NCBI GenBank assembly: GCA_003248125.1 | Contig: QJXZ01000089.1 | Coordinates: 3,995-67,994 of the forward strand | Reading direction: 5' to 3' | Origin: Gammaproteobacteria bacterium | Lineage (GTDB): Bacteria > Pseudomonadota > Gammaproteobacteria > Pseudomonadales > Azotimanducaceae | Length of the DNA: 64,000 nucleotides | Shown: piece after piece, positions 1-64,000 of the stretch | Layout: each line of letters starts with the position of its first letter | How positions within the stretch are numbered: position 1 is the first letter of the stretch | Program-made: the position numbers and the translations under genes | The notes under the pieces: model-generated | Seen by the model: the letters and a program-made list of their open reading frames with translations, nothing else | The model's database searches: none | What the model was told of the DNA's origin: nothing

Positions 1-306
1 TGTAATGAACGCTTTCGCTTCGCAGTTGTTGACGATGTACTCGACTTCCTTCTGCTGCAGTCGCCAGCTGATCGGCGTGTAGTACAAGCCCGCGCGTTGC
101 GCGGCCCAACAGATCTCGAAGAAGCACGGATGATTCTCGAGCAGAATCGCGACGTGATCGCCGACCTCCAATCCGAGCTTCCGAAACAACTGCGCGCCGC
201 GATTCGATGCGTCGTCGAGCTCCTTGTAGGTGACCGCGAGACCCGTCTCGGCCATGACGTAAGCGATCTTGTCAGGCGTTTCCGCCGCAATTGTGCCCGG
301 GTGCAT
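1..306 (-). CDS. AMP-dependent acyl-CoA synthetase/ligase, first 102 codons (gene continues past window start)
   Basis: Not in ORF track (no stop in window). The reverse complement of 306..1 reads MHPGTIAAETPDKIAYVMAETGLAVTYKELDDASNRGAQLFRKLGLEVGDHVAILLENHPCFFEICWAAQRAGLYYTPISWRLQQKEVEYIVNNCEAKAFIT. This is the typical N-terminal layout of ANL-family CoA ligases. GC3 is high. Confidence 0.75.
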   Translation of the reverse strand, partial: MHPGTIAAETPDKIAYVMAETGLAVTYKELDDASNRGAQLFRKLGLEVGDHVAILLENHPCFFEICWAAQRAGLYYTPISWRLQQKEVEYIVNNCEAKAFIT

Positions 307-502
307 GCACCTGCCCTACCAATGACGAGGCGCTGAAAATATTGGCTTTGCGCCGATTGTGCAATGTGAGCGAGCGCCGGCCGGCATCGCGCGCGATGCC
401 GTCGGCATGAAACAGCTACGTAACACTTCTTTCTTGCGCACCTTCAAAGGCCGGCATACTCTCGGTCGACTCATCTCAAGGCTCGGGAGGCAGGGAACCC
501 CG

Positions 503-868
503 ATGGCCAATACCGGACAATTCAACGTGTGCTGCAGCGGAACGTTGCATGTCGACGTACACCGTGGCGGTCTGCGTGGGATGTTCCGGCGTGCCGTCGC
601 TGCCGACTGCGTAGAGTTCTCCGTCTCGGGTATCCGGCTCGAGACCCGCGGCAAGTTCAGCATTGGCGAACAGCTGGTCATCGACCTCTCGATGCACGAC
701 CTGCGCATCGAAGAGCTACCCGGCGTCGTACGCAGCGCCACGGCGCGCGCCGATCGCAACTGCTACGAGATCGACTTCACCACCACGGGCCGCCAGCGCG
801 GCGATGCGCTGCACGGCCTTCGCCACATCGCGTCTCACCTTCGTACGCACGATTCGCTCGCGTCGTAG
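503..868 (+). CDS. hypothetical 121-aa protein, weak PilZ-like resemblance
   Basis: Inner ATG of ORF 359..868 with GGGAGG about 12 nt upstream; third-position GC rises from this point. FSVSGIRLE resembles the D/NxSxxG half of a PilZ motif, but no clear RxxxR is present. Confidence 0.4.
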   Translation: MANTGQFNVCCSGTLHVDVHRGGLRGMFRRAVAADCVEFSVSGIRLETRGKFSIGEQLVIDLSMHDLRIEELPGVVRSATARADRNCYEIDFTTTGRQRGDALHGLRHIASHLRTHDSLAS

Positions 869-886
869 GCCCATGTCGCCCGTCGG

Positions 887-2473
887 TTGAATGTGATCGA
901 CTGGCGGTTCCCCTACCCTTCGCAGCGCATGCCGGTGGCGGCTGCCAACGTCGTCGCGACCTCCCAACCACTCGCGGTACAAGCCGGCATCGAAGCGCTT
1001 CGTGCCGGCGGCAATGCGGTCGACGCGGCGCTCGCTGCGGCCATCACGCTCACCGTCGTCGAACCGAACAACAACGGTGTCGGGAGCGACGCGTTCGCAA
1101 TCGTATGGGACGGACACGAGCTCACCGGACTGAACGCCTCGGGTCGTTCGCCTGCCGGCTGGACTCGGGATCGGTTCGCAAGCCATGCAACGATGCCGCA
1201 ACTCGGTTGGGATGCGGTGACGGTACCTGGCGCCGTCTCGGCATGGGTGGCACTGTCGCAGCGGTTCGGGCGCTTGCCGTTTGCATCCCTGTTCCGGCCA
1301 GCAATCGGCTATGCGCGCAGCGGATTTCCGGTTGGTCCGAAGACGGCCTACCACTGGCAATTCGCCGTGGAGCGGCTCAGCGACTTCGATGCCTTCATCG
1401 AGCACTTCACCAGCGACGGCCGTGCGCCGCGTGCCGGCGAGGTGTTCCGGCGACCGGATCTGGCCGACACACTGGAAGAGATCGCGCAAACCAACGGCGA
1501 TTCGTTCTATCGGGGCGTCTTGGCGCGAAGAATTGCCGCACAGGCTGAAATCGACGGCGGCGCGCTCACCGCCGATGACCTGCATAGCCATCGTGCCGAT
1601 TGGGTGACCCCGATTGCGGCGCGGTACCGCAATGTCGTCGTGCACGAAATTCCGCCGAACGCCCAAGGTTTGGCCGCCCAGATCGCACTCGGCATCCTCG
1701 CCCATCACCCACTCGATACCTTGCACGCGGATTCGGCCGAAGTCGTGCATCTGCAAATCGAAGCGATGAAAATCGCCATTCGCGCCGCGTTCGAGCATTT
1801 TGCAGATCCGCAGTCGATGCGCTGCTCACCACAGCAATTGCTGGCTGAGAATCGCCTCGAAGTGCTCGCGAAGCAGATCGGCGGCGCAGCGCTCGCGCCA
1901 CCGCCGCCGCTGCTGGCCGTCAGCCGCGACACCGTTTACCTCGCCGCAGCCGATGCCGAAGGGATGATGGTGTCGTTCATCCAATCCAACTACGAAGGGT
2001 TCGGCTCTGGCGTAGTGATTCCGGGCACCGGAATCGCATTGCAGAATCGCGGTAGCGGCTTCGTTCTCGACCCAACTCATCCGAACTGCGTCGCGCCGTC
2101 GAAGCGGCCCTATCATACGATCATCCCGGGCTTCGTCACCGATGCCGACGGCGCGCGACTCGCATTCGGCGTCATGGGTGGGCACATGCAGCACCAGGGC
2201 CACGTGCAGATGGTGAGCCGTATCTTCGATCACGGCCAAAATCCCCAGGCGGCCAGCGATGCGCCGCGCTGGCGGGTTTTCGGCGACGGCCGAATCTGTG
2301 TCGAGACCGGCTTCGATCGCAATGTGGTCGATGAACTACGCAAGCGAGGTCACGACGTGCGCTACGACGAACGGGAAAGCATCTTTGGCGGTGCCCAGCT
2401 CATCTATCGCGCCGCCGACTGCTATGTCGGCGCATCCGACCATCGCAAAGAAGGTCAGGCGGCCGGCTTCTAA
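887..2473 (+). CDS. ggt: gamma-glutamyltransferase family protein (leaderless, YwrD-like)
   Basis: 528-aa ORF. Motifs: DWRFPYPSQRMPVAAANVVATSQPLAVQAGIEALRAGGNAVDAALAAAITLTVVEP, autoprocessing-site context SRDTVYLAAAD (Thr nucleophile) and GSGVVIPGTGIALQNRG. No signal peptide. TTG start at 887; ATG at 929 is an alternative. Confidence 0.9.
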   Translation: MNVIDWRFPYPSQRMPVAAANVVATSQPLAVQAGIEALRAGGNAVDAALAAAITLTVVEPNNNGVGSDAFAIVWDGHELTGLNASGRSPAGWTRDRFASHATMPQLGWDAVTVPGAVSAWVALSQRFGRLPFASLFRPAIGYARSGFPVGPKTAYHWQFAVERLSDFDAFIEHFTSDGRAPRAGEVFRRPDLADTLEEIAQTNGDSFYRGVLARRIAAQAEIDGGALTADDLHSHRADWVTPIAARYRNVVVHEIPPNAQGLAAQIALGILAHHPLDTLHADSAEVVHLQIEAMKIAIRAAFEHFADPQSMRCSPQQLLAENRLEVLAKQIGGAALAPPPPLLAVSRDTVYLAAADAEGMMVSFIQSNYEGFGSGVVIPGTGIALQNRGSGFVLDPTHPNCVAPSKRPYHTIIPGFVTDADGARLAFGVMGGHMQHQGHVQMVSRIFDHGQNPQAASDAPRWRVFGDGRICVETGFDRNVVDELRKRGHDVRYDERESIFGGAQLIYRAADCYVGASDHRKEGQAAGF

Positions 2474-2482
2474 CGTCCGCGC

Positions 2483-2857
2483 TCAGAACCTGCCGCGTAC
2501 CACGCCACTCACGGCCTCGATGACGTCCCCGGCATCGCTGCCGACACGCACGCGCACCTTGATCTCGTCACGGCCAACATCCTCGTCGAGCAGCGATTGA
2601 CCGACCAAGAGCTCACGCTCGGCGGCCACGGGCTCGGCACTCGCCTCCACCAGATGGACGTCGACGCGCTCCGCGAGCGACTCGTCTCGAAGCGGGTCTT
2701 CACCCAAGATGTCGATCGAAATCTCGAACGTAACACCACGCTCGACTTCGACTTCGGTGCACGACAATCGATAGCGGTAGGTGAGCAACGCGAGTGCCAA
2801 ACGGCGTTGCCCGTCAGTCTGCGAAATCGTCAACTCGACGTTGGCAAGTTGCGCCAT
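2483..2857 (-). CDS. hypothetical acidic protein (124 aa)
   Basis: ORF with high GC3. Its start lies 4 nt after the stop of the upstream DUF486-like gene on the same strand. No family recognised. Confidence 0.55.
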   Translation of the reverse strand: MAQLANVELTISQTDGQRRLALALLTYRYRLSCTEVEVERGVTFEISIDILGEDPLRDESLAERVDVHLVEASAEPVAAERELLVGQSLLDEDVGRDEIKVRVRVGSDAGDVIEAVSGVVRGRF

Positions 2858-2860
2858 CTG

Positions 2861-3130
2861 TCAAATTCCCAATTTGGATCTGAAGAGAAAGTAAACGGCA
2901 CCGAGGATACACAAGCCGGCCCATAAGTAGTCCCACGTCGGACGCTCCCGCAAATACGGAACCGCGAAGGGCACGAACACGAGGAGGGTAATGACCCCTT
3001 GCAGGATCTTGAGCTGGCCAAAGATCCATGGCCGCGCCGACAGATTCTGCAAATGGCCGTGCCAAGGGAACGTCATGAACACGTTGGTCAGCGTCAACGG
3101 AGGACCTATGGTGGTCCGGATCGGCGACAA
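2861..3130 (-). CDS. DUF486/DMT-superfamily small membrane protein, apparently shortened
   Basis: LTNVFMTFPWHGHL and QLKILQGVITLLVF...LWAGLCILGAVYFLF match the two ends of the roughly 110-aa DUF486 family. The segment normally between them seems absent. TTG start at 3130 chosen; the N-terminal part of ORF 2861..3247 looks non-native. Confidence 0.5.
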   Translation of the reverse strand: MSPIRTTIGPPLTLTNVFMTFPWHGHLQNLSARPWIFGQLKILQGVITLLVFVPFAVPYLRERPTWDYLWAGLCILGAVYFLFRSKLGI

Positions 3131-3253
3131 GTGAGTTCCTTCGCGACCGGCATAGCGCTGGCTGCGGAATGTCGCAAACGCGACACCGGTCCACCCCGGC
3201 GGTACAGACGGATTCACGAAGGGGGAATGCGGAAGCCGGCACCCCAACCCGAT

Positions 3254-3652
3254 TCACTCGTCTCGCGGTTCGAGCTTGAGTGACGCCGAGTTCATGCAGA
3301 ATCTCAGGCCGGTGGGCCGCGGTCCGTCGGGAAACACGTGCCCCAAGTGTGCTTCGCATGCGGCACACATCACCTCGGTGCGCACCATACCCATGGACGT
3401 GTCTTCGCGGACCGCAACCGCGTCCCTTTCCACCGGTGCATAGAAACTTGGCCATCCACTGCCCGAGTCGTACTTCGTGTCGGAGTCGAACAGCTTCGCG
3501 CCACAACATACGCAGTGATAAGTACCGGGTGTTTTGGTATTCCAGTAGCGACCCGTGAAGGCACGCTCAGTACCGCCGCAACGGGCTACTTCGAATTCCT
3601 GCTCGGAGAGTTCAGCGCGCCAGTCGTCGTCTGTTTTGGTTACTTTGGCCAT
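3254..3652 (-). CDS. msrB: peptide-methionine (R)-S-oxide reductase
   Basis: Inner ATG gives 132 aa starting [11 protein letters not shown]. Two CxxC zinc pairs ([21 protein letters not shown]), GWPSF, and catalytic RFCMNS. Confidence 0.93.
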
Positions 3653-3714
3653 GGGATCTCCTGCTTGGCACGGATCGGCGTACAATCGGCCGATTCTAAG
3701 GAGCGCTCGACCCG

Positions 3715-4980
3715 ATGCAAGGCACCCCCGATCGCGACCGCGTGACCCCACTGACTCCGCTCGGCCACCAGACGATCGCGAAATCCACCAAGCTGGCCAA
3801 CGTCTGCTACGACATTCGCGGCCCCGTGCTACGCGAAGCGATGCGCCTCGAGGAGGAAGGTCACCGGGTGCTGAAGCTCAACATCGGCAATCCGGCGCCG
3901 TTCGGCTTCGAAGCACCCGAAGAAATCCTGGTCGACGTCATCCACAACCTGCCCCAGTCGCAGGGCTACTGCGATTCCAAGGGCCTATATTCGGCACGCA
4001 AAGCAGTCATGCAGCGCTGCCAGCAAATGGGGGTCACCGGCGTCGAGGTCGAGGACATCTACATCGGCAATGGTGTTTCCGAGCTGATCGTGATGGCGAT
4101 GCAGGCACTCATCAACGATGGCGACGAGATCTTGGTTCCGGCGCCCGACTATCCGCTCTGGACAGCCGCCATCACGTTGGCCGGCGGTAAGGCCGTGCAC
4201 TACCGATGCGACGAACAATCCGATTGGATACCGGACATCGGCGATCTACGCCGCAAGGTGACGTCGCGCACGCGTGCCATCGTCGTCATCAACCCCAACA
4301 ACCCGACGGGCGCGGTGTATCCGCGCGACGTGCTCGAGCAAGTGGTGGCCATCGCACACAGCCACGACCTGGTGCTGTTCGCCGACGAAATCTACGATCG
4401 TATTTTGTACGACGATGCCGTCCACGTTCCGCTCGCGACACTCACCGACGATCTCTTGGTCATCTCGTTCAATGGTCTGTCGAAGACTTATCGCGTCGCC
4501 GGATTTCGCACGGGTTGGATGGTAATTTCGGGTGCCAAGCACCGTGCTCGCGACTATATCGAGGGCTTAGACATCCTCGCCTCGATGCGGCTCTGCTCGA
4601 ACGTCCCGACACAGCATGCCGTGCAAACCGCGCTGGGTGGCTACCAGAGTATTCGCGAGTTCATCGTTCCAGGTGGCCGAATGTACGAGCAGCGCAACTA
4701 CGCCCACGCGCTGCTGACACAGATCGAAGGCGTCACCTGCGTGAAGCCGAAAGGTGCGCTGTACTTGTTCCCGCGCCTCGATCCACGCCGCTTCAACATC
4801 ACCGACGATGAACGCTTCGCCCTCGACCTATTGCAGCAGGAAAAACTCCTGGTCGTGCAGGGAACCGGATTCAATTGGCCGGAGCCCGATCACTTCCGTA
4901 TCGTGTTCTTGCCGCGCAAAGACGAGCTCACCGAAGCGATCGGGCGGCTTGCTCATTTCTTGGACGACTATCGGCAATAG
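3715..4980 (+). CDS. alaA: class I/II PLP-dependent aminotransferase (AlaA-type glutamate-pyruvate aminotransferase)
   Basis: 421 aa. Motifs: [40 protein letters not shown], and PLP-lysine context [18 protein letters not shown]. Confidence 0.87.
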
Positions 4981-4982
4981 CG

Positions 4983-6101
4983 TTAGCCATCGGCTCGGCC
5001 AACGCGATACAACAATTCGTCATGATATCCCGCGACAATTGCGATGACGCCGTCGAAACTCGCGTCCAGCGCCGCGTCGCCCGTATCCACGTGCAGCGGT
5101 TCGCCAGCAAGCGACGCAAGCTTGGTTCGTGTGCCCACCACGCGCAGATGCGCCTTGCCGAGCCGCCTCAGCAGCGCTGCCGACAGCTGCTGGTTGCCAC
5201 GACCGAGCAGAAATCCCTGGTGGCCGGTAAAGCTCAGCACCACCACGCTTTGGTCATCGGCCAACCGGTCGAGCGTCTCGGCGTCAGCGTCCTTCGCAAT
5301 CAACCGACCACCGTGGACCACGTCGAAGCCGAGCAGCGTGCCATCGATGGCCATCGCCTCCTTGATTGCGGCAAGGGTCGTGCCTGGACCGAGTAGCACT
5401 GGAGCGTCGACGTCCGCCAACTCCTCGATCATGTGTTGTGCAATCTCGAGGTGCACGAGCCGCTCGTCCTCGCGGCCGCCGCTCTTGACGTGTTGCACGT
5501 AGCCGCCAAGCCGCGGCACGCGCAAATAGCCATAGTGACGAGTGCTGACACGACCGGCGCGCAGCGCGGCCTCGTCGATGTCGCGCACCTCACACGGTTC
5601 GACCGCGACCAACTCGCCACGCACCACCCGCAGCAGTATTTCGGCGGCGTCGGTTGGCGTCATCGCAAATACGCCGGAATGCATCTTGACGCCCGCTGGC
5701 ACCCCAAGCACGGCAACGCGCTCTCCGATCGCATCGAGGATGTCACGCGCGGTGCCGTCGCCACCGGCGAACAGCAAGATGTCGATGCCATCGTCGACCA
5801 GTGCGCATGCGGCAGTTCGCGTATCAATCGCCGAGGTTGGCGGCATTGCCTCGCCAAGGACGGTCGCGACCGCCCATGTCGGCAGCGACGCTAGACCCAT
5901 GTCGCCCGCCCAGGTCTTGAAACGACAATCACGCGCGACGGGTTCGAGCGCATCGAGTGCTGATCGCATACGCGTGACCGCCATCGATATGGCGCCTTTG
6001 GCCCGGGCCGCCGCTTGCACGGCGGCGCCGTCACTACCTTTCAAACCAGCGGCACCGCCGATGCCGGCAACTGGATTGACCAGCACACCGATGGTCAACA
6101 C
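4983..6101 (-). CDS. ATP-NAD kinase family protein (COG3199-like)
   Basis: 372 aa. Starts MLTIGVLVNPVAGIGGAAGLKGSDG and carries the NAD-kinase signature LLFAGGDGTARDILDAIG. Confidence 0.8.
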   Translation of the reverse strand: MLTIGVLVNPVAGIGGAAGLKGSDGAAVQAAARAKGAISMAVTRMRSALDALEPVARDCRFKTWAGDMGLASLPTWAVATVLGEAMPPTSAIDTRTAACALVDDGIDILLFAGGDGTARDILDAIGERVAVLGVPAGVKMHSGVFAMTPTDAAEILLRVVRGELVAVEPCEVRDIDEAALRAGRVSTRHYGYLRVPRLGGYVQHVKSGGREDERLVHLEIAQHMIEELADVDAPVLLGPGTTLAAIKEAMAIDGTLLGFDVVHGGRLIAKDADAETLDRLADDQSVVVLSFTGHQGFLLGRGNQQLSAALLRRLGKAHLRVVGTRTKLASLAGEPLHVDTGDAALDASFDGVIAIVAGYHDELLYRVGRADG

Positions 6102-6106
6102 ATCAG

Positions 6107-7204
6107 TTACGCCGAGAGTGCATCGGTTGCGACCCGTTCGGCGATGGCGAGTGCCGCGGTCAATCCAGGCGACTCGATACCGAGCAGATGCACCACACCA
6201 GCGACACCATGCTGCGCGGGACCGAGAATGACGAAATCTCCCGCCGGGCTCCCGGCGTCGCCCAGCTTCGGGCGAATGCCGGTGTATCCCGGCACTAGGC
6301 GCGTTTCGTCCAGCGCCGGGTAGTACTGCCGGATCGCCGCGACGAAGCTCTCACGCCGACTGTCATCGAAGGTGTAGTCCGGTGCATCGATCCACCGCAC
6401 ATCAGGGCCAAATTTGGCCTGCCCCCCCAGATCGATCGTCACGTGCACGCCTAGTCCGCCGGGTTCGGCCACCGGATAGACCAGATGCGTGAACGGTGAG
6501 GCGCCACCGAGGACGTAATAGTGTCCGATCGCATAGTGCGGCTTTGGTAGCTGCACCTCGCCGTGAGGCAATCGAAGCGCGAGGTCGGGCGCGTGCAATC
6601 CTGTAGCATTGATCAACACGTTCGCATCGAGCTCCATCGCCGACGTCACGACGCGAATGCCGTCGCGCGTCTCGAGCGCGGCCTCGAGCGTCGTTTCGAA
6701 TGCGATGGCGCCCCCGGCTTGCTCGAGAATGCCGACCAGGCTTTCCATGAATGCGTGGCTGTCGATGATGCCGGTGCTATCTGAGTACACGGCGCCGACG
6801 CACTTGACCTCTGGCTCGATGTCTCGGACCTGATTCGCGGTCAGCCACTTCAGCTCGCCGACGCCGTTGGCGAGTGCGCTGCGCTGATAGCCGCGCAGTA
6901 CCTCTAGCTGGGCCGGTGCAGTAGCGACGATGATCTTGCCGCACCTGCTTACCGGCACACCGAATTCTTCACAGTGTCGGTACAAGGCCGCTTTCCCAGA
7001 AACACACAGTGCTGCCTTGAGGCTGTCACGCGGGTAGTAGATACCGGCATGCACTACCTCGGAGTTGCGGCTCGACGTTTCGGTACCGATCTGCCCATGC
7101 CGCTCGACCACCACCACCTCACGACCGCGACGTGCGAGCGCGACGGCACACGCGAGACCCACCACGCCTGCACCAACAACGATGCAATCGACCTTATCGG
7201 TCAC
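6107..7204 (-). CDS. FAD-dependent oxidoreductase (L-2-hydroxyglutarate oxidase/dehydrogenase-like)
   Basis: Rossmann motif DCIVVGAGVVGLACAVALARRGREVVVVERH, then SSRNSEVVHAGIYY. GTG start at 7204 chosen; the longer ORF to 7375 is Arg-rich and overlaps epmC. Confidence 0.8.
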   Translation of the reverse strand: MTDKVDCIVVGAGVVGLACAVALARRGREVVVVERHGQIGTETSSRNSEVVHAGIYYPRDSLKAALCVSGKAALYRHCEEFGVPVSRCGKIIVATAPAQLEVLRGYQRSALANGVGELKWLTANQVRDIEPEVKCVGAVYSDSTGIIDSHAFMESLVGILEQAGGAIAFETTLEAALETRDGIRVVTSAMELDANVLINATGLHAPDLALRLPHGEVQLPKPHYAIGHYYVLGGASPFTHLVYPVAEPGGLGVHVTIDLGGQAKFGPDVRWIDAPDYTFDDSRRESFVAAIRQYYPALDETRLVPGYTGIRPKLGDAGSPAGDFVILGPAQHGVAGVVHLLGIESPGLTAALAIAERVATDALSA

Positions 7205-7694
7205 GTTGAAACTCGCACACCAACGCTCGCACGAATCGCGCCGCACGCGGCGGTAGCCCACGCGCCTTCCAGTGCGCTGCGCTTGCCGCGGTCGCGTGTG
7301 CGAAGCCGCGCCGCTCGGCGGCCGTCGCCGCAAGATCGTCCGTGCTGGGTTCGAATTGCACCCCGGCCGCCGCACTCAACACCTTCTCGAGACCTTGGTT
7401 GTGCGCTTCCATTTCGAGGAACCGCGCTTGTGCGTCCTTCGATCGGGGCGGCGGGTCGTAGAAATATCCATAGTCCGTGAGTTGCCGGCGCGCTACCGAT
7501 GCCACGCACCAGTGCGCCGCTTCGTGTAGCGCGCTCGCCGGAAAGTCGCGATTGAACACGATCTCCGCACATTGGGTTTGTGTGGGCGGTAGATACAACG
7601 GCTCATCGCCACCCCCATGCATGATGGTGCGATGGCTGTATGCAAAGCAGCGGTTGAATACGGCGCTGATGCGTAGCGCAACGGGATCAATCAT
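7194..7694 (-). CDS. epmC: elongation factor P hydroxylase
   Basis: 166 aa. GGGDEPLYLP, ALHEAAHWCVASVARRQLTDYGYFY and PPRAARFVRAL align with my recollection of E. coli YfcM/EpmC (GDDEPIYLP, HEISHWCIAGKARR, DFGYWY, PERPARFIKAL). Confidence 0.85.
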   Translation of the reverse strand: MIDPVALRISAVFNRCFAYSHRTIMHGGGDEPLYLPPTQTQCAEIVFNRDFPASALHEAAHWCVASVARRQLTDYGYFYDPPPRSKDAQARFLEMEAHNQGLEKVLSAAAGVQFEPSTDDLAATAAERRGFAHATAASAAHWKARGLPPRAARFVRALVCEFQRDR

Positions 7695-8139
7695 CGCTGC
7701 ACATCAGGGCGCGCAGTGTGCGTACGTAGGCATCGCTCAGATACGGCTCGCCGGCGAGCAAGTGGGCAAGATACGCTCGACTCGGTCGGAGACCCGGTTG
7801 TCGCACGGCGCGATTAGCAAAATAGGTCCAGCCGACCAGCTCGATATCACCCGACTCCACCCGCACCAGTTCCCGGCTGTAGTTGATGGGCGTGCGCTCG
7901 AAGCGATCCATCCTCAGGATGTCTTCGGTACCTGCGAGGTCGTACAAGACCCCTTCGACCCAACTACCGCGTTCGAAATCGAGTGCGGCATGGCCAACAC
8001 CGACGTGATCACGCGACATCTTGTCGAACGTCAAGCGTACGCCGGCGAGCCGTGCGCCACGCACCGCGAGCACCTGCAGACCACGCGCGCGCACGCGCGC
8101 CGGGTTCATGTTCGAACCATAGGCGAAGTAGCGAACCAC
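7687..8139 (-). CDS. gamma-glutamylcyclotransferase (AIG2/GGCT-like)
   Basis: RYFAYGSNMNPARVRARG is the family N-terminal motif. GTG at 8139 lies 4 nt after the tusA stop and is preferred; ATG at 8178 (35-nt overlap with tusA) is the alternative. Confidence 0.72.
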   Translation of the reverse strand: MVRYFAYGSNMNPARVRARGLQVLAVRGARLAGVRLTFDKMSRDHVGVGHAALDFERGSWVEGVLYDLAGTEDILRMDRFERTPINYSRELVRVESGDIELVGWTYFANRAVRQPGLRPSRAYLAHLLAGEPYLSDAYVRTLRALMCSDD

Positions 8140-8143
8140 GACG

Positions 8144-8389
8144 TCAGGCACGCTTGATCCAATAGCTGAATTGCCCATCTCGCTCGCACTGCGCAACCAT
8201 CTCGTGGCCCATGAACCGGCACAGGTTCGCGAAGTCGCGAGCCGTAGAAGGATCAGTGGCAAGAACGTACAGCACCGCCCCGCTCTGCATGCCGCGCAAT
8301 CGATTGCGCACCAACATCAGAGGCTCTGGACAAATCAGACCGCGAGCATCGATCTCGTCGTCGGCCTGTGGGGGCGCGGGGTTGGACAC
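8144..8389 (-). CDS. tusA: sulfurtransferase TusA family
   Basis: 81 aa. DARGLICPEPLMLVRNRLR contains the catalytic CPxP motif; the size is typical. Confidence 0.85.
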   Translation of the reverse strand: MSNPAPPQADDEIDARGLICPEPLMLVRNRLRGMQSGAVLYVLATDPSTARDFANLCRFMGHEMVAQCERDGQFSYWIKRA

Positions 8390-8501
8390 GCGGTGATGTT
8401 AGCAATCGCCACCGGCGCACCCAAGCTTGTGCCTTGACTTGCCGTAGGGCGGTCGGGAGACTCGATCGGGAAACTTCGACCTGGGAGCCGGTCCAAGCGG
8501 T

Positions 8502-10004
8502 ATGGGATCGATCCGACAGACGTACCTGTTCGCCCTCATTTTGGCGCTGCCATGTGCTGCGCCGGCCACCGCCCAGGAAGTGCGCGGTGAGGTCGTTGGC
8601 TCGGCAGCGGCCGAGTCGACCGACAGCGAGGCAACAGCAACGGAGGATGCGGCCGAGCTCGCGCCACCGATGGGGGCAGGCGCGCCATCCGATGCCGCGA
8701 CACCTGACGGTGACGCCATCGGCACCGACGCGGCAAACGCATCGGCGCCCACCGATGTTGATGCGACGGTGGCAGGTGAGCTGGCCACCGAGCCGGCCGA
8801 CGAGCAGACCGACGACTTCATGGTGCGCGGCACGTTGCAGCTCGAGGCACGCGAGTTTGGCGATGCCGCGCGAACCCTTGCCGAAGGCGTCGCGGAAATG
8901 GAACGGGCGTTGCCGCGTTACGACGCCGCGCTCGCCCGGCCGCTCACGCTCCTCGGTGACGCTCAATTCGGGGAAGGTGAGTTCGCGGCCGCCGAGGAAA
9001 CCTACGGACGCGCGATTCACATCACCCGCGTAAACGAAGGGCTGCATTCACCAGCGCAGATTCCGATCGTCTACAAAGAAGCCGACACCATGGCGGCGCA
9101 AGGCAAGCTCGACGCTGCCAACGGCCGCCAGGAGTACGCCTACGAAACGCTGCGGCGCGCCTACGGTCCGGCTAGCGAAGCCTTGGTGCCGGGCATGTAC
9201 GCGCTCGCGGCCTGGTACAAGCGCACCCACAACATTTATTCGGCGCGCGAGCTTTACGCGTTGGCCGCGGAAACGCTGGCGCGTGTACACGGTCCCGACT
9301 CGCCTGAGCTCGTGCTACCCCTGCGCGGCGTCGCCGAAACCTTCCGCCAGGAACGATTTCCGCCCTATATCGCACCGAGTAAGCGGGAAGCGTTCACCGT
9401 CGGCACCGCCGCGTACAGCAACCAGGTCGCTGCCGAGCGGACGTTGGTAGTGAATCGGTACAGTGAGGGTGAACGCGCGCTCGGCGAAATCATTCGCATT
9501 CTCAACCAAGACCCGGACACGCCACGTCTGGACGTGGTGCTCGCCATCTTGGACCTCGCCGACTGGCACCTGCTGTTCGAGAAGTATTCGCGCGCGTTCG
9601 AGTTGTATGGCCGCGTGCAGGCGTTGATGGTGGAGGATGCGGGCCTGACTACCGAGGACATCGAGCGCTACTTCGGCCAGCCGATGCCGCTCTATCTGCC
9701 GATGCCGCCGAACCCCGATCCCCCTGACCCCACGCTCACCGCGCGTGCTACTGAAGGCTACGTCGAACTCGGCTACACGATCAGCGATCGTGGCGAGGTA
9801 CGCGACCTCGAAACGCTCGCCTCAGAGCCGCCGGGCATGATGGACATCAAGGTGCGGCGCGCCATGCGCGTGGCACGCTTCCGACCGCGTTTCGAGAATG
9901 GCGAACCGGTCGCAACACCGTTGCTCAAATACCGGCACCGTTTCGTCTACTACCCGGCACCCGAGCCGCCTGTCCACGAGCCGGAGGCAAGCGCCGGTGG
10001 CTGA
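8502..10004 (+). CDS. secreted TPR-repeat protein with C-terminal TonB_C-like domain
   Basis: Signal peptide MGSIRQTYLFALILALPCAAPATA/QE, an acidic low-complexity linker, then TPR-like helical repeats. The C-terminus EGYVELGYTISDRGEVRDLETLASEPPGMMDIKVRRAMRVARFRPRFENGEPV fits the TonB C-terminal domain pattern. Confidence 0.75.
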   Translation: MGSIRQTYLFALILALPCAAPATAQEVRGEVVGSAAAESTDSEATATEDAAELAPPMGAGAPSDAATPDGDAIGTDAANASAPTDVDATVAGELATEPADEQTDDFMVRGTLQLEAREFGDAARTLAEGVAEMERALPRYDAALARPLTLLGDAQFGEGEFAAAEETYGRAIHITRVNEGLHSPAQIPIVYKEADTMAAQGKLDAANGRQEYAYETLRRAYGPASEALVPGMYALAAWYKRTHNIYSARELYALAAETLARVHGPDSPELVLPLRGVAETFRQERFPPYIAPSKREAFTVGTAAYSNQVAAERTLVVNRYSEGERALGEIIRILNQDPDTPRLDVVLAILDLADWHLLFEKYSRAFELYGRVQALMVEDAGLTTEDIERYFGQPMPLYLPMPPNPDPPDPTLTARATEGYVELGYTISDRGEVRDLETLASEPPGMMDIKVRRAMRVARFRPRFENGEPVATPLLKYRHRFVYYPAPEPPVHEPEASAGG

Positions 10005-10162
10005 GGTCAACGCCCGTGGCTCGCACGCGTTGTTCGAATGGCCGGCACGGAAACTCGGGCCGGCGAGCGGCCTCTAAGTTGAAGCCGGACGCGCACTTAG
10101 AGCGCGCCGGACGATGTTCTATGATCGTGCGTGCGCCAAAGCGGCGCTCGAAGGAGATCGCC

Positions 10163-11110
10163 ATGCCCGCCATACGACCTTTCGCCCTCGTGGTCGCCTT
10201 GCTCGCCGGCACGGCCATGACCGCTTGCCAGTCGCAATCCCAGAGCTCGGGCGGCCAACCGCAGCCGCCGAGTAGCCCAAGTTCGCCCAGCATGCCGTCC
10301 CCAAGCAGCGTACCGAGCGTTCCGGGCACGCCCGGCACGCCAGGTACGCCCGGCATGCCGGCGCCACCGGCTCCGCCCAGCACCGATGGGGGCATCGAGG
10401 ACGCAACGGACGTGTTCGAAGACGCCCGTAATCGCCGCGAAAGCGGCGAATCCGGTGATGCTAGCGGCGACGCTGGTGATCGCGATGAGACCGCCGAAGC
10501 AGGCGCAGAGGGCGGCGGTCTGCCGGGTGATGAGTCGGCCGGCGACGACGATCAGACGGCAGATGCGGGCGGCCCAACCTGTGCCGAAGACGATCCCGAC
10601 TGCGACGAGACGACTACGGGTACCACGGGCAGCGGTACACCGGCTGGTGGCGACGAGCAGGTGGCGGCCGGCGGCGGCACGCCCTGTGACGAGGCCGACC
10701 CCACATGCACGTCGGGCGCGGACGGCGCATTCGAGCGCGCACTCGAAGACTTCGACGGCGCGATCCTCGCCGAGCGAGGCACCATCATCTCGAGCGCCAA
10801 CGAGACCGCCGCGGGCGACCCACGTGCCGACGAGGGCCGACCATCGGCCCGCGGCGGCATACCCGCGGTACCCGGCTCCGGCAACGGCAGCGCCCCCGAC
10901 GCATCGGGTCTGCCGCTGCCAAAGGCACCGGAAACACCGCCCCCACCGCCGCCTAGCACCGCACAGATGGACATTCCCAAGGACATTCCGGATGCACGCG
11001 ACGACGACGTGGTCGCTCGACAGCTACGGGAAGCGGCGATGCAAGAGACCGATCCGGTGCTTCGCGAAAAGCTCTGGGAAGAATATCGCCGCTACAAGAG
11101 TGGTAGCTGA
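10163..11110 (+). CDS. Pro/Ser/Gly/Asp-rich lipoprotein
   Basis: Inner ATG preceded by AAGGAG. Lipobox LLAGTAMTAC. Long QPQPPSSPSSPSMPSPSSVPSVPGTPGTPGTPGMPAPPAPP tract, then an acidic tract, then an ordered C-terminus DDVVARQLREAAMQETDPVLREKLWEEYRRYKSGS. Confidence 0.65.
   Translation: MPAIRPFALVVALLAGTAMTACQSQSQSSGGQPQPPSSPSSPSMPSPSSVPSVPGTPGTPGTPGMPAPPAPPSTDGGIEDATDVFEDARNRRESGESGDASGDAGDRDETAEAGAEGGGLPGDESAGDDDQTADAGGPTCAEDDPDCDETTTGTTGSGTPAGGDEQVAAGGGTPCDEADPTCTSGADGAFERALEDFDGAILAERGTIISSANETAAGDPRADEGRPSARGGIPAVPGSGNGSAPDASGLPLPKAPETPPPPPPSTAQMDIPKDIPDARDDDVVARQLREAAMQETDPVLREKLWEEYRRYKSGS
10322..10357 (+). repeat. four imperfect tandem 9-bp units encoding (PGT)3-PGM
   Basis: ccgggcacg / cccggcacg / ccaggtacg / cccggcatg, read directly from the sequence inside the lipoprotein gene. 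Confidence 0.7.
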
Positions 11111-12364
11111 GTGCAATTCGTAGTCCCGACCAGAACCATTGCCGCGGTCGCAGTGTTGGCCACGGTGCTCGGCTGTGGCTCAACGTCGGTGCGCAGCGTC
11201 GACATGCGGCCACCGGAACGCGCCACCAACGCCGTTCCCGAAGCGCTGCTGCTCGATGTCGGTGTCGCCATATTCGACGCCAACATACCGGAAGACTATG
11301 ACGAGCAGATCGAAGGCAACATTGCCCCCGAGGTGCGTCGCGCCGAGGGCAACTACATCGCCTACTTCTTGAAGAACGTGCTCCAAGACACGGGCCAATG
11401 GGGGGCCGTGCGCGTCGTGCCTCGTCATACCAATGCGGTCGACGTGATCGTCTCCGGCAAGATCATTGCATCGGATGGCGAACGCCTCCAACTGGAAGTG
11501 ACCGCCACCGATGCCACTGACACCGTGTGGTTTACGAAGCGCTACGAAGGTTTGTCGAGCCGTTATGCCTATGACGTTTCGGTCCCGCGCGAGTTCGATC
11601 CCTTCCAAACCGTCTATCGCGAGATCGCGGACGATCTGCTCGCACATCGGAAGAATCTGGACGAAACGGCAATTGGACGTGTTCGAACCGTTGCCGAGAT
11701 GAAATTCGCACGTGAATTCGCACCCGATGCGTTTGCCAATTACGTAGAACAGGACAAGCGTGGCCAGAGCAAGGTGGTACGCTTGCCAGCGACCAACGAC
11801 CCTATGCTGGCGCGTGTCCGGCGTGTTCGCGAACGCGAATACCTGTTCATCGACACCCTCGACGAATATTTCGCCGAGTTTCACCGCAAGATGTTCACGC
11901 CCTACCAAGAGTGGCGCCTCGCTACCTACGACGAAGCAATGGCATATCGCGAGCTGAAGGCGCAATCGCGCGCGCGCATGTTGGGCGGTGCGCTTGCCAT
12001 CGCCGGCGGGATCGGCGCCCTCACAAGTGACGACAACAGCGGCATGACGCAGGGTGCAGGGTATGTCGCAATCGTAGGTGGCGCGCTCGCGGTCCAGAGC
12101 GCGGTCAAGAAACGCGCCGAAGCGCAGATCCATGCCGACGTCCTGCAGGAACTTGGGGTCTCTGCCGAAGCCGAGATCGCACCCCACACCATCGACTTGG
12201 AAAACCGCACCGTCAGCCTGAGCGGCACCGTCGATGCTCAATACGACGCGATGAAACGCGTCTTGCGCCAGGTCTATTACGAAGAGCTCGGCCTCGCGCT
12301 GCCGCCCGAGCCGGCACTCCCCGCAGCGATCGAGACGGAGCCCGACGCCGGCAGCGACGCATAG
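11111..12364 (+). CDS. lipoprotein, unknown function (417 aa)
   Basis: GTG start immediately after the previous stop. Lipobox LATVLGCGS. Predicted hydrophobic Gly/Ala-rich segment LGGALAIAGGIGAL...YVAIVGGALAV near the C-terminal third. Confidence 0.7.
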   Translation: MQFVVPTRTIAAVAVLATVLGCGSTSVRSVDMRPPERATNAVPEALLLDVGVAIFDANIPEDYDEQIEGNIAPEVRRAEGNYIAYFLKNVLQDTGQWGAVRVVPRHTNAVDVIVSGKIIASDGERLQLEVTATDATDTVWFTKRYEGLSSRYAYDVSVPREFDPFQTVYREIADDLLAHRKNLDETAIGRVRTVAEMKFAREFAPDAFANYVEQDKRGQSKVVRLPATNDPMLARVRRVREREYLFIDTLDEYFAEFHRKMFTPYQEWRLATYDEAMAYRELKAQSRARMLGGALAIAGGIGALTSDDNSGMTQGAGYVAIVGGALAVQSAVKKRAEAQIHADVLQELGVSAEAEIAPHTIDLENRTVSLSGTVDAQYDAMKRVLRQVYYEELGLALPPEPALPAAIETEPDAGSDA

Positions 12365-13864
12365 ATGAGTTCGCAGTCCGACGACTTCGTCACCATCCGG
12401 CCACGACGTGCGCCGCTCGCCCACGTTCCTGCGGACGCGACGGTCGACGCCGCGTCTGCTACTCGTCGCTTGCCGCTCGCATGGCTCGGCTTTGCAGCAT
12501 TGCTCGCGCTCGCCATCTGGGTGTTGTTTTTCATGCCCGCGCCGGTCGTGGAGCCTCCGCCGCGCACGCCCGGCGTCGAGCAAAGCGCAGCGCCCCGTGC
12601 TGCCGACGCAACGCCCGCGCCGTTCGAAGACCTGCAACGCAAGCGGGCGCGTGACGACGCGCAGGCACTGCTGTCGCGATTCGTCGAACTGCAAATCCGG
12701 CTTGACGACGAGATGCAGGTCACCGAATGGGCGCCCGAGGAGTTCGAGGCCGCCCAACGCGCTGCCAACGATGGCGATCAGCGATTCTTGAAGGAGAACT
12801 ACGAAGCCGCTATGGCGGCATATCGAAGTGGTATCGACGGGCTAGAAGCTTTGGTTGCGCGCGGCCAAGCGACGTTCGATGACAACTTGGCAGCGGGACT
12901 GACCGCGTTGGCACGCGGCGATGCGCCGGCTGCACTTGCGGCGCTCGATACCGCCGCCATCGTGCATCCCGGCGATCCGCGGCTCGCTGCCGCGCGCCAC
13001 CGGGCCGAAGTGCTGCCGGAAGTCGTCGAGCTGACACGTCGCGCGGAGATCGCTGCCGCCAAAGGCGATGCCGCTGACGCCATCGATGCGTACACGCGCG
13101 CGCTAGCCCTGGACCCGACCCGCACCGATCTCGAGCCGCAGATTGCCGAGTTGCGGGCAACACAAGCGGATCGTGCCTTCGCGGCACGACTCACCACCGG
13201 CTTCGATGCACTCGATGCCGGCAATCTCGATCGGGCGCTCGATGCCTTCCGCGCCGCGCTGCGTGACCGACCCAACGATCAAGCTGCGCGCGACGGTCTC
13301 GCGCAGGTCGAGCAGGCGCAGACGCTGGCGCGTATCGAGTCGACGCGCCGACATGCCGTCGAGCTCGAGGCGGCCGAGGATTGGCCAGCTGCCGCAGCAG
13401 CCTACGGAGACGTGCTGGCGATCGACCCCACGATTCAATTCGCAACCGAAGGACGCGCACGCGCAGAAGCCCGCATACAGCTCGACCAACGATTGCGCGA
13501 CGCCCTGTCCGATCCGGGGGCGCTGTCGGCCGATGCGGTCTTCCAGAACGCGGTGGCCTTGTACGACGAGGCGGTCGACATCGCCGCTCCGGGTGCCAAG
13601 CTGACGGCACAGCTCGATCGGCTCGAGTCGATGATCGCTGTGGCCGCACAACCAACCACGGTGGTGCTGACCTCGGATGCGGCCACCGACGTGAGCGTCT
13701 ACCAGCTCGGCAACATCGGTCGGTTCGAGCGCAAGGAAGTCAGCCTGCGGCCGGGCCGCTACCTCGTTACCGGCAGCCGGCCAGGACGTCGCGACGTCCG
13801 CTTCGAGATGCTGGTGACCCCAGGCATGGCGCCGGTCGACGTGCGCTGCTCGGAAACGATCTGA
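12365..13864 (+). CDS. membrane-anchored TPR-repeat protein
   Basis: ATG directly abuts the previous stop. Single TM LAWLGFAALLALAIWVLFFM. Ala/Asp/Arg-rich TPR-like repeats. The C-terminal beta-rich segment TTVVLTSDAATDVSVYQLG...GRYLVTGSRPGRRDVRFEMLV is PEGA/CarboxypepD_reg-like. Confidence 0.7.
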   Translation: MSSQSDDFVTIRPRRAPLAHVPADATVDAASATRRLPLAWLGFAALLALAIWVLFFMPAPVVEPPPRTPGVEQSAAPRAADATPAPFEDLQRKRARDDAQALLSRFVELQIRLDDEMQVTEWAPEEFEAAQRAANDGDQRFLKENYEAAMAAYRSGIDGLEALVARGQATFDDNLAAGLTALARGDAPAALAALDTAAIVHPGDPRLAAARHRAEVLPEVVELTRRAEIAAAKGDAADAIDAYTRALALDPTRTDLEPQIAELRATQADRAFAARLTTGFDALDAGNLDRALDAFRAALRDRPNDQAARDGLAQVEQAQTLARIESTRRHAVELEAAEDWPAAAAAYGDVLAIDPTIQFATEGRARAEARIQLDQRLRDALSDPGALSADAVFQNAVALYDEAVDIAAPGAKLTAQLDRLESMIAVAAQPTTVVLTSDAATDVSVYQLGNIGRFERKEVSLRPGRYLVTGSRPGRRDVRFEMLVTPGMAPVDVRCSETI

Positions 13865-13866
13865 GC

Positions 13867-15912
13867 ATGCCGGCCGTCGACGGCGACGCGGTGATTCGGC
13901 CGCAGGTATTCGTGCCAACCAGCCGTCAGGCACGTCCACCGTGGTGGCGACGATACGGCGTTCGAATTGCACTCGGTATCGTGACGGTCGTGGTCGCGAC
14001 CGTGGTTTGGTACTTGTTCACCGCCCGCTCCGTGCGCATCGAGCTCACGCCTGCCGATGCCGCGCTCGAGATTCACGGCGCGTTCGATCTCGCGTTGGGT
14101 GGCACGTGGGTTCTGCGCGAAGGCCAGTATCGCCTCACCGCGAGCGCCGATGGGTTCTTCGATCTCGATGCGCCGCTCATGGTCGACGATGCCGAGTACC
14201 AAACTTACAGATTCGAGCTAAAGCCGCTGCCCGGACGCGTCGATTTCATCTCCAACCCTGCAGGCGCCGTGGTGTTCATCGATGGTGAGCGCATTGGTGT
14301 CACGCCGCTCGGCGCCATCGAAATCGCTGCCGGTGAACACGACCTCGAGATCGTCGAACGACGTCACGTCTCGCACATCGCCAAGCTCGACGTCGTTGGC
14401 CGCGGCACCGCCCAGCAAGTCGAGGTGATCCTCGAGCCGAATTGGGCGGACGTCACCATCGCGTCGACTCCGGCCGGCGCACAAGTACTGATCGATGACG
14501 AGAACATCGGGGTAACGCCCGGCACGTTCGAGGTAGTGGCTGGGACACGCGAGCTACGCATCAAGTTGCCGAGGCACAAGAGCGCCGTCGAGCAGTTGAC
14601 TGTCGCTGCGCGCCAGGCGTTGACCTTGCCGCCATTCGTTCTGCAACCGGCCGACGCCCTGCTCACGGTACGCTCGGCACCAACCGGCGTCGCGGTCACG
14701 GTGGATGGCAGGTATCAGGGTACAACGCCGCTCGAAGTGGCGTTGGCACCGGGCCGCGAGCACGCAGTGCGTCTGTCGAAGGCTGGCTACGCAGCTGCGA
14801 CCCGGCGCGTCACGCTGCAGGCGACCGACGAACGAACGCTCGAGGTGCAGCTCGACGCGCTGCTCGGTACCGTCATGATCACGGCAACCCCTGCCGACGC
14901 GGAAGTGTGGGTTGATGGCGTCGCACGCGGCGCGGTCCGGCGCCTGCAATTGCCGGCCCGAAGCCACCGGCTCGAGTTCAAGAGGGCTGGCTATGAGAGT
15001 CAAGCCAAAGAAGTGACGCCACAACCGAACATCACGCAGCAGCTGGCTGTCAGACTGCTCACCCACGCCGAAGCGCGGCTCGCGAAGCTCGTGCCGCGGA
15101 TCAAGCACCCGGCCGGAGGCGAGATGTTGCTGTTCGACGGCGGCGCAGTAACGATGGGCGCATCGCGCCGTGAGCCCGGTCGACGGGCCAACGAGACACT
15201 ACGCACCGTCAACGTCACACGTCTGTTCTATCTCGCGACCACCGAGGTCACGAACGGACAATTTCGGCAATTCGCCAAGGCGCACAGCTCCGGCAAGTTC
15301 GAAGAGCAAGAACTCGACAAGGACGACCAGCCGGTTGCCAACGTCACCTGGCTCGAGGCTGCACTGTTCTGCAATTGGCTTTCGGAGCGCGCGCGACTAC
15401 CCGTGTTCTATCGGGTCGAGTTCGGCAAGGTCGTCGGCTTCAATGCCAAAGCCACGGGTTTTCGTCTGCCTACCGAAGCGGAGTGGAGTTGGACCGCCCG
15501 CACAAGGCCCGACGGCTCACCGACTCAACGATTCCCGTGGGGAGATGCGCTGCCGCCCCCGGAACGATTCGGAAACTATGCGGACCGCTCGGCGTCTCAC
15601 GTGTTGGGTCGTATCGTATTCGGCTACAACGACAACTTCATCGTATCGGCGCCTGTCGCCACGTTCGCAGCCGATGCCCGAGGGCTTTTCGACTTGTCAG
15701 GCAATGTCGCTGAGTGGGTAAACGATTTCTATGAGATTCCCAGCGAAGCGGCTGCGTCCGACCCACTCGGACCAGCGAGCGGTGACTATCACGTGATTCG
15801 CGGTTCGAGCTGGATGCACGGCACGATCACGGATCTGCGCACGTCGTTCCGCGACTACGGCGAGGACGGTCGCCCCGACCTCGGCTTCCGCATCGCAAGG
15901 TTTGCAGAGTGA
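13867..15912 (+). CDS. membrane-anchored PEGA-repeat protein with C-terminal FGE-sulfatase (SUMF1/EgtB/PvdO) domain
   Basis: Inner ATG 2 nt after the previous stop. TM IALGIVTVVVATVVWYLF. At least 4 PEGA units (SNPAGAVVFIDGERIGVTP, STPAGAQVLIDDENIGVTP, SAPTGVAVTVDGRYQGTTP, ATPADAEVWVDGVARG). FGE-fold motifs: FYLATTEVTNGQFRQF, PVANVTWLEAALFCNWLS, GFRLPTEAEWSW, GNVAEWVNDFY, VIRGSSW, GFRIARF. Confidence 0.85.
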   Translation: MPAVDGDAVIRPQVFVPTSRQARPPWWRRYGVRIALGIVTVVVATVVWYLFTARSVRIELTPADAALEIHGAFDLALGGTWVLREGQYRLTASADGFFDLDAPLMVDDAEYQTYRFELKPLPGRVDFISNPAGAVVFIDGERIGVTPLGAIEIAAGEHDLEIVERRHVSHIAKLDVVGRGTAQQVEVILEPNWADVTIASTPAGAQVLIDDENIGVTPGTFEVVAGTRELRIKLPRHKSAVEQLTVAARQALTLPPFVLQPADALLTVRSAPTGVAVTVDGRYQGTTPLEVALAPGREHAVRLSKAGYAAATRRVTLQATDERTLEVQLDALLGTVMITATPADAEVWVDGVARGAVRRLQLPARSHRLEFKRAGYESQAKEVTPQPNITQQLAVRLLTHAEARLAKLVPRIKHPAGGEMLLFDGGAVTMGASRREPGRRANETLRTVNVTRLFYLATTEVTNGQFRQFAKAHSSGKFEEQELDKDDQPVANVTWLEAALFCNWLSERARLPVFYRVEFGKVVGFNAKATGFRLPTEAEWSWTARTRPDGSPTQRFPWGDALPPPERFGNYADRSASHVLGRIVFGYNDNFIVSAPVATFAADARGLFDLSGNVAEWVNDFYEIPSEAAASDPLGPASGDYHVIRGSSWMHGTITDLRTSFRDYGEDGRPDLGFRIARFAE

Positions 15913-16148
15913 CGTTGCGACGCCTCGCGCTGATCGCCGCTGTTGCACTTACGCTACCCCTGGCGGCTGCCGACGGTGAACGGTCGTCGACACCGCCAAC
16001 CCCGGGCGACGGACGCGACAGCACCGAGCCACAGACGGATGACGCCACCACAGAGGGTGACGATTCGGGCGGACCTTCGGCCGATGTGTTCGTGCCCACC
16101 GAAGAGATCTCCGAGGACGCCGCCGTCGCGTTCCCAGTCGACATATGA
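15909..16148 (+). CDS. small secreted acidic protein (79 aa)
   Basis: GTGA overlap with the upstream stop. Signal peptide MTLRRLALIAAVALTLPLAAA, then a Asp/Glu/Thr/Pro-rich mature part ending VFVPTEEISEDAAVAFPVDI. Confidence 0.5.
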   Translation: MTLRRLALIAAVALTLPLAAADGERSSTPPTPGDGRDSTEPQTDDATTEGDDSGGPSADVFVPTEEISEDAAVAFPVDI

Positions 16149-16187
16149 TGTGCGGCACGGTTCGATGACCATCGTCGAGAGAGCAGT

Positions 16188-16985
16188 ATGAAACGCGGGC
16201 TACCATTCGAACTCGTCTACCAGATCGTCGCGCTGGTGATTGCAATCATCGTCGTGCATCTCGTCTACATCACCGTCGTGCGGCCGAATGCCGATGCGGT
16301 GTTGCGCGCCGAAGCAGAGCGCCTCGCCGCCGGGGAATCGTTCGTTCAAGAGCGATCGTTGTACGTGGTGCTCAAAGACTACGAGCAGGAGTCGTGCTTC
16401 ATTCTGATGTTTTGGGCTGTTTCGATCATGGGATTCAAGGCACGCACGGCGCTCAAGGAGCGCGCGCTGCTGGACCAGAGCATCGTCACGGTCGCCGAAG
16501 GTATGAGCATTCTTCCCGAAGACACGCGCGAATACGCGCGACCCATACAAGCGTTCGATGCCGAGACGCGCGGTCTGCTACTGCCGCGCGTGCTGCTCGC
16601 GGCGTTGCAGCGATTTGCTTCGGCGCGCAACGTACAAGACGTGTCCGAAGCCGTCACGACGATCTGCAGCGCCGAATCGGATCGTCTCGACAGCGAGTTG
16701 TCGATGGTCCGCTACATCGCCTGGGCGATTCCTTCAATAGGGTTCATCGGCACGGTGCGCGGTATCGGCGACGCGCTCGGGCAGGCCTATCGCGCGGTCG
16801 AGGGTGACATTGCCGGCGTGACTGCGAGCCTCGGCGTAGCGTTCAACTCCACGTTCGTGGCACTCGTCATCAGCATCGTACTGATGTTCCTCATGCATCA
16901 GCTGCAGCTCATTCAGGAACGGCTCGTGCTCGATACGCAGACCTACTGCGACCAGCGACTCATTCGCCACCTGCAGGTGCGCTGA
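16188..16985 (+). CDS. MotA/TolQ/ExbB proton-channel family protein
   Basis: 265 aa with three predicted TM helices. C-terminal signature YIAWAIPSIGFIGTVRGIGDALGQAY...LGVAFNSTFVALVISIVLMFLMHQL corresponds to the MotA_ExbB domain. Confidence 0.85.
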   Translation: MKRGLPFELVYQIVALVIAIIVVHLVYITVVRPNADAVLRAEAERLAAGESFVQERSLYVVLKDYEQESCFILMFWAVSIMGFKARTALKERALLDQSIVTVAEGMSILPEDTREYARPIQAFDAETRGLLLPRVLLAALQRFASARNVQDVSEAVTTICSAESDRLDSELSMVRYIAWAIPSIGFIGTVRGIGDALGQAYRAVEGDIAGVTASLGVAFNSTFVALVISIVLMFLMHQLQLIQERLVLDTQTYCDQRLIRHLQVR

Positions 16986-18280
16986 TGACGACGTTCGTGC
17001 TCGACTTGAACGATGCGCAGCTGCGCGTCGGCCGGGGCACGGACGTGGTCGCACAGTCGTCGGGCTACGCGCTGATCGAGGGCAACCGGCTGCTGCTCGG
17101 CGATGACGCAAGGCGCGCATTCCGTCTGCATCCACGACAGGCACACAACGCCTTCTGGCACCGCTTGAGCACCGAAGTGCTCAGCCACCGGACCCGCGAG
17201 CTTGCGAGTCACGCCGATCTCGTCTACCGACATCTTCGCGCGCTCGTCGAGCAAGCGCACATCTCGCCAGGTGACGAGCTCATCATCGCCGCTGCGGCAA
17301 CCACTTCCGCCGAGCAGCTCGCCTTGCTGCTCGGTATCGCCGAGCAGGTTGGTCTGAATGTCACTGGTCTGGTCGACGCCGCGGTGGCCGCGACCGCCAC
17401 CGCAGAAATGCCAGCTCTCTTCCGCTACATCGATGTGGGGCTGCACCGTTTGTCGGTGACGCAAGTGCAAGGTGGCAACGAACTCGAGCGAGTCGGCTGG
17501 CAGGACATCACCGAGCTATCGCTCGCAGCGCTACTCGATGCATGGGTAAACGTGGTCGCTGACCGCTTCGTGCGCGAAACGCGTTTCGATCCCCTGGTCA
17601 ACGCGGCAACCGAGCAACAGGTCTACGACCGAATCTTCGACTGGTTCACCTCCGGCGCGCCCGCCGGCGATCTCGGCATAACCATCGAGCATGCCGGCAC
17701 CGAACGGCGCATCGACTTGTCGACGGCGCTGCTGACCGAGAAGGCGGTGAGCCGCTACCGGGTGATCGACAAGGCCCTCGACGGCGTGCCCATCGTATTG
17801 TCGCATCGTGCCGCCGCGCTGCCGGGATTCGAGGCTACCCTGCACGAACGGACGGGCACGATCATTGTCTGCAAGCCGGATGCCGTGTTCCAGGGCGTGG
17901 CCGGCCATCTCGGCGCCATTCGATCGACGGGCGACGGCGTTCGATTCGTCACGCGCCTGCCCTCCTCCGGCATCCGCCCGAGTCTCGAGGCACCGCGCAA
18001 GACTGCGCCCACCCACATTCTGTGCGGCTCGATCGCGCGCCCAATCGGCGCGGGCTTGACCATCGATGCCCTTCACTTCCCAGACCTGCCCAGCGACTTT
18101 CCCACCGGTTCGTTCGCGGTCCGGCCCGGTGACGAAGCTGCCAGTCTCAGCGTCGCGGCAGGAACTGCAGTTGCGGTAGACGGGGCGCCAGGGCGAGACG
18201 GCGTGGCGCTCGCAACCGGCGCGGTCATCGAAGTAGCGGGCGTACGGTTCACGCTGATCGAGGTGGCCGATGGCGCGTAG
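16985..18280 (+). CDS. cytoplasmic hypothetical protein, degenerate Hsp70/actin-fold-like N-region plus FHA-like C-terminus (tentative)
   Basis: TGATG overlap with the MotA-like gene. No signal peptide or TM. FVLDLNDAQLRV, ELIIAAAATTSAEQLALLLGIAEQVGLNVTGLVDAAVAATAT and FRYIDVGLHRLSVTQV sit where DnaK has GIDLGTTNS, AVITVPAYF..A..AG..V.R.INEPTAAA and DLGGGTFD, but the catalytic residues are replaced. The C-terminus ends VAVDGAP..VALATGAVIEVAGVRFTLIEV. Confidence 0.7.
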   Translation: MTTFVLDLNDAQLRVGRGTDVVAQSSGYALIEGNRLLLGDDARRAFRLHPRQAHNAFWHRLSTEVLSHRTRELASHADLVYRHLRALVEQAHISPGDELIIAAAATTSAEQLALLLGIAEQVGLNVTGLVDAAVAATATAEMPALFRYIDVGLHRLSVTQVQGGNELERVGWQDITELSLAALLDAWVNVVADRFVRETRFDPLVNAATEQQVYDRIFDWFTSGAPAGDLGITIEHAGTERRIDLSTALLTEKAVSRYRVIDKALDGVPIVLSHRAAALPGFEATLHERTGTIIVCKPDAVFQGVAGHLGAIRSTGDGVRFVTRLPSSGIRPSLEAPRKTAPTHILCGSIARPIGAGLTIDALHFPDLPSDFPTGSFAVRPGDEAASLSVAAGTAVAVDGAPGRDGVALATGAVIEVAGVRFTLIEVADGA

Positions 18281-19358
18281 CCGCGGTTTCAACGTGTTCT
18301 CGCTGTCGTTCCTCGACATCATGTCGTGCGGATTCGGCGCAGTAGTGCTCATCTATTTGATTATCAATCACGCCACGGAGGTCGAGTTTCGTACTCAACA
18401 GGAGGATCTGTACGCGGAAATCCGCAAGCTCGATTATGAAGTCGATGTCGGTGAGACGAATTTGGCGGACGTCAGGCAGTCGTTGAGCTCAGTCGAGCGG
18501 CGGCTGGACGAAGCGCGACGCCGCCGGGTCGCGTTGACCGTGAGTGTCGAAGACCGACGCAAAGAACTCACGCGCCTGCAAGCCGACACCCTTGCCAAGG
18601 TGGAGCACCTCAATCAGCTGAAGAGCGACGTGGAGTCACGCACCGAAGACGTCGAACGCATGAAGGCTTCGACGGCCGACGATACCGGCGAGCGGGCACG
18701 AACGTTCGTCGGCGAAGGAGACCGCCAGTATCTGACGGGTCTCAAGGTCGGTGGCGACCGCATCTTCATCGCCGTCGACACATCCGCGAGCATGCTGGAC
18801 GAGACCATCGTCAACGTGCTGCGCCGACGCAACATGGACGACTCGCGCAAGCTCGCGGCACCGAAATGGCGGCGTGCGGTGGCGACCGTCGAGTGGGTGG
18901 TTGCACAACTACCGCTCGAGGGTCAGTTCCAGTTGTACGGCTTTGCGGAACAGGCGGCACCCATCGTGTCGGGTACCGAGGGCCAATGGCTCGACGTGAC
19001 ATCGCGCACCGATCTCGACCGCGCCATCGACGGCCTGAAACAGATCGTGCCGACCAAAGGCACCAGCCTCAAGGCCGTGGTCGACGCCATCGAGAGCATG
19101 CGCCCGGCACCCGACAACATCATACTCATCGTCGATGGACTGCCGACGATTGGCGACCGCGCAGCCCGTTCAGCAATGGTGTCGGGGCGCGATCGCCTGC
19201 GCTTGTTCAACGATGCCGCTGACGATCTGCCGCTCAACATCCCGGTCAATGTCATTTTGTTCCCGATGGAAGGCGATCCTTATGCGGCCGGTTCCTACTG
19301 GGGCCTGGCACACGTAACGAAGGGCTCGTTCTTGTCGCCATCGAAGGACTGGCCATGA
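18270..19358 (+). CDS. single-pass TM / coiled-coil / vWA (MIDAS) protein, paralog 1
   Basis: N-terminal TM FSLSFLDIMSCGFGAVVLIYLI with an embedded Asp. About 130 aa of heptad-like charged sequence. vWA domain with MIDAS DTSAS, later KGTS and IVDGLPT. Confidence 0.82.
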   Translation: MARSRGFNVFSLSFLDIMSCGFGAVVLIYLIINHATEVEFRTQQEDLYAEIRKLDYEVDVGETNLADVRQSLSSVERRLDEARRRRVALTVSVEDRRKELTRLQADTLAKVEHLNQLKSDVESRTEDVERMKASTADDTGERARTFVGEGDRQYLTGLKVGGDRIFIAVDTSASMLDETIVNVLRRRNMDDSRKLAAPKWRRAVATVEWVVAQLPLEGQFQLYGFAEQAAPIVSGTEGQWLDVTSRTDLDRAIDGLKQIVPTKGTSLKAVVDAIESMRPAPDNIILIVDGLPTIGDRAARSAMVSGRDRLRLFNDAADDLPLNIPVNVILFPMEGDPYAAGSYWGLAHVTKGSFLSPSKDWP

Positions 19359-20353
19359 CCACGCGCAGGCGCCGACCCATAGAAGAGATCTCGATGTCGT
19401 TTCTCGACGTCATCTGCTGTGGCTTCGGGGCCGTCATCCTCCTGCTCATGATCACCAAGACTGCCGAGCCGCTGATCCTCGAGAAGACCAGCGTTCGGCT
19501 CAATGGCTTCGTCGCGCAACGGCAAGATTCGGTCCACGATATCCGTGGCCAGACCACCACGCTCACGCGCGAGCTGACGGACAAGCAGCGCGAGCTCGAC
19601 CAAGAGCTCGACACCATTGCCCGTCTCAACAGCCAATTGACGACGATCCTTGCGCAATACGACACCACGCGTAGCCAGTCTGAAGATCAGGTGACTCTGG
19701 AGACGAAACTCGCGTCCGCCAAGCAGAGTCTCACCGACGAGATGGAGCGATTACTCGGTACCGGCTTCGTACGGCAAGACAGCACGATCGGTGGGATTCC
19801 GGTCGACAGCGAGTACATCATCTTCGTGATCGACACCTCGGGCAGCATGTTCAATTTCGCCTGGGGCTTGGTGATGAAGAAGCTGTCCGAGACGTTGGCG
19901 ATCTATCCCACCGTCAAGGGCATTCAAGTGATGGACGATCAAGGCGGCTATATGTTCCCCCGCTACGCGGGTCGCTGGATTCCAGATTCACCTGCCCGTC
20001 GCCGCGCCATCATGGAGCGCATGCGCACCTGGAACCCGTTCTCGAACTCGAGTCCGGTAGAAGGCATCGAGCAGGCCGTGCGTACGTTCTACGACCCCGA
20101 CAAGCGTGTCAGCATCTATGTGTTCGGTGACGATTTCACGGGCAACAGCATCGAGGAAGTAGTCGATACTGTAGATCGCATCAATCGCGCCGATGATACC
20201 GGCCACCGTCGCATGCGCATCCACGCGGTCGGATTTCCGGTACTCGCGTCGGTGGCCGAGCGGCGCGCCTCGTTCCATCGGTTCGCGGCGTTGATGCGCG
20301 AACTCACGTATCGCAACGATGGTACGTTCGTCGGCCTACCGGAGTTCCGATGA
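19355..20353 (+). CDS. single-pass TM / coiled-coil / vWA (MIDAS) protein, paralog 2
   Basis: ATGA overlap with paralog 1. N-terminal TM ISMSFLDVICCGFGAVILLLMI, then a coiled-coil-like stretch. vWA domain with IIFVIDTSGSMFN and YVFGDDFTGN. Confidence 0.82.
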   Translation: MTTRRRRPIEEISMSFLDVICCGFGAVILLLMITKTAEPLILEKTSVRLNGFVAQRQDSVHDIRGQTTTLTRELTDKQRELDQELDTIARLNSQLTTILAQYDTTRSQSEDQVTLETKLASAKQSLTDEMERLLGTGFVRQDSTIGGIPVDSEYIIFVIDTSGSMFNFAWGLVMKKLSETLAIYPTVKGIQVMDDQGGYMFPRYAGRWIPDSPARRRAIMERMRTWNPFSNSSPVEGIEQAVRTFYDPDKRVSIYVFGDDFTGNSIEEVVDTVDRINRADDTGHRRMRIHAVGFPVLASVAERRASFHRFAALMRELTYRNDGTFVGLPEFR

Positions 20354-21030
20354 TCAATGCGAAGTGGAGGTATAGGGCAGTGAACATCGCGACGCGATAC
20401 CGTCGTAAGACACTGTTGATCGGCGTATGCAGCGCAATGGTCGGCTGCGGCGGCGGTGCCGCGGTGCAAGTGGAAGGAGATTTTCCGAAGCCGCTGATCG
20501 TCGCCTCGCCCGTGCACGTCGGACTGGTGCTCGACGATGCGCTCATCACCTACGTGCACACCGAAACCATCGAGAAGGCCGGGGAGTGGTCGGTCGACGT
20601 AGGCCCGATGCAGCCAAAGCTGTTCCGCAGCGTATTCGGCGCCATGTTCACCGATGTCACCGAAGTAGCAACGATCGCCGATGGTGCCGGCCTCGCAGGC
20701 GTGCTCGTACCGCGCATCGACAAGTTCCAAATTGCGGTGCCGGCACAGACCCGAAACGATTTCTACGAGGTCTGGATCCGATATGTGATTGCCCTCTACG
20801 ACGCCGGCGGCAGCCCCATTGTCGAATGGCCGCTGACGGCGTACGGTAAGACCAGCAAAGAGGAGTTCGGTCCGCTCGAGAGCGCCGACGAACCCGGCAT
20901 GAGGGCCGCGACCATGACCGCGATGCGCGATGCGGGTGCCTTCTTGGCATTGCGCTTTCCGACACTTCCCGAAGTACAGCGTTGGCTGCGCGCACACGCG
21001 AGTCCGGATGCGGAGGGCATGAGTCCATGA
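20350..21030 (+). CDS. lipoprotein, unknown function
   Basis: ATGA overlap with the upstream gene. Basic N-terminus then lipobox-like LLIGVCSAMVGCGGG. Confidence 0.65.
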   Translation: MINAKWRYRAVNIATRYRRKTLLIGVCSAMVGCGGGAAVQVEGDFPKPLIVASPVHVGLVLDDALITYVHTETIEKAGEWSVDVGPMQPKLFRSVFGAMFTDVTEVATIADGAGLAGVLVPRIDKFQIAVPAQTRNDFYEVWIRYVIALYDAGGSPIVEWPLTAYGKTSKEEFGPLESADEPGMRAATMTAMRDAGAFLALRFPTLPEVQRWLRAHASPDAEGMSP

Positions 21031-21680
21031 GAGTTGCGATCTTCGCCCTCGTCACGGCCGGCCTCACCAGCGGCTGCGTCACGACCACCATTCAAGAGAT
21101 GCGGGAAGCCGATACCGGCATCGAAGACGGCGAATCGGTCGTGGTGCTCGGTCGGCACCACAAGGGCGGCCAAGACATCGAGAGCGGCTTCGTGGATTGC
21201 GTGTCCAACAATCTCAACGGTGGACGCAACAAACTCGGCGTCATCCGTGAGGACGAGTTCGTCGATGCCATGTTCCCGTGGTTCGAACCACGCACTGCGC
21301 CGCTCACCACCACCGACCTACCCGAGATCATTGGCCACCCGATGCTGTCCGAGCGATTGGGCGAGATTGGTGTGCGCTATGTCGTGTGGGTGGAAGGCGC
21401 AACGCACCGTACCGATCAGGGCGGGTCACTCGCCTGCAGCGCGGGCCCGACCGGAGCCGCGTGCTTCGGCTTCTTGAGTTGGGAGGACGACTCTTCCTAC
21501 GAAGCCGCAGTTTGGGACATCAAGCAGGGTGCACAGGTCGGCCGCGTGAGTTCAGATGCCGTGGGTACCAGCTTCATGCCTGCGGTGATCGTCCCTGTAC
21601 CGTTCATCGCCCGAGTCCAGAACACGGCTTGCAGCACGCTGGCAGATCAGTTAAAGCGTTTTATCACAAACGACTCCTAA
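21027..21680 (+). CDS. lipoprotein, unknown function
   Basis: ATGA overlap with the upstream gene. MRVAIFALVTAGLTSGCVTTT. Last gene of the same-strand run. Confidence 0.65.
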   Translation: MRVAIFALVTAGLTSGCVTTTIQEMREADTGIEDGESVVVLGRHHKGGQDIESGFVDCVSNNLNGGRNKLGVIREDEFVDAMFPWFEPRTAPLTTTDLPEIIGHPMLSERLGEIGVRYVVWVEGATHRTDQGGSLACSAGPTGAACFGFLSWEDDSSYEAAVWDIKQGAQVGRVSSDAVGTSFMPAVIVPVPFIARVQNTACSTLADQLKRFITNDS

Positions 21681-21698
21681 CTCACTGAAATAAAACGA

Positions 21699-22328
21699 CT
21701 ATTTTGGGCGAATCTCGAGAATCTCTCCGCTCGCTCGATTGGGTTCCACGGCATACCATTCGAGCAATTCCACGTGGTACTTGGCGCGGCACTTGTCGGC
21801 CAAATCGTAGAACGTCGGCCGTCCCGGGTCGGCAATGATTACCCGCTTCACGCCCGCGCGCATGGCACGCTGAATGAGGTTGTAGAGTGGTTTGACGAGC
21901 TTCGTCCAGAAGCATATGTCGGACCCGATCAGCACGCGCTCTTTGGCGAGCCGCGCGGTGGAGAGATCCTCGAAGCGCGACACCAACGGCTCGATGCTGA
22001 CATCGTTCAGCGCGGCAATGACGTTCAAGAATGGGAACACGTCTTTGTCGATGTCCACACCTGTCACCTTGGCATCGAAGCGCCGTGCGCAAAACACCGA
22101 TGCCGGCCCCCACCCGCAGCCAATCTCCATGACGCGGGTGCCGCGTCGGATCGGGTGCTCGAGCAAGTAGTCCATCAGAAGGAAACTCGATTCCCATGTC
22201 TTGTGGCCATGCACCGACGGCTCGTAGATACGGCGCAACTGCCGCATCAGCCGGTGCTGGGATTGCAACAAGTAGACGCCGTAGGCCGCATAGATATGGG
22301 GCTCCGGCATGCGCTCGACCCGAGGCAT
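21699..22328 (-). CDS. class I SAM-dependent methyltransferase (Methyltransf_16/lysine-MT-like)
   Basis: 209 aa. SAM motif I VMEIGCGWGPASVFCA, then KVTGVDID. Convergent with the upstream operon. Confidence 0.8.
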   Translation of the reverse strand: MPRVERMPEPHIYAAYGVYLLQSQHRLMRQLRRIYEPSVHGHKTWESSFLLMDYLLEHPIRRGTRVMEIGCGWGPASVFCARRFDAKVTGVDIDKDVFPFLNVIAALNDVSIEPLVSRFEDLSTARLAKERVLIGSDICFWTKLVKPLYNLIQRAMRAGVKRVIIADPGRPTFYDLADKCRAKYHVELLEWYAVEPNRASGEILEIRPK

Positions 22329-22389
22329 GGCGACTCGCTCGCGAAAAGCGCGCGATGGTAGCCGCGCGCCTGCGCCGCGGCAAATAACC

Positions 22390-22402
22390 GAGTAAAATAC
22401 TC
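22390..22402. promoter_or_regulatory. AT-rich palindrome GAGTA-AAA-TACTC upstream of sufB (candidate operator)
   Basis: Perfect 5-bp arms read directly from the sequence, inside the only AT-rich patch (aaataaccgagtaaaatactctggaatta) of the 102-bp methyltransferase/sufB intergenic region. Confidence 0.25.
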
Positions 22403-22430
22403 TGGAATTAGCTGAAAGCCGGACGGTACA

Positions 22431-23921
22431 ATGCCGGGCCGTTTTCCCTTAGCCCCAGATCGAGCCGACGTGGCCGACAATCGAACCGACGACATCGACC
22501 GCTTGATCGAGCGTCCGTATCGCGCGGGCTTCGTGACCGACATCGACTCGGATACGTTGCCGCCGGGCCTCGACGAGGACGTCATTCGTGCCATTTCGAT
22601 GCGCAAAGGCGAACCCGATTGGCTGCTCGATTGGCGCCTCGGCGCCTATCGCCACTGGCGAGCGATGCCCCAACCGGCATGGGCGCACCTAGAGTTTCCG
22701 GCAATCGACTTCGATGCCATTTCCTATTATTCGGCGCCGCGATCACAAGCCAACCGACCGAAATCGCTGGCAGAGGTCGACCCGCAACTGCTCGCCACCT
22801 ACGAGAAGCTCGGCATCCCACTGCACGAGCGCGCCGCGCTTGCCGGCGTCGCCGTCGACGCAGTATTCGATAGCGTTTCCATCACCACCACGTTCAAAGA
22901 CAAGTTGGCCGATGCAGGAGTGGTGTTTTGCTCGTTCTCCGAGGCCGTCGCGGCGTATCCGGAACTGGTGCGGCGCTATCTCGGTACGGTGGTGCCGCCG
23001 CGCGACAATTTCTACGCCACGCTCAACTCCGCGGTTTTCAGTGATGGGTCGTTCGTGTATGTACCGGCCGGCGTACGTTGTCCGATGGAGCTGTCGACGT
23101 ACTTCCGCATCAACGCCCGCAACACGGGCCAATTCGAGCGGACGCTGATCGTCGCTGAGCCGGGCGCCTACGTCAGCTACCTCGAAGGATGCACGGCACC
23201 ACAGCGCGACGAGCACCAGCTGCATGCCGCAGTGGTGGAATTGGTCGCGCTGGATGATGCCGAAATCAAATACTCGACCGTGCAGAACTGGTATCCCGGT
23301 GACGCCGAGGGTCGTGGTGGCATCTATAACTTCGTCACCAAACGCGGAGCGTGCATCGGCAGGCGCTCGAAGATCTCATGGACGCAGGTGGAAACCGGCT
23401 CGGCGATCACTTGGAAGTACCCGAGCGTGGTGCTGCGCGGCGACGACAGCATCGGCGAGTTTCATTCCGTAGCGCTGACCAACAACCGTCAACAAGCCGA
23501 CACCGGCACCAAGATGATCCATCTCGGACGCAACACGAAGAGCACGATCGTCTCGAAGGGCATCAGCGCCGGTCGCAGTCAGAACAGCTACCGAGGGCTG
23601 GTGCGCATCGCCCCGACGGCGCGAGGTGCGCGCAACCACACCCAATGCGATTCGTTGCTGATCGGCGACGCCTGCGGCGCGCATACGTTTCCGTACATCG
23701 AATCGAGTCAGCCCTCTGCGGTCGTAGAGCACGAAGCAACCACGTCGAAGGTCAGCGACGATCAGCTGTTCTTGTGCCGTAGCCGCGGTATCGATCCCGA
23801 GAAGGCGGTCAGCATGATCGTCAACGGTTTTTGCAAGGAGGTGTTCCGCGAGCTACCGATGGAGTTCGCAGTCGAAGCCGGCAAGCTTCTCGAGGTCAGC
23901 TTGGAAGGTGCCGTCGGATGA
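22431..23921 (+). CDS. sufB: Fe-S cluster assembly protein SufB
   Basis: 496 aa. [39 protein letters not shown] and [22 protein letters not shown] are typical of SufB. GTG at 22470 is an alternative start. Confidence 0.95.
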
Positions 23922-24679
23922 CGTCGCGACCATTGCTCGAAATCGTCGACTTGCACGTCACGGTCGCTGGCAAGCCGATCGTGAACGGATTGAGTCTCAC
24001 GATAGGCATCGGCGAAGTGCACGCACTCATGGGTCCGAACGGCTCCGGGAAGAGCACGCTCACCAACGTTCTGGCCGGGCGCGAAGGATACGAGGTCGTG
24101 GCGGGTAGCGCGCGCCTTGACGGCAGGGATCTGTTACCGCTCAGCCCGGAAGCGCGCGCTCATCTCGGTTTGTTTCTCGCCTTTCAATATCCCATCGAGA
24201 TACCCGGTGTATCCAACATGGAGTTTCTGAAGGCGGCGCTCGATGCGCGCCAGCAGTCGCTCGGTAGCGAGCCGCTGTCGACGATCGACTTCATGAAGCG
24301 CGTGCGTGGCATTGCGACCGAGCTGGACCTCAGTGCCGAGTTCTTGAAGCGCGGCGTGAACGAAGGTTTCTCCGGCGGCGAGAAGAAGCGCAACGAGATT
24401 CTGCAGATGTTGATGCTCGAACCACGCATGGCGCTGCTCGACGAGACCGACTCCGGCCTCGACATCGACGCGCTGAAGGTCGTGGCAGCCGGAGTGAACC
24501 GTTACCGCCGCGAAGACCGCGGAATTTTGCTGGTCACGCACTACCAACGTCTACTTGACCACATCGTTCCGGATTTCGTGCACGTGCTCGCCGGCGGACG
24601 CATCGTACGTTCCGGCGACGCCAGCCTCGCCCGCGAACTCGAAGCGCGAGGCTACGGCTGGCTGACTGACGCCGCTTGA
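23918..24679 (+). CDS. sufC: Fe-S cluster assembly ATPase SufC
   Basis: ATGA overlap with sufB. Walker [14 protein letters not shown] signature FSGGEKKR, Walker [13 protein letters not shown]. Confidence 0.95.
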
Positions 24680-25812
24680 CCATGGCTACCGGCCAAGACT
24701 TCCTCGCCAGACTGCTCCAGCAGGCCACGTCGGCGGAGTCGACCCGCGTGCGTGTGCGTGCCGCCAACATCGAATCGCTGCGCGACAACGGCTTGCCGCT
24801 CGAAGAACGCTTGGAGTCCTTCAAATACACGCCCCTTGCGCGTTTCGTTGTCGACGATTTACTAGAGGAGCGCTTTAGCCCGCCGACAATCACGGTGGCA
24901 AACGCTGCGCCCCCGCCCGAAATCACGGTCGAGCACAGCATCGACCCGCTGCCCGCCGACCATCATCCGCTGGCGCGCATCAACGGCAGCCTGCTCGCCG
25001 GTGTGGTGTACGTCGACGTCGCACCCAACACGCATCTCGACTACCCCATTGAGATCGACTATCGACAGGCCGGGCCGTGCACACGCGTGTGCGTTCGTGC
25101 CGGCGATGCCAGCCGGTGCGAAATCGTCGAACGGCACGTCGCTGCCGGCGTCGCCAATCGTGTCACGCGAGTCGACATCGGCTCCGGAGCGACCGTCGCG
25201 CATCGTCGCATCGAGCTGCATGCGGCGGCGCATTCGCAGTGGGCATTGCTCGCCGTCGACGTCGGAGCGGCTTCACACTATGAACTCGATCACTACATGG
25301 CGGCGGCTGCGCCGCGTCGGTCGGAAGTAGTCATCGACCTCACCGGTTGCGGCGCAAGCTGCGAGCTGACCGGTGCCGTCATCGGCAACGAAAAGCAGAT
25401 CGGCGATCTGCAAGTGCAGGTCAATCATCGCGCCACCGATACGCGAAGCCGTCAACTGGTGCATGCGATTGCCGCGGGGCAGTCGGTGCTCACCTTCAAC
25501 GGCCGCATCGAGATCGATGCACGTGGCGATGGCAGTGATGCGACACTTACGAGCCGCAACCTGTTGCTCGCACCAACTGCGCGAGTGAACGCCAAGCCGG
25601 AGCTCGAGATCCACACTCGTAACGTTGCATGCAGCCACGGGGCCACGGTCGGACAGCTCGACCCACAACAGCTCTTCTACCTGCGCAGCCGCGGTATCGA
25701 CGACCTCACCGCGCGCCGCCTGTTGACGCGCGCATTTCTGCTCCGTGCCATCACGCCGCGGGCGCAGGCGCTCGGCTTCGAGGCCGAGCTGATCGCCCAT
25801 CTCGCGCCATGA
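24676..25812 (+). CDS. sufD: Fe-S cluster assembly protein SufD
   Basis: 378 aa between sufC and sufS. C-terminal CSHGATVGQLDPQQLFYLRSRGI is the SufB/D family motif. Confidence 0.9.
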   Translation: MTMATGQDFLARLLQQATSAESTRVRVRAANIESLRDNGLPLEERLESFKYTPLARFVVDDLLEERFSPPTITVANAAPPPEITVEHSIDPLPADHHPLARINGSLLAGVVYVDVAPNTHLDYPIEIDYRQAGPCTRVCVRAGDASRCEIVERHVAAGVANRVTRVDIGSGATVAHRRIELHAAAHSQWALLAVDVGAASHYELDHYMAAAAPRRSEVVIDLTGCGASCELTGAVIGNEKQIGDLQVQVNHRATDTRSRQLVHAIAAGQSVLTFNGRIEIDARGDGSDATLTSRNLLLAPTARVNAKPELEIHTRNVACSHGATVGQLDPQQLFYLRSRGIDDLTARRLLTRAFLLRAITPRAQALGFEAELIAHLAP

Positions 25813-27035
25813 GTCATGCCACCAACATTACCGCGCTTCGAAGCGACTTCCCGATCCTAGCCGAGCGCGTAAACGGCCAGCCGCTGACATATCTCGACAG
25901 CGCCGCCACCACACAGAAGCCGGCGGCCGTGATCGCGGCGATCGCCGACTACTATCGGCACGACAACGCCAATGTGCACCGCGCCGCACACGCGCTTGCC
26001 GACCGCGCGACAGCGGCGTTCGAAGAAGCACGCCGCAAGGTGCAGAAGTTGCTCGGTGCCCAGCGCGCCCACGAGATCATCTTCACCCGTGGCACCACCG
26101 AATCCATCAATCTCGTCGCGCAGAGCCATGGGGGTCACCGACTGCGCGCCGGCGACGAGATTCTCGTAACCGAACTCGAACACCACTCGAACATAGTGCC
26201 CTGGCAGCTAGTAGCGGCACGGAAAGGCGCGAAAGTGTTGGCTGTTCGCGTTACGGCGAATGGCGAAATCGATCTCGACGATCTCGATTCGAAAATCGGC
26301 GAGCGCACACGCATCGTCGCCGTCGGACACGCATCCAACGCACTCGGTACCATCAATCCGGTCGATGAGATCGTTCGGCGCGCGCACGACGCCGGCGCCG
26401 TAGTATTGATCGATGGTGCGCAGGCAACCGCGCACCTCGACATCGACGTCGCTGCCTTGGATGTCGATTTCTATGCCATTTCCGGCCACAAGGCCTATGG
26501 GCCAACCGGCATCGGTGCGCTGTATGGCAAGGAGTCGCTCCTCGAGTCGATGCCCCCGTGGCAAGGTGGTGGCGAAATGATCGAGACCGTGACGATCGAG
26601 CACACCACATTCAATCGACTGCCGTTCAAGTTCGAAGCGGGCACACCGCACATTGCCGGCGCTATCGGTTTTGGTGCCGCAATCGACTACCTGGCGGCGA
26701 TCGATGCGCAGGCCCTCGCTAACCACGAAGCAACTCTGCTGCGACTGGTCACAGACCGGCTGGCGCAGACCGAAGGTGTACGTTTGATTGGAACGGCACG
26801 CGACAAGGTATCGATCGTCTCCTTTCTACTCGATGGCCAGCACCCACACGATGTCGCCACCCTACTCGACCAACAGGGCGTTGCCGTTCGCAGCGGACAC
26901 CACTGCGCGATGCCGTTGATGCAAAGACTCGGCATTCCGGGCACCGTGCGTGCTTCGCTTGGTCTCTATAATTCTCCTGCCGATGTCGATCGGCTGGTGC
27001 GTGCGGTCGAGAAGACGCGCGCCCTGCTCACCTGA
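25809..27035 (+). CDS. sufS: cysteine desulfurase, SufS subfamily
   Basis: ATGA overlap with sufD. RSDFPIL, YLDSAATTQKP, PLP-lysine context ISGHKAYGPTGIG, active-site loop RSGHHCAMPL. Confidence 0.95.
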   Translation: MSHATNITALRSDFPILAERVNGQPLTYLDSAATTQKPAAVIAAIADYYRHDNANVHRAAHALADRATAAFEEARRKVQKLLGAQRAHEIIFTRGTTESINLVAQSHGGHRLRAGDEILVTELEHHSNIVPWQLVAARKGAKVLAVRVTANGEIDLDDLDSKIGERTRIVAVGHASNALGTINPVDEIVRRAHDAGAVVLIDGAQATAHLDIDVAALDVDFYAISGHKAYGPTGIGALYGKESLLESMPPWQGGGEMIETVTIEHTTFNRLPFKFEAGTPHIAGAIGFGAAIDYLAAIDAQALANHEATLLRLVTDRLAQTEGVRLIGTARDKVSIVSFLLDGQHPHDVATLLDQQGVAVRSGHHCAMPLMQRLGIPGTVRASLGLYNSPADVDRLVRAVEKTRALLT

Positions 27036-27042
27036 AGAGGAC

Positions 27043-27420
27043 ATGACCATGGCAGTCGTCACCGTCGACCCGAACAACCCCGACATCCATGTCACCGCCG
27101 CTGCGGAAGCGCATCTACGCAAGCAGATGGATCGGGTCGGCGCATCCGCGCTGCGTCTGTCGGTCAACGAAAGTGGTTGCTCTGGATACATGTACGAACT
27201 CGACTACGTCGATCGACCGCTCGCCAATGATGTCGCGAATCGAGTCGGTGACACGCTGACGCTGCACGTTGCGGTCACCGACATCCCACTGCTGCGTGGC
27301 ACCGAGATCGATTGCGTCAAGGAAGGTCTCAATTCGGTACTGAAATTCCGCAATCCGAACGCCGAGGCCGAATGCGGCTGCGGCGAGAGCTTCTCGGTCG
27401 GCAAATCGAAGGCCCACTGA
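27043..27420 (+). CDS. sufA: A-type Fe-S cluster carrier (HesB/IscA/SufA family)
   Basis: 125 aa. CSGYMYEL and the C-terminal CGCGESF cysteine triad. GAAGAGG RBS. Confidence 0.85.
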   Translation: MTMAVVTVDPNNPDIHVTAAAEAHLRKQMDRVGASALRLSVNESGCSGYMYELDYVDRPLANDVANRVGDTLTLHVAVTDIPLLRGTEIDCVKEGLNSVLKFRNPNAEAECGCGESFSVGKSKAH

Positions 27421-27950
27421 TGCAACGGCGTCTAGTGCCACTCACCCGCGACTGTCCAGCGCGGCTGGTACCCGTCGGCACCCCGATTACGATCCCGAAG
27501 AATACGTTCGTGACGCTGACCCAGACGCTTGGCGGCAACTTCACGGTCGTCTTCGATGGCAAGATGGCTCGCATCGACGGCGTGGACGCCGATGCGCTGG
27601 GGCTCGAGGTCGAACAGCCAGTCTATGCCGCACGCGCGGATGGCAGCATCGATCCCGCCCAGGTCCACGAAGCGTTGCGCACCGTCTACGATCCCGAGAT
27701 CCCCGTCAACATCGTCGACCTCGGTCTCGTCTACGCCTGCGACATCGATCCACTGACCAAGCGGGTACGCATCACAATGACGCTCACATCGACCGGATGC
27801 GGGATGGGCCCAGTGCTGGTCGAAGAAATAAAGAGCCGAATCTCGCGCGTCCCGAATGTCGCCGAAGTCGCGGTGGACCTGGTCTTCGATCCGCCATGGA
27901 GCCGCGACATGATGACCGAGGAAGCGCAGCTCGAACTCGGCCTGTTCTGA
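27420..27950 (+). CDS. sufT: SufT-like Fe-S assembly factor (DUF59/MIP18 family)
   Basis: TGATG overlap with sufA. LRTVYDPEIPVNIVDLGLVY and TLTSTGCGMGP are DUF59 hallmarks. Confidence 0.8.
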   Translation: MQRRLVPLTRDCPARLVPVGTPITIPKNTFVTLTQTLGGNFTVVFDGKMARIDGVDADALGLEVEQPVYAARADGSIDPAQVHEALRTVYDPEIPVNIVDLGLVYACDIDPLTKRVRITMTLTSTGCGMGPVLVEEIKSRISRVPNVAEVAVDLVFDPPWSRDMMTEEAQLELGLF

Positions 27951-27960
27951 TCGATCCGCC

Positions 27961-28374
27961 ATGAGCCAAGTCGCGTCCCTCGCCGAAATTCGCGAGACCT
28001 TCGAGCTACTGAGCGATTGGGAAGATCGCTATCGCTACATCATCGAACTCGGCAAATCGCTTCCGAATCTGCCGGAAGAGCACAAGGTGAACGCGAATAT
28101 CGTGCACGGCTGCCAAAGTCAGGTGTGGATCGTGCACCGCCTCGAGAACGGCAAGCTCGAGTTCGCGCTCGACAGCGACGCGCTGATCGTGCGTGGCTTG
28201 ATCGCGATCGTGCTCGCTGCCCTCGGCCACCGCACGCCCGCAGAAGTGCTTGCGGTCGACATGGATTCGCTGTTCGACGAGTTGGCCTTGAAACGCCACT
28301 TGAGCCCGACGCGCGGTAACGGGCTGGCGGCCATGGTGCGCCGCATTCGGGACATCGCGCGGCGCCTCGCTTGA
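27961..28374 (+). CDS. sufE: cysteine desulfuration protein SufE
   Basis: 137 aa. DWEDRYRYIIELGK and NIVHGCQSQVWI (persulfide-accepting Cys). Confidence 0.9.
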   Translation: MSQVASLAEIRETFELLSDWEDRYRYIIELGKSLPNLPEEHKVNANIVHGCQSQVWIVHRLENGKLEFALDSDALIVRGLIAIVLAALGHRTPAEVLAVDMDSLFDELALKRHLSPTRGNGLAAMVRRIRDIARRLA

Positions 28375-28399
28375 TACTGGATGTATATCCAGCTATGGT
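28371..28399 (+). promoter_or_regulatory. sigma70-like promoter TTGATA-N17-TATGGT whose spacer holds a palindrome, CTGGAT-GTAT-ATCCAG
   Basis: Read directly: ttgata (28371-76), a 17-nt spacer starting with the 16-bp palindrome 28377..28392, tatggt (28394-99). GGAG at 28414-17 and ATG at 28426 follow. Confidence 0.4.
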
Positions 28400-28425
28400 A
28401 GGCGCGATCGATTGGAGCGCCAACC

Positions 28426-28818
28426 ATGGCTGGCTACCAAGTACACGTGTTTCGCCGCTGCGGCGACGACGTACTGCTGATCGACGAGCGAACCTGGGAA
28501 GCATTCGTCAGCGGTAGCCTGCCCATGTCGGGTATCGGCACGCGACTCGATGTCTTGATCATCACGTGCCGTGACGGTACCTGCGAGCTGGCCGATCCGG
28601 TATCGCTACGCCTCGATCGCCACGGCTATCTCGAGCGCCTCGATTTGGGATTGCTCGCGACGCCGCTCGACAACGGTGTGCTGGACGCACGCTGGCCATT
28701 CATTGAACGCTACTTGCGTCACGCCCACCGCTGGGCCCCTACCGCCGGGCAACTCGCCAAGGCGAGCAGCGATAGCCTTGCCGCGCAGACGCCCAATGCC
28801 TATGCCGGAGGCGGCTGA
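28426..28818 (+). CDS. hypothetical protein (130 aa)
   Basis: ORF with an RBS and the promoter/operator above. No family recognised. Confidence 0.5.
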   Translation: MAGYQVHVFRRCGDDVLLIDERTWEAFVSGSLPMSGIGTRLDVLIITCRDGTCELADPVSLRLDRHGYLERLDLGLLATPLDNGVLDARWPFIERYLRHAHRWAPTAGQLAKASSDSLAAQTPNAYAGGG

Positions 28819-29302
28819 TTGGCCGTTGCGGACCGCGCCCTGCAACGCTCGACAGGGTTCGCGAATCTTTGGCGAACGGGTTCACGTTTTCGACGTCCGC
28901 CGCCCGCTACCATGCGCGCCATGGTACGACCTGCATCGCCATTGAGACGGCACGCCAAGCCCGCGCGCGCACCGCGTCAGGAGGATCCGGCGCGCTTCGA
29001 AGAACGGCTGTGGCGCGCAGATCAGCATCGTTTGCCGCGGCGAAAGGTGCCAGCACCAGCCAGCATCGACGTCCGTTGACGCGAACGCGCGAACTACATC
29101 ACGCTACATCGGCGACACGCCACTGCCTCGACACGCAGCGCAACGCAGTTAACGGTATGCATACGTGCGCTCGCCGACAATAGATGTTGGGCCGCGCAAG
29201 GATTTCGGGCAGTGCCAATGCGAATACGACGAACATTGCCCGTAGCGCGAAGCAAGCGCCGCGGAGGGCCCGGCGCTAGCCAATCGCGGCCGGTCGGGCG
29301 CA

Positions 29303-30049
29303 ATGGCTGAAGCACACGCAAATTCGGCGGCAACCATCAGCCGGTACCTCACCGAACTCGACGAGATCGCCGGTGTGTTCCGCACCCTGCGCGATCAACG
29401 CGCTGAGCTGTCGCTGCGATTCGAGGACCACGGCGAGCGTCACACTGCACGCGTCCTGGACGTCGATGGTGGTCGGTTCCTCCTCGACGACATCAAGCCG
29501 CGATCCGGCTTGGCTCTGCTCAACCGTGCCGTGCCGTTTTCGTTCACTGCGCGCAGCGGTGGCTTGTCGGCGTTTGCCGACGGTTTGGCCGTCGAGGACA
29601 TCGCCACCGATCGTGGCGTGCCCTATTTTCTGGTGCCGCTGCCAAGCCGTCTACTGACTCACCAGCGACGTGCCGTCGAGCGTTTCCGTTTGCCGCTCGA
29701 CATCGCCAAAAGGAAAGGCGCAGCCATCGTGCTGCATCACGGCGAGCAGAAATTGCAGGGCCGCATCGTCGACATATCGGCCGGTGGTTGCCGCGCCGAG
29801 TTCGATGGACTGATGGTGCCACCGCTCCCGGTCGATGAGACGATGGAGCGCTGCATAATGCGGATTCCCCATCTGCTCGAAATCGAAGCACGATGCGCAG
29901 TGCGGCATCGCACGGCCTTGGCCAATCCACCGCGCGTGGTGTGCGGGCTGGAATTCCTGCGTATGTCGGTGTCCGATCGTCGTCGTCTCGAACTGCTCAT
30001 CCAACGGCTGTCCGATGGCGCAGCTGTGCGGAGCAGTGGCGCAGCTTGA
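29303..30049 (+). CDS. YcgR-like c-di-GMP-binding protein (PilZN + PilZ)
   Basis: 248 aa. The N-terminal half is YcgR_N-like. PilZ motifs QRRAVERFRL (RxxxR) and GRIVDISAGGCRAEF (DxSxxG). Confidence 0.75.
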   Translation: MAEAHANSAATISRYLTELDEIAGVFRTLRDQRAELSLRFEDHGERHTARVLDVDGGRFLLDDIKPRSGLALLNRAVPFSFTARSGGLSAFADGLAVEDIATDRGVPYFLVPLPSRLLTHQRRAVERFRLPLDIAKRKGAAIVLHHGEQKLQGRIVDISAGGCRAEFDGLMVPPLPVDETMERCIMRIPHLLEIEARCAVRHRTALANPPRVVCGLEFLRMSVSDRRRLELLIQRLSDGAAVRSSGAA

Positions 30050-30163
30050 GCGTTATCACGGGCGCACCGTGACTCGATCCGCATCATGAGGGATTCGGCG
30101 ACCCGAGCCGCGACGATGCACATACACTCCGCAAGGTTGTCACGCATGGTTGCGAGGACTCGC

Positions 30164-30394
30164 ATGCCTCATCAATTCACATCGACCGAACCGAGCCGGT
30201 TGGGTGGCACCTGGTTCAAGCAGAACGGACGCCGCTATTGCCACTGGCGATTCGACGCCGAGTCGTCGACTTTACACGCTGCACGCGGCACCGTGACGCG
30301 GTCGCGTATCGTCGACATGAACGGGCCGCTCGACACGCTCAAGCACGAGCTGCCAAAGCTCGCGCTGGAGCTCGCGCAGTCGACACCGCATTGA
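30164..30394 (+). CDS. hypothetical small protein (76 aa)
   Basis: Inner ATG of ORF 30086..30394 with GAGGA 5 nt upstream. Moderate GC3. No family recognised. Confidence 0.35.
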   Translation: MPHQFTSTEPSRLGGTWFKQNGRRYCHWRFDAESSTLHAARGTVTRSRIVDMNGPLDTLKHELPKLALELAQSTPH

Positions 30395-30419
30395 CGCGCG
30401 AAACGCGCGAACCCGGTAG

Positions 30420-31034
30420 TCAATGCGTTCGCATGCGACGGTAGCGCTCCCAGTCTTCCGGTAAATCGACGTCCCACAAGACAGCCAGCCGGTGTACGCG
30501 CAGCTCGAGCGCCTTTGCCCGCTGCAACGTTTCTGCCAATACGGTCGATCTGCCCCACCGTACGCCGCTGAACAACTCGGCGTGCGGATGCGCCATTGCG
30601 ATCAAGACGTAGCCACCGTCCGCTGCCGGCCCGAGCACGACGTCGGCGCCTCCTCGCACGGCACGGACGGCCTCGGCGACGTAGGTCGCGTCGAGTACGG
30701 GGCAATCGCTGCCGACTAACACCGCGATCGCACCCCGCGCCGTGATGTCCGAGACTGCCCCCAGCATGCGCTCGCCGAGATCTTGGCCGGTCTGCGTCCG
30801 AACAGACGCCGGAAAGGGAAGACTCGACGCGGGTATGGTGCCAGGGTCACCGGCACACCAGATCTCGACGCTGGCGAACTGATCGACACCGCACAGATTT
30901 TCGAGCGTGTGCCTGAGCAACTCGACGTGCGCCTCCAAGGCACCCTGCTCGCCGAGCACGGGCATCAACCGCGACTTTACTGAGCCGAGTACCGGCGCAC
31001 GCGTGAAAACGGCGACAATCGCGTCAGTTGCCAT
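30420..31034 (-). CDS. DUF2064 family protein (TIGR04282-like, glycosyltransferase-related)
   Basis: 204 aa. AIVAVFTRAPVLGSVKSRL, VLVGSDCPVL and GPAADGGYVLI match my recollection of the DUF2064 family. Confidence 0.7.
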   Translation of the reverse strand: MATDAIVAVFTRAPVLGSVKSRLMPVLGEQGALEAHVELLRHTLENLCGVDQFASVEIWCAGDPGTIPASSLPFPASVRTQTGQDLGERMLGAVSDITARGAIAVLVGSDCPVLDATYVAEAVRAVRGGADVVLGPAADGGYVLIAMAHPHAELFSGVRWGRSTVLAETLQRAKALELRVHRLAVLWDVDLPEDWERYRRMRTH

Positions 31035-31701
31035 AGTAGATCGTGTGAAGGCGCGCGGGCGATGCGCCGAAGAAGTATGCGAGACGCAACGTCCACATGA
31101 GCAGCACGGTACGAACGATACCGTTGTCTCGCCAGCGCCGTGGTGAAACCCGTAGCCGTTCGGCGAGGCAAACTGGCATCCGCCGGAGTTTCAGGCGCCG
31201 GGACAGCTCGATGTCTTCCATGAGGGGCTGATCGGGGATGCCACCGACTGCTGCCAGCAGATGCGTGTGCACGAAGATACCCTGGTCGCCCGTGCAGATA
31301 CCTGTGAGTCGTGAGCGGCAGTTCATGGCCGCCTCAATCACCCGAAATACGGCTCCTCGATCGTCGAGTCGAACATCGAACCGTCCCCAACCTGGTTCAT
31401 CGCTCGCGGTCGATGCGGCAATGGCTGCAACGACGTCGACATCAGCTTGGCAGTCGGCATGCAACATCCACACCCACCCCGTCGACACCAATTCGCATCC
31501 GGCGCTCAGCTGCGTCGCCCGGCCCTGGGGCGCGACGATCACTCGGCACCCGAACCGCTCGGCAATTGCAACGGAGCGGTCGCGGCTACCACCGTCGACG
31601 ACGATGTGCGGACCTTGCGCCCCTGACGAACGCAGCGACTCGAGCAGCCGCTCGAGCGCTCGTTCGTCGTTCAGGACCGGAATGACGATGGTGTAAGGCA
31701 T
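31024..31701 (-). CDS. family 2 glycosyltransferase (TIGR04283-like)
   Basis: Inner ATG gives MPYTIVIPVLNDERALERLLESL and VVDGGSRDRS. 11-nt overlap with the downstream DUF2064 gene. Confidence 0.78.
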   Translation of the reverse strand: MPYTIVIPVLNDERALERLLESLRSSGAQGPHIVVDGGSRDRSVAIAERFGCRVIVAPQGRATQLSAGCELVSTGWVWMLHADCQADVDVVAAIAASTASDEPGWGRFDVRLDDRGAVFRVIEAAMNCRSRLTGICTGDQGIFVHTHLLAAVGGIPDQPLMEDIELSRRLKLRRMPVCLAERLRVSPRRWRDNGIVRTVLLMWTLRLAYFFGASPARLHTIYYGN

Positions 31702-31750
31702 GTGCGCGCGGCGCGGAGGCATCTAGTCCGCGTGGCATAATCGCGGGCCC

Positions 31751-31825
31751 GTCCCCGTAGTTCAATGGATAGAACGGCCGCCTCCTAAGCGGCAAATGCA
31801 GGTTCGATTCCTGCCGGGGACACCA
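31751..31825 (+). tRNA. tRNA-Arg (anticodon CCT)
   Basis: Hand-folded cloverleaf. Acceptor GTCCCCG/CGGGGAC, D arm GTTC..GAAC, anticodon stem GCCGC/GCGGC with loop CTCCTAA, T arm GCAGG-TTCGATT-CCTGC, encoded CCA. 75 nt. Confidence 0.9.
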
Positions 31826-31884
31826 ATTCAGCGATCGTTCATGTAGCGTGCGGCATGATGCCCGGCATAGATCGGAGGACCGTC

Positions 31885-32298
31885 ATGAAAACGACCTTGA
31901 CCTTGCTGATCGCTGCCTGCCTGACCATCTCGGCACCCACGACTTGGGCCGGCGGCCGCCATGAGGGCCACGGCGGATATCCGGGCTATTACGGCGGGCA
32001 CGGCTACTACGCCGGGCACGGCCATCGGTACTACGGCCATCGGCACTACCGTGGACATCACGACAATGACGAGTGGGCCTATCTATTGGGCGGTCTCGTC
32101 CTTGGTGGACTGGTCACGCATGCCTATCACCGGCAGCAAGAAGCGGTGCAAGCGGTACCCGCCCAGGGCTACTACGCGGTGCCCAATAGCGGCCAACGAT
32201 TGGTGCGAGATGCGTACGGCAACTGCTACACGAGCACGTTCGATGCGGCCGGCACGGAGTACCGAACCCCGGCTGACCCGGCGCTCTGCAACTGGTAG
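31885..32298 (+). CDS. secreted His/Gly/Tyr-rich protein (137 aa)
   Basis: GGAGG 6 nt upstream of the ATG. Signal peptide MKTTLTLLIAACLTISAPTTWA, then GGRHEGHGGYPGYYGGHGYYAGHGHRYYGHRHYRGHH, a hydrophobic segment WAYLLGGLVLGGLV, and a C-terminal two-Cys region. Confidence 0.6.
   Translation: MKTTLTLLIAACLTISAPTTWAGGRHEGHGGYPGYYGGHGYYAGHGHRYYGHRHYRGHHDNDEWAYLLGGLVLGGLVTHAYHRQQEAVQAVPAQGYYAVPNSGQRLVRDAYGNCYTSTFDAAGTEYRTPADPALCNW
32020..32049 (+). repeat. tandem 15-bp duplication (ggccatcggtactac / ggccatcggcactac) encoding GHRYY-GHRHY
   Basis: Read directly from the sequence; one mismatch between the units. Confidence 0.7.
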
Positions 32299-32302
32299 GC
32301 GG

Positions 32303-32392
32303 TTAGCCGACGAACGCGACGGCCAAATAGGCCACGAAGAACCCGACCGCCGCCAGGCTCAAAACGTCGACTTTGGTGGTGCGGATCGTCAT
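32303..32392 (-). CDS. possible 29-aa hydrophobic micro-protein
   Basis: Below the ORF-track size cutoff. Translates to MTIRTTKVDVLSLAAVGFFVAYLAVAFVG. No clear RBS. Confidence 0.2.
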   Translation of the reverse strand: MTIRTTKVDVLSLAAVGFFVAYLAVAFVG

Positions 32393-32553
32393 GGCCGGCA
32401 TTGTTTACGCCGCCTGCTGCCGACGGAAGGAATGATTCTGCCTATGCTTATGCCTGCGCGCGGCCACACTGCCGGACGGAGTTGCCAGCCCACCCGGGCG
32501 CGCCGGCAGGCGTGGTGGGTGCGAAGCACCTAAGCCAGCGTGGGGAGAAGCGC

Positions 32554-33447
32554 CTAAGCCAGGGTAAACCCCAGTGTCGCTGCCACCGCCAGCGCCCACA
32601 GCGATAGCGCATGCCCCAGCACGCGCCCTCGCAGCTGGCGCAGCGTCGCCCGCGTGATTTCCGTGCCGATGCAGAACAGCGCCACAACCAATAGCGCGCG
32701 GCTCGTCGTTCCGGTCGCACGTGTGGCCATCTCCGGCAGTTCGAAGACGGTGCCAACGAGTGAAGCCACCAAGAACGCGAGGATGAAAGTCGGTACACGA
32801 ACCTTGGCGCTCGGTTCGCGCACGTAGAGACCCATCGCAAGCGCGAGCGGGATCAGCCAGAGTGTGCGCCCGAGCTTGACGGTGGTGGCCACCTCGAGGG
32901 CCTCGTCGCCATACTGGGCGGCCGTGGCCAGCACGGAACTCGTATCGTGCACGGCCAGTGCCACCCAAGTGCCGAATTCCACCTGCGACAGGCCAAGCGC
33001 GCGACCGATGACTGGAAACGCGAATATCGCCGCGGCGTTCAGCAGGAACACGATGGCAATGGCGATGCCCACCTGATCGGCACGCGCTTTCAGAATTGGC
33101 GCCAGTGTCGCGATGGCCGTGCCGCCGCAGATCGCGGTGCCAGCCGCCATCAGCCAGGTGCTGTTGCGATCGAGGCCGAAGAGTCGTCCAAGCAAGGCGC
33201 CGACACCGAGCACGCTGAGTACATACACCGCAACCGGTAGCACCGCATCGCCACTCAGCTCGGCGACACGACCAATCGTGAGCGAAAAGCCCAGCAGCAC
33301 GATGGCAGACTGCAAGCTGACACGTCCCCAACGTTGCGCACCGGTTAGCCAACCGCCGCCGATCACGAGTGTCAGCACGATGCCAACCAACAGCGCGACC
33401 GCAGGATTGCCGTACCACACGAGCGGCACGAGCACGACACCCGCCAA
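32554..33447 (-). CDS. yeiH: YeiH/UPF0324 family membrane protein (putative sulfate exporter family)
   Basis: 297 aa, polytopic. MAAGTAICGGTAIATLAP and WVALAVHDTSSV are family motifs. Confidence 0.82.
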   Translation of the reverse strand: MAGVVLVPLVWYGNPAVALLVGIVLTLVIGGGWLTGAQRWGRVSLQSAIVLLGFSLTIGRVAELSGDAVLPVAVYVLSVLGVGALLGRLFGLDRNSTWLMAAGTAICGGTAIATLAPILKARADQVGIAIAIVFLLNAAAIFAFPVIGRALGLSQVEFGTWVALAVHDTSSVLATAAQYGDEALEVATTVKLGRTLWLIPLALAMGLYVREPSAKVRVPTFILAFLVASLVGTVFELPEMATRATGTTSRALLVVALFCIGTEITRATLRQLRGRVLGHALSLWALAVAATLGFTLA

Positions 33448-33518
33448 CAGCCAACGCGGCCAGCCGCTCAGGAGTTCCCCCTATGGAGGCATCCCGATAC
33501 GGGGGCTAGCGTCACTGC

Positions 33519-33920
33519 GTGACGCTGATTCGCTGGCTCGACAGTTTCGATATCGGAATTCCCGCGATCGATCATGAGCATCGCGAGCTGGTCGATTTGA
33601 TCAACACATGCCACGACCGACTCGTCGAAGACCCAAGCGGCAACGATGTCGGTGACTTCCTCGGCCGCATCTTCGATCGAATCACCGCACACTTCACGCA
33701 CGAAGAGATCGAGATGTTGCAACTCGAATTCCCGGAGTACTGGCCGCACAAGGCCGATCACGAGCGCCTGCTCGATGAACTGCGCGACATCATGAACACG
33801 TGGAGTTCCAGCAACGACTTCGACGATGCGTCCCTCGCATCGCGTTTGGAGCTATGGTTCATGATCCACTTCCGAACATTCGATGCCCGCCTGCATCGTT
33901 TCGTCGCGCAGCAAGCGTAA
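33519..33920 (+). CDS. bacteriohemerythrin
   Basis: 133 aa. RWLDSFDIGIPAIDHEHRELVDLIN, ITAHFTHEE, HKADHERL and IHFRTFDARL supply the His/Asp iron ligands. Confidence 0.85.
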   Translation: MTLIRWLDSFDIGIPAIDHEHRELVDLINTCHDRLVEDPSGNDVGDFLGRIFDRITAHFTHEEIEMLQLEFPEYWPHKADHERLLDELRDIMNTWSSSNDFDDASLASRLELWFMIHFRTFDARLHRFVAQQA

Positions 33921-33956
33921 CCGGCGGGCGACCGCTCGGTACTCAGCTGCCAGCAT

Positions 33957-34523
33957 TCACTCACCATCGCGATGCAGCCGATGCAGCCGATACCCATCTG
34001 GCGCTTCAGTAGTAACTTCGGCAGAGAACGGCGTGCCGGTTGGCTGTGTCGTTGGAACAGGCTCTTGCGGGTAAGGCGTCGACAACAGCTCATCGATCGA
34101 CAGGCCGTCGAGCGCGTGGTCGAGATCGGTCCAATCCGCACCGAGGTCGGTGGATTGCATTGACGGGGACGTGGCTACATCGGGCGTGGCAGTTCCCGTG
34201 CTGATGACGGAGGCCGGTGTGTTGCTACGTTCGTCGATGACCCAAGCGTCGGGAAAGCCTGCGCTCCGGAGCTCCGCCAGCTTCTCCGCCGCGCGACGCC
34301 ACTCGGCATAGGGTCCAGCGACGACTCGAAACACTCGCTGACCGTGCAGGTCGAATGCAGCAACGCTCAACGGCTGTCCAGCGCCAGCTTGCAACTCGGC
34401 TCGACCACGCTCCGCCTGGTCCTCCGCACGATAGCTGCCAACCGAAATCCACAGCTCAGCAGCCGCGGCAACCGATGCTGCCATGGCGATCAGGGTGGCA
34501 ACTCGCATCATCCAACGTCGCAT
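33957..34523 (-). CDS. SPOR domain-containing protein
   Basis: Inner ATG gives signal peptide MRRWMMRVATLIAMAASVAAAA, then SPOR-like WISVGSYRAEDQAERGRAEL...FRVVAGPYAEWRRAAEKLAELRSAGFPDAWVI, then a low-complexity tail. Confidence 0.65.
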   Translation of the reverse strand: MRRWMMRVATLIAMAASVAAAAELWISVGSYRAEDQAERGRAELQAGAGQPLSVAAFDLHGQRVFRVVAGPYAEWRRAAEKLAELRSAGFPDAWVIDERSNTPASVISTGTATPDVATSPSMQSTDLGADWTDLDHALDGLSIDELLSTPYPQEPVPTTQPTGTPFSAEVTTEAPDGYRLHRLHRDGE

Positions 34524-34534
34524 TGCATCGCTCC

Positions 34535-35671
34535 TCAGGCCGATGCCGTCATCAAGATCATTACACCGGCCGCAACGGCTGAGCCAATCACGCCCGCGAC
34601 ATTGGGCCCCATCGCGTGCATGAGCAGGAAATTTTGCGGATTCGCCTCGAGACCGACACTGTTGGCGACGCGGGCCGCCATTGGCACAGCTGACACGCCC
34701 GCTGCTCCGATCAGCGGATTGATCTTGGTCGAGGATACCAGGTTCATGAACTTCGCCATCAGCACTCCGCTTGCGGTACCGATTGCGAATGCCACCATCC
34801 CGAGCAGCAGAATTCCAAGCGTGCTCGGCACTAAAAACTGATCCGCGGAAAGCTTCGAGCCAACCGCCAGGCCAAGGAAGATGGTGACGATGTTGATGAG
34901 TGCGTTCTGAGTCGTATCGCTGAGCCGCTGCACCACGCCGCACTCGCGCATCAGGTTACCGAAGCAGAACATTCCCAGCAGCGGTGCGGCCGCAGGCAAC
35001 AACAGGGCAACCAGCAACAACAGCACGAGTGGAAACAAGATGCGCTCACGGCGCGATACCACACGTTGCTCGTGCATCTCGATCGCTCGTTCGGTCTGGG
35101 TTGTAAGCAGGCGCATGATCGGTGGCTGGATGATCGGCACGAGCGCCATGTAGGAATACGCAGCGACCGCCACCGCACCCAACAGATGCGGCGCCAATTT
35201 CCCCGCCACATATATGGCCGTGGGCCCATCGGCGCCGCCGATTATGCCGATCGCGGCCGCCTCCCTGATGTCGAAATCCATCACGCCGAGTGCGGACAAT
35301 CCCAGCGCGCCGAGCACCGTACTGAAGATGCCGAATTGTGCAGCGGCGCCAAGCAGCAGCGTTCGCGGATTGGCGAGCACGGGACCGAAGTCCGTGAGTG
35401 CACCGACGCCCATGAAGATGATGAGCGGAAAGGCGCCCGTTGCTACGCCAACGACGTACGTGAGGTGCAAGATGCCGTCGCCGCTTGCTATCTCCACGCC
35501 TGGGATGTTGCTCAAGATTCCGCCGAAGCCGATCGGCAGCAACAGCAATGGCTCGAACTTCTTTGCGATCGCGAGATACACGAGCAAGCCACCGACCGCG
35601 ATCATCACGACCTGCCCCCAGCCGATCTGATACAGCCCGGAACCTCGCGCGAGCTCGAGCAATGAATCCAC
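34535..35671 (-). CDS. oadB: sodium ion-translocating decarboxylase subunit beta
   Basis: Polytopic. [37 protein letters not shown] and [13 protein letters not shown] are typical of OadB/GcdB. GTG start is 4 nt after the oadA stop. Confidence 0.9.
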
Positions 35672-35675
35672 TACG

Positions 35676-37451
35676 TCAGTCGCCGATCGAGAACAGAGGC
35701 GTGCCAACCACCACCGCATCGCCTTCGCCGACGAGAATGGCTGCGATGTGGCCGGCCCGCGGCGCCACCACTTCCGTCTCCATTTTCATGGCCTCGAGCA
35801 GCAGCACCACCTGGCCCTGTGCGACCAAGTCGCCTTCTTTGGCAACGAGCTTGAAGACGTTTCCAGCCAGCCGCGCGGTGACAGATTTACCGTTCTGCAC
35901 AGATTTCGGCGCAGCGATTTCCGCCGAGTTCGGCTTGACGGATTTCACCGCACCGGCGGCTTCGATCTCGACCGTGTACGAGCGACCGTTGACCGATACC
36001 CTATAAGTGCTGGCATCGGCGCGCGGCGGTGCCTGCGTCGACTGTTGCGCTCTTTCGTCAGCGGAAGGCGCACGCTCAAACGCAGAGGCATCGCCGCGGT
36101 TGGCGAGGAACTTGAGTGCCACCTGCGGGAATAGCGCATAGGTCAACAAGTCGTCGATGCGATGTTCGCCGAGACGCAGTTGCTTCGAACTCGCCAATCC
36201 GTCGAACTCGGCCGTGATGTGAGTCAGCTCGGGTTCGATCTCATCGGCGGGCCGGCACGTGACCGGCTGATCGCCGGCCAACGCACGCGCGACCAGTTCC
36301 GGCTTCATGGCGGCGGGCGTGGCTCCGTACTCACCGCGCAGCAACGCGTTAGTCTCCTTGGCGAGCGATTTGTATCGCTCACCAAGCAGCACATTGAGAA
36401 CGGCTTGCGCGCCAACGATCTGCGAGGTGGGGGTGACCAGCGGAATGAACCCCAGGTCCTCGCGTACCCTCGGAATTTCCGCCAACACCTCGTCGTAGCG
36501 GTCGGACGCGCCCTGCTCGCGCAGCTGATTCTCGAGATTCGTGAGCATGCCGCCCGGCACTTGCGAGACCAGAATGCGCGAGTCGATGCCCTTCAGCGAT
36601 CCTTCGAAGCGCGCGTATTTTGCCCGCACCGTGCGAAAGTAGGCCGCAATCTCTTGCAGTAGGCCCAAGTCGAGACCCGTATCGCGGTCAGTGCCTTGCA
36701 GGATCGCGACGAGCGATTCCGTTGGCGAATGGCCATACGTCATGCTCATGGAGCTGATCGATGTGTCGACGTTGTCGATGCCGGCTTCGATTGCCTTTAG
36801 GCACGTCGCGGTAGACATGCCGGTGGTTGCATGGCTTTGCATGTGAATCGGAATGTCGAGCGCTTCCTTCAGCCGCGACACCAGTTCGAACGCTACGTAG
36901 GGCCGCAAAAGACCCGCCATGTCTTTGATGCACAAAGATTGCGCACCCATGTCGCGAATGCGGCGTCCCAGATCCACCCACAGCTCCACCGTATGCACCG
37001 GGCTCACCGTGTAGGCGATTGTCCCTTGTGCGTGCCGCTCGTTCGCTCGGACAGCGCGAATGGCGGTCTCCAAATTGCGCACGTCGTTCAAGGCGTCGAA
37101 CACGCGAAACACATCGACGCCGTTGACCGCAGCACGCTCGACGAACTTCTCGACCACGTCGTCGGCGTAGTGCCGATAACCGAGCAGATTTTGCCCGCGC
37201 AGCAGCATTTGCTGAGGCGTGTTCGGCATCGCCGCCTTCAGCTTGCGTATGCGTTCCCAGGGGTCTTCACCCAAATAACGTATGCACGCGTCGAACGTCG
37301 CACCGCCCCACGACTCGAGCGACCAGAATCCCACTCGATCGAGCTTGGCTGCAATCGGCAGCATGTCGTCGATGCGCATGCGCGTGGCCAACAGGCTCTG
37401 ATGCGCATCGCGCAATACGACGTCGGTCAAGCCGACCGGATTCTTGTTCAT
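35676..37451 (-). CDS. oadA: oxaloacetate decarboxylase subunit alpha (carboxyltransferase + biotinyl domain)
   Basis: 591 aa. [19 protein letters not shown] and [11 protein letters not shown] (HMGL-like carboxyltransferase). C-terminal biotinylation motif [12 protein letters not shown]. Confidence 0.93.
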
Positions 37452-37473
37452 GGCGTGGTTCCCTGCCGAGCAG

Positions 37474-37677
37474 TCAGCGTTGACGCGCGCGGTGTACCGC
37501 TACCGCAGCGGCAACGGCTTCCTCGATCTCTTCGGGTGCGGACGGTTCACCACCACGGCTATCGTCGTCCGCAACGATGCGACTCAGCGCTGACGTAGCG
37601 ATCACGAGGAGGCCGAGAAAGACGAACACGGTGCCCATACCGAGGGCCATCAGTTCGAGTCCTGCCGTCATGATCAA
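37474..37677 (-). CDS. oadG: oxaloacetate decarboxylase gamma chain (OadG family)
   Basis: 67 aa. N-terminal [23 protein letters not shown] with a charged tail. Positioned directly upstream of oadA. Confidence 0.75.
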
Positions 37678-37714
37678 CCGTACTTGCTATGCATGACCGA
37701 TTGTACCCGATGCA

Positions 37715-37867
37715 TCAGAACGCGCGGCCCGCAAGCGGTCCGAGCACGATCCAATCGACGGCGGCGGAGATCACTGCGAGTACCACCACGGCGCTCATAA
37801 TGATGCCGAGCAGGCGCCAGCCGCGGAATGCGCGCTCGGATTCGTCGTTGTGTACCGGGTCTTCCAT
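37715..37867 (-). CDS. possible small membrane protein (50 aa)
   Basis: Inner ATG of ORF 37715..37951. MEDPVHNDESERAFRGWRLLGIIMSAVVVLAVISAAVDWIVLGPLAGRAF contains one TM. The longer ORF would run to within 10 nt of the tRNA. Confidence 0.35.
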   Translation of the reverse strand: MEDPVHNDESERAFRGWRLLGIIMSAVVVLAVISAAVDWIVLGPLAGRAF

Positions 37868-37961
37868 GCCGCGATTGTCGCGGGCCGACCTATCGCTCGC
37901 AACCCACTGTTCGGTTTCTTGACGGCCCCATACCCCCTCTCGATAATGCACGCCCGTTTAC

Positions 37962-38038
37962 GCGTCCGTAGCTCAGTTGGATAGAGCACCAGGCTACGAA
38001 CTTGGGGGTCGGGAGTTCGAATCTCTCCGGACGCGCCA
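37962..38038 (+). tRNA. tRNA-Arg (anticodon ACG)
   Basis: Hand-folded. Acceptor GCGTCCG/CGGACGC, D arm GCTC-AGTTGGATA-GAGC, anticodon loop CTACGAA, T arm GGGAG-TTCGAAT-CTCTC, encoded CCA. 77 nt. Confidence 0.92.
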
Positions 38039-38041
38039 GAG

Positions 38042-38075
38042 ATGAAACAGGGGCCCGAATGGGCCCCTGTTTCAT
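38042..38075 (+). terminator. perfect 15-bp stem hairpin after tRNA-Arg(ACG)
   Basis: atgaaacaggggccc-gaat-gggcccctgtttcat, followed by ttctg. The T-tract is weak, so intrinsic termination is likely but not certain. Confidence 0.6.
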
Positions 38076-38203
38076 TTCTGCCACGTCCGGAGCGTATGAG
38101 AACCGGGAATTCGACAAAGGTGCAGGACTGCAATTTTGGGCGCTACGCGCAGCGCAACGGTCGAGGCGACAGCCGAGACCGAGCGCGATCGATGGCGCGA
38201 GTC

Positions 38204-38216
38204 AATCTCTCCGGAC
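38204..38216 (+). repeat. 13-bp direct repeat of the tRNA-Arg(ACG) 3' end (AATCTCTCCGGAC; first copy at 38020..38032)
   Basis: Exact match read from the sequence, 184 bp downstream of the copy inside the tRNA. Confidence 0.5.
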
Positions 38217-38300
38217 CCGTCCTCACCCCAACCTAACGCCGTCACGGACTTTTGTGGACAATCAGCCCCAACAACCTCCGAACTCGGCTAGACATCGAAC

Positions 38301-39863
38301 ATGACAACACGCCGCCCCAACTTCCTCTTCCTGATCACCGATCAACACCGCGCCGACCACGTCGGATTCGGCGGCAACGCCGTCATCCAGACGCCACATC
38401 TCGACCGACTCGCCGCGCGTGGCACCGTGTTCGAGCGCGCCTTCGTGGCCAATCCCATCTGCATGCCGAATCGCGCCACGATGATGACCGGCCGCATGCC
38501 CAGCTCACACCGCACGCGCTTCAACGGTGTGTCGCTCGATTGGCGCGCGAACACGTTTGTGCGGCGTCTGCGTCAGGCCGGCTATCGCACAACGCACATC
38601 GGTAAGTCTCACCTGCAAACCATGTGCATCAGCCGCGAGCGAATACTGGAGCTCGTCGACTTCACGCTTGCGGAGGAAGCGCTCCTGCCCGCGGCCGAAG
38701 ACGGCTGGGACGAACTCGAAGATTACCGCCGCTATCGCGACGGCGATGTGCCGAGCATCGACGATTTCTACGGCTTCGAACGCGCATCATTTGCCGTGCT
38801 GCACGGCGATCAGGTGAGTGGCCACTACAACGTCTGGCTCGAGCAGCGCGGAGTCGATTGGCGCAAAATCCAAGGACCACACAACGCACTCGACCGCTAC
38901 CACGGCTGGATTCAAATCTATCAGACGGCGGTGCCAACGGAACTCTATCCAAGCACCTACATTGGCGACGCGACGATTGCCGAAATCGAAGCAGCAAAGG
39001 CCGACGGCAGACCGTTCTTCATCCATGCCTCGTGGCCCGATCCCCATCATCCGTTCACGCCGCCGGGTGAGTACTGGCGCATGTACGACCCTGCGTCGAT
39101 GCCACTGCCGTCCTCGTTCACCGATCCGCATCATGATTCGATGCCGCACTACAAGGCCATGATTGCCCAGCGGGGAGTGCAAACGTTCAGCAGTGTCGAT
39201 GGATGGGCGCCGACGGCGGCTCAGCTTCGACATGCAATGGCTGCCGAGTACGGCAACATAAGCCTCATCGACGACAACGTCGGCCGTATCCTGCAAGCGC
39301 TCGAATGCAACGGATTGGCGGACGACACCATCGTCATCTTCACCTCCGATCACGGCGACATGTTCGGCGATCACGGCGTGATGCTGAAGTTCGCCATGCA
39401 CTACCAAGGCTGTCTCAAGGTGCCGCTGGTCATCGCGCGCCCTGGGCAACCAAGCAAACGCACACGCGCACTCGCCGGCTCCATCGATCTCGCGCAAACT
39501 ATTCTCGAGCTGGCCGGAATCGACGGCTTTCACGGCATGCAGGGATGTAGCCTAGTGCCGATCCTCGACGATAGTACCGCGACCGTTCGCGACGCCGTCT
39601 ACATCGAAGAGGATGAGAAAGTCGACCTGACCTTCGCTGGTGTGCCGACGCGAATGCGCACACTGGTCACCAATGAAGGACGCCTGACCCTGTACAAGGG
39701 GCACACGCACGGCGAATTGTTCGCAGCCGACGACACCGACGAGATGCGCAATATCTTCTCCAAAGCTGAAGGCTGCACATTGCGAGAACGCATGACCGAA
39801 CAGCTGGTACATGCAATGATGACGCATAGCGACGAAACGCCCAGACCGCGCTACAACGCGTAA
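38301..39863 (+). CDS. Cys-type sulfatase (arylsulfatase family), no signal peptide
   Basis: 520 aa. NFLFLITDQHRAD and the sulfatase signature PICMPNRATMMTGR (C-x-P-x-R), plus FTSDHGD. Confidence 0.9.
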   Translation: MTTRRPNFLFLITDQHRADHVGFGGNAVIQTPHLDRLAARGTVFERAFVANPICMPNRATMMTGRMPSSHRTRFNGVSLDWRANTFVRRLRQAGYRTTHIGKSHLQTMCISRERILELVDFTLAEEALLPAAEDGWDELEDYRRYRDGDVPSIDDFYGFERASFAVLHGDQVSGHYNVWLEQRGVDWRKIQGPHNALDRYHGWIQIYQTAVPTELYPSTYIGDATIAEIEAAKADGRPFFIHASWPDPHHPFTPPGEYWRMYDPASMPLPSSFTDPHHDSMPHYKAMIAQRGVQTFSSVDGWAPTAAQLRHAMAAEYGNISLIDDNVGRILQALECNGLADDTIVIFTSDHGDMFGDHGVMLKFAMHYQGCLKVPLVIARPGQPSKRTRALAGSIDLAQTILELAGIDGFHGMQGCSLVPILDDSTATVRDAVYIEEDEKVDLTFAGVPTRMRTLVTNEGRLTLYKGHTHGELFAADDTDEMRNIFSKAEGCTLRERMTEQLVHAMMTHSDETPRPRYNA

Positions 39864-39904
39864 GCACCCGCCACTACCAACATGCAAGGGGCACCGCGGC
39901 GCGG

Positions 39905-40936
39905 CTAGCTAGTCTCCAGCTCGAATCCGGCTTCGCGCCACGCCGTCGCACCGCCATCTAGGGCGACGGCGCGGTCGAATCCCATGTCCTTGAGCGTTGC
40001 CGCCGCGAGTGTCGAGACCAGCCCCAACTCGCAATACACCACGATGCGCTGCCTCGGGTCGGGCAACATCGTGTTGACGCGCAGCTCGAGCTGGCCACGA
40101 GGTAAGTGCACGGCGCCCGGTAGGTGGCCCGTATCGAATGCCTCCTTCTCCCGAACATCGAGCAATAGCAAGTCGTTGTCGCGCGTCTGCACACGCCGGC
40201 GCACTTCAGCCATGGACATGAAAGGAACCTTTTCGGTCGCTTCTGCCAACAATTGGCTGACGGTCTTGCCGCCGCTCCGGTTGGTGCGCAGTGCTTCGGT
40301 GAGATGCTTCGGCGCGTCCAGGTCGAGCGTACGCATCAGCTCGACGAATGCGGCTCGCTCCTTCTTCTGCAAGCGTGGATTGCTCTCGACCTCGGTGCCA
40401 AGTCGTGAAGTGGTACGGCCTTGGTAGTCATGGGCCGGACACACCTCGAGATCGGCATCCAGCTTCAACAGCTTGCCGAACAACGAGTCGTAGAGGGCAT
40501 CGGCGTTGCCGGTCGGCAAATCCGTGCGGCCAGTGCCCCCGATCAGCAGCGTATCCCCCGTGAACAGGCGTCCATCCACCTTCAGCGTCATCGAATCGAT
40601 CGTATGGCCCGGCGTGTGCAGCACTTCGATGCGCAGCGTGCCCAGCGCGATCATCTCGCCGTCATCGACGTGCATAGTGACGAACGGTGCAGGGCTCTCG
40701 CGGTGCATGACGATCGGCAAGCCCAGCTTGCGCGATAACGCCAGGCTTCCCGAGAAGTGATCGGCATGCGTGTGCGTGTCGATCGCGTAGTGGAATTGCA
40801 GACCGTGATGGTTGGCAAAGGCGAGATATTTGTCGATCAGGCTCGATTCGGGGTCGATGATGGCTGCCGCACAAGATTCTTCGCAACCGACTATGTAGGA
40901 CAGACAGCCACCAGTCCGGACCTGCTCGAAAATCAT
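39905..40936 (-). CDS. MBL-fold persulfide dioxygenase-like protein fused to a rhodanese domain
   Basis: 343 aa. AIDTHTHADHFSG (HxHxDH), HTPGHT, and a C-terminal rhodanese with VVYCELGLVS active-site loop context. Confidence 0.85.
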   Translation of the reverse strand: MIFEQVRTGGCLSYIVGCEESCAAAIIDPESSLIDKYLAFANHHGLQFHYAIDTHTHADHFSGSLALSRKLGLPIVMHRESPAPFVTMHVDDGEMIALGTLRIEVLHTPGHTIDSMTLKVDGRLFTGDTLLIGGTGRTDLPTGNADALYDSLFGKLLKLDADLEVCPAHDYQGRTTSRLGTEVESNPRLQKKERAAFVELMRTLDLDAPKHLTEALRTNRSGGKTVSQLLAEATEKVPFMSMAEVRRRVQTRDNDLLLLDVREKEAFDTGHLPGAVHLPRGQLELRVNTMLPDPRQRIVVYCELGLVSTLAAATLKDMGFDRAVALDGGATAWREAGFELETS

Positions 40937-41122
40937 GTTGGTGAGTTACTCCCCGTCCGCATCGAGCGGAAGCATGACTCGCTGTCGTGATTCTGCACGC
41001 GCCGCGTCGATGAATCGAGCATTGAACGGTCTCGCATACCAGCCGCTCGCTCTTGCAGACGACGCCGGACTGGACGAATCGAAGATGGTGGTCGAGTATG
41101 AAGGCCGGAAGGGAGGCGGCCT

Positions 41123-43951
41123 ATGGCCCAGCGCTCCATGCGCCAGTCTCGCACGCGCGCCATCGTTGCGGTCGCGGTGCTGTGGTCCGGCGCATCGATC
41201 GCCTCGGCGGCCGATCAGTGTGCGGACTGCACGCGCCTCGAAGCCGAGCTCGCAGCGGCGAAGGCGGCACAGGGTGCACTCGAGCAGACGATCGAACGAA
41301 CGACCAACGAACTCGCCGAGAACGACGCCCGGCAAGCCGAGCTCGACCGCCGTCGCAGCGAGATCTCAACCGAAATCGAGGGTCAGCGAGAGACCTTCGT
41401 GTCCACGGACGCCGATGGCGCGACGGTGCGTAGCGAATACGACCTCGCCACCGGCGAGCGGGTCACCACGCGCACACCGCCCAACGGCCAGCCCACCGAA
41501 ATAGGTCGTGAGCCAAGCAATTGGCTGCAACGATTGCTGGCCGAGCGTGCGCAGATCGATCGCCTGGACGCCGACCTCGAAGCTGCAGCCGCCGCGCTGA
41601 ACGCGGAGAAGTCCAACTCGGAAACGGCGCTACCAGCGGCTCGGCAACGCGTCGTGGATCTCGCCGCCGAGCTCGATGCATGTCGCACGCGCTGCGGTCA
41701 ATCCGGTCGGCCATCGTCGACCACACTCGATCTGCTGGTCGATCGCGCGTATGTCATGGAGTTTCGTATTCCGAGCGGCGGCAACGTCGAAGCGGCGACA
41801 GCGGGCCTCGTGGGTGCAGTGGTGTTTCCGATCCCAGCGGGCGCCGGCGGCGGCTTTCAGGTGGCTGTGCCAGTGCCAGCCGATGCCGCGGCGGCTGCCG
41901 CGCTGAGGGCACAGTTGGAAGCACTTGCCGCGCAAGGTCTCATCACCGACCTACAGACCACACCGTGCCGCAAGTTTCTGCCCGAGGCGACCAGCAGCGG
42001 CACCACGAGTGGGGTGCAACGCACCCAACGCAACGTGCAGATCATCAAAGGAACTGCGCGCACCAGCACCGGCGCCGAACTGGGGCAGGCCGTCGTCATT
42101 CTGATTCCACCGCCGACCAGTGAAGCAGATGACGAAGATGAAGACGAAGACGACGACGGCACACGGTGGATACCCGGTGTCGACGACCAACCACCGGCAC
42201 TCGGCGTGCCCGACCCCGACGGCAATTTCGTCATCATCGTCCCCGACGGATACCGTGGTCCGTTCACGGTCATGCTCGCACCCATCTGCAACTGTGCGAC
42301 CACCACTAAGACGCACGACCAGCCGCCTGAAGTCGTGCCGGTCGACAACGAGACGACAACGACCGAATCGCCAGAGTCGCCGGCCACTACGCCACCGCCC
42401 GAGGAAGAGCAGCCGGAGACTTGCTACTGCGGCCCGGACATCACCTCGGCCATCGCCGAGGCCATCAATCGCGCGCAATCGCGCATCGATCAGCTGCCAA
42501 GCAACGAGGTGGGATTCGTCGACGGCTTCCAATTCCTGTACCGCAATGCCGATGCCTTCGATGCGCCGGTGGCACCGGTCATCGATCCGACCATCGATCC
42601 GGCATCGGTGGCCGCCCGTGGCAACTGGCTCTGTCCGTCTGGCGTGTGCGCGCGTATGGGTCAAGTACCTTTCATGTTCGCGGGCTATTGCTTGCCGAAA
42701 CACATGTCCAATGAAATCCTCGCCGCCTTCGTAGCCTCCGGCGTCGGTGTCCCACTGCAGGTGTTCTCGGCCGGTGCCAACGTTAAGCAAGTGCTGAATT
42801 ACGGATCGATTGAAGGTGACGCGCCCTTCATCGCCTACATGATCGGTTATCGGCTGCAGTCGGAGCTCGAGGACGTCGGCTCGCTCACGCCAGCGCAGGT
42901 GGAGAAGGTCACCAAGGACGTGCTCGAAACCAGCTTGTTCGGCTACTTCCAGAACTACGCTGCAATTGTCGACGAATATCCGACACTCGAGCAGTGCATG
43001 GATTGTCCGTACGACGTACAAGGCCGCTTCACCAAGGACTTCACCACCAAGCCATGGCGGCTCGCGGACGGCACGCGCGTTGGCGAAGAATCGGTGGACG
43101 AACCGATGTCGGAAATGCCGGTGACCGATCCGGTCAAGCCGCCACTGAAGCCAGGTATGACGCCGCAGTCGTGTGAGACCGGCTCGCAAACGACCGCGCC
43201 GAGTCCAGCCCCAGCAGATGCAAGCGACTCGGATAGCCCATCGGCCGGCGACCGTAGCGAAGACGGGACACCGACCGGCACAACGAGCACCCCGGATCCC
43301 GCCGACCAGGATTGGGGTGGCAAGCAGAATGGCGAAGTCGTCGACTGCTGCACGTTGCTGAAGAACGTGCTCGCCGAAATCGAAGCGACGCCGTTCGGTC
43401 AATCGGCCCGCGGCAAGGGCATCATCGACACGGTGAAGACCTATCTCTGCAGCGACATCACGTTCGCAATGACCAGAGACGGGCGTGTCTTGGCGAACGG
43501 ACCACCGCTGCCCGCCACCGACGATGCAACGGGTGACGGCGATCTGGTGTACCCGGGCGATGCGCGCTACGAACGGTCCATGCGCATGGGTATACCCGGC
43601 GCTGGCGGATTCCACTCGAATGAAATCTACATTGGCCTCGATCAGTCATCGCGTGGCATCGCGCGGGCGTCGATGAACCCGAGCGACTACTACATCTGCG
43701 ATCACGACGGCGAGCTCGCCGTCATCGAGAAGCGCGATCTGGTCCACAATCTGATTCATGAGGGACTGCACGCGACATTGGCCGGGAAATACAACGTGAG
43801 TGGTCGTGCTTCAATCGAAGAGGAGCTAGATGCATTCAACGCCGGCAACGAAGCGAATGCAGCAATGGGACTTCCGCCCTCCACGGATCGGCCCGGCAGT
43901 GGCTACGGCGCGGCATCCAACCCCAGCTATCCCAATTACACGGGTCAGTGA
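41123..43951 (+). CDS. large secreted multidomain protein (coiled coil, acidic tract, Cys-rich middle, C-terminal HExxH)
   Basis: 942 aa. Signal peptide ...AVAVLWSGASIASA/AD. About 170 aa of Ala/Glu/Arg coiled-coil-like sequence. EADDEDEDEDDDG run. C-terminal DLVHNLIHEGLHATL (HExxH). No family recognised. Confidence 0.75.
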   Translation: MAQRSMRQSRTRAIVAVAVLWSGASIASAADQCADCTRLEAELAAAKAAQGALEQTIERTTNELAENDARQAELDRRRSEISTEIEGQRETFVSTDADGATVRSEYDLATGERVTTRTPPNGQPTEIGREPSNWLQRLLAERAQIDRLDADLEAAAAALNAEKSNSETALPAARQRVVDLAAELDACRTRCGQSGRPSSTTLDLLVDRAYVMEFRIPSGGNVEAATAGLVGAVVFPIPAGAGGGFQVAVPVPADAAAAAALRAQLEALAAQGLITDLQTTPCRKFLPEATSSGTTSGVQRTQRNVQIIKGTARTSTGAELGQAVVILIPPPTSEADDEDEDEDDDGTRWIPGVDDQPPALGVPDPDGNFVIIVPDGYRGPFTVMLAPICNCATTTKTHDQPPEVVPVDNETTTTESPESPATTPPPEEEQPETCYCGPDITSAIAEAINRAQSRIDQLPSNEVGFVDGFQFLYRNADAFDAPVAPVIDPTIDPASVAARGNWLCPSGVCARMGQVPFMFAGYCLPKHMSNEILAAFVASGVGVPLQVFSAGANVKQVLNYGSIEGDAPFIAYMIGYRLQSELEDVGSLTPAQVEKVTKDVLETSLFGYFQNYAAIVDEYPTLEQCMDCPYDVQGRFTKDFTTKPWRLADGTRVGEESVDEPMSEMPVTDPVKPPLKPGMTPQSCETGSQTTAPSPAPADASDSDSPSAGDRSEDGTPTGTTSTPDPADQDWGGKQNGEVVDCCTLLKNVLAEIEATPFGQSARGKGIIDTVKTYLCSDITFAMTRDGRVLANGPPLPATDDATGDGDLVYPGDARYERSMRMGIPGAGGFHSNEIYIGLDQSSRGIARASMNPSDYYICDHDGELAVIEKRDLVHNLIHEGLHATLAGKYNVSGRASIEEELDAFNAGNEANAAMGLPPSTDRPGSGYGAASNPSYPNYTGQ

Positions 43952-43952
43952 C

Positions 43953-45356
43953 ATGTATCGCGCGGTGCTTCTCATATCGATCCTCGCCGTCACGTGCATG
44001 GCAGCGGCCGCGCCCGACGACCCTTACTTCGCGAGCCGCGGCACATGGGGACAAGGCTACGACGACCAGTGGGCGCTGAAACGGATCGGCTTCACTGCCA
44101 AGGACGACGCGACGTCCGCGTGGCGCATCGAAGACGGCAGCTCGAGCGCCGTGATCGTCGCAGTGCTCGACACCGGCCTCGACTACCGCCATCCGGACTT
44201 CGCGCGGCGCAACCTGTGGCGCAACGAGCACGAATCGAAAAACGGCATCGACGACGACGGCAATGGCTACGTCGACGACCTACACGGCTGGAACTTTCTC
44301 GAGCGCAACGACGACGTAGCCGACCTATCGGGTCATGGCACGTTCGTGACCGGTATCATCGCGGCTCGCACCGACAATGGCGAAGGCATTGCCGGCATCA
44401 ATCGCGGCGTCAAGATCATGCCGCTACGCGTGCTCAATTTCTTGGGCGCCGGACACGCTGTCAAGGTGGCCGAGGCGATCTACTACGCGGTCGAGAACGG
44501 CGCTCGCGTCATCAACATGAGCCTAGGTAGCCCGGGCGACTCGGCGGCAGAGTCGCGTGCCATGCGCTACGCCGCGGATCGCGGCGTGCTGATCGTCGTT
44601 GCCGCCGGCAACGAAGGCAGCGACATAACCGGCTTCGGGCCGGCCGCATCCGAGCATGTCATCACGGTCGCCGCAACCGATGAGAGCGACACGCGAGCCG
44701 GCTTCTCCAATTGGGGCGCGCAAGTGGACATCGCGGCACCGGGCACGGATCTGCTGTCACTTCGCGCACGGCGCACCGACTTCGTGCTGACGACATTCCC
44801 GCATCTATATCTGCCCGGTGATGCATTCATTGGCGATCAGGCCAAGTACTACCGCGCCAGTGGCACATCGTTCTCGGCACCGTTGGTAGCGGCGACGGCT
44901 TCGCTGATATTCGCCAAACAGCCTGAACTGACCGCAGCCGACGTTCGTCGCATGCTCCTGCAATCGGCGCGCGACATCGGCGTGCCCGGCATCGATCAGT
45001 TCTCCGGCTACGGGCTCTTGGATGCCCGCGCCGCATTGGCGGCGGACCCGAAGTTCTTTCTCGATGCCGTGATAACCGGCGTAGCCGTGGCGCAGGAGGG
45101 TAACCGCACACTCGTCGCCGTGCGGGGAACCGCAGCCGCGGACCAGTTCCGCCGCGCCACCATCGAACTCGGCGCTGGCACCGATCCCACGCGATGGCAG
45201 CGGGTCGCGGAAGTACGCGAAGTAGTACCGGATGGCACGCTGGCGCGAATCGACGCGACTCTGCTGCAGAGCGCGAAGCAATGGACGCTGCGGCTCATCG
45301 TCGAGCATCGTGGCGGGCAAACCCGTGAAGCGCGCTATCTCGTCAACCTCGGCTAG
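43953..45356 (+). CDS. S8 family serine peptidase (subtilase)
   Basis: ATG 1 nt after the upstream stop. Signal peptide MYRAVLLISILAVTCMAAAA. Catalytic triad contexts VAVLDTGLD, LSGHGTFVTGIIAA, ASGTSFSAPLVAA. Confidence 0.9.
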   Translation: MYRAVLLISILAVTCMAAAAPDDPYFASRGTWGQGYDDQWALKRIGFTAKDDATSAWRIEDGSSSAVIVAVLDTGLDYRHPDFARRNLWRNEHESKNGIDDDGNGYVDDLHGWNFLERNDDVADLSGHGTFVTGIIAARTDNGEGIAGINRGVKIMPLRVLNFLGAGHAVKVAEAIYYAVENGARVINMSLGSPGDSAAESRAMRYAADRGVLIVVAAGNEGSDITGFGPAASEHVITVAATDESDTRAGFSNWGAQVDIAAPGTDLLSLRARRTDFVLTTFPHLYLPGDAFIGDQAKYYRASGTSFSAPLVAATASLIFAKQPELTAADVRRMLLQSARDIGVPGIDQFSGYGLLDARAALAADPKFFLDAVITGVAVAQEGNRTLVAVRGTAAADQFRRATIELGAGTDPTRWQRVAEVREVVPDGTLARIDATLLQSAKQWTLRLIVEHRGGQTREARYLVNLG

Positions 45357-45367
45357 CCGAGAGCGCG

Positions 45368-48300
45368 TCACATCGACTTGCGATACTGCCCGCCCACTTC
45401 GAACAGCGCGCTGGTAATCTGACCCAGCGAGCAATGCCGCACGGCATCCATCAAAGCCGCAAAGCCATTGCCGTGACCGGTCACCGCTCGCTTTACCCGC
45501 TCGAGCGCCGCCTGGCTATCGTTGGCATGACGTTCATGGAACGCCCGCAACCGCTCGATCTGTCCACGCTTCTCTTCTTCCGTCGAGCGCGCAAGCTCGA
45601 CCGTGAACACTTCGTCCTCGGCATGTTCCGGCAGGAACGTGTTGACCCCAATGATGGGCAGGCTGCCATCATGCTTCTTGTGCTCGTAGAGCAGCGACTC
45701 TTCTTGGATCTTGCCGCGTTGATATCCCGTTTCCATGGCACCGAGCACACCACCACGCTCGGAAATGCGCTCGAACTCCAAGAGCACCGCTTCTTCGACC
45801 AAATCCGTCAACTCCTCGACGACGAATGCGCCCTGCACAGGATTCTCGTTGCGCGCGAGGCCAAATTCGCGGTTGATAATGAGCTGAATGGCGAGTGCCC
45901 GCCGCACCGACTCTTCAGTAGGCGTAGTGATCGCCTCGTCGTAAGCATTGGTATGCAGGCTATTGCAGTTGTCGTAGATCGCGATCAGTGCCTGCAGCGT
46001 GGTACGGATATCGTTGAAATTCATCTCCTGCGCGTGCAGCGAGCGGCCCGACGTTTGAATGTGATACTTCAATCGTTGGCTGCGCTCGTTGGCGCCGTAC
46101 TTATCGCGCAACGTGATCGCCCAAATGCGGCGCGCGACGCGGCCGAGCACTGTGTACTCCGGATCCATGCCGTTGGAAAAGAAGAACGACAGATTCGGCG
46201 CGAAATCGTCGATCTTCATGCCCCGCGCGAGATAGGTTTCGACGTACGTGAAGCCATTCGCTAGCGTAAATGCGAGCTGGGAAATGGGGTTCGCTCCTGC
46301 TTCGGCGATGTGATAGCCAGAAATCGACACCGAGTAGAAGTTGCGAACGTCGTTGTCGATGAAGTACTGCTGAATGTCACCCATCATCCGCAGACTGAAT
46401 TCGGTGGAGAAGATGCAGGTGTTCTGCCCCTGATCCTCCTTGAGAATGTCTGCCTGAACCGTGCCGCGAACCGTCCTCAGCGTCCGTGCGCGAATCTCTG
46501 CCGTTTCTTCGTTGTTTGGCTGACGCGCATGTTCGGCCACGAATGCGTCAACTTGCTGGTCGATCGCCGTGTTGAGAAAGAACGCAAGAATCGTCGGCGC
46601 GGGCCCATTGATCGTCATCGACACCGACGTCATCGGATCGCACAGGTCGAAGCCGTCGTAGAGCGCTTTCATGTCGTCGAGGGTAGCGATCGACACGCCA
46701 GAATTACCCACTTTGCCGTAAATGTCCGGTCGCTCCGCCGGATCGAAGCCATAAAGCGTCACCGAGTCGAACGCCGTGGACAGCCGCTTGGCAGCGGAGT
46801 GCTCGGAGAGCTTCTTGAAGCGGCGGTTGGTGCGGAACGCATCGCCCTCACCGGCAAACATTCGCGCCGGGTCTTCATTCTCACGTTTGAGCGGGAACAC
46901 GCCTGCGGTGTAGGGGAAGTATCCCGGTAGATTTTCGCGCCGGAGCCACTTGAGCTGCTCTCCGTGGTCCTCGAACTGCGGCACCGACACCCGCCTAACG
47001 CGGCTACCCGACAGGGTGGTGAAAAAAAGTTGTGAGCGCATCTCGCGATTGCCTGCTCGTGTCACCAGCTCGTCCTGACGGTACGCTTCACGCCTCGCCG
47101 GCCACTCGGCAAGCAAATCCTTGGCGTCGCGACTCAGTCCGTCTTCACGCGCTGCGATCAACGCATCGAGCCCTGCAGCCGACTCCCCCGTAGCGGCCAG
47201 CAGCTCGCGGCTCGCCGTGAGTTGTTGCCGTTCGCGGGCCAGTCGCACTTGCCTCGCCGTGTCGGCATGGTAATTGCGGACTGTCTCCGCAATCTCGGCC
47301 AAGTATCGTTGCCGATTGGCGGGCACGATCACCGCCTTTTCGCTCGACCGCTTGGTGGCTACCTGCGGCAATGACGAAGGGTATTCTCCAAGCGCTCGTC
47401 CGTTCGGAAGCGCTCGCAATATTTTCACGAGATCCTGATACGCCGCCGTCACACCGTCGTCGTTGAAGTGCGATGCGATAGTGCCGAATACAGGCATCTG
47501 ATCTGGTGCGACATCGAAACGCTGGCGGTTGCGCTGCATTTGCTTGGCAACGTCACGATACGCATCGTCTGCACCCTTACGATCGAATTTGTTGATTGCC
47601 ACGAGGTCGGCGAAGTCCAACATGTCGATTTTCTCGAGCTGGCTCTGCGCGCCAAACTCCGGCGTCATCACGTACATCGAGGCGTCTACGTAGGGCACGA
47701 TGCCACTGTCGCCCTGCCCGATTCCAGGTGTCTCGACGATCACAAGATCGAATCCCGACACTCGCACTGCTTGGATGATCTGCGGCAAGTAGTCGGGCAC
47801 CTCCGCAACGGCATCGCGCGTTGCGATGCTACGCATGAAGACATTGGGATGGTAGATCGCATTCATGCGAATACGGTCGCCGAGCAGCGCCCCACCCGTC
47901 TTCCGCCGGGTGGGATCGATCGCGACAATGCCGATGCGCACCGAATCATTGCTGTCGAGACGAAAGCGCCGAATGAGCTCGTCGGTGAGCGACGACTTCC
48001 CCGCCCCGCCGGTGCCGGTGATGCCAAGCACAGGACAACCTTTGACGCGCGCGGAGAGGCGATCGAGAAGCGCGCTGTCCTCCGCCCCAAACAAGCCGCG
48101 CTCGATCTTCGTGATGGTACGTGCGAGTAGTACGCGGTCGCCCATCGGGAGATCGGCCAAGCTCGACGTCGTCTCCAAGCCCGCGTCGAGATCGCACGCG
48201 GCAATCATGTCGTCGATCATGCCCTGCAGACCGAGCTTGTGGCCCATCTGCGGGGAATAGATTCGCGCAACGCCGTAGTCCTCGAGCGCCTTGATCTCGT

Positions 48301-48640
48301 CGGGCACGATTACCCCACCGCCACCGCCGAACACGCGGATGTGTGACGCGCCGCGCTCGGCGAGCATGTCGACCACGTACTTGAAGTATTCGATGTGCCC
48401 GCCTTGATAGGAGCTGATGGCAATACCTTGCACATCCTCCTGCAGCGCCGACTCGACCACCTCCGACACCGAGCGGTTATGCGCCAGGTGGATCACTTCC
48501 ACGCCCGATGCCTGCAGAATGCGACGCATGATGTTGATGGAGGCGTCGTGGCCGTCGAACAGGCTCGCCGCGGTCACGAATCGCAAAGGCACGGTCTTTG
48601 CCGTCCGCTCACGCGGCAGTCTTCTCACCGCCTCACTCAT
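45368..48640 (-). CDS. icmF: fused isobutyryl-CoA mutase (B12-binding + MeaB-like GTPase + mutase domains)
   Basis: 1090 aa. N-terminal B12 domain with DGHDASIN (DxHxxG-type), P-loop [13 protein letters not shown], and a C-terminal methylmalonyl-CoA-mutase-like TIM barrel ([16 protein letters not shown]). Confidence 0.92.
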
Positions 48641-49281
48641 TGCTCATCCTCCGGATTGTCGGTCGCGACACCTAGCGCCATGCGCATGGTTCGCTTCAGG
48701 TTGTCGTGCAGTGCAGCCACTTCATCGAGATCATCGACGTGCTGCAGCCAGTGATAAACGATGCCGACGATCGATGCGCCGAACTGGCCTGCGATCGCAT
48801 CTTCTTCCATGGTGATGTGGGCCTCTCCCGCTGCGACCCCTGCCCGGATCCACTGCGCCACGTCTTTCCGGCGTCGGTCGTGGATGCCCGCGACCACCTG
48901 CTTCACACCCGAGCTCGGTGATACCGAGTCGAACCAAAGCATGTAGAAGGCGCGCACGCGATCGGGGGCTTCCCGACAAAATCGCATGTGCTGGTCGGTC
49001 GCCGCACAAATCGCGTCGATTCCTGCGAGCCCCGCAGTGACGCGCGTCAGGTCCTTGAGCCAACGTTCGCCGATCGCGCGCACGATGAACTCGAACAGAC
49101 CGGCCTTCGAGCCAAAGCGATAGCCCGCGAGGCCGCGGCTGTAGCCAGCCAACTCGCCGACGTCCTTCAATGTCGTTTTCTCGGGTCCACGCTCGACGAT
49201 CAACCTCACCGCCGCATCCAACATGCGCTGGTCGGATAGGTCGGTGCGCTCGGACTGTGTCATCCGCTGCGTTTCGGCCAT
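48637..49281 (-). CDS. TetR/AcrR family transcriptional regulator
   Basis: Inner ATG ([14 protein letters not shown]...). HTH region [28 protein letters not shown]. Stop overlaps the icmF start (ATGA); start overlaps the upstream stop by 1 nt. Confidence 0.85.
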
Positions 49282-50093
49282 CAGGCAGCTCCTCGCCTGG
49301 GCTCGCCAACCAGATCGCACAAACCCTGGAGGTATTCGGGAACTCGTAGCAAGCGGCTGCCATACCAAGAACACATCGCGCCATCGACGAGCAATACCCG
49401 CGCCGCTGGCGCGATGGACTCGAACTCGTCGACATGCTCGGCCGTGAATGGATAGGGCTCAGAAGACAGGAATACGACCTCCGGCCGCGCCTTCGTAATG
49501 TCGGCGGCCTCGACCGCAGGATACCGGCCGAACCCACCGAACGCGTTTACGAACCCTGCGCGGCCGAGTAAGTGATGGATGAAGTTGTTGCCACCCACCA
49601 CCATGTATGGTTTGCGCCAAATCAGATAGGCGAAAGTGCGCCGTTCGGATTTACCGCCAAGCCGATCGAAGGCACGGCGAATGTCGGCGCACATCGAATT
49701 GCCGCGCATGTCTACTCCGGTAATCAATGCGATCTGCTCGATCATCGCAAGCGCATCATCCAGATCGTAGATGTCGCTCATCCAAACGGGATGCTGCTGC
49801 TGCAACCGCTCGATACCTTCGGCGTAGTTCTCTTCCTTGTTGCCGATGATCAAGTCGGGCTTGAGGGCGCTGATGGCGTCGAAGTCGAACTTCTTCGTCC
49901 CACCGACCTTCGACACTTGCGCAACCCGGTCTGCCGGCTCCGTGCAGTAGCGGGTGACGCCGACCACGCGCTCGCCGAGACCCAGGTCGAACAGCAACTC
50001 CGTCTGCGACGGCACGAGCGAGACAATGCGCTCCGGTACCCGGTCGAGCTCGATGCATTGTCCCAGCTGGTCGGTAAAGTGCACGTCAAGCAT
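49281..50093 (-). CDS. BtuF-like cobalamin-binding (helical-backbone periplasmic-binding-fold) protein lacking a signal peptide
   Basis: Inner ATG gives MLDVHFTDQLGQCIELDRVPERIVSLVPSQTELLFDLGLGERVVGVT and ALKPDLIIGNKE, a class III substrate-binding-protein pattern. No hydrophobic leader. Confidence 0.72.
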   Translation of the reverse strand: MLDVHFTDQLGQCIELDRVPERIVSLVPSQTELLFDLGLGERVVGVTRYCTEPADRVAQVSKVGGTKKFDFDAISALKPDLIIGNKEENYAEGIERLQQQHPVWMSDIYDLDDALAMIEQIALITGVDMRGNSMCADIRRAFDRLGGKSERRTFAYLIWRKPYMVVGGNNFIHHLLGRAGFVNAFGGFGRYPAVEAADITKARPEVVFLSSEPYPFTAEHVDEFESIAPAARVLLVDGAMCSWYGSRLLRVPEYLQGLCDLVGEPRRGAA

Positions 50094-50646
50094 CCGTCGG
50101 CTTTTGCTGTTGCCAGAGCACCTCGGGTTCACCGTTCGCCTTCGCGATCCAGCGCCCCGCCACGAAGCACAGATCCGAGAGCCGGTTGAGATAGATGCGG
50201 CTATTGGCATTCACCGCTTCGCTCGCTGCTAGCCGTGCGTACCGGCGCTCCGCGCGCCGTGCCACGGCGCGGACGAGGTGACAGCGCGCCACCGGTTCGG
50301 AACCACCAGGCAGGATGAAGTTCTTCAGCGGTTCGAGTTCCGCGTTGTACCGCTCGATCGGCACTTCCAACCGGCGCCAATGCGCTTCGCCGATGACCTC
50401 GACACCCGGCATCGACAGCTCGCCGCCGAGATCGAACAAATCGTTCTGAATCGAGCGGAACAGCGTCCACAATGGATTGTCGGGCGGCAACACGGCAAGA
50501 AAGGAGCCAACGAAACAATTCAGCTCATCGATAGCTCCGATCGCCTCGATGCGATCGGAGAACTTGGCGACGCGGGTACCATCCGAGACCCCCGTGGTAC
50601 CGTCATCGCCCGTGCGCGTCACGATCTTCGACAGACGCTTGCCCAT
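50086..50646 (-). CDS. ATP:cob(I)alamin adenosyltransferase, PduO type
   Basis: 186 aa. IVTRTGDDGTTG, EAIGAIDELN, FILPGG. Confidence 0.9.
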   Translation of the reverse strand: MGKRLSKIVTRTGDDGTTGVSDGTRVAKFSDRIEAIGAIDELNCFVGSFLAVLPPDNPLWTLFRSIQNDLFDLGGELSMPGVEVIGEAHWRRLEVPIERYNAELEPLKNFILPGGSEPVARCHLVRAVARRAERRYARLAASEAVNANSRIYLNRLSDLCFVAGRWIAKANGEPEVLWQQQKPTDA

Positions 50647-52394
50647 CAGAACAACTCCACTGGCAATTGGTTCACGCTATCTGCGCCAGTCGTGACCGTG
50701 CGGTGGAACGCATCGGCCCGCGGTAACAGGTGCGCCACGTAGAACTCGGCGCATGTGCGTTTTCGCTGCACAAGGTTCGGTTCGCCGATCCTTTCCGCCG
50801 CTTCCAGCGCTCGAGCCAGTTGCCACCCCCCCAGCACGGTACCGGCCTGCATCATGAAGTTGAACGCCACTGCACCGGATTGCTGCGGGTCTTGGCTCGC
50901 GTTGTCGAGAATGTACTTGGCAGATTCGCGCAAGTCCGCGAGGCGCGCGTGAATTGCCCCTCTGACATGACACGACGACGACTGCACGCAAAATGCTTCC
51001 ACTTCGTCGCAGAGTTCACCAATTGCCTTGCCGCCGTCACCGACCAACTTACGGCCCGCCAGATCCTGCGCTTGAATGCCGTTCGTGCCCTCGTAGATGG
51101 GCGTGATGCGAGCATCGCGCATTAGTTGCGCCGCACCCGTTTCTTCAACGAACCCCATGCCGCCATGGACCTGTACGCCGAGCGATGTCACCTCCTGTGC
51201 AAGCTCGGTGTTCCAGCCCTTCACGATCGGCGTCAGCACGCCGAGTCGCGCACTGTAGAACTCGCGCCGATCAGCATCCGGATTGTGATGCACATGATCG
51301 ACACAGGCGCCGGCAACGTAAGCGAGTCCGCGCATTGCATCCGTTGCGGAACGCATGACGAGCAACATCCGGCGCACGTCGGCATGGCCGATGATCGGCG
51401 TGTTCGATGAGGCGCCGACCACGTTGCCCTGCACTCTCTCGCGCGCGAACGCGAGCGCTTGTTGGTAGGCGCGTTCGCTCAGGGCCACGGCCTCCAGTCC
51501 AACCTCGAGGCGGGCGTGGTTCATCATCGTGAACATGTTCGCAAGGCCGCGATTGATCTCGCCCACCAGGTAGCCGACCGCTCCGCTCCGCTCGCCGAGG
51601 CTCATCACGCACGTCGGGCTGCCATGAATGCCGAGCTTGTGCTCGAGGGAAACTGCGGTGATGTCGTTGCGCGCGCCCAACGTGCCGTCGGCGTTCAGCA
51701 GATACTTCGGCACCAGAAACAGCGAAAGGCCGCCCGATCCCGCCGGGGCATCCGGCAACCGTGCCAACACGAGATGGATGATGTTCTCCGCCATCTCATG
51801 ATCGCCCCAGGTGATGAATATCTTCTGACCGTGCAACAGGTAATGATCGCCGTTCGGCGTGGCGATGGTCTTGACCGCGCCGAGATCGGTGCCGGCTTGC
51901 GGTTCCGTGAGCAGCATGGTGCCCGTCCAGGCGCCGCTCACCATGTGTTCCAAATAGGTCCGCTGCGCTTCGCCACCATGCGCTTTGAGCGCCAGGATTG
52001 CTGAGCTCGATAGCAACGGGCACAGGGAAAAGGCCATGCACGCGCTGGTGCGCATCTCACTCACGGCCATGTGCAACAAAAAGGGTAAGCCTTGCCCACC
52101 GAACGCAGGATCCTGCGCGAGGCCGAGCCATCCTGCCTCGCAAAACTTCGCGTACGCCTCCGTGAACCCGGTCGGCGCGCGGACCTTGCCATCGACGAGT
52201 CGCGCGCCTTCGAGATCGCCGGTCCGGTCGAGCGGCGCGAGTTCGTTGGCTGCGAACTTGCCCGCTTCGTCGAGAATGGCCGCGATCATGTCGCCATCGA
52301 CTGCTTCGACGCCGGGCAACGCGAGCACGTCGTCGAGACCCGCCAAGTGCTGCATGACGAACTGCATGTCGGCCAGAGGAGCTCGGTAGGTCAT
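50646..52394 (-). CDS. acyl-CoA dehydrogenase (long form with extra C-terminal domain)
   Basis: MTYRAPLADMQFVM..., GWLGLAQDPAFGGQGLP, LTEPQAGTDLG, IYEGTNGIQAQDL. ATG at 52394 preferred over the TTG at 52400 used by the ORF track. Confidence 0.9.
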   Translation of the reverse strand: MTYRAPLADMQFVMQHLAGLDDVLALPGVEAVDGDMIAAILDEAGKFAANELAPLDRTGDLEGARLVDGKVRAPTGFTEAYAKFCEAGWLGLAQDPAFGGQGLPFLLHMAVSEMRTSACMAFSLCPLLSSSAILALKAHGGEAQRTYLEHMVSGAWTGTMLLTEPQAGTDLGAVKTIATPNGDHYLLHGQKIFITWGDHEMAENIIHLVLARLPDAPAGSGGLSLFLVPKYLLNADGTLGARNDITAVSLEHKLGIHGSPTCVMSLGERSGAVGYLVGEINRGLANMFTMMNHARLEVGLEAVALSERAYQQALAFARERVQGNVVGASSNTPIIGHADVRRMLLVMRSATDAMRGLAYVAGACVDHVHHNPDADRREFYSARLGVLTPIVKGWNTELAQEVTSLGVQVHGGMGFVEETGAAQLMRDARITPIYEGTNGIQAQDLAGRKLVGDGGKAIGELCDEVEAFCVQSSSCHVRGAIHARLADLRESAKYILDNASQDPQQSGAVAFNFMMQAGTVLGGWQLARALEAAERIGEPNLVQRKRTCAEFYVAHLLPRADAFHRTVTTGADSVNQLPVELF

Positions 52395-52436
52395 GAGCAA
52401 AAGTTCGCGTATATGAGGCGCGCGCTAGGGTCACAC

Positions 52437-52457
52437 ACTTGCTTGCGTTAAGCAAGT
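52437..52457. promoter_or_regulatory. 21-bp palindrome ACTTGCTT-GCGTT-AAGCAAGT upstream of the ACAD-icmF operon (candidate TetR operator)
   Basis: Perfect 8-bp arms read from the sequence, 43 bp upstream of the ACAD ATG, in the divergent region shared with the BVMO gene. Confidence 0.35.
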
Positions 52458-52582
52458 ATCTTTTTTGACGATTTCCTCAAGACGTTGAATTTACGGGGAA
52501 TTCACCTTCTGATCCCCCGCTTACGAATTGAACGGCCACCGCAATTCCCATACGCTCGTGCGTGGCTAACCGGGTGAATGTC

Positions 52583-54229
52583 ATGTCAGATCGACCCGAC
52601 GTGCTGATCGTCGGTGCTGGTTTCGCCGGCATGTACGCCGTGCATCGATTCCGATCACTGGGGCTATCGGTCAAAGTGTTGGAAGCGGGCAGCGACGTCG
52701 GCGGTACTTGGTACTGGAATCGCTATCCGGGCGCGCGTTGCGATGTACCGAGCCTCGAGTACTCCTACGGGTTCTCGCCACAACTCGAGCAGGAATGGGA
52801 TTGGCCAGAAGTGTTTTCCGCCCAAGAAGACATCCTTCGCTATGCCAACCACGTTGCCGATCGCTTCGATCTACGCCGCGACATGCAGTTCGATACCCGC
52901 GTGACTGCCGTCGAGTACCTCGATGACGTGCATCGCTGGCGCCTCACCACCGAAAGAGGCGAAACGCTCGAGGCACCGTTCTGCGTAATGGCCACCGGCT
53001 GCTTGTCAGTGCCCGTGAAACCCGACATTCCCGGTGCTGCAACCTTCGCCGGCGAGGTCTATCACACCGGCACGTGGCCGCACCACGACGTCGACCTGGC
53101 GGGCAAGCGAGTCGCCATCATCGGTACGGGTTCCTCCGGCGTGCAGGCGATCCCCGAACTCGCGCGGCAAGCTGCTCATCTGACGGTCTTTCAGCGCACG
53201 CCAGTCTATACGATTCCCGCCAATCGCAAGCGCATGCGCGCCGAAGTGCAAGACGAGTTCCGCGAGCACTATCGCGAAATTCGTGAAATGCAGCAGAACA
53301 ACCAAGGCGGTGTGTCGAACTTTCGACCGATCAAGAGCGTCCGACGCGCCAACGTGTCACCGTCCAATGCATTCCCGGCCCGGCTACTCGACCTCACGCC
53401 TGAGCAGCGACACGCGACCATGGAGCGGTTCGGACTCGGCGCGCTACTCGGCTTCCGCGACATCTACACCGATCCAGACGCCAACGAAATTGCCAATGAC
53501 CTCTACCGGGAGACGGTCCTCACCATGGTCCGCGACCCGGAAACCGCCGAACGCCTGCTGCCGAAAACCTACGGTCTCGGCTGCAAGCGGCAAGTGCTGG
53601 ACCGCGACTACTACGACACGTTCAACCGTGACAACGTAACGCTCATCGATCTCACGGAGACGCCGATCGAATCGATTACCTCACGCGGCGTCCGCACCAC
53701 CACTGGCCACTACGAAGCCGATGTCATCGTCTACGCGACGGGCTTCGATGCGATGACGGGCGCGTTGCTGCGAGCCAACATCCGCGGTCGCAACGGGCGC
53801 AAGCTCGAAGACAAGTGGCGTGACGGGCCGGTGGCCTATCTCGGCCTGCAGATGTCGGGGTTCCCCAATCTGTTCACCGTCACTGGCCCCGGCAGCCCAT
53901 CCGTGCTCTGCAACATGCTGGTTGCCATCGAACAGCACGTGAACTGGATCGCGGAATGCATCGACTACCTACGTACGCATGACGTCGGTTCGATCGAGCC
54001 GCTTCGAACCTCTGAGGTCGAATGGGTCGCCCACGTCAACGAGGTTGCCGAGGGCACGATGTACACGGCTCCCAGCTGCAACTCCTGGTATCTCGGCGCC
54101 AACATTCCGGGTAAGCCGCGGATCTTCATGCCTTACGTTGGCGGCTATCCCCGCTACCGGGCTCGTTGCGAGCAAGAAGCGGCGAACGGCTACCCCGGGT
54201 TCGCACTTGGCGATCGACTCAGCCCGTGA
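52583..54229 (+). CDS. Baeyer-Villiger (flavin-containing, type I) monooxygenase
   Basis: DVLIVGAGFAGMY (FAD GxGxxG), GGTWYWNRYPGARCD, BVMO fingerprint FAGEVYHTGTWPH, second Rossmann VAIIGTGSSGVQ. Confidence 0.9.
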   Translation: MSDRPDVLIVGAGFAGMYAVHRFRSLGLSVKVLEAGSDVGGTWYWNRYPGARCDVPSLEYSYGFSPQLEQEWDWPEVFSAQEDILRYANHVADRFDLRRDMQFDTRVTAVEYLDDVHRWRLTTERGETLEAPFCVMATGCLSVPVKPDIPGAATFAGEVYHTGTWPHHDVDLAGKRVAIIGTGSSGVQAIPELARQAAHLTVFQRTPVYTIPANRKRMRAEVQDEFREHYREIREMQQNNQGGVSNFRPIKSVRRANVSPSNAFPARLLDLTPEQRHATMERFGLGALLGFRDIYTDPDANEIANDLYRETVLTMVRDPETAERLLPKTYGLGCKRQVLDRDYYDTFNRDNVTLIDLTETPIESITSRGVRTTTGHYEADVIVYATGFDAMTGALLRANIRGRNGRKLEDKWRDGPVAYLGLQMSGFPNLFTVTGPGSPSVLCNMLVAIEQHVNWIAECIDYLRTHDVGSIEPLRTSEVEWVAHVNEVAEGTMYTAPSCNSWYLGANIPGKPRIFMPYVGGYPRYRARCEQEAANGYPGFALGDRLSP

Positions 54230-54260
54230 GGGCACGCAACGTGGGTGGCGCCGACCACAT

Positions 54261-55115
54261 CTACTTGATTACACCTTCGGCCAATTTCTGCATGCCCTCG
54301 ATCGGGTTCATGCCCAGCGCCATGAGTGGCACCACCAGCCTACTGACGCCAAGTGCCGCAAACTCCTCGACCGCCGCAGTGCCGCCCCGCCCTGGCCACA
54401 TCGCAGTGATCTCGACCGTCGCTGGATCGCGATCCACCGCCTCGCATGCGGCCCGCAATGGCCCGAGATGACCGGCAAGCTCCGCCGCCGAACTCGACGG
54501 TGCGAACCAACCGTCCCCGTGCTGCGCAATGCGTTCGAAGATGCGGCCCTTGTTGCCGCCGATGATCACCGGCACGTGCGGCTTCTGCACCGGTACCGGA
54601 TAGCTCTTCCATCCAGACCAGTCGAGGAAGTCGCTGTGATGCTCGACCGTGGCGCCGGACCAGATCTTTTTCATACCAACCACGTAGTCGTCGAACCGCG
54701 CGCCGCGGCGCTCGAATGGCACGCCGAGCGCCTCGAACTCCTCGCGTAGCCAACCGATGCCGACGCCGAGCATGAATCGGCCGCCGGATACGACGTCGAG
54801 GCTAGCAGATTGCTTGGCCAAATAGATGGGGTTGACCTGCGACAGAATGTTCACGCCGGTGCCCAGTCGCAGCGTTTTCGTCGTCGCAGCAATGGCCGTC
54901 AGCGCGATGAGCGGATCAATGAAGTTCGTCTCCGGAGGCGCACCCATCTTGCCCGTATCGTTGTATGGGTACTTCGAATCGTAGTGCTCGGGCACTATCA
55001 CGTGCTCGAACGTCCATACCGATTCGAATCCCAACTGCTCTGCGTGTTGAGCGGTGCTGATCATTCGCGCGGCATCCGCGATGCCGATGTTGATGGGGAT
55101 CAGTCCGAATTTCAT
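54261..55115 (-). CDS. LLM-class (luciferase-like) flavin/F420-dependent oxidoreductase
   Basis: 284 aa. MKFGLIPIN..., AEQLGFESVWTFEHV, and an LGTGV-type segment. Confidence 0.82.
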   Translation of the reverse strand: MKFGLIPINIGIADAARMISTAQHAEQLGFESVWTFEHVIVPEHYDSKYPYNDTGKMGAPPETNFIDPLIALTAIAATTKTLRLGTGVNILSQVNPIYLAKQSASLDVVSGGRFMLGVGIGWLREEFEALGVPFERRGARFDDYVVGMKKIWSGATVEHHSDFLDWSGWKSYPVPVQKPHVPVIIGGNKGRIFERIAQHGDGWFAPSSSAAELAGHLGPLRAACEAVDRDPATVEITAMWPGRGGTAAVEEFAALGVSRLVVPLMALGMNPIEGMQKLAEGVIK

Positions 55116-55306
55116 GCTTACTCGCCCGCCGATGGTTAGGTACCGACAAAGCTAGCGGCGGGCGCCGACAAGAGCAATCACGCCGAGACGCGTCGCTTGC
55201 TGGCGAGTTTGGGGGCGCAGTCTTGCGATGTCAGGGCGGCTCAGCAGCAAGCGAGTTACACCAAAGCAAGCCGCGGAGGAGCGCACGCACTCCCCCGCGG
55301 CCCCAA

Positions 55307-55606
55307 CTACGCTGCCGCCGCCTTGGATGGACAACGATCGTCGGTCGTCGGATCGATCACATTGAGCACTTCGCAGATCCGCGTTGCCGGAAACCCGCTC
55401 AGACGCGCGTGCTCGTGAATCACACGCTCGTTTGCGGCGAGATAGATACAGAACGTCCGGTCCTGCGCGACATACGACTGCACCCATTGCACGTCGGGAG
55501 CGAGCTTCGCGAGCGCGTCGTTGGAGGTCGCTGCGGCGCCCGCCAGCTCCTCCCGGTTGAGACTACCGACTCCTGTGATCTGACGTTCAATTACGAACTT
55601 TCTCAT
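55307..55606 (-). CDS. DUF4242 domain protein
   Basis: 99 aa. MRKFVIERQITGVGSL...VQWVQSYVAQDRTFCIYLA...EHARLSGFPA fits my recollection of DUF4242. Confidence 0.65.
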   Translation of the reverse strand: MRKFVIERQITGVGSLNREELAGAAATSNDALAKLAPDVQWVQSYVAQDRTFCIYLAANERVIHEHARLSGFPATRICEVLNVIDPTTDDRCPSKAAAA

Positions 55607-55745
55607 GACTATTCCTCTCTAGCATTTTGATCAACGACCGACTATCGGTCGACGGGGAGCATCGTAGGCGGCACCTCAATGTCGCGCTTGGAGAGAACCT
55701 GGATTAACTTGGAGATTGCGCCCAGTAGTCAGAGTTGCTCGAGAA

Positions 55746-57305
55746 ATGTCGGAGATCTACCGCTTTGCCGATCTGGTACTGGACACCAGCTGCTTTCAGG
55801 TTCGCCGGGCCGGGCAAGTCGTTGCAACGCAGCCGCAGGTTTTCGACGTGTTGCACTACTTGGTCCGGCATCGCGATCGAGTGGTGAGCAAAGACGAGTT
55901 GCTCGAGCAGGTTTGGGCCGGTCGCTACATTTCGGAGACGACGCTCAGCAGCCGTATCAAGGCCGTTCGACAGCTCATCGGTGACACTGGCAAACAGCAG
56001 TTGTTGCTTCGAACACTTCGCCATCGGGGATTTCGCTTCGTCGCCGACGTGACGGTCGAGCTGAAGGATGCTAGTAGCATCGTCCAATCCTCAGATCAGA
56101 CGACCGCCTCGTCACGTGCAACAAGCGTAGCGGTACTGCCGTTCGATACTGCCGATCAAGATGCGAACGGACGATATGTCGGCGAGGGCATCGCGGCAGA
56201 CATCATCTCGTTGCTCGCCCGACATCATTGGCTGCGCGTGATCTCGCGCGGGTCGAGCTTCGCCTTCCGCACAGGTACCGCGACGCTCCGGCAGATCGGT
56301 GCTGCACTCGGCGTTCGTTATCTGGTTACCGGGCGCATCAGGCGACACGCCGGACGAGTTCGCATCGATGCCGAGCTTGCCGACTGCGATTCAGGAGTGC
56401 AGCTTTGGAGTGAAGGTTATGAGCGTGATGAGTCGGATCTCTTCGCGCTACAAGCAGAAATCGCGGCCCACCTTGCAGCGAGCATCGAGCCTCGATTGGG
56501 TGAGATCGAGCAACGTCTGGCCACGGCTAAGTCTCCGGCGGATCTAAGCGCGTGGGATTGCGTTCAACGTGGCCTATGGTACGTCTATCGATTCACGGCC
56601 AATGATCTTCGATCCGCCTTGACTTGGTTTCAACGAAGTCTCGAGATCGAGCCGGAACTGGCGCGTGCGCACGCGGGTTTCGCATACGCCGCGCTGCAAC
56701 TCTCCTTCTACGGCACTCGGGAAGAACGCGAACCGACACTGACCAAGGCCCTCACGTCCGCTCAGCGGGCCGTGTCTCTCGATCCAAGCGATGCATTCAA
56801 TCGCTTTGCACTCGGTCGCGCACTGACACTTGTCCTCGACTTCGGCGAGGCGGAGGCCGAGTTGCAAGCCGCAATCGAGCTGAACCCCAGCTTCGCACAA
56901 GCATGGTTTGCAATGGGATTCTGTTATTCGAATTCGGGCCGTCCTCGGGAAGCGATACCGCTGTTCGCGAAGGCGGTGGATTTGAGTCCGCAGGATCCGC
57001 ACCTGTGGACCTTCCACCATCTGCGCAGCCTAACGCACTACCGGCTCGACGACATGGCGGCAGCGGAATCGTTCGCGCGCGCCGCAGTTCGCAGGCCCAA
57101 TGCCACTTATTGGCCATTCGCGACGTTGGCCTCGATCTTGGGTCATATGGGTCGGCTCGACCAAGCTCGCGCCATCGGTGACCGCTTGCTGAAGATGAAG
57201 CCCGGATACGACCAGGCTACCTGCAGAGACGACTTCTTCTTCACGCGAGATGCTTCTTTCGTGGAACGCTACGTGGCGGGACTACGCGCAGCGCGCGTCT
57301 GGTAG
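55746..57305 (+). CDS. winged-helix (OmpR/CadC-type) DNA-binding protein with TolB-N-like and TPR regions
   Basis: MSEIYRFADLVLDTSCFQVRRAG...VFDVLHYLVRHRDRVVSKDELLEQVW...RIKAVRQLIGD (trans_reg_C), then SVAVLPFD and C-terminal TPR-like repeats. Confidence 0.8.
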   Translation: MSEIYRFADLVLDTSCFQVRRAGQVVATQPQVFDVLHYLVRHRDRVVSKDELLEQVWAGRYISETTLSSRIKAVRQLIGDTGKQQLLLRTLRHRGFRFVADVTVELKDASSIVQSSDQTTASSRATSVAVLPFDTADQDANGRYVGEGIAADIISLLARHHWLRVISRGSSFAFRTGTATLRQIGAALGVRYLVTGRIRRHAGRVRIDAELADCDSGVQLWSEGYERDESDLFALQAEIAAHLAASIEPRLGEIEQRLATAKSPADLSAWDCVQRGLWYVYRFTANDLRSALTWFQRSLEIEPELARAHAGFAYAALQLSFYGTREEREPTLTKALTSAQRAVSLDPSDAFNRFALGRALTLVLDFGEAEAELQAAIELNPSFAQAWFAMGFCYSNSGRPREAIPLFAKAVDLSPQDPHLWTFHHLRSLTHYRLDDMAAAESFARAAVRRPNATYWPFATLASILGHMGRLDQARAIGDRLLKMKPGYDQATCRDDFFFTRDASFVERYVAGLRAARVW

Positions 57306-57322
57306 CAGATTCACGGGACGGA

Positions 57323-58789
57323 TCATCCATCGGCAGCGACGCGCGTTTCGGCGAGATCGCGCGCCTCTAGCGCAGCGATGATTTCGGCGTGTCGCGCGCG
57401 ATCGATACGATACCCAAGATAGAACAGCATACCGATGATCGTGAAAATCGAAGTTGCGGGTCCCTCGAAGAAGCCGAGATTCCAGATCACATCGTCTGGC
57501 ACAGTGCCGGCACGCGCTCCCTTGGGGAAGTGGATGAAGTCCAGAATCGCGCCACCCACCACCACACCGAAGGCACCGGTTGCTTTCTGCGTGAACGAGC
57601 GCGCGGAGTAGATGATACCTTCGCGACGTTCACCGGTATCGAGCTCATGCTCGTCGGAGATGTCGGCAAACATCGAGTTCAGGGACGTGAAGATGATCGG
57701 CGCAAGCGCTGCGCCGACGAAGAGACGAAACATCAAGAGCGGCAAAATCCAGCCGGAATCGTTGGAGGGAAACCAGGAGACGTCGAGTAGCCGCAAGACA
57801 ATGAACAAATTGGAGTTGACGATCACGAAAATGGCAATTCCAACCACCGCCACCTTCTTGTCGAGCCACTTCGTAAACACTGGAGTAAGCGGGAGCGAGC
57901 ACAACAGGCCGACCAGGCCAACAATAGGCAGCAGCGACAGTTGCTCAGTCGTCAAACCCCAGAAGTGCACTCCGGAATAGGGACCAAACACGCCTTCGAC
58001 CGCGAGGGAGGTAGTCGACAGCAACATGCCGAAGAAGATCGCGCGGAACGACTTGTTGCGGAACAACTCCCTGAACTCCATCACCGTTCGTTTGAAGCCG
58101 AACCGTGGGTTCGCCCGAGGTTTTGGCAGATGCGGAATCTCCTTTCGCGTACCAACGACACAGATCAAGATGATCAACATGGCTGCGATGCCGAACGTGG
58201 CGCCAAAGCCGACGTAGCCGGCTGGGTTCAATAGTCCAGGGTTGAACTCCGCGGTGGTCGGGAAGAACACGCGATAAGCGAAGAATCCCGTAAACGCGCC
58301 GCCCAACGCGCCAAACAACGTGCTGAATGCGAACAACGTAGAGCGCTGATCGTACTGATGCGCCATCTCTGCGCCCAGCGCAAGATGGGGTACGTGATAG
58401 AACGTGAGCGCGCCGCGCACGAGTGTCGCGAACACCGTCAGCCAGAGGAAGTAGCCGAACTCGCTCAATCCATCGGGCGGATTGAATAGTGCAAACAGCG
58501 TGAGGCCGAGGGGGCCGGCGCTCGCGAGTAAAAATGGGTGCCGTCGTCCCCACCGTGTGCGCACCTTGTCGGAGATCGAACCGGCCAAAGGATCGCTGAA
58601 GGCATCGAACGCGAGTGCGATGGCCAACGCCAAGCCCGTGAGCGTGCCGGACACGCCGATCACTTGCTGATAGTAGAACAGCAGGAACGTGCCGAATGCC
58701 GCGTTCTTGATGCCCTCGGCCGCCTGCCCAATGCCGAACGCCGCCATCGTCGGCAAACTCAAGCGGCGTGACTGGCGTGCGCTCGTCAC
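57323..58789 (-). CDS. MFS transporter, glycoside-pentoside-hexuronide (GPH) cation symporter-like
   Basis: About 12 TM. FGIGQAAEGIKNAAFGTFLLFYY and DAFSDPLAGSISDKVRTRWGRRHPF are GPH hallmarks. GTG at 58789 preferred over the longer ORF. Confidence 0.82.
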   Translation of the reverse strand: MTSARQSRRLSLPTMAAFGIGQAAEGIKNAAFGTFLLFYYQQVIGVSGTLTGLALAIALAFDAFSDPLAGSISDKVRTRWGRRHPFLLASAGPLGLTLFALFNPPDGLSEFGYFLWLTVFATLVRGALTFYHVPHLALGAEMAHQYDQRSTLFAFSTLFGALGGAFTGFFAYRVFFPTTAEFNPGLLNPAGYVGFGATFGIAAMLIILICVVGTRKEIPHLPKPRANPRFGFKRTVMEFRELFRNKSFRAIFFGMLLSTTSLAVEGVFGPYSGVHFWGLTTEQLSLLPIVGLVGLLCSLPLTPVFTKWLDKKVAVVGIAIFVIVNSNLFIVLRLLDVSWFPSNDSGWILPLLMFRLFVGAALAPIIFTSLNSMFADISDEHELDTGERREGIIYSARSFTQKATGAFGVVVGGAILDFIHFPKGARAGTVPDDVIWNLGFFEGPATSIFTIIGMLFYLGYRIDRARHAEIIAALEARDLAETRVAADG

Positions 58790-59089
58790 TCTACTCCCCG
58801 ATACGTGCCGGCATTCATCCTGCACCGAAGCCGACGCGCTGCGGCCCGAATCGACGGAGGGATTCCACGTATGGCGCGAAGTCACGGACTGTGGTCCATC
58901 GGCGGCGGCACAGCGCCCGAGGACATACTACGAAGCGGCTCGATCGCGCGCGCTACCTCGCCCCCGCTCGGGTCCAAGGCAGCCTTGGTCGTCCTTCCCA
59001 GCCGCGGTTACTCGACCCCGCGCACGATGCCGGAACTCTTGCAACGCTTCGCAAACACCCGGTGTATGTCGGGTAGCGGACCTGCCAAC

Positions 59090-59713
59090 TTACGCCTTGT
59101 CCAGCCAAGCCGGGGCCGGCGGTAACTCTTCCCGCCAAGGATCGCCCGGAAACCATTGTCCTGCCACGTGCGCGGCGACTTTCTTGCCGTCGTATGTGAT
59201 CCACTTGGTGGGTTCGAGTTCGATGATCACACGCGTAGGCGTATCCAAGAATTGCTCGAACGCGGCGGCAGCTTGGTCGTTGCCGTTGTTCAGCTTCATC
59301 GCCAGTGCACGATAGAACCACGCCTTTACGGCAGGGTTGTCATCGTGCACCGTTGCCTTGCATTTCACCGTCAGCGTTTGATCACGACCGAACGGTGTGC
59401 CCTCGCTCGAGATAATCACCGCGCTTTTGCTGCGTTTCTTCAGTGCCGGCACACGCTTTCGTTGCCGTGCACATGTCACCCAGAACTTACCGTCGCGGAA
59501 CACGAAGCGATGCATCACGCCGACGGGCCAGCCGTCCTTCGTCGTCCACAGTACCGAACACTCGGACTGCAACTGCAGAAGGCGATCGATCTTGACCTGG
59601 TCCAACGGATATACCGACACGTCATCGTAGTTCGTCTTGGCCCGCTTGGCGTCCGCCATGGTGAGACTCGCAGATGGATGAGAATGGCGACCGTAGTCGA
59701 AGCACTCCGCCAA
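59090..59713 (-). CDS. pyridoxamine 5'-phosphate oxidase family protein
   Basis: 207 aa. Split-barrel-like SECSVLWTTKDGWPVGVMHRFVFRDGKFWVT. ATG at 59659 is an alternative start. Confidence 0.65.
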   Translation of the reverse strand: MAECFDYGRHSHPSASLTMADAKRAKTNYDDVSVYPLDQVKIDRLLQLQSECSVLWTTKDGWPVGVMHRFVFRDGKFWVTCARQRKRVPALKKRSKSAVIISSEGTPFGRDQTLTVKCKATVHDDNPAVKAWFYRALAMKLNNGNDQAAAAFEQFLDTPTRVIIELEPTKWITYDGKKVAAHVAGQWFPGDPWREELPPAPAWLDKA

Positions 59714-59827
59714 GTCACGGGCTGCCGGCAGAACTCTGCATTTCGATAGGTCACCTTTCGAGTATTCTGCTGCCCGGGGAATGACAACGAATCAGGCTAT
59801 TCAAGCCTACGAACGCGGAGTTGACTC

Positions 59828-60301
59828 GTGCCTGCAGCACCGACACCGGACGCCATCGCCGCCTTGGTCGGCCACGAATTTCCTGGCGGCGAATACACCA
59901 TCGCCCACTGGGAGAACTTCCTGTTGACCGAATGCACCGGGGCTGAGCCGCTGCCGGATGGGCTCGCCCATCCCGTTGCACTCTTCCATGTGCCGATTCT
60001 CGGCGCCAAAACGAGCATCAAAGAGATGTTCGAGTTGGGTCAGGCAGAATCCGATTTCTCGATCGGCATCGAGAGCTACGATTGGGAGATCTATCGCCCC
60101 CTGGAAGAGGAAGTGGCGTATCGGATCACCGGTCGCGTCACCGCAGCCGATCGGCGTTCTCAAGACGGCCGAACGTTCGACCGTATTCAGTTTCGCTTCG
60201 ATCTTGCCCAGCCCGACGGCGCGCCTGCAGCCCGCGCGACCATCACGTGGCATTACGGTAGGGGCCAAAGGCCCAACGCTCGAACGGGAGACGCGTCGTG
60301 A
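59828..60301 (+). CDS. hotdog-fold protein (MaoC-dehydratase N-terminal-like)
   Basis: 157 aa, GTG start. Its stop overlaps the start of the following MaoC gene. Call is tentative, from size, context and beta-rich pattern. Confidence 0.6.
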   Translation: MPAAPTPDAIAALVGHEFPGGEYTIAHWENFLLTECTGAEPLPDGLAHPVALFHVPILGAKTSIKEMFELGQAESDFSIGIESYDWEIYRPLEEEVAYRITGRVTAADRRSQDGRTFDRIQFRFDLAQPDGAPAARATITWHYGRGQRPNARTGDAS

Positions 60302-60705
60302 ACGTCGCTGTCGGCGACCAAATTCCCGATTGGGTGATGGAGAGCGTGAGCGCAGCACGCATGCGGACCATGGCCGCCATCTTGCGGGATCCGAACCCAG
60401 TACATTGGGACGCACGTGTGGTCGAACGCATAGGGTTCGGCCGACACACCATCAATCAAGGGCCGTTGGGCCTCAGCTACATGATCAACATGCTCCACGC
60501 ATGGACCGGCCCGAGGAGCATTCGACGCATCTTCATGCGCTTTCCATTGGTGGTCCTGGATGGTGACCGCATCACCGCGCGCGGCCGGGTCACTGCCATT
60601 CGCGAGGACAACGGCGAGCGTCTCGCGGATTGCGACATCTGGTTGCACCGAGACGGTAGCGAGCCGCCGCTCGCCGGCTCGGCCACCGTCGTCGTTCCCG
60701 ACTGA
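60298..60705 (+). CDS. MaoC-like (R)-hydratase/dehydratase
   Basis: 135 aa. AAILRDPNPVHWD and INQGPLGLSYM match the MaoC hydratase motif region. Confidence 0.8.
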   Translation: MNVAVGDQIPDWVMESVSAARMRTMAAILRDPNPVHWDARVVERIGFGRHTINQGPLGLSYMINMLHAWTGPRSIRRIFMRFPLVVLDGDRITARGRVTAIREDNGERLADCDIWLHRDGSEPPLAGSATVVVPD

Positions 60706-60724
60706 TTACCTGAGGGACTCACGC

Positions 60725-61498
60725 ATGGGCATGCACGAACGATTCCGCCTCGATGGCAAGGTTGCGGTGGTCACCGGTGGCGGTCGCGGCATCGGCCGCG
60801 GCATTGCGCTCGCAATGGCCGAGTGCGGCGCCGATGTGGTGGCGGTCGCTCGTCGACAGAACGATGTCGATACCGTTGCGCGCGAGATCGAGGCCCGTGG
60901 TCAGCGCGGTCTCGGCATCTCGGCGGACGTGTTGGACTTCGAATCGATACCGCGAGCGCTCGATCGAGTCGTCGCGGAGTTCGGCCGTCTCGACATCATG
61001 GTCAACAACGCGGGCGGCAATTTGGACCGTCGCACCTGGTCACTGCCGACAATTGCCCTCGAAAAGTTCAACGAGCAGCTTGCACTCAACATGACGAGCA
61101 AGTTCTGGGGAGCGCAGCAAGCTGCTGTACGCATGGCGGATGGCGGCCGCATCATCAACATCATCTCCATCGCCGCGCACCGACCGTCGCCCGGATTCGG
61201 CGTCTATTCCGCCGCCAACATGGGCATGATCAGCATGACCCGCACGTTGGCCGTGGAACTGGCGCCGCGCAAGATCACCGTCAACTGCATCGCGCCGGGT
61301 GTCGTCGTCACCGACATGCTGAAAGAAACGATGCACATCACTGACGAGCAGGCGCATGCCGCATTCGACAAAGCCATTCCGTTGGGCCGCACCGGCACGC
61401 CAGAGGACTGCGCCGCCGCCGCTGTGTTCTTCGCATCCCCTGCCGCGGAGTGGATTACAGGGCAGTTCATCGACGTGGCGGGTGGTCAGCCGACCTAG
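60725..61498 (+). CDS. SDR family oxidoreductase
   Basis: Inner ATG. VAVVTGGGRGIGRGIA (TGxxxGxG), NNAG, YSAANMG (YxxxK-type region), PGVVVTDM. Confidence 0.9.
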   Translation: MGMHERFRLDGKVAVVTGGGRGIGRGIALAMAECGADVVAVARRQNDVDTVAREIEARGQRGLGISADVLDFESIPRALDRVVAEFGRLDIMVNNAGGNLDRRTWSLPTIALEKFNEQLALNMTSKFWGAQQAAVRMADGGRIINIISIAAHRPSPGFGVYSAANMGMISMTRTLAVELAPRKITVNCIAPGVVVTDMLKETMHITDEQAHAAFDKAIPLGRTGTPEDCAAAAVFFASPAAEWITGQFIDVAGGQPT

Positions 61499-61594
61499 AG
61501 GGTCCGATCGACGCTGAGAATCCGTGCTGTGACGCAGCAAGCCGTCACCGATCTCGCAGTAAACTCCTCGAGATTTTCCATACGGAGTAACCGC

Positions 61595-62113
61595 ATGGAC
61601 CAATTGCAGGTGCTCGCCAACATGGCGGAAATCTTCAGCACGCTCACCATCATCGGCGGTGGCGTGTTTGCCGCGTTCCGGCTATCGGAGTTCAGACAAC
61701 GACGCCGATATCAAGTTGCGATGGAGCTGTGCCGCAAATTCTCCGATGCAGACTTGGGGCGCGCCGTGAATTTGATTCGCCGCCTGCCCGACGGCATCTC
61801 CGCGGAGACGCCTCACTCCATGGAGCCCGAGTATGAGGAATCTGCGCAGATCGTTGGCGTGGCATTCGAGACCATGGGCCTACTCGTGTACATGAACCTA
61901 GCCTCGTTTCAGCTCATCCAGCAACTCACCGGTGGATTGCTGCTGACAATGTGGCGCAAGCTCTCCGTGTGGTTCAGATCGACGCGCGAGGAAAGCGGCA
62001 ATCGCCGGTTCGGCGAATGGGTGCAATGGCTCGCCGAACGCCTGGAGGAAGAAGAGCGCGCGGTCGTTCCGGCATACGAGGCGTACGCGGCGTGGCAGCC
62101 GAAGCATCGATGA
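61595..62113 (+). CDS. hypothetical membrane-anchored protein (possibly DUF4760-like)
   Basis: Inner ATG with GGAG 7 nt upstream. N-terminal TM IFSTLTIIGGGVFAAF. Family assignment is uncertain. Confidence 0.5.
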   Translation: MDQLQVLANMAEIFSTLTIIGGGVFAAFRLSEFRQRRRYQVAMELCRKFSDADLGRAVNLIRRLPDGISAETPHSMEPEYEESAQIVGVAFETMGLLVYMNLASFQLIQQLTGGLLLTMWRKLSVWFRSTREESGNRRFGEWVQWLAERLEEEERAVVPAYEAYAAWQPKHR

Positions 62114-62276
62114 GTTGATGGCCAAAAACTCTTCCACGGTATCGACGCAGACGGATCGTCCAATGCTCCTTTTCTTGCCCTGCGTGCATGGAAGCCAATC
62201 GCAGCGAACAATGTCCTCGGTGACTAGGCGGGAACAGAAAAAGAATTCAAGCGCGTTCTGTCTAGGAATCGCATAG

Positions 62277-64000
62277 GTGTATCGAGCAGCCACCTACGTG
62301 ACATGTGTCCTCGCAGCCGCCTCCGTGTTTCTACTGGCCGGCTATCGATATGAAGACGCTACCTGGCTCCTTGGCCCTGAGCCAATCTTCATCGCGACGA
62401 CGTTCAGCTTTCTCTTCCTGGGGCTCCTCATCCTCACTCGTCGGTGGCTGACAAGCGGAGGGTTCTTAAAGAATACGTTCACTATCGCTCTTGCGAGCGC
62501 GCTCACGGGAGGGACGCTACTCGCAGCAGTAGTGGTGATGCAGGTACCGTTCTCTGGGCTGGCAGTCATCGATGAAACCCTCCTGATGTTCACCTTGGTG
62601 CTGCTCAATCAGAAGACCGTTCCGCCAAATGCGTCCTTAGCGATCAACACGTGTGCATTTCTGTTCACGATATATCCGAGCATCGTGAACGGAAGCGTAA
62701 CGGACTTGTTCCACTATCATCGAATTCCTCCGGACGAATCCATCAACTACATCCTCACGTCGAGACACGACGTAAGGGTTGTCGATCAAGCCGTCTTCCA
62801 GCCGCCGTCGAAGGTGCTGGGCGGTGGCTTTGCGCGCATTGATGATCGACGAATACTCCTCGCTAGCGGTGATGGTCGGATGGTGGTGCTAACGTCAGAT
62901 GAGGAAGGTGTTGACGTTCTCGGCACGGAACTGAGGTTTCCCTTGGCCTATAGCGCGTATTCGGCGGCGGTAGAACGGCCGACGCCATTCTTCCGCGTCA
63001 CAGGTGTGTTGCTCGATGACGCCGGCTCAGACCCGCGTCGATTGTATATCGCTCACCACGCATGGAATGAGGAGGACTCATGCTTGACGTTGAACCTCTC
63101 GGAAGCTGAGTGGAACCCCGATCAGGTGCATGCCGAATTGGTTAGCTTGGAGTGGATCAGCCGATATCACACCGAACATTGCATCCCAGCCAGCGGGCTC
63201 GGTAACCGATCGGGTGGGCGGTTGGCGTTCTTGGATCGAACGAGAATTCTGATGACGATCGGCGATCACGCAACCAAGGAGGTTTTGGATCTCGATCGTG
63301 ACTACGCATGGGAGTATGGGACGATCGTTCTCCTGCGGACCGATGACTGGACCGCTCGACCCTTTACGACCGGGCACCGAAATCCACAGGGACTGTTGGT
63401 CGATGGTGAACGGGTTTGGTCGACAGAACACGGACCACAGGGGGGCGACGAACTCAATCTACTGGTTGAAGGCGCGGACTATGGTTGGCCACGTTCGACG
63501 TACGGCACTGAGTACGGGCAAAGGAGATGGCCACTAATCGAAGGGGACGATCCGCATGGAGCGGGGACAAAGCCCGTGTTCGCCTGGGTTCCATCGATTG
63601 CCATTTCGAATCTGATACGGATTCGAGGCGATACATTTCCAGCGTGGACAGGCGATCTGATGCTTGGCTCCCTGCCAGGCTTGGGGAATGGCAACTCGAT
63701 CTTTCGAGTCAAGCTCGATGGGCTACGTGTCGTCATGGTCGAGAGGATTTACACGAAACGCTCCGTACGTGACCTGATAGAAGCGACCGATGGCAAGCTG
63801 ATTCTTTGGGACGGATCCGAAACGATCCAGATCGTGGAACCGGCAACACATGTCTTCTCGCCATGTAGCGGGTGTCACGCTCTTCGATGGCGATCGCACG
63901 GAATCGGGCCGGATTTGATGGGGATTGTCGGCGAGAGAGTGGCGCACCACGACGATTACCAATACTCGGATGCTCTTCGTTCACTAGGCGGAAGATGGAC
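62277..64000 (+). CDS. membrane-anchored PQQ-dependent sugar (glucose/sorbosone) dehydrogenase with C-terminal c-type cytochrome domain; 3' end outside window
   Basis: Not in ORF track (no stop in window). Hand-translated frame opens after TAG at 62274 with GTG at 62277. About 4 N-terminal TM helices, then beta-propeller motifs GHRNPQGLLVDGERVWSTEHGPQGGDELNLLVEGADYGWP and KPVFAWVPSIAIS. Heme motif CSGCH near 63867. Confidence 0.8.
   Translation, partial: MYRAATYVTCVLAAASVFLLAGYRYEDATWLLGPEPIFIATTFSFLFLGLLILTRRWLTSGGFLKNTFTIALASALTGGTLLAAVVVMQVPFSGLAVIDETLLMFTLVLLNQKTVPPNASLAINTCAFLFTIYPSIVNGSVTDLFHYHRIPPDESINYILTSRHDVRVVDQAVFQPPSKVLGGGFARIDDRRILLASGDGRMVVLTSDEEGVDVLGTELRFPLAYSAYSAAVERPTPFFRVTGVLLDDAGSDPRRLYIAHHAWNEEDSCLTLNLSEAEWNPDQVHAELVSLEWISRYHTEHCIPASGLGNRSGGRLAFLDRTRILMTIGDHATKEVLDLDRDYAWEYGTIVLLRTDDWTARPFTTGHRNPQGLLVDGERVWSTEHGPQGGDELNLLVEGADYGWPRSTYGTEYGQRRWPLIEGDDPHGAGTKPVFAWVPSIAISNLIRIRGDTFPAWTGDLMLGSLPGLGNGNSIFRVKLDGLRVVMVERIYTKRSVRDLIEATDGKLILWDGSETIQIVEPATHVFSPCSGCHALRWRSHGIGPDLMGIVGERVAHHDDYQYSDALRSLGGRW

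Follow-up and report, generated by a model that had tools for sequence, protein, structure and literature searches.

An envelope gene cluster of a gammaproteobacterium that probably encodes an elaborated variant of the predicted TPH-vWA motor class

The closest described counterpart of the locus considered here is a motor class that was predicted computationally (Mol Biol Evol 2025, msaf138; PMC12204202, section 8, Fig. 4c,d), in which a tolQ-like gene is accompanied by heterologous paired 'TPH-vWA' genes (TPH, transpore helix) with no tolR or exbD. In the AF3 model published for the same gene arrangement, an Asp pair lies inside the Thr ring of the TolQ-like pentamer (PMC12204202). The original prediction for the window, the 64,000-nucleotide stretch of DNA that was analysed, had described a twelve-gene envelope operon around an orphan MotA/ExbB-type channel. 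Based on the comparisons below, the product of this cluster is probably an envelope motor of the 5:2 type, driven by protons and belonging to the predicted TPH-vWA class. Its genes are:

g1, 8502..10004, + strand: secreted periplasmic TPR and TonB_C-like protein (Pfam TPR_12 9e-11, TonB_C 2.3e-7)
g2, 10163..11110, + strand: core lipoprotein (lipobox ...GTAMTAC)
g3, 11111..12364, + strand: core 417-aa lipoprotein (lipobox VLGC)
g4, 12365..13864, + strand: core inner-membrane-anchored periplasmic TPR protein (Pfam TPR_2 5.9e-10, and TPR_1)
g5, 13867..15912, + strand: core TM-anchored PEGA/FGE-fold protein (Pfam PEGA 2.8e-46, FGE-sulfatase 7e-41)
g6, 15909..16148, + strand: core 79-aa acidic secreted protein with a signal peptide
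g7, 16188..16985, + strand: core TolQ/ExbB/MotA-family membrane protein (Pfam MotA_ExbB 1.2e-14)
g8, 16985..18280, + strand: accessory 431-aa cytoplasmic protein (PDB profile search, AF2, Foldseek)
g9, 18270..19358, + strand: core, putative axle/stator-partner subunit A (Pfam VWA_2)
g10, 19355..20353, + strand: core, putative axle/stator-partner subunit B, a g9 paralog (BLASTP 6e-10)
g11, 20350..21030, + strand: accessory 226-aa lipoprotein (lipobox MVGC)
g12, 21027..21680, + strand: accessory 217-aa Cys-rich lipoprotein (lipobox LTSGC)

The ORF check recovered the twelve same-strand ORFs of the original prediction, tightly packed between 8502 and 21680, together with every junction it had listed: gaps of 0 nt at 11110/11111 and 12364/12365 and of 2 nt at 13864/13867, a GTGA overlap at 15909 (g5/g6), 39 nt ahead of the g7 start at 16188, TGATG at 16985 (g7/g8), an 11-nt overlap at 18270 (g8/g9) and ATGA overlaps at 19355, 20350 and 21027, with a spacing of 158 nt between the end of g1 (10004) and the ATG of g2 (10163). 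In their sequences the proteins show the signal peptides, lipoboxes and single TM helices given in the earlier description, and Pfam reproduced most of its domain calls (TPR_12 and TonB_C in g1, TPR in g4, and those in g5, g7 and g9). Promoter- and terminator-like sites in the cluster did not exceed shuffle expectation, and Rfam gave 0 matches within it. Searches of the cluster and its flanks with Pfam, NCBIfam and PADLOC detected no ExbD/TolR/MotB, OmpA-like or TonB-dependent receptor families and no MoxR/DUF58, flagellar, nuclease or helicase families. This upholds the ExbD/TolR/MotB, OmpA-like, receptor, Bat, flagellar and nuclease/helicase absences reported before, and by the gene membership seen in these searches the cluster is, as had been stated, not a Ton, Tol-Pal, Bat, Zorya, flagellar or Glt/Gld system.

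Conservation of the neighbourhood in other genomes had been set beforehand as a test, and when 43 full-length related loci, drawn from different species, were compared, 42 proved colinear in gene order, a recurrence that places the arrangement far beyond chance. The twelve genes do form a single conserved envelope cluster but not an indivisible operon. What is conserved is a module of eight genes (g2-g7, g9 and g10), whose order is kept across Gamma-, Alpha- and Zetaproteobacteria amid unrelated flanks, and g1, g8, g11 and g12 are four lineage-specific additions outside the core. The comparison took in five distant loci (L088-L092). Among the carriers are Thalassomonas and Sneathiella, with Thalassomonas viridans and Sneathiella marina as cultured examples, and a Mariprofundaceae MAG.

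Within the cluster, conservation is highest for g7 (57-81% identity), which also matches NCBIfam tolQ (7.9e-7). Alignment with E. coli TolQ and ExbB shows PxIGxxGTVxGI and a TM3 Thr in common, and the TolQ-type motif is found in 74/74 orthologs. Presumably, g7 is a pentameric proton-channel subunit, and the proposal of a PMF-powered envelope machine remains plausible for a cluster centred on a MotA/TolQ/ExbB-family protein. The accompanying claim that the channel has 'no canonical stator partner' finds no support in view of g9 and g10; its orphan status was an interpretation and not an observation. The N-terminal membrane helix of both vWA paralogs carries the TolR/ExbD-like pattern SFLD-x-x-x-CGFGA (E. 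coli TolR, INIVPLLDVLLVLLLIFM; ExbD, INVTPFIDVMLVLLIIFM; g9, FNVFSLSFLDIMSCGFGAVVLIYLI). Its Asp is kept in 84/84 g9 and 74/74 g10 orthologs from related loci and in 338/339 database homologs showing the helix; for g10, whose family comprises 1234 50%-identity clusters at E<=1e-3, it is kept in 105/106 representatives and 114/114 distant matches. The isolated N-terminal segments of g9 and g10 match nothing in Pfam, and the proposed homology of the helix to TolR/ExbD draws on motif and context, the sequence statistics being weak. Given this helix and the conservation of its Asp among orthologs, g9 and g10 appear to be the two-helix, Asp-bearing partner, in which a vWA head would replace the ExbD/OmpA-like periplasmic domain.

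Weak PADLOC matches of g7 to ZorA2 (E 0.0066) and of the g9 N-terminus to ZorB1 (E 0.0092, the sole hit for this short TM helix) could be taken to indicate defence against phages, by a Zorya-like or another system with a MotAB-like sensor. However, these matches reflect only common MotA/MotB ancestry, ZorC/D, nuclease and helicase are absent, and the absence of an effector domain argues strongly against defence, which we regard as extremely improbable. The cluster also adjoins the suf operon in a stable chromosomal position across many species, not in a variable island, and no plasmid copies were found.

In g9 the transpore helix (Asp16) leads into a ~100-residue helical stalk, and a flexible linker joins this to a vWA domain whose MIDAS is complete; invariant residues of the protein are F14, D16 and C20-G23 and, in the MIDAS, D170/S172/S174/T265/D289. 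In the AF2 model the TM helix is followed by one continuous helix (residues 20-135) and a vWA fold (164-362). The layout of g10 is the same, with Asp17 in the TM helix, a coiled coil and a vWA-like domain. Two paralogous vWA proteins had been predicted, and this stands with regard to VWA_2 in g9, the paralogy and the DTSGS metal-binding (MIDAS) motif of g10, although g10 has no vWA match in Pfam. The g9 model resembles MIDAS vWA proteins (Foldseek, E 5e-8), and the best structural matches of its vWA domain include BatB. Perhaps, then, there is no motor, and a Bat-like membrane-anchored vWA pair forms a scaffold or an adhesion complex that is static in the periplasm, beside a TolQ-like neighbour that is unrelated or structural. 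Six related loci that retain g8-g10 would fit this reading, as they have no MotA-like gene nearby; there, either the pentamer gene may be unlinked or the vWA pair may work without a dedicated pentamer. A static complex is nevertheless improbable: an invariant buried TM Asp, kept in all 84 and 74 orthologs and also across classes, would be costly unless functional, g7 is not only the most conserved gene but directly adjoins the vWA pair in 5/5 distant modules, and relatives of MoxR/DUF58 and BatC-E are absent (Pfam).

The other core genes encode envelope proteins. In g2, a long Pro-rich/acidic low-complexity linker leads to a conserved C-terminal helical segment of ~60 aa; no family in Pfam or NCBIfam matches, and the C-terminal 60-70 residues resemble the first gene of distant modules (blastp 4e-14, 3e-11, 4e-4). 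The lipoprotein g3, with a Gly-rich hydrophobic segment around residues 290-330, is found in 41/43 full-length related loci (38-61% identity) and in distant modules (blastp ~1e-55) and has no Pfam or PDB match, profile search included. All 43 related loci contain g4, which has one TM helix (residues 38-56) and a beta-rich C-terminal domain and is also found in distant modules (blastp 1e-21 to 2e-8). The tail of g6 is near-invariant, ...P(S/T)E(E)IS(E)D.(A/S)(V/I).[FY]PVDI-COOH, and in 68/77 loci, including those of the three carriers named above, the motor gene is directly preceded by an ORF with [FY]PVDI at its end. This acidic tail resembles a docking peptide, and g6 is probably a peptide ligand for another subunit.

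Among the accessory genes, g1 has a signal peptide and no TM anchor; its N-terminal region is acidic and disordered, TPR repeats follow, and the C-terminal domain is TonB_C-like (NCBIfam tonB_Cterm 3.6e-5, below cut-off); it occurs in 34/43 full-length related loci (25-50% identity) and is absent from the five distant ones. The 'leaderless' protein of the original prediction, g8, is cytoplasmic and is now identified as a predicted Hsp70/actin-like nucleotide-binding fold (~1-330, with degenerate phosphate loops) with a C-terminal FHA domain (~340-431). Its profile matched Hsp70 nucleotide-binding domains (82-308) and FHA domains (362-430) in the PDB; among 80 homologs, Pfam finds FHA in 18 (best 2.5e-14) and Yop-YscD_cpl in 15. 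The AF2 model (pLDDT 94.3) has DnaK/BiP/Hsp110/Ssz1 as top Foldseek matches (E ~1e-16, target-normalised TM-score 0.66-0.71). This gene occurs in Pseudomonadales-type loci only, between the motor and axle genes, and is absent from the distant five. Neither g11, found in 38/43 related loci (28-50% identity) and absent from distant modules, nor g12, found in 34/43 (41-67% identity) with five Cys invariant across 35 orthologs, has a Pfam or PDB match.

From the observed domain identities, residue conservation and gene-order conservation we infer a 5:2 assembly, its rotation, its partners and its physiological output as follows. An inner-membrane pentamer of g7 would surround the N-terminal helices of a central g9-g10 heterodimer, which would stand in for TolR/ExbD/MotB and place their invariant Asp inside the pore. 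Protons passing through the Asp/Thr site would turn the pentamer relative to the dimer, whose subunits would extend as a ~100-residue periplasmic stalk (~14 nm) and a flexible linker to a vWA head whose metal-ion-dependent adhesion site is intact. With the stalks tipped in this way, work would be delivered where the heads hold, as rotation of or tension on whatever they grip near the outer membrane. The likely partners are the co-conserved core products, namely the predicted lipoproteins g2 and g3 together with g4, g5 and g6. The Pseudomonadales-type lineage of the window would have added g1, g11, g12 and g8, the last probably a scaffold or phospho-dependent regulator at the cytoplasmic face of the motor. 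The cluster encodes neither an outer-membrane beta-barrel nor a known substrate, so the output is a guess, and our best one is force on outer-membrane lipoproteins or an envelope structure rather than transport.

An alternative output for the same motor is suggested by g5, which combines four PEGA stretches with an FGE-sulfatase (C-type-lectin-like) fold (Pfam) and extends to distant modules (blastp ~1e-100). Its closest curated family is GldK/PorK, the T9SS ring lipoprotein (NCBIfam GldK 4.8e-27, at 95 bits against a cut-off of 350), and GldJ also matches (NCBIfam). No Cys lies within the final 60 residues of any of 68 orthologs or three distant homologs, so that the FGE catalytic Cys pair is missing and the fold appears to be non-catalytic, as in GldK/GldJ. 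If the system worked like GldKLMN, the core of the T9SS and gliding machinery, the dimer with its vWA tips could spin as GldM does and drive a periplasmic or outer-membrane assembly of GldK-like g5 and lipoproteins for surface motility, adhesin movement or secretion. GldKLMN/PorKLMN is a 5:2-type PMF motor with lipoprotein partners, whose central dimer crosses the periplasm as the working axle. The order of FGE-fold protein, just upstream of the motor genes, pentamer subunit and dimer subunit(s) parallels gldK-gldL-gldM, a long stalk with a distal binding domain fits a reach to the outer membrane, and vWA adhesins are reported to act in Myxococcus gliding (PMC9946355). Yet g5 is far under the GldK cut-off and is anchored in the inner membrane, with PEGA repeats, instead of being a lipoprotein. 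The pentamer is of the MotA_ExbB family and not GldL, the axle is a coiled coil with vWA instead of GldM domains, and GldL, GldM, GldN, SprA, T9SS cargo, translocon and outer-membrane barrel families were not detected (Pfam, NCBIfam). To our knowledge, gliding is also not known in the hosts, which are mostly planktonic or uncultured Pseudomonadales. We therefore consider a GldKLMN-like output unlikely and keep to force on the outer envelope.

Such coupling of inner-membrane PMF to the outer envelope is also presumed for ExbB-ExbD-TonB and TolQ-TolR-TolA/Pal, with which the cluster shares a homologous ExbB/TolQ subunit including PxIGxxGTVxGI, an Asp-bearing central helix, a TonB_C-like domain (in g1) and lipoproteins. 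It differs from them in having no ExbD/TolR periplasmic domain, TonB-dependent receptor, TolB or Pal, and no side-docking TonB/TolA transducer, as the secreted g1 lacks a TM helix; here, force would come from the central dimer. The Agl-Glt machinery of Myxococcus xanthus likewise combines a TolQ-like motor with TonB_C proteins, TPR proteins, lipoproteins and a vWA protein. However, there the vWA protein is the adhesin CglB, a lipoprotein of the outer membrane, and the motor has an ordinary TolR-like AglQ/AglS, whereas in the cluster the arrangement differs and Glt families were not detected.

The TPH-vWA class (PMC12204202) agrees in its tolQ-like gene with no tolR/exbD, its heterologous pair of TM-tethered vWA proteins, a TolR/ExbD-like TM helix with a conserved Asp and without the TolA/TonB SHLS motif, the Thr ring in the TolQ-like subunit and a mainly proteobacterial distribution; the match is by gene arrangement and description, the seed sequences of that paper being from Idiomarina. 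The view that the combination is not a named system holds in so far as that text does not go beyond the tolQ-like gene and its vWA pair, which were themselves already predicted in 2025. In the present locus these belong to an eight-gene unit with two lipoproteins, a TM-TPR protein, the PEGA/FGE protein and the small secreted [FY]PVDI protein, plus four lineage genes, of which the Hsp70-like/FHA gene separates the motor from the axle genes. The eight-gene module and its non-motor parts are new relative to the text of the 2025 paper, and the twelve genes probably encode an elaborated variant of this recently predicted 5:2 motor class.

The cluster at window positions 8502-21680 is a real, conserved system and a variant of a recently predicted, still hypothetical motor class, that of 'transpore helix' von Willebrand factor A (TPH-vWA) proteins. 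It is made up of twelve plus-strand ORFs whose junctions comprise two abutting pairs, one 2-nt gap and six overlaps of 1-11 nt, the only larger spacings being 39 nt and 158 nt. The dense packing and each junction described in the original prediction were reproduced exactly when start and stop positions were re-read, and most of its domain calls were recovered by Pfam. The twelve genes are:

8502-10004, + strand: g1, TPR_12 and TonB_C (Pfam)
10163-11110, + strand: g2, lipobox-bearing protein
11111-12364, + strand: g3, lipobox-bearing protein
12365-13864, + strand: g4, TPR (Pfam)
13867-15912, + strand: g5, four PEGA stretches and FGE-sulfatase (Pfam)
15909-16148, + strand: g6, small ORF
16188-16985, + strand: g7, MotA_ExbB (Pfam, 1.2e-14)
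16985-18280, + strand: g8, Hsp70-like/FHA protein
18270-19358, + strand: g9, VWA_2 (Pfam)
19355-20353, + strand: g10, paralog of g9
20350-21030, + strand: g11, lipobox-bearing protein
21027-21680, + strand: g12, lipobox-bearing protein

Consensus scans of the cluster found no internal promoter or terminator signals exceeding shuffle expectation, and no Rfam RNA family matched inside it. The upstream flank carries housekeeping genes unrelated to the cluster on the opposite strand (NAD kinase and a DAO oxidoreductase), and downstream a minus-strand ORF without a Pfam hit, whose counterparts in related loci are annotated as methyltransferases, is followed by sufBCD. The sufBCD(S) operon lies just beyond this minus-strand ORF in the window (22431-25812), in loci L001 and L003 and in many others, and this adjacency in many related genomes suggests that the cluster is inherited vertically and stably and is not a mobile island. 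No plasmid copies were found when g10 was searched by tblastn against 72,556 plasmids. Further downstream, the window also encodes a 942-aa ORF without a Pfam match at E<=1e-5 (41123-43951, plus strand) and a 1090-aa fusion of B12-binding, MeaB GTPase and methylmalonyl-CoA mutase domains with IcmF-like architecture (45368-48640, minus strand).

The TPH-vWA family is large, with relatives encoded in at least 596 species-representative genomes by pattern scan and 1234 clusters of g10 at 50% identity (E<=1e-3). More than 5437 proteins at 90% clustering belong to the g9 family, named in their source only as 'hypothetical' or 'VWA domain-containing'. The best 80 of the at least 596 genome loci come almost entirely from uncultured Pseudomonadales-type Gammaproteobacteria. 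That the genes are kept as neighbours was borne out by tblastn of the twelve proteins, with colinear gene order in 42 of the 43 loci with full flanks. Within these 43 loci, g4, g5, g8, g9 and g10 were always present, g3 and g7 were found in 41, g2 and g11 in 38, and g1 and g12 in 34. A profile built from distant representatives reached cultured hosts, with homologs in Alteromonadales (Agaribacter, Glaciecola, Thalassomonas viridans, Ningiella and Alteromonas) and Alphaproteobacteria (Aestuariispira and Sneathiella marina), as well as in a Mariprofundaceae MAG of the Zetaproteobacteria.

Five distant loci with unrelated flanks (L088-L092) share one eight-gene module whose order is unchanged: a 186-276-aa protein, a 410-429-aa lipoprotein, a 454-493-aa TM protein, a PEGA and FGE protein, a small ORF of about 50 aa, a MotA_ExbB gene, a vWA protein and a second vWA protein. 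Orthology of the module in L088-L090 was supported by blastp for g2 (4e-14, C-terminal segment only), g3 (1e-55), g4 (1e-21), g5 (3e-103), g7 (7e-67), g9 (8e-57) and g10 (3e-80). Because g1, g8, g11 and g12 are absent from the distant modules, the 'twelve-gene operon' of the original prediction stands as a set of genes and in its packing, while as a unit it resolves into an eight-gene core (g2-g7, g9 and g10) and four lineage-specific additions.

Some related loci show local peculiarities. In L067, a foreign insert of ~5.1 kb (4856-9988) separates g8 from g9; it has no homology to cluster proteins and its ORFs are dubious, and tandem g8 copies within it were rejected, as blastp found none. An insert of ~2.7 kb between g5 and g6 in L044 (about 5000-7770) looks like it encodes a FAD-dependent oxidoreductase. 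Several metagenome bins with close homologs carry titles at odds with the otherwise Pseudomonadales-type distribution, namely Klebsiella pneumoniae (L055 and L077), Enterobacteriaceae (L075) and Acidobacteriota-type labels (L051, L052, L070, L072 and L084), and may be taxonomically mis-assigned or chimeric.

The central revision concerns the motor's partner. The MotA-like gene had been described as having no stator partner, a claim that did not hold, as g9 and g10 both carry a TolR/ExbD-like helix with an Asp conserved in the orthologs of related loci (84/84 for g9 and 74/74 for g10). BLASTP aligns the two proteins as diverged paralogs with 29% identity over 185 aa (E 6e-10), from the TM helix through the coiled coil into the beginning of the vWA domain. 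Each begins with a short basic tail followed by a single TM helix (FNVFSLSFLDIMSCGFGAVVLIYLI in g9 and ISMSFLDVICCGFGAVILLLMI in g10), in which the Asp is placed as in the helices of E. coli TolR (INIVPLLDVLLVLLLIFM) and ExbD (INVTPFIDVMLVLLIIFM). Elsewhere, this Asp is found in 119/119 close database homologs, 105/106 representatives at 50% clustering and 114/114 distant homologs. By this comparison of sequences, the g9/g10 helix is judged to be of the same kind as that of TolR and ExbD, with weak statistics for the helix taken alone: in purely statistical terms its homology is backed only by ZorB1, which g9 residues 8-74 match weakly (E 0.009), and the N-terminal helices of g9 and g10 orthologs, scanned on their own with Pfam, gave no ExbD or MotB match at E<=10.

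A single-chain AF2 model of g9, built from a 112-sequence alignment (pLDDT 80), shows a continuous helix (20-135), a flexible segment (136-163) containing the invariant GEGDRQYLTG, and a vWA fold (164-362). In Foldseek, this fold matches MIDAS-type vWA proteins (4fx5, BatB, ITIH1, CLCA1, the LapA vWA and anthrax toxin receptor; E 5e-8 to 1e-5), and little or no variation is seen at the MIDAS residues D170/S172/S174/T265/D289; a g9 profile searched against the PDB matched coiled coils only. The vWA assignment of g10 comes from its paralogy with g9 and from its DTSGS motif. Paralogy, the TolR/ExbD-like Asp helix and the coiled coil with its vWA fold together argue for the existence of a partner, and g9 and g10 are the predicted two-helix, Asp-bearing pair, in which a coiled coil and vWA head would replace the ExbD or OmpA-like domain. 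The pair is present in every locus covering the region. Apparent g9-g10 fusions of ~700 aa in four loci were rejected, since an in-frame stop separates the genes. The protein database also holds a 100%-identical twin of g9 (P0001, from NCBI and JGI sources).

The other half of the motor is represented by g7 (265 aa), the most conserved gene of the cluster among related loci (57-81% identity, compared with 26-45% for g8, the least conserved). It aligns with E. coli TolQ and ExbB across the hallmark PxIGxxGTVxGI, a motif found in 74/74 g7 orthologs, and the Thr of its GTV corresponds to TolQ T145 and ExbB T148. The Thr of 'NST' in TM3 aligns with that of 'IAT' in TolQ and 'LAT' in ExbB. In a phmmer search of PDB sequences, g7 did not retrieve TolQ or ExbB. 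In the window g7 is separated from the vWA pair by g8, and in the five distant loci it directly adjoins the pair.

Six related loci (L003, L006, L007, L009, L026 and L030) contain no MotA/TolQ-like gene in the roughly 8-21 kb examined per locus, and tblastn detected no g7 remnant in them even at E<10. All six keep g8 and both Asp-bearing vWA genes, and a g6-like ORF stops 15-18 nt ahead of the g8 start (L003:8311-8634, with the same position in the other five). Judged by the remaining proteins, the subclade formed by these six is if anything nearer to the window than the other related loci are. These loci are the main fact that a motor model leaves unexplained.

Among the remaining core proteins, g5 has its best curated match in the T9SS ring lipoprotein GldK/PorK (4.8e-27). 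A Cys pair is catalytic in formylglycine-generating enzymes, and g5 lacks this pair, because no Cys occurs in the last 60 residues of 68/68 orthologs and three distant homologs. A sulfatase-family gene located 16.6 kb downstream of the cluster (38301-39863, plus strand; Pfam Sulfatase 2e-43) probably has no connection with g5 and its FGE fold, which is without catalytic cysteines. The small secreted g6 protein (about 50-100 aa) differs between loci in its length and in most of its sequence, but its C-terminus is nearly invariant and reads ...P(S/T)E(E)IS(E)D.(A/S)(V/I).[FY]PVDI-COOH. In 68/77 loci, spanning Gamma-, Alpha- and Zetaproteobacteria, the motor gene follows closely on an ORF ending in [FY]PVDI, for instance at window 15909-16148, just before 8157 in L088, at L089:8015-8167 and at L090:7677-7838, and also in Thalassomonas viridans, where gene calling had missed it. 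MIDAS sites bind acidic ligands and TPR domains can clamp C-terminal peptides. Perhaps the g6 tail acts as a docking peptide, with g9/g10 (at their MIDAS sites), g4 (in its TPR groove) or g5 as candidate receptors.

What had been listed as a leaderless 431-aa protein, g8, does exist and can now be identified as an Hsp70-like nucleotide-binding fold joined to an FHA domain. A 36-sequence profile matched Hsp70 nucleotide-binding domains (82-308) and FHA domains (362-430) in the PDB, and among 80 homologs, 18 match Pfam FHA (best 2.5e-14) and 15 the YscD FHA-like family. Its AF2 model is confident (pLDDT 94.3, pTM 0.80), and Foldseek recovered DnaK, BiP, Hsp110 and Ssz1 (E about 1e-16); against nucleotide-binding domains in isolation the target-normalised TM-score is 0.66-0.71. 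The phosphate-binding loops look degenerate (LDLNDAQL for IDLGTTNS and IDVGLHR for DLGGGTFD), and acidic residues are kept at the positions equivalent to DnaK D8/E171/D194. We favour a scaffold or regulator role for g8.

Lipoproteins without Asp at +2 go to the outer membrane according to the E. coli sorting rule. The lipoboxes of g2, g3, g11 and g12 have no Asp at this position, and so all four are predicted outer-membrane lipoproteins. Profiles of g3, g11 and g12 gave nothing credible against the PDB, and these proteins had no Pfam match; scans of all aligned g3 and g12 orthologs were likewise without a Pfam match.

In Gram-negative bacteria, MotA/ExbB/TolQ-type 5:2 motors carry inner-membrane energy to the outer envelope, and to our knowledge only a handful of outputs are established, namely flagella, Ton, Tol-Pal, gliding/T9SS and Zorya. 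The observed motifs, folds, paralogy and co-conservation are best accommodated by a PMF-driven motor, for which a 5:2-type stoichiometry, rotation, partners and output are proposed; the earlier view of a PMF-type envelope machine, with its output left unassigned, was right. The g7 pentamer would surround the helices of g9 and g10, and as the two Asp residues take up and release protons, the pentamer would turn relative to the dimer. Through its ~100-residue periplasmic stalk and vWA heads, the dimer could then act on partners close to the outer membrane, by rotation or by tension. Least certain is the output: by analogy, the machine could act in a Tol-Pal-like way on lipoproteins or envelope structure, or serve as a rotary drive like GldKLMN, an analogy made attractive by a gene order that runs from FGE-fold protein to pentamer to axle.

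A more far-reaching and rather doubtful reading is that the eight-gene module makes up a whole trans-envelope machine, so far undescribed and common among Proteobacteria, in which a TolQ-like pentamer spins or pulls a vWA-tipped axle. This heterodimeric axle would engage a GldK-like PEGA/FGE assembly and outer-membrane lipoproteins, the secreted [FY]PVDI-COOH peptide would serve as docking ligand or clutch, and the Hsp70-like/FHA subunit acquired in Pseudomonadales might place the motor under phospho-threonine (or nucleotide) control. If true, Proteobacteria would have their own counterpart of the GldKLMN drive of Bacteroidota, with a new physiological output. The analysis defines the eight-gene unit and points to a likely peptide ligand, a GldK-like partner and an Hsp70-like/FHA subunit, and with cultured carriers such as Thalassomonas viridans, Sneathiella marina, Agaribacter, Glaciecola and Aestuariispira, what had been a one-paragraph computational prediction becomes directly testable by genetics and cryo-EM.

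The cluster differs from each of the better-known motor and vWA systems. In agreement with the absences listed in the original prediction, no ExbD/TolR/MotB, OmpA-like, TonB-dependent receptor, MoxR/DUF58, nuclease or helicase family was found in the cluster or its flanks. The ExbD partner, TM-anchored SHLS TonB and TonB-dependent receptor of ExbB-ExbD-TonB are lacking from this region; g1 has a TonB_C-like domain, yet also a cleavable signal peptide and no TM helix. Neither TolR, TolA, TolB nor Pal (OmpA-like) was detected beside the TolQ-like gene, and g7 scores 29 bits against the NCBIfam tolQ cut-off of 221. With regard to GldKLMN/PorKLMN of the T9SS, g5 stays below the GldK/PorK equivalog level (95 bits against a cut-off of 350), and g7-g10 have no GldL, GldM or GldN match. 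Zorya combines a ZorA with a long C-terminal tail, a ZorB with a peptidoglycan-binding domain and an effector nuclease or helicase (ZorC/D or ZorE); here g7 has only 265 aa, effector domains are missing and PADLOC returned only marginal Zorya matches (E 0.007-0.009), and a role as a defence system was rejected. The Bat aerotolerance operon combines a MoxR ATPase, DUF58, the vWA proteins BatA/BatB and BatC-E, whereas no MoxR or DUF58 occurs here and the g9 vWA domain resembles BatB at the level of fold only.

Searches of the literature for PEGA/FGE with MotA, or for ExbB with PEGA and von Willebrand, found nothing, and vWA partners are unmentioned in an mBio 2025 survey of MotAB. A single paper on the arrangement was found, 'Origin and Evolution of Bacterial Periplasmic Force Transducers' (Mol Biol Evol 2025, PMC12204202), which describes TMH-tethered vWA homologs, mostly heterologous pairs, placed by AF3 models inside a TolQ-like pentamer, mainly from Proteobacteria and Verrucomicrobia and with function given as unknown. 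The gene combination had not been recognised as a named system, and this needs qualification: the core arrangement was predicted by computer in that study, and other parts lie outside its text. As far as the text shows, these parts are the eight-gene core, the g6 tail, the GldK-like non-catalytic PEGA/FGE partner, the Hsp70-like/FHA subunit and other lineage-specific additions, and the MotA-less subclade. The cluster shares every compared feature of the TPH-vWA class (PMC12204202), the match being to its described features rather than to its Idiomarina loihiensis seed. Both g9 and g10 are membrane-tethered with a C-terminal vWA fold and form a heterologous gene pair, closely linked to a tolQ-like (MotA_ExbB) gene of their operon and without tolR, exbD or motB. 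Side by side, though with weak statistics, their TolR/ExbD-like helix bears the conserved Asp and is free of the SHLS motif of TolA/TonB, and the conserved TolQ-like pore Thr residues around the Asp have their equivalents in the GTV and 'NST' Thr of g7.

Follow-up and report, generated by a model that had tools for sequence, protein, structure and literature searches.

Paired vWA-domain genes linked to a MotA/TolQ-like gene as candidate axle subunits of an ion-driven envelope motor

The vwaA/vwaB gene pair and its operon

We analysed a 64,000-nt stretch of DNA (the window), in which two paralogous genes, here called vwaA and vwaB, lie side by side on the plus strand; all other genes of the window described below lie on the same strand. 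The vwaA gene (18270-19358) encodes a protein of 362 aa consisting of an Arg-rich N-terminal tail, a transmembrane (TM) helix, a heptad stalk, a linker and a vWA domain, and vwaB (19355-20353) encodes a protein of 332 aa with a TM helix, a heptad stalk and a vWA-like head. The start of vwaB and the stop of vwaA share the sequence ATGA. Both reading frames and their overlap were found as a preliminary description of the locus had reported them, and the N-termini read as given there, FSLSFLDIMSCGFGAVVLIYLI and ISMSFLDVICCGFGAVILLLMI. The paralogy proposed in the same description was borne out by BLASTP (29% identity over residues 1-177, E 6e-10). When the two family profiles were aligned, hhalign gave a probability of 99.6% (E 2.4e-24) over residues 1-292, a region that takes in the first half of the vWA domain. 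As a whole, the earlier observation was confirmed, and its interpretation of the pair as a motor axle is well supported.

Upstream of vwaA, the gene at 16188-16985 encodes a channel protein of the MotA/TolQ/ExbB family (265 aa), a presumed pentameric motor part. The protein scored 54.6 bits against PF01618 (MotA_ExbB, cut-off 22.9), and the profile of its family matched the TolQ structure 8odt (E 0.003). Residues P182, G185, T189 and T222 do not vary; their counterparts in TolQ are the motif P-x-x-G-x-x-G-T145 and T178. For T189 and T222, aligned with TolQ T145 and T178, invariance was observed in 31 sequences. The MotA/ExbB-like gene that had been noted here is thus a PF01618 gene with both pore threonines kept. 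Because the equivalog scores of TolQ (29 vs 221) and ExbB (16.5 vs 135) were not reached, the protein is neither TolQ nor ExbB.

Between this gene and vwaA lies the gene of a cytoplasmic 431-aa protein (16985-18280), previously noted only as a leaderless reading frame. Neither a signal peptide nor a transmembrane helix was found in it, and its description could be refined to a Hsp70/actin-like nucleotide-binding fold (about residues 1-325) followed by a C-terminal FHA-like beta-sandwich (about residues 340-425). The gene is present in 40 of the 41 loci of its own clade and is missing from the more distant clusters L032, L039, L055, L079, L086 and L087.

The gene at 15909-16148 encodes a small secreted protein of 79 aa and stands just before the MotA-like gene at 42 of the 43 loci, as well as at the distant loci L086 and L087. 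A signal-peptide-like N-terminus is followed by acidic low-complexity sequence, and the C-terminus bears the motif F-x-P-[ST]-E-x-[IV]-x-x-[DE]-x-x-[VI]-x-F-P-x-D-I, which is strongly conserved. Translation would start at a GTG that overlaps the stop codon of the next gene upstream (13867-15912). The product of that gene is a membrane-anchored periplasmic protein with one N-terminal TM helix and four PEGA domains, and its C-terminal domain is FGE-sulfatase-like. A membrane-anchored TPR protein (499 aa, one TM helix at residues 38-56) is encoded at a conserved position upstream of the PEGA/FGE gene, at 12365-13864. The head of the cluster is formed by the conserved gene of a 417-aa lipoprotein (11111-12364), whose lipobox Cys22 hardly varies, being kept in no fewer than 90% of the 17 sequences aligned, and for which no relative was found in Pfam or PDB. 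One base before it ends a low-complexity, Pro/Asp/Gly-rich lipoprotein-like reading frame (10163-11110; lipobox ...GTAMTAC), possibly the first gene of the operon. The secreted protein encoded at 8502-10004 carries a signal peptide, an acidic low-complexity region, a TPR_12 domain and a C-terminal TonB_C domain (31.6 bits, cut-off 24.6); the upstream position of its gene is conserved in closer relatives, and its membership in the motor system is uncertain.

Downstream of vwaB, two lipoprotein genes follow, each coupled to its predecessor by an ATGA overlap. The first (20350-21030, 226 aa, invariant lipobox Cys33) occurs in a subset of the related clusters; the second (21027-21680, 217 aa from the ATG at 21027) has an invariant lipobox Cys17 and four more invariant Cys residues. 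The search for relatives returned none for either protein.

Helix, stalk and head of the two proteins

In vwaA, the TM helix comprises residues 14-33 (nt 18309-18368) with Asp16 at nt 18315-18317; in vwaB it comprises residues 16-36 (nt 19400-19462) with Asp18 at nt 19406-19408. Each Asp is the third residue of a hydrophobic stretch of about 20 residues. Both proteins resemble ExbD, TolR and MotB in having just one N-terminal helix, whose Asp lies close to the cytoplasmic side; in those three proteins, D25, D23 and D32, respectively, are the proton-carrying residues of the motor. The preliminary description had made its reading dependent on conservation of this Asp among orthologs, and the residue turned out to be invariant in both paralog families. 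F14, L15, D16, G21, F22 and G23 do not vary in the vwaA family alignment, and D18 is found in all 35 aligned vwaB sequences. None of the 120 close homologs (50-100% identity) has lost the Asp, and among the best 150 clusters at 50% identity all full-length representatives retain it, down to an identity of 30%.

The two helices read SFLD[IV]xxCGFGAV, with neither His nor the SHLS motor-box motif, and their FLDVM consensus stands in the same register as PFID25VM of ExbD. Searches of Pfam and NCBIfam gave no ExbD, TolR or MotB match for vwaA or vwaB, and a profile of the N-terminal 48 positions found none of the three in PDB and Pfam. When the helix profile was aligned with ExbD by hhalign, the probability was 1.2%, which is not significant; a ZorB profile matched residues 8-74 weakly (E 0.009). 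Because no homology between the helix and ExbD/TolR can be demonstrated, the earlier statement that the two proteins replace ExbD/TolR/MotB stands as a functional analogy and falls as a claim of family membership.

Missing helix homology would suit ordinary periplasmic vWA anchors of the BatA/BatB or TolA-like kind, placed outside the motor or out of contact with it, while the MotA-like ring would either lack an axle or be served by an ExbD/TolR from another locus. Docking on the outside has a precedent in another vWA family, which attaches laterally to the motor as TonB or TolA do (PMC12204202). The S-H-L-S/His motif of side-binding transducers is missing from the helices, however, and an invariant membrane-embedded Asp would be costly unless functional. 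Furthermore, neither a MoxR ATPase or other Bat component nor tolR/exbD was found in any cluster examined. We therefore regard this explanation as improbable. In the window, the selected reading frames between 3715 and 22328 contained no ExbD, TolR, MotB or OmpA domain according to Pfam and NCBIfam, and no gene of ExbD/TolR/MotB type is annotated in loci L004, L086 and L087.

The N-terminal tails of both proteins are Arg-rich and an acidic stretch follows the helix in vwaA. Because this charge distribution fits an N-in, C-out orientation, the stalks and vWA heads are predicted to be periplasmic, which agrees with the placement of the heads proposed before.

The AF2 model of the vwaA monomer (mean pLDDT 79) shows one unbroken helix from residue 20 to residue 135, with low confidence at residues 1-19, Asp16 included, and at residues 134-155. 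The heptad stalk comprises residues 34-135 in vwaA (nt 18369-18674; hydrophobic periodicity and AF2 helix) and extends to about residue 135 in vwaB (hydrophobic periodicity). In both paralogs hydrophobic residues recur most strongly with a period of exactly 3.5 residues, in unbroken register, and this periodicity exceeds that of shuffled sequences (p=0.005 for vwaA, p=0.001 for vwaB). Of the 120-130 residues originally reported as heptad sequence, only about 100 belong to the stalk, and a linker of about 28 follows; in vwaA the linker (residues 136-163) is of low confidence in the AF2 model and contains an invariant GDRQYLTG. Across 64 pairs, 154-157 residues separate the TM Asp from the MIDAS Asp in vwaA, compared with 141-147 for vwaB.

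The vWA domain of vwaA (residues 164-362) is an alpha/beta domain in the AF2 model. Its best Foldseek matches in PDB were all vWA domains (E about 1e-7), among them 4fx5 and those of ITIH1, Cav alpha2delta, ANTXR2 and LapA, and Pfam VWA_2 matched above its cut-off (5e-7). By AF2, Foldseek and VWA_2, vwaA is a vWA protein tethered to the membrane by a single N-terminal helix. For vwaB itself no Pfam vWA match was obtained, and among its 35 orthologs VWA_2 was matched in six and VWA in five; from these matches and the profile alignment to vwaA, the vwaB head is classified as vWA-like.

An intact MIDAS had been claimed for both heads. The DTSAS of vwaA (D170/S172/S174, nt 18777-18791) and the DTSGS of vwaB (D160-T-S-G-S164, nt 19832-19846) are indeed present, and D-x-S-x-S and the downstream Asp are conserved in both families. 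In the vwaA alignment D170, S172, S174 and D289 are invariant, position 265 (Thr in vwaA) is T or S, and a C-terminal D-W-P is also invariant. In the vwaB alignment D160-T-S-G-S164, S230/S232 and D259 are invariant, and the fourth MIDAS position is most likely a Ser (SNSSP) instead of Thr. With the residues D-x-S-x-S, T (Ser in vwaB) and D present, metal binding is predicted for both heads. In a divergent subgroup (32-34% identity) the MIDAS is degenerate, reading E-x-S-G-G/S, and metal-dependent binding is therefore not universal in the family.

Linkage and distribution of the cluster

The linkage of the vWA pair to the MotA-like gene is almost obligate: the MotA gene lies upstream in 40 of the 41 related loci with enough flanking sequence. 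At locus L058 it is absent from the usual position, and the sole copy is a divergent one on the opposite strand. The two paralogs are nearly always paired, vwaB being downstream of vwaA in 62 of 63 related loci; start and stop overlap by 4 nt in 18 pairs and by 1 nt in 8.

These data bear on the composition of a possible axle dimer. ExbD, TolR and MotB are homodimers, and the same motor could be built with each paralog homodimeric, giving two 5:2 complexes, A2 and B2, with different heads. The low identity of the paralogs in residues 1-177 and the difference of about 12 residues in their Asp-to-MIDAS spacing would be in line with separate homodimers. On the other hand, the pair is kept together, is often translationally coupled by ATGA, has matched heptad regions of about 100 residues in both stalks and is accompanied by only a single MotA-like gene per cluster, so that we consider separate homodimers rather unlikely. 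A vwaA:vwaB heterodimer is what we infer from these features and from published AlphaFold 3 family models (PMC12204202).

Relatives occur in Gammaproteobacteria, Desulfobacterota and Verrucomicrobiota (Puniceicoccaceae, 30% identity), and the core gene order is the same in a Gigantopelta symbiont and in a deltaproteobacterial MAG. The cluster lies in stable synteny beside the suf operon, not in a variable island, which argues against a Zorya-like anti-phage defence system. PADLOC gave weak matches to ZorA2 (E 0.0066) and ZorB1 (E 0.009) and nothing further of ZorABCD, and the 265-aa MotA-like protein has no long ZorA tail. A type IX secretion or gliding-like apparatus would account for the FGE-sulfatase-like domain, which matches the GldK model TIGR03525, but at 94.4 bits the match is far under the cut-off of 350, and GldL, GldM and GldN were not found with Pfam and NCBIfam. 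Both assignments were rejected, and we judge it highly improbable that the cluster is a system of either kind.

A candidate motor and its relation to known systems

The combined evidence suggests that vwaA and vwaB are probably a TPH-vWA pair that belongs to an ion-driven 5:2 motor of TolQ/MotA-like type. The membrane ring would consist of five MotA-like chains, and its pore would hold two N-terminal helices, one from each paralog; this insertion is proposed from our data together with the AlphaFold 3 family models (PMC12204202). D16 and D18 would face the conserved Thr ring and carry protons in the way of ExbD D25, TolR D23 and MotB D32. Past the membrane, the two chains would run on as a parallel coiled coil of about 100 heptad residues, with a nearly fixed length of roughly 15 nm, and in this way the two vWA heads with their MIDAS would be carried across the periplasm. 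The shaft would be turned or pulled by the flow of protons, and the force may reach a partner near the outer membrane through a metal-bridged contact of the vWA head with an acidic residue. The operon itself would most likely supply such a partner, either the PEGA/FGE-like protein, the small secreted protein with its conserved acidic C-terminus, or a lipoprotein. The stoichiometry of 5:2 is a prediction here, as are rotation, ligand and cellular role.

With ExbB-ExbD and TolQ-TolR this candidate motor shares a ring protein of the MotA/ExbB/TolQ family with two pore Thr equivalent to TolQ T145 and T178, and a partner with one N-terminal helix, an Asp three residues in and F-[LI]-D-V-M resembling F-I-D25-V-M. 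In contrast to the single homodimer of ExbD/TolR, two paralogs are present here, and the helix homology is not significant. Where ExbD/TolR carry a small alpha/beta domain, vwaA and vwaB have a predicted 15-nm coiled coil and a vWA/MIDAS head; neither an ExbD-type alpha/beta domain nor an OmpA-like peptidoglycan-binding domain was seen in vwaA, which has coiled coil and vWA instead (AF2, Foldseek). Unlike those systems, vwaA/vwaB would not need a separate transducer of TonB or TolA type.

GldL-GldM and PorL-PorM likewise place a dimeric, long-reach periplasmic shaft in a pentameric ring, an arrangement that we infer here, and the co-encoded FGE-sulfatase-fold protein recalls the GldK/PorK ring. 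However, GldM has neither a TM Asp nor a vWA head, its periplasmic part consists of globular domains and not of a coiled coil, and GldL is not a PF01618 protein; with a GldK match far under threshold and without GldN, the cluster differs from type IX secretion as a whole. The gliding machinery of Myxococcus is similar in that its TolQ-like ring, AglR, has two distinct partners of TolR-like type, AglQ and AglS, and CglB is a vWA/MIDAS protein serving force-coupled envelope adhesion. AglQ and AglS are short TolR-like proteins, though, and CglB is a separate outer-membrane lipoprotein, unfused to the axle. Zorya ZorA-ZorB is also a 5:2 motor with a long coiled-coil element, and weak profile matches to it were noted above; there, the coiled-coil tail belongs to ZorA and is cytoplasmic, ZorB has a peptidoglycan-binding domain, and the effectors ZorC and ZorD are absent from the vwaA/vwaB cluster.

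The idea of a paired vWA axle is not new, as it has already been published as a computational prediction of a "TPH-vWA" (transpore-helix vWA) family (Mol Biol Evol 2025, msaf138, PMC12204202). Its members form heterologous pairs adjoining tolQ-like genes and have a conserved Asp in the transpore helix; in AlphaFold 3 models, the helices lie within the TolQ-like pentamer and the Thr ring surrounds the two Asp residues. The locus described here agrees in the membrane-tethered vWA, the heterologous pairs, the adjacent tolQ-like gene and the absence of nearby tolR/exbD, as well as in the absent SHLS, the transpore-helix Asp and the Thr ring of the pentamer, and the range, Proteobacteria and Verrucomicrobia, is the same. 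Judged on these described features (the seed of that study is from Idiomarina loihiensis), nothing contradicts membership of vwaA/vwaB in the TPH-vWA family. The text of that paper does not mention a coiled-coil stalk, MIDAS status or operon partners, which are documented here. The conserved operon around the motor adds as partners the TPR protein, the PEGA/FGE-like protein, the small secreted protein, the lipoproteins and, in one clade only, the Hsp70-like/FHA-like protein.

The vWA pair and its MotA-like partner

The two vWA-bearing ORFs reported in the preliminary description at 18270-20353, vwaA (18270-19358, 362 aa) and vwaB (19355-20353, 332 aa), are real genes on the + strand joined by an ATGA overlap, and their N-termini and MIDAS motifs read in the sequence as had been quoted. 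In the AF2 model of VwaA, based on an alignment of 30 sequences (mean pLDDT 79), residues 20-135 form one helix, 136-163 a linker of low confidence and 164-362 an alpha/beta domain. When this domain was compared with PDB using Foldseek, nearly all of the best 50 matches were vWA or MIDAS domains, with 4fx5, ITIH1, Cav alpha2delta, ANTXR2, LapA and Rea1 among the named matches. VwaB proper gave no Pfam vWA match; 6 of its 35 orthologs matched VWA_2 and 5 of the 35 matched VWA. In PDB, the VwaB profile found no vWA chain, and coiled-coil proteins (lamin, keratin, IFT74) were the only matches, located on the stalk. The two paralogs detect each other by BLASTP (E 6e-10) and by profile-profile alignment over VwaA residues 1-292 (probability 99.6%, E 2.4e-24).

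Family-averaged hydropathy of the stalk peaked at a periodicity of exactly 3.5 residues in both paralogs, in a single unbroken register, and exceeded shuffled sequences in VwaA (residues 36-135, p=0.005) as well as in VwaB (residues 40-135, p=0.001). The approximately 100 helical residues beyond the membrane would, from helix geometry, span roughly 15 nm. Arg-rich N-terminal tails are present in both proteins and VwaA is acidic just past the TM helix; these sequence features point to an N-in, C-out orientation with the heads in the periplasm.

The MotA-like protein encoded upstream (16188-16985, +, 265 aa; MotA/TolQ/ExbB family) scored 54.6 bits against Pfam MotA_ExbB (threshold 22.9) and fell far below both the TolQ and the ExbB equivalog scores. 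Phmmer gave no match for it in PDB, while a profile of 31 orthologs matched the TolQ structure 8odt (E 0.003). In this alignment, A-I-P-S-I-G-F-I-G-T189-V-R-G-I was placed on TolQ P-Y-I-G-L-F-G-T145-V-W-G-I and A-F-N-S-T222 on A-L-I-A-T178; T189, T222 and P182 were invariant in the family (n=31). In ExbB and TolQ the aligned threonines line the pore round the Asp of ExbD or TolR. Threonines round an Asp pair in the pore have also been stated for the predicted 'transpore-helix vWA' (TPH-vWA) family (PMC12204202).

In the TM segment, ExbD reads N-V-T-P-F-I-D25-V-M-L-V-L-L and the family consensus is N-V-F-S-L-S-F-L-D-V-M-S-C-G-F-G-A-V. Hhalign set SFLDIM on PFIDVM in the correct register with a probability of only 1.2%, and a profile of the N-terminal 48 positions did not find ExbD, TolR or MotB in PDB and Pfam. 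A marginal match to PADLOC ZorB1 covered residues 8-74 (E 0.009). Helix homology to ExbD/TolR/MotB was consequently dropped as an argument for membership, since the profile searches of PDB and Pfam and the hhalign comparison were without significance. At the level of sequence the likeness is one of position and motif, from which membership in that family is not demonstrable; on present evidence, the predicted role of VwaA and VwaB is like that of ExbD or TolR.

Ion-driven 5:2 motors drive flagella, TonB-dependent uptake, Tol-Pal envelope maintenance, gliding and type IX secretion, and Zorya defence. The helices of VwaA and VwaB probably form the axle of such a motor within a pentamer of the MotA-like protein, and the coiled coil most likely extends the vWA heads towards a partner close to the outer membrane. 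A family of this kind would add a motor branch in which the output domain is part of the axle: the rigid stalk would bear a metal-dependent binding head, and no separate TonB- or TolA-type transducer would be involved.

Conservation, family size and the published prediction

The TM-helix Asp on which the preliminary description had built its motor was present in 120 of 120 close homologs. Among 30 VwaA sequences of 52-76% identity, F14, L15, D16 (the TM Asp), C20, G21, F22 and G23 were invariant, as were the MIDAS residues D170, S172, S174 and D289, the linker motif G-D-R-Q-Y-L-T-G and the final three residues D-W-P; position 265 was T or S. In the VwaB set (n=35), the TM Asp D18, D160-T-S-G-S164, S230, S232 and D259 were all invariant. 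In 64 gene pairs, one of them deltaproteobacterial, the TM Asp and the MIDAS Asp were 154-157 residues apart in VwaA and 141-147 apart in VwaB. This near-constant spacing indicates that stalk length is strongly constrained, and with lengths almost invariant, length covariation between the paralogs has no power as a test of heterodimer formation.

When all 1.84 billion representatives of clusters at 50% identity were scanned, 1433 clusters reached E ≤ 0.001; of these, 776 had E ≤ 1e-10 and 297 had E ≤ 1e-30. All representatives with an intact N-terminus among the best 150 retained [FM]-[LIM]-D in the helix. D-x-S-x-S was likewise retained in distant representatives, except in one subgroup of 32-34% identity that reads E-x-S-G-G/S. 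This degenerate-MIDAS subgroup (cluster representatives P0339, P0345, P0359, P0361, P0369, P0371, P0376 and P0378) retained the TM Asp and the stalk and carried a short extension beyond the C-terminal W-P. Gammaproteobacteria from marine, freshwater and soil habitats carry the family, as do Desulfobacterota and Verrucomicrobiota, the last with a Puniceicoccaceae protein of 30% identity. A homolog search from a divergent representative recovered gammaproteobacterial and desulfobacterotal members, and Idiomarina was not among the taxa it named.

Full-text literature searches found one paper that covers the TPH-vWA motor idea (Mol Biol Evol 2025;42(6):msaf138, PMC12204202). It describes TPH-vWA as membrane-tethered vWA proteins that lack the SHLS motif, occur "predominantly in heterologous pairs" and are found mainly in Proteobacteria and Verrucomicrobia (PMC12204202). 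AlphaFold 3 placed them inside a TolQ-like pentamer with the Asp pair ringed by Thr, and neither a function nor deletion phenotypes were reported (PMC12204202). Compared by description, the vwaA/vwaB locus agrees with every feature given there that could be tested here. The motor-axle reading of the vWA pair is thus supported and coincides with this computational prediction; it is a re-derivation of a published hypothesis, and the locus belongs to a known, experimentally uncharacterised motor family. The motor concept itself will be no surprise to specialists who know msaf138. New here are the heptad stalk of fixed length, the MIDAS kept in both paralogs save in one divergent subgroup, and the operon partners around the motor: the 431-aa protein, the small secreted protein, the PEGA/FGE-like protein, the TPR protein and the lipoproteins. 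As fixed partners they are concrete candidates for the target of the motor, which makes the role of a large family testable.

Gene order and linkage

All cluster genes from 10163 to 21680 lie on the same + strand and are closely packed or overlapping. A low-complexity lipoprotein-like ORF (10163-11110) and a lipoprotein gene (11111-12364) are followed by genes for a TPR protein with one transmembrane helix (12365-13864), a protein with one transmembrane helix, four PEGA domains and an FGE-sulfatase-like domain (13867-15912), a small secreted protein of 79 aa (15909-16148), the MotA-like protein, a cytoplasmic protein of 431 aa (16985-18280), VwaA and VwaB, and finally by two lipoprotein genes (20350-21030 and 21027-21680). 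ATGA overlaps occur at four junctions (MotA-like/431-aa, vwaA/vwaB, vwaB/20350 and 20350/21027), the PEGA/FGE gene runs into the small ORF with a GTGA overlap, and the 431-aa gene shares 11 nt with vwaA. The chain of start-stop overlaps at 13867-21680 (+) connects eight of the consecutive genes and suggests one translationally coupled operon; judged from this layout, coupling across the stretch may be tight and stoichiometry fixed.

We gathered 87 related loci and mapped the proteins of the window onto the first 85. Wherever the contig was long enough, the order lipoprotein, TPR, PEGA/FGE, MotA, 431-aa, vwaA, vwaB was repeated. Of the 41 loci whose flank extends for 2.6 kb or more, 40 have the MotA gene upstream, and of the 63 with 1.1 kb or more, 62 have vwaB downstream; gene pairs overlapped by 4 nt in 18 cases and by 1 nt in 8. 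Because pairing is near-obligate and the genes appear translationally coupled, a VwaA:VwaB heterodimer is favoured over two homodimers. The sole MotA exception, locus L058, has none between the PEGA/FGE gene and the 431-aa gene (L058:8266-8652). A divergent MotA homolog (38% identity) lies in this locus on the opposite strand, about 7 kb upstream (L058:526-1284, -).

Two distant loci, from a Gigantopelta sulfur-oxidising symbiont (L087) and a deltaproteobacterial MAG (L086), share the run small ORF, MotA, vWA pair. In L087 this run is preceded by TPR and PEGA/FGE, in that order. In L086 an FGE-like fragment precedes it, and a TPR gene lies about 1.5 kb beyond the fragment, on the far side of two unrelated genes. 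The 431-aa gene was missing from both loci. On present evidence, the minimal core comprises TPR protein, FGE-like protein, small protein, MotA-like protein and the vWA pair. No ExbD, TolR, MotB or OmpA-like domain was detected in cluster proteins or flanks. Zorya, type IX secretion and Bat-operon readings of the cluster were rejected, as their defining components are missing.

After the cluster follow a class I methyltransferase gene (21699-22328, -) and the sufBCDS operon (22431-27035, +). This order is also kept in the closer Pseudomonadales-type relatives, which speaks for stable chromosomal synteny and against a mobile or defence island.

Conserved partners and a possible trans-envelope machine

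The ORF for the small secreted protein (15909-16148, +) looks unannotated and starts with a GTG that overlaps the stop codon of the preceding PEGA/FGE gene. Its product has an N-terminus resembling a signal peptide and an acidic central part of low complexity, and it ends in a strongly conserved 20-mer, VFVPTEEISEDAAVAFPVDI; across the family this end reads F-x-P-[ST]-E-x-[IV]-x-x-[DE]-x-x-[VI]-x-F-P-x-D-I. In 42 of 43 loci, and also in L086 and L087, a small ORF with this motif closely precedes the MotA gene. The protein is a candidate partner or MIDAS ligand of the vWA heads, and one may speculate that its acidic conserved C-terminus is the leading ligand candidate.

For the cytoplasmic 431-aa protein (16985-18280) no Pfam match was obtained. 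Its AF2 model (pLDDT 92.5) combines an Hsp70/actin-like nucleotide-binding fold with a C-terminal FHA-like beta-sandwich and matched the nucleotide-binding domains of Hsp70, DnaK and BiP with E 1e-14 to 1e-16, TM-scores reaching 0.70 against isolated nucleotide-binding-domain structures. In distant homologs Pfam FHA is found at the C-terminal end. By eye, the second Hsp70 phosphate-binding motif looks degenerate (H-x-D-V-x-L-H-R), which makes ATPase activity doubtful. The protein diverges fast (25-42% identity vs 57-78% for MotA), and its gene is specific to the Pseudomonadales clade and missing in more distant clusters.

The conserved partners further upstream are the PEGA/FGE-like protein, the TPR protein and the lipoprotein. 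The FGE-sulfatase-like domain of the 13867-15912 product, with the C-terminal end ...VIRGSSWMHGTITDLRTSFRDYGEDGRPDLGFRIARFAE, presumably lacks the two catalytic Cys of FGE enzymes, judged by eye, and is therefore probably structural, as in GldK, GldJ and PvdO; on the GldK model the protein scored 94 bits (cut-off 350). The lipobox Cys is invariant in the 20350 and 21027 families and nearly invariant in the 11111 family. Five Cys are invariant in the 21027-21680 family, including lipobox Cys17. No relatives of these three lipoproteins were found in Pfam, NCBIfam, PADLOC or PDB, the last searched with profiles.

Taken jointly, these parts could be read as a complete trans-envelope machine of 10-12 genes with the vWA pair as its drive shaft, a reading that we regard as improbable in its entirety. 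A proton-driven 5:2 motor would rotate the 15-nm heterodimeric coiled coil, and the MIDAS heads would hold their partner by a metal-bridged, force-strengthened bond. The gripped partner might be either the PEGA/FGE-like protein or the small secreted protein, the latter held by its invariant acidic C-terminal peptide, and the contact would link inner-membrane energy to an outer-membrane lipoprotein assembly. Such a machine would parallel GldLM-GldKN or Tol-Pal in function, although its parts are unrelated to theirs. In the Pseudomonadales clade, the cytoplasmic Hsp70-like/FHA-like protein would act as a phosphorylation-sensitive motor clutch.

Upstream of the cluster, the gene at 8502-10004 (+) encodes a secreted protein that combines a signal peptide, an acidic stretch of low complexity and TPR_12 with a TonB_C domain at its C-terminus (31.6 bits, cut-off 24.6); a TonB-type membrane anchor is absent from it. 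The gene is conserved at this place in closer relatives, and the secreted TPR and TonB_C protein is a possible upstream member of the system.
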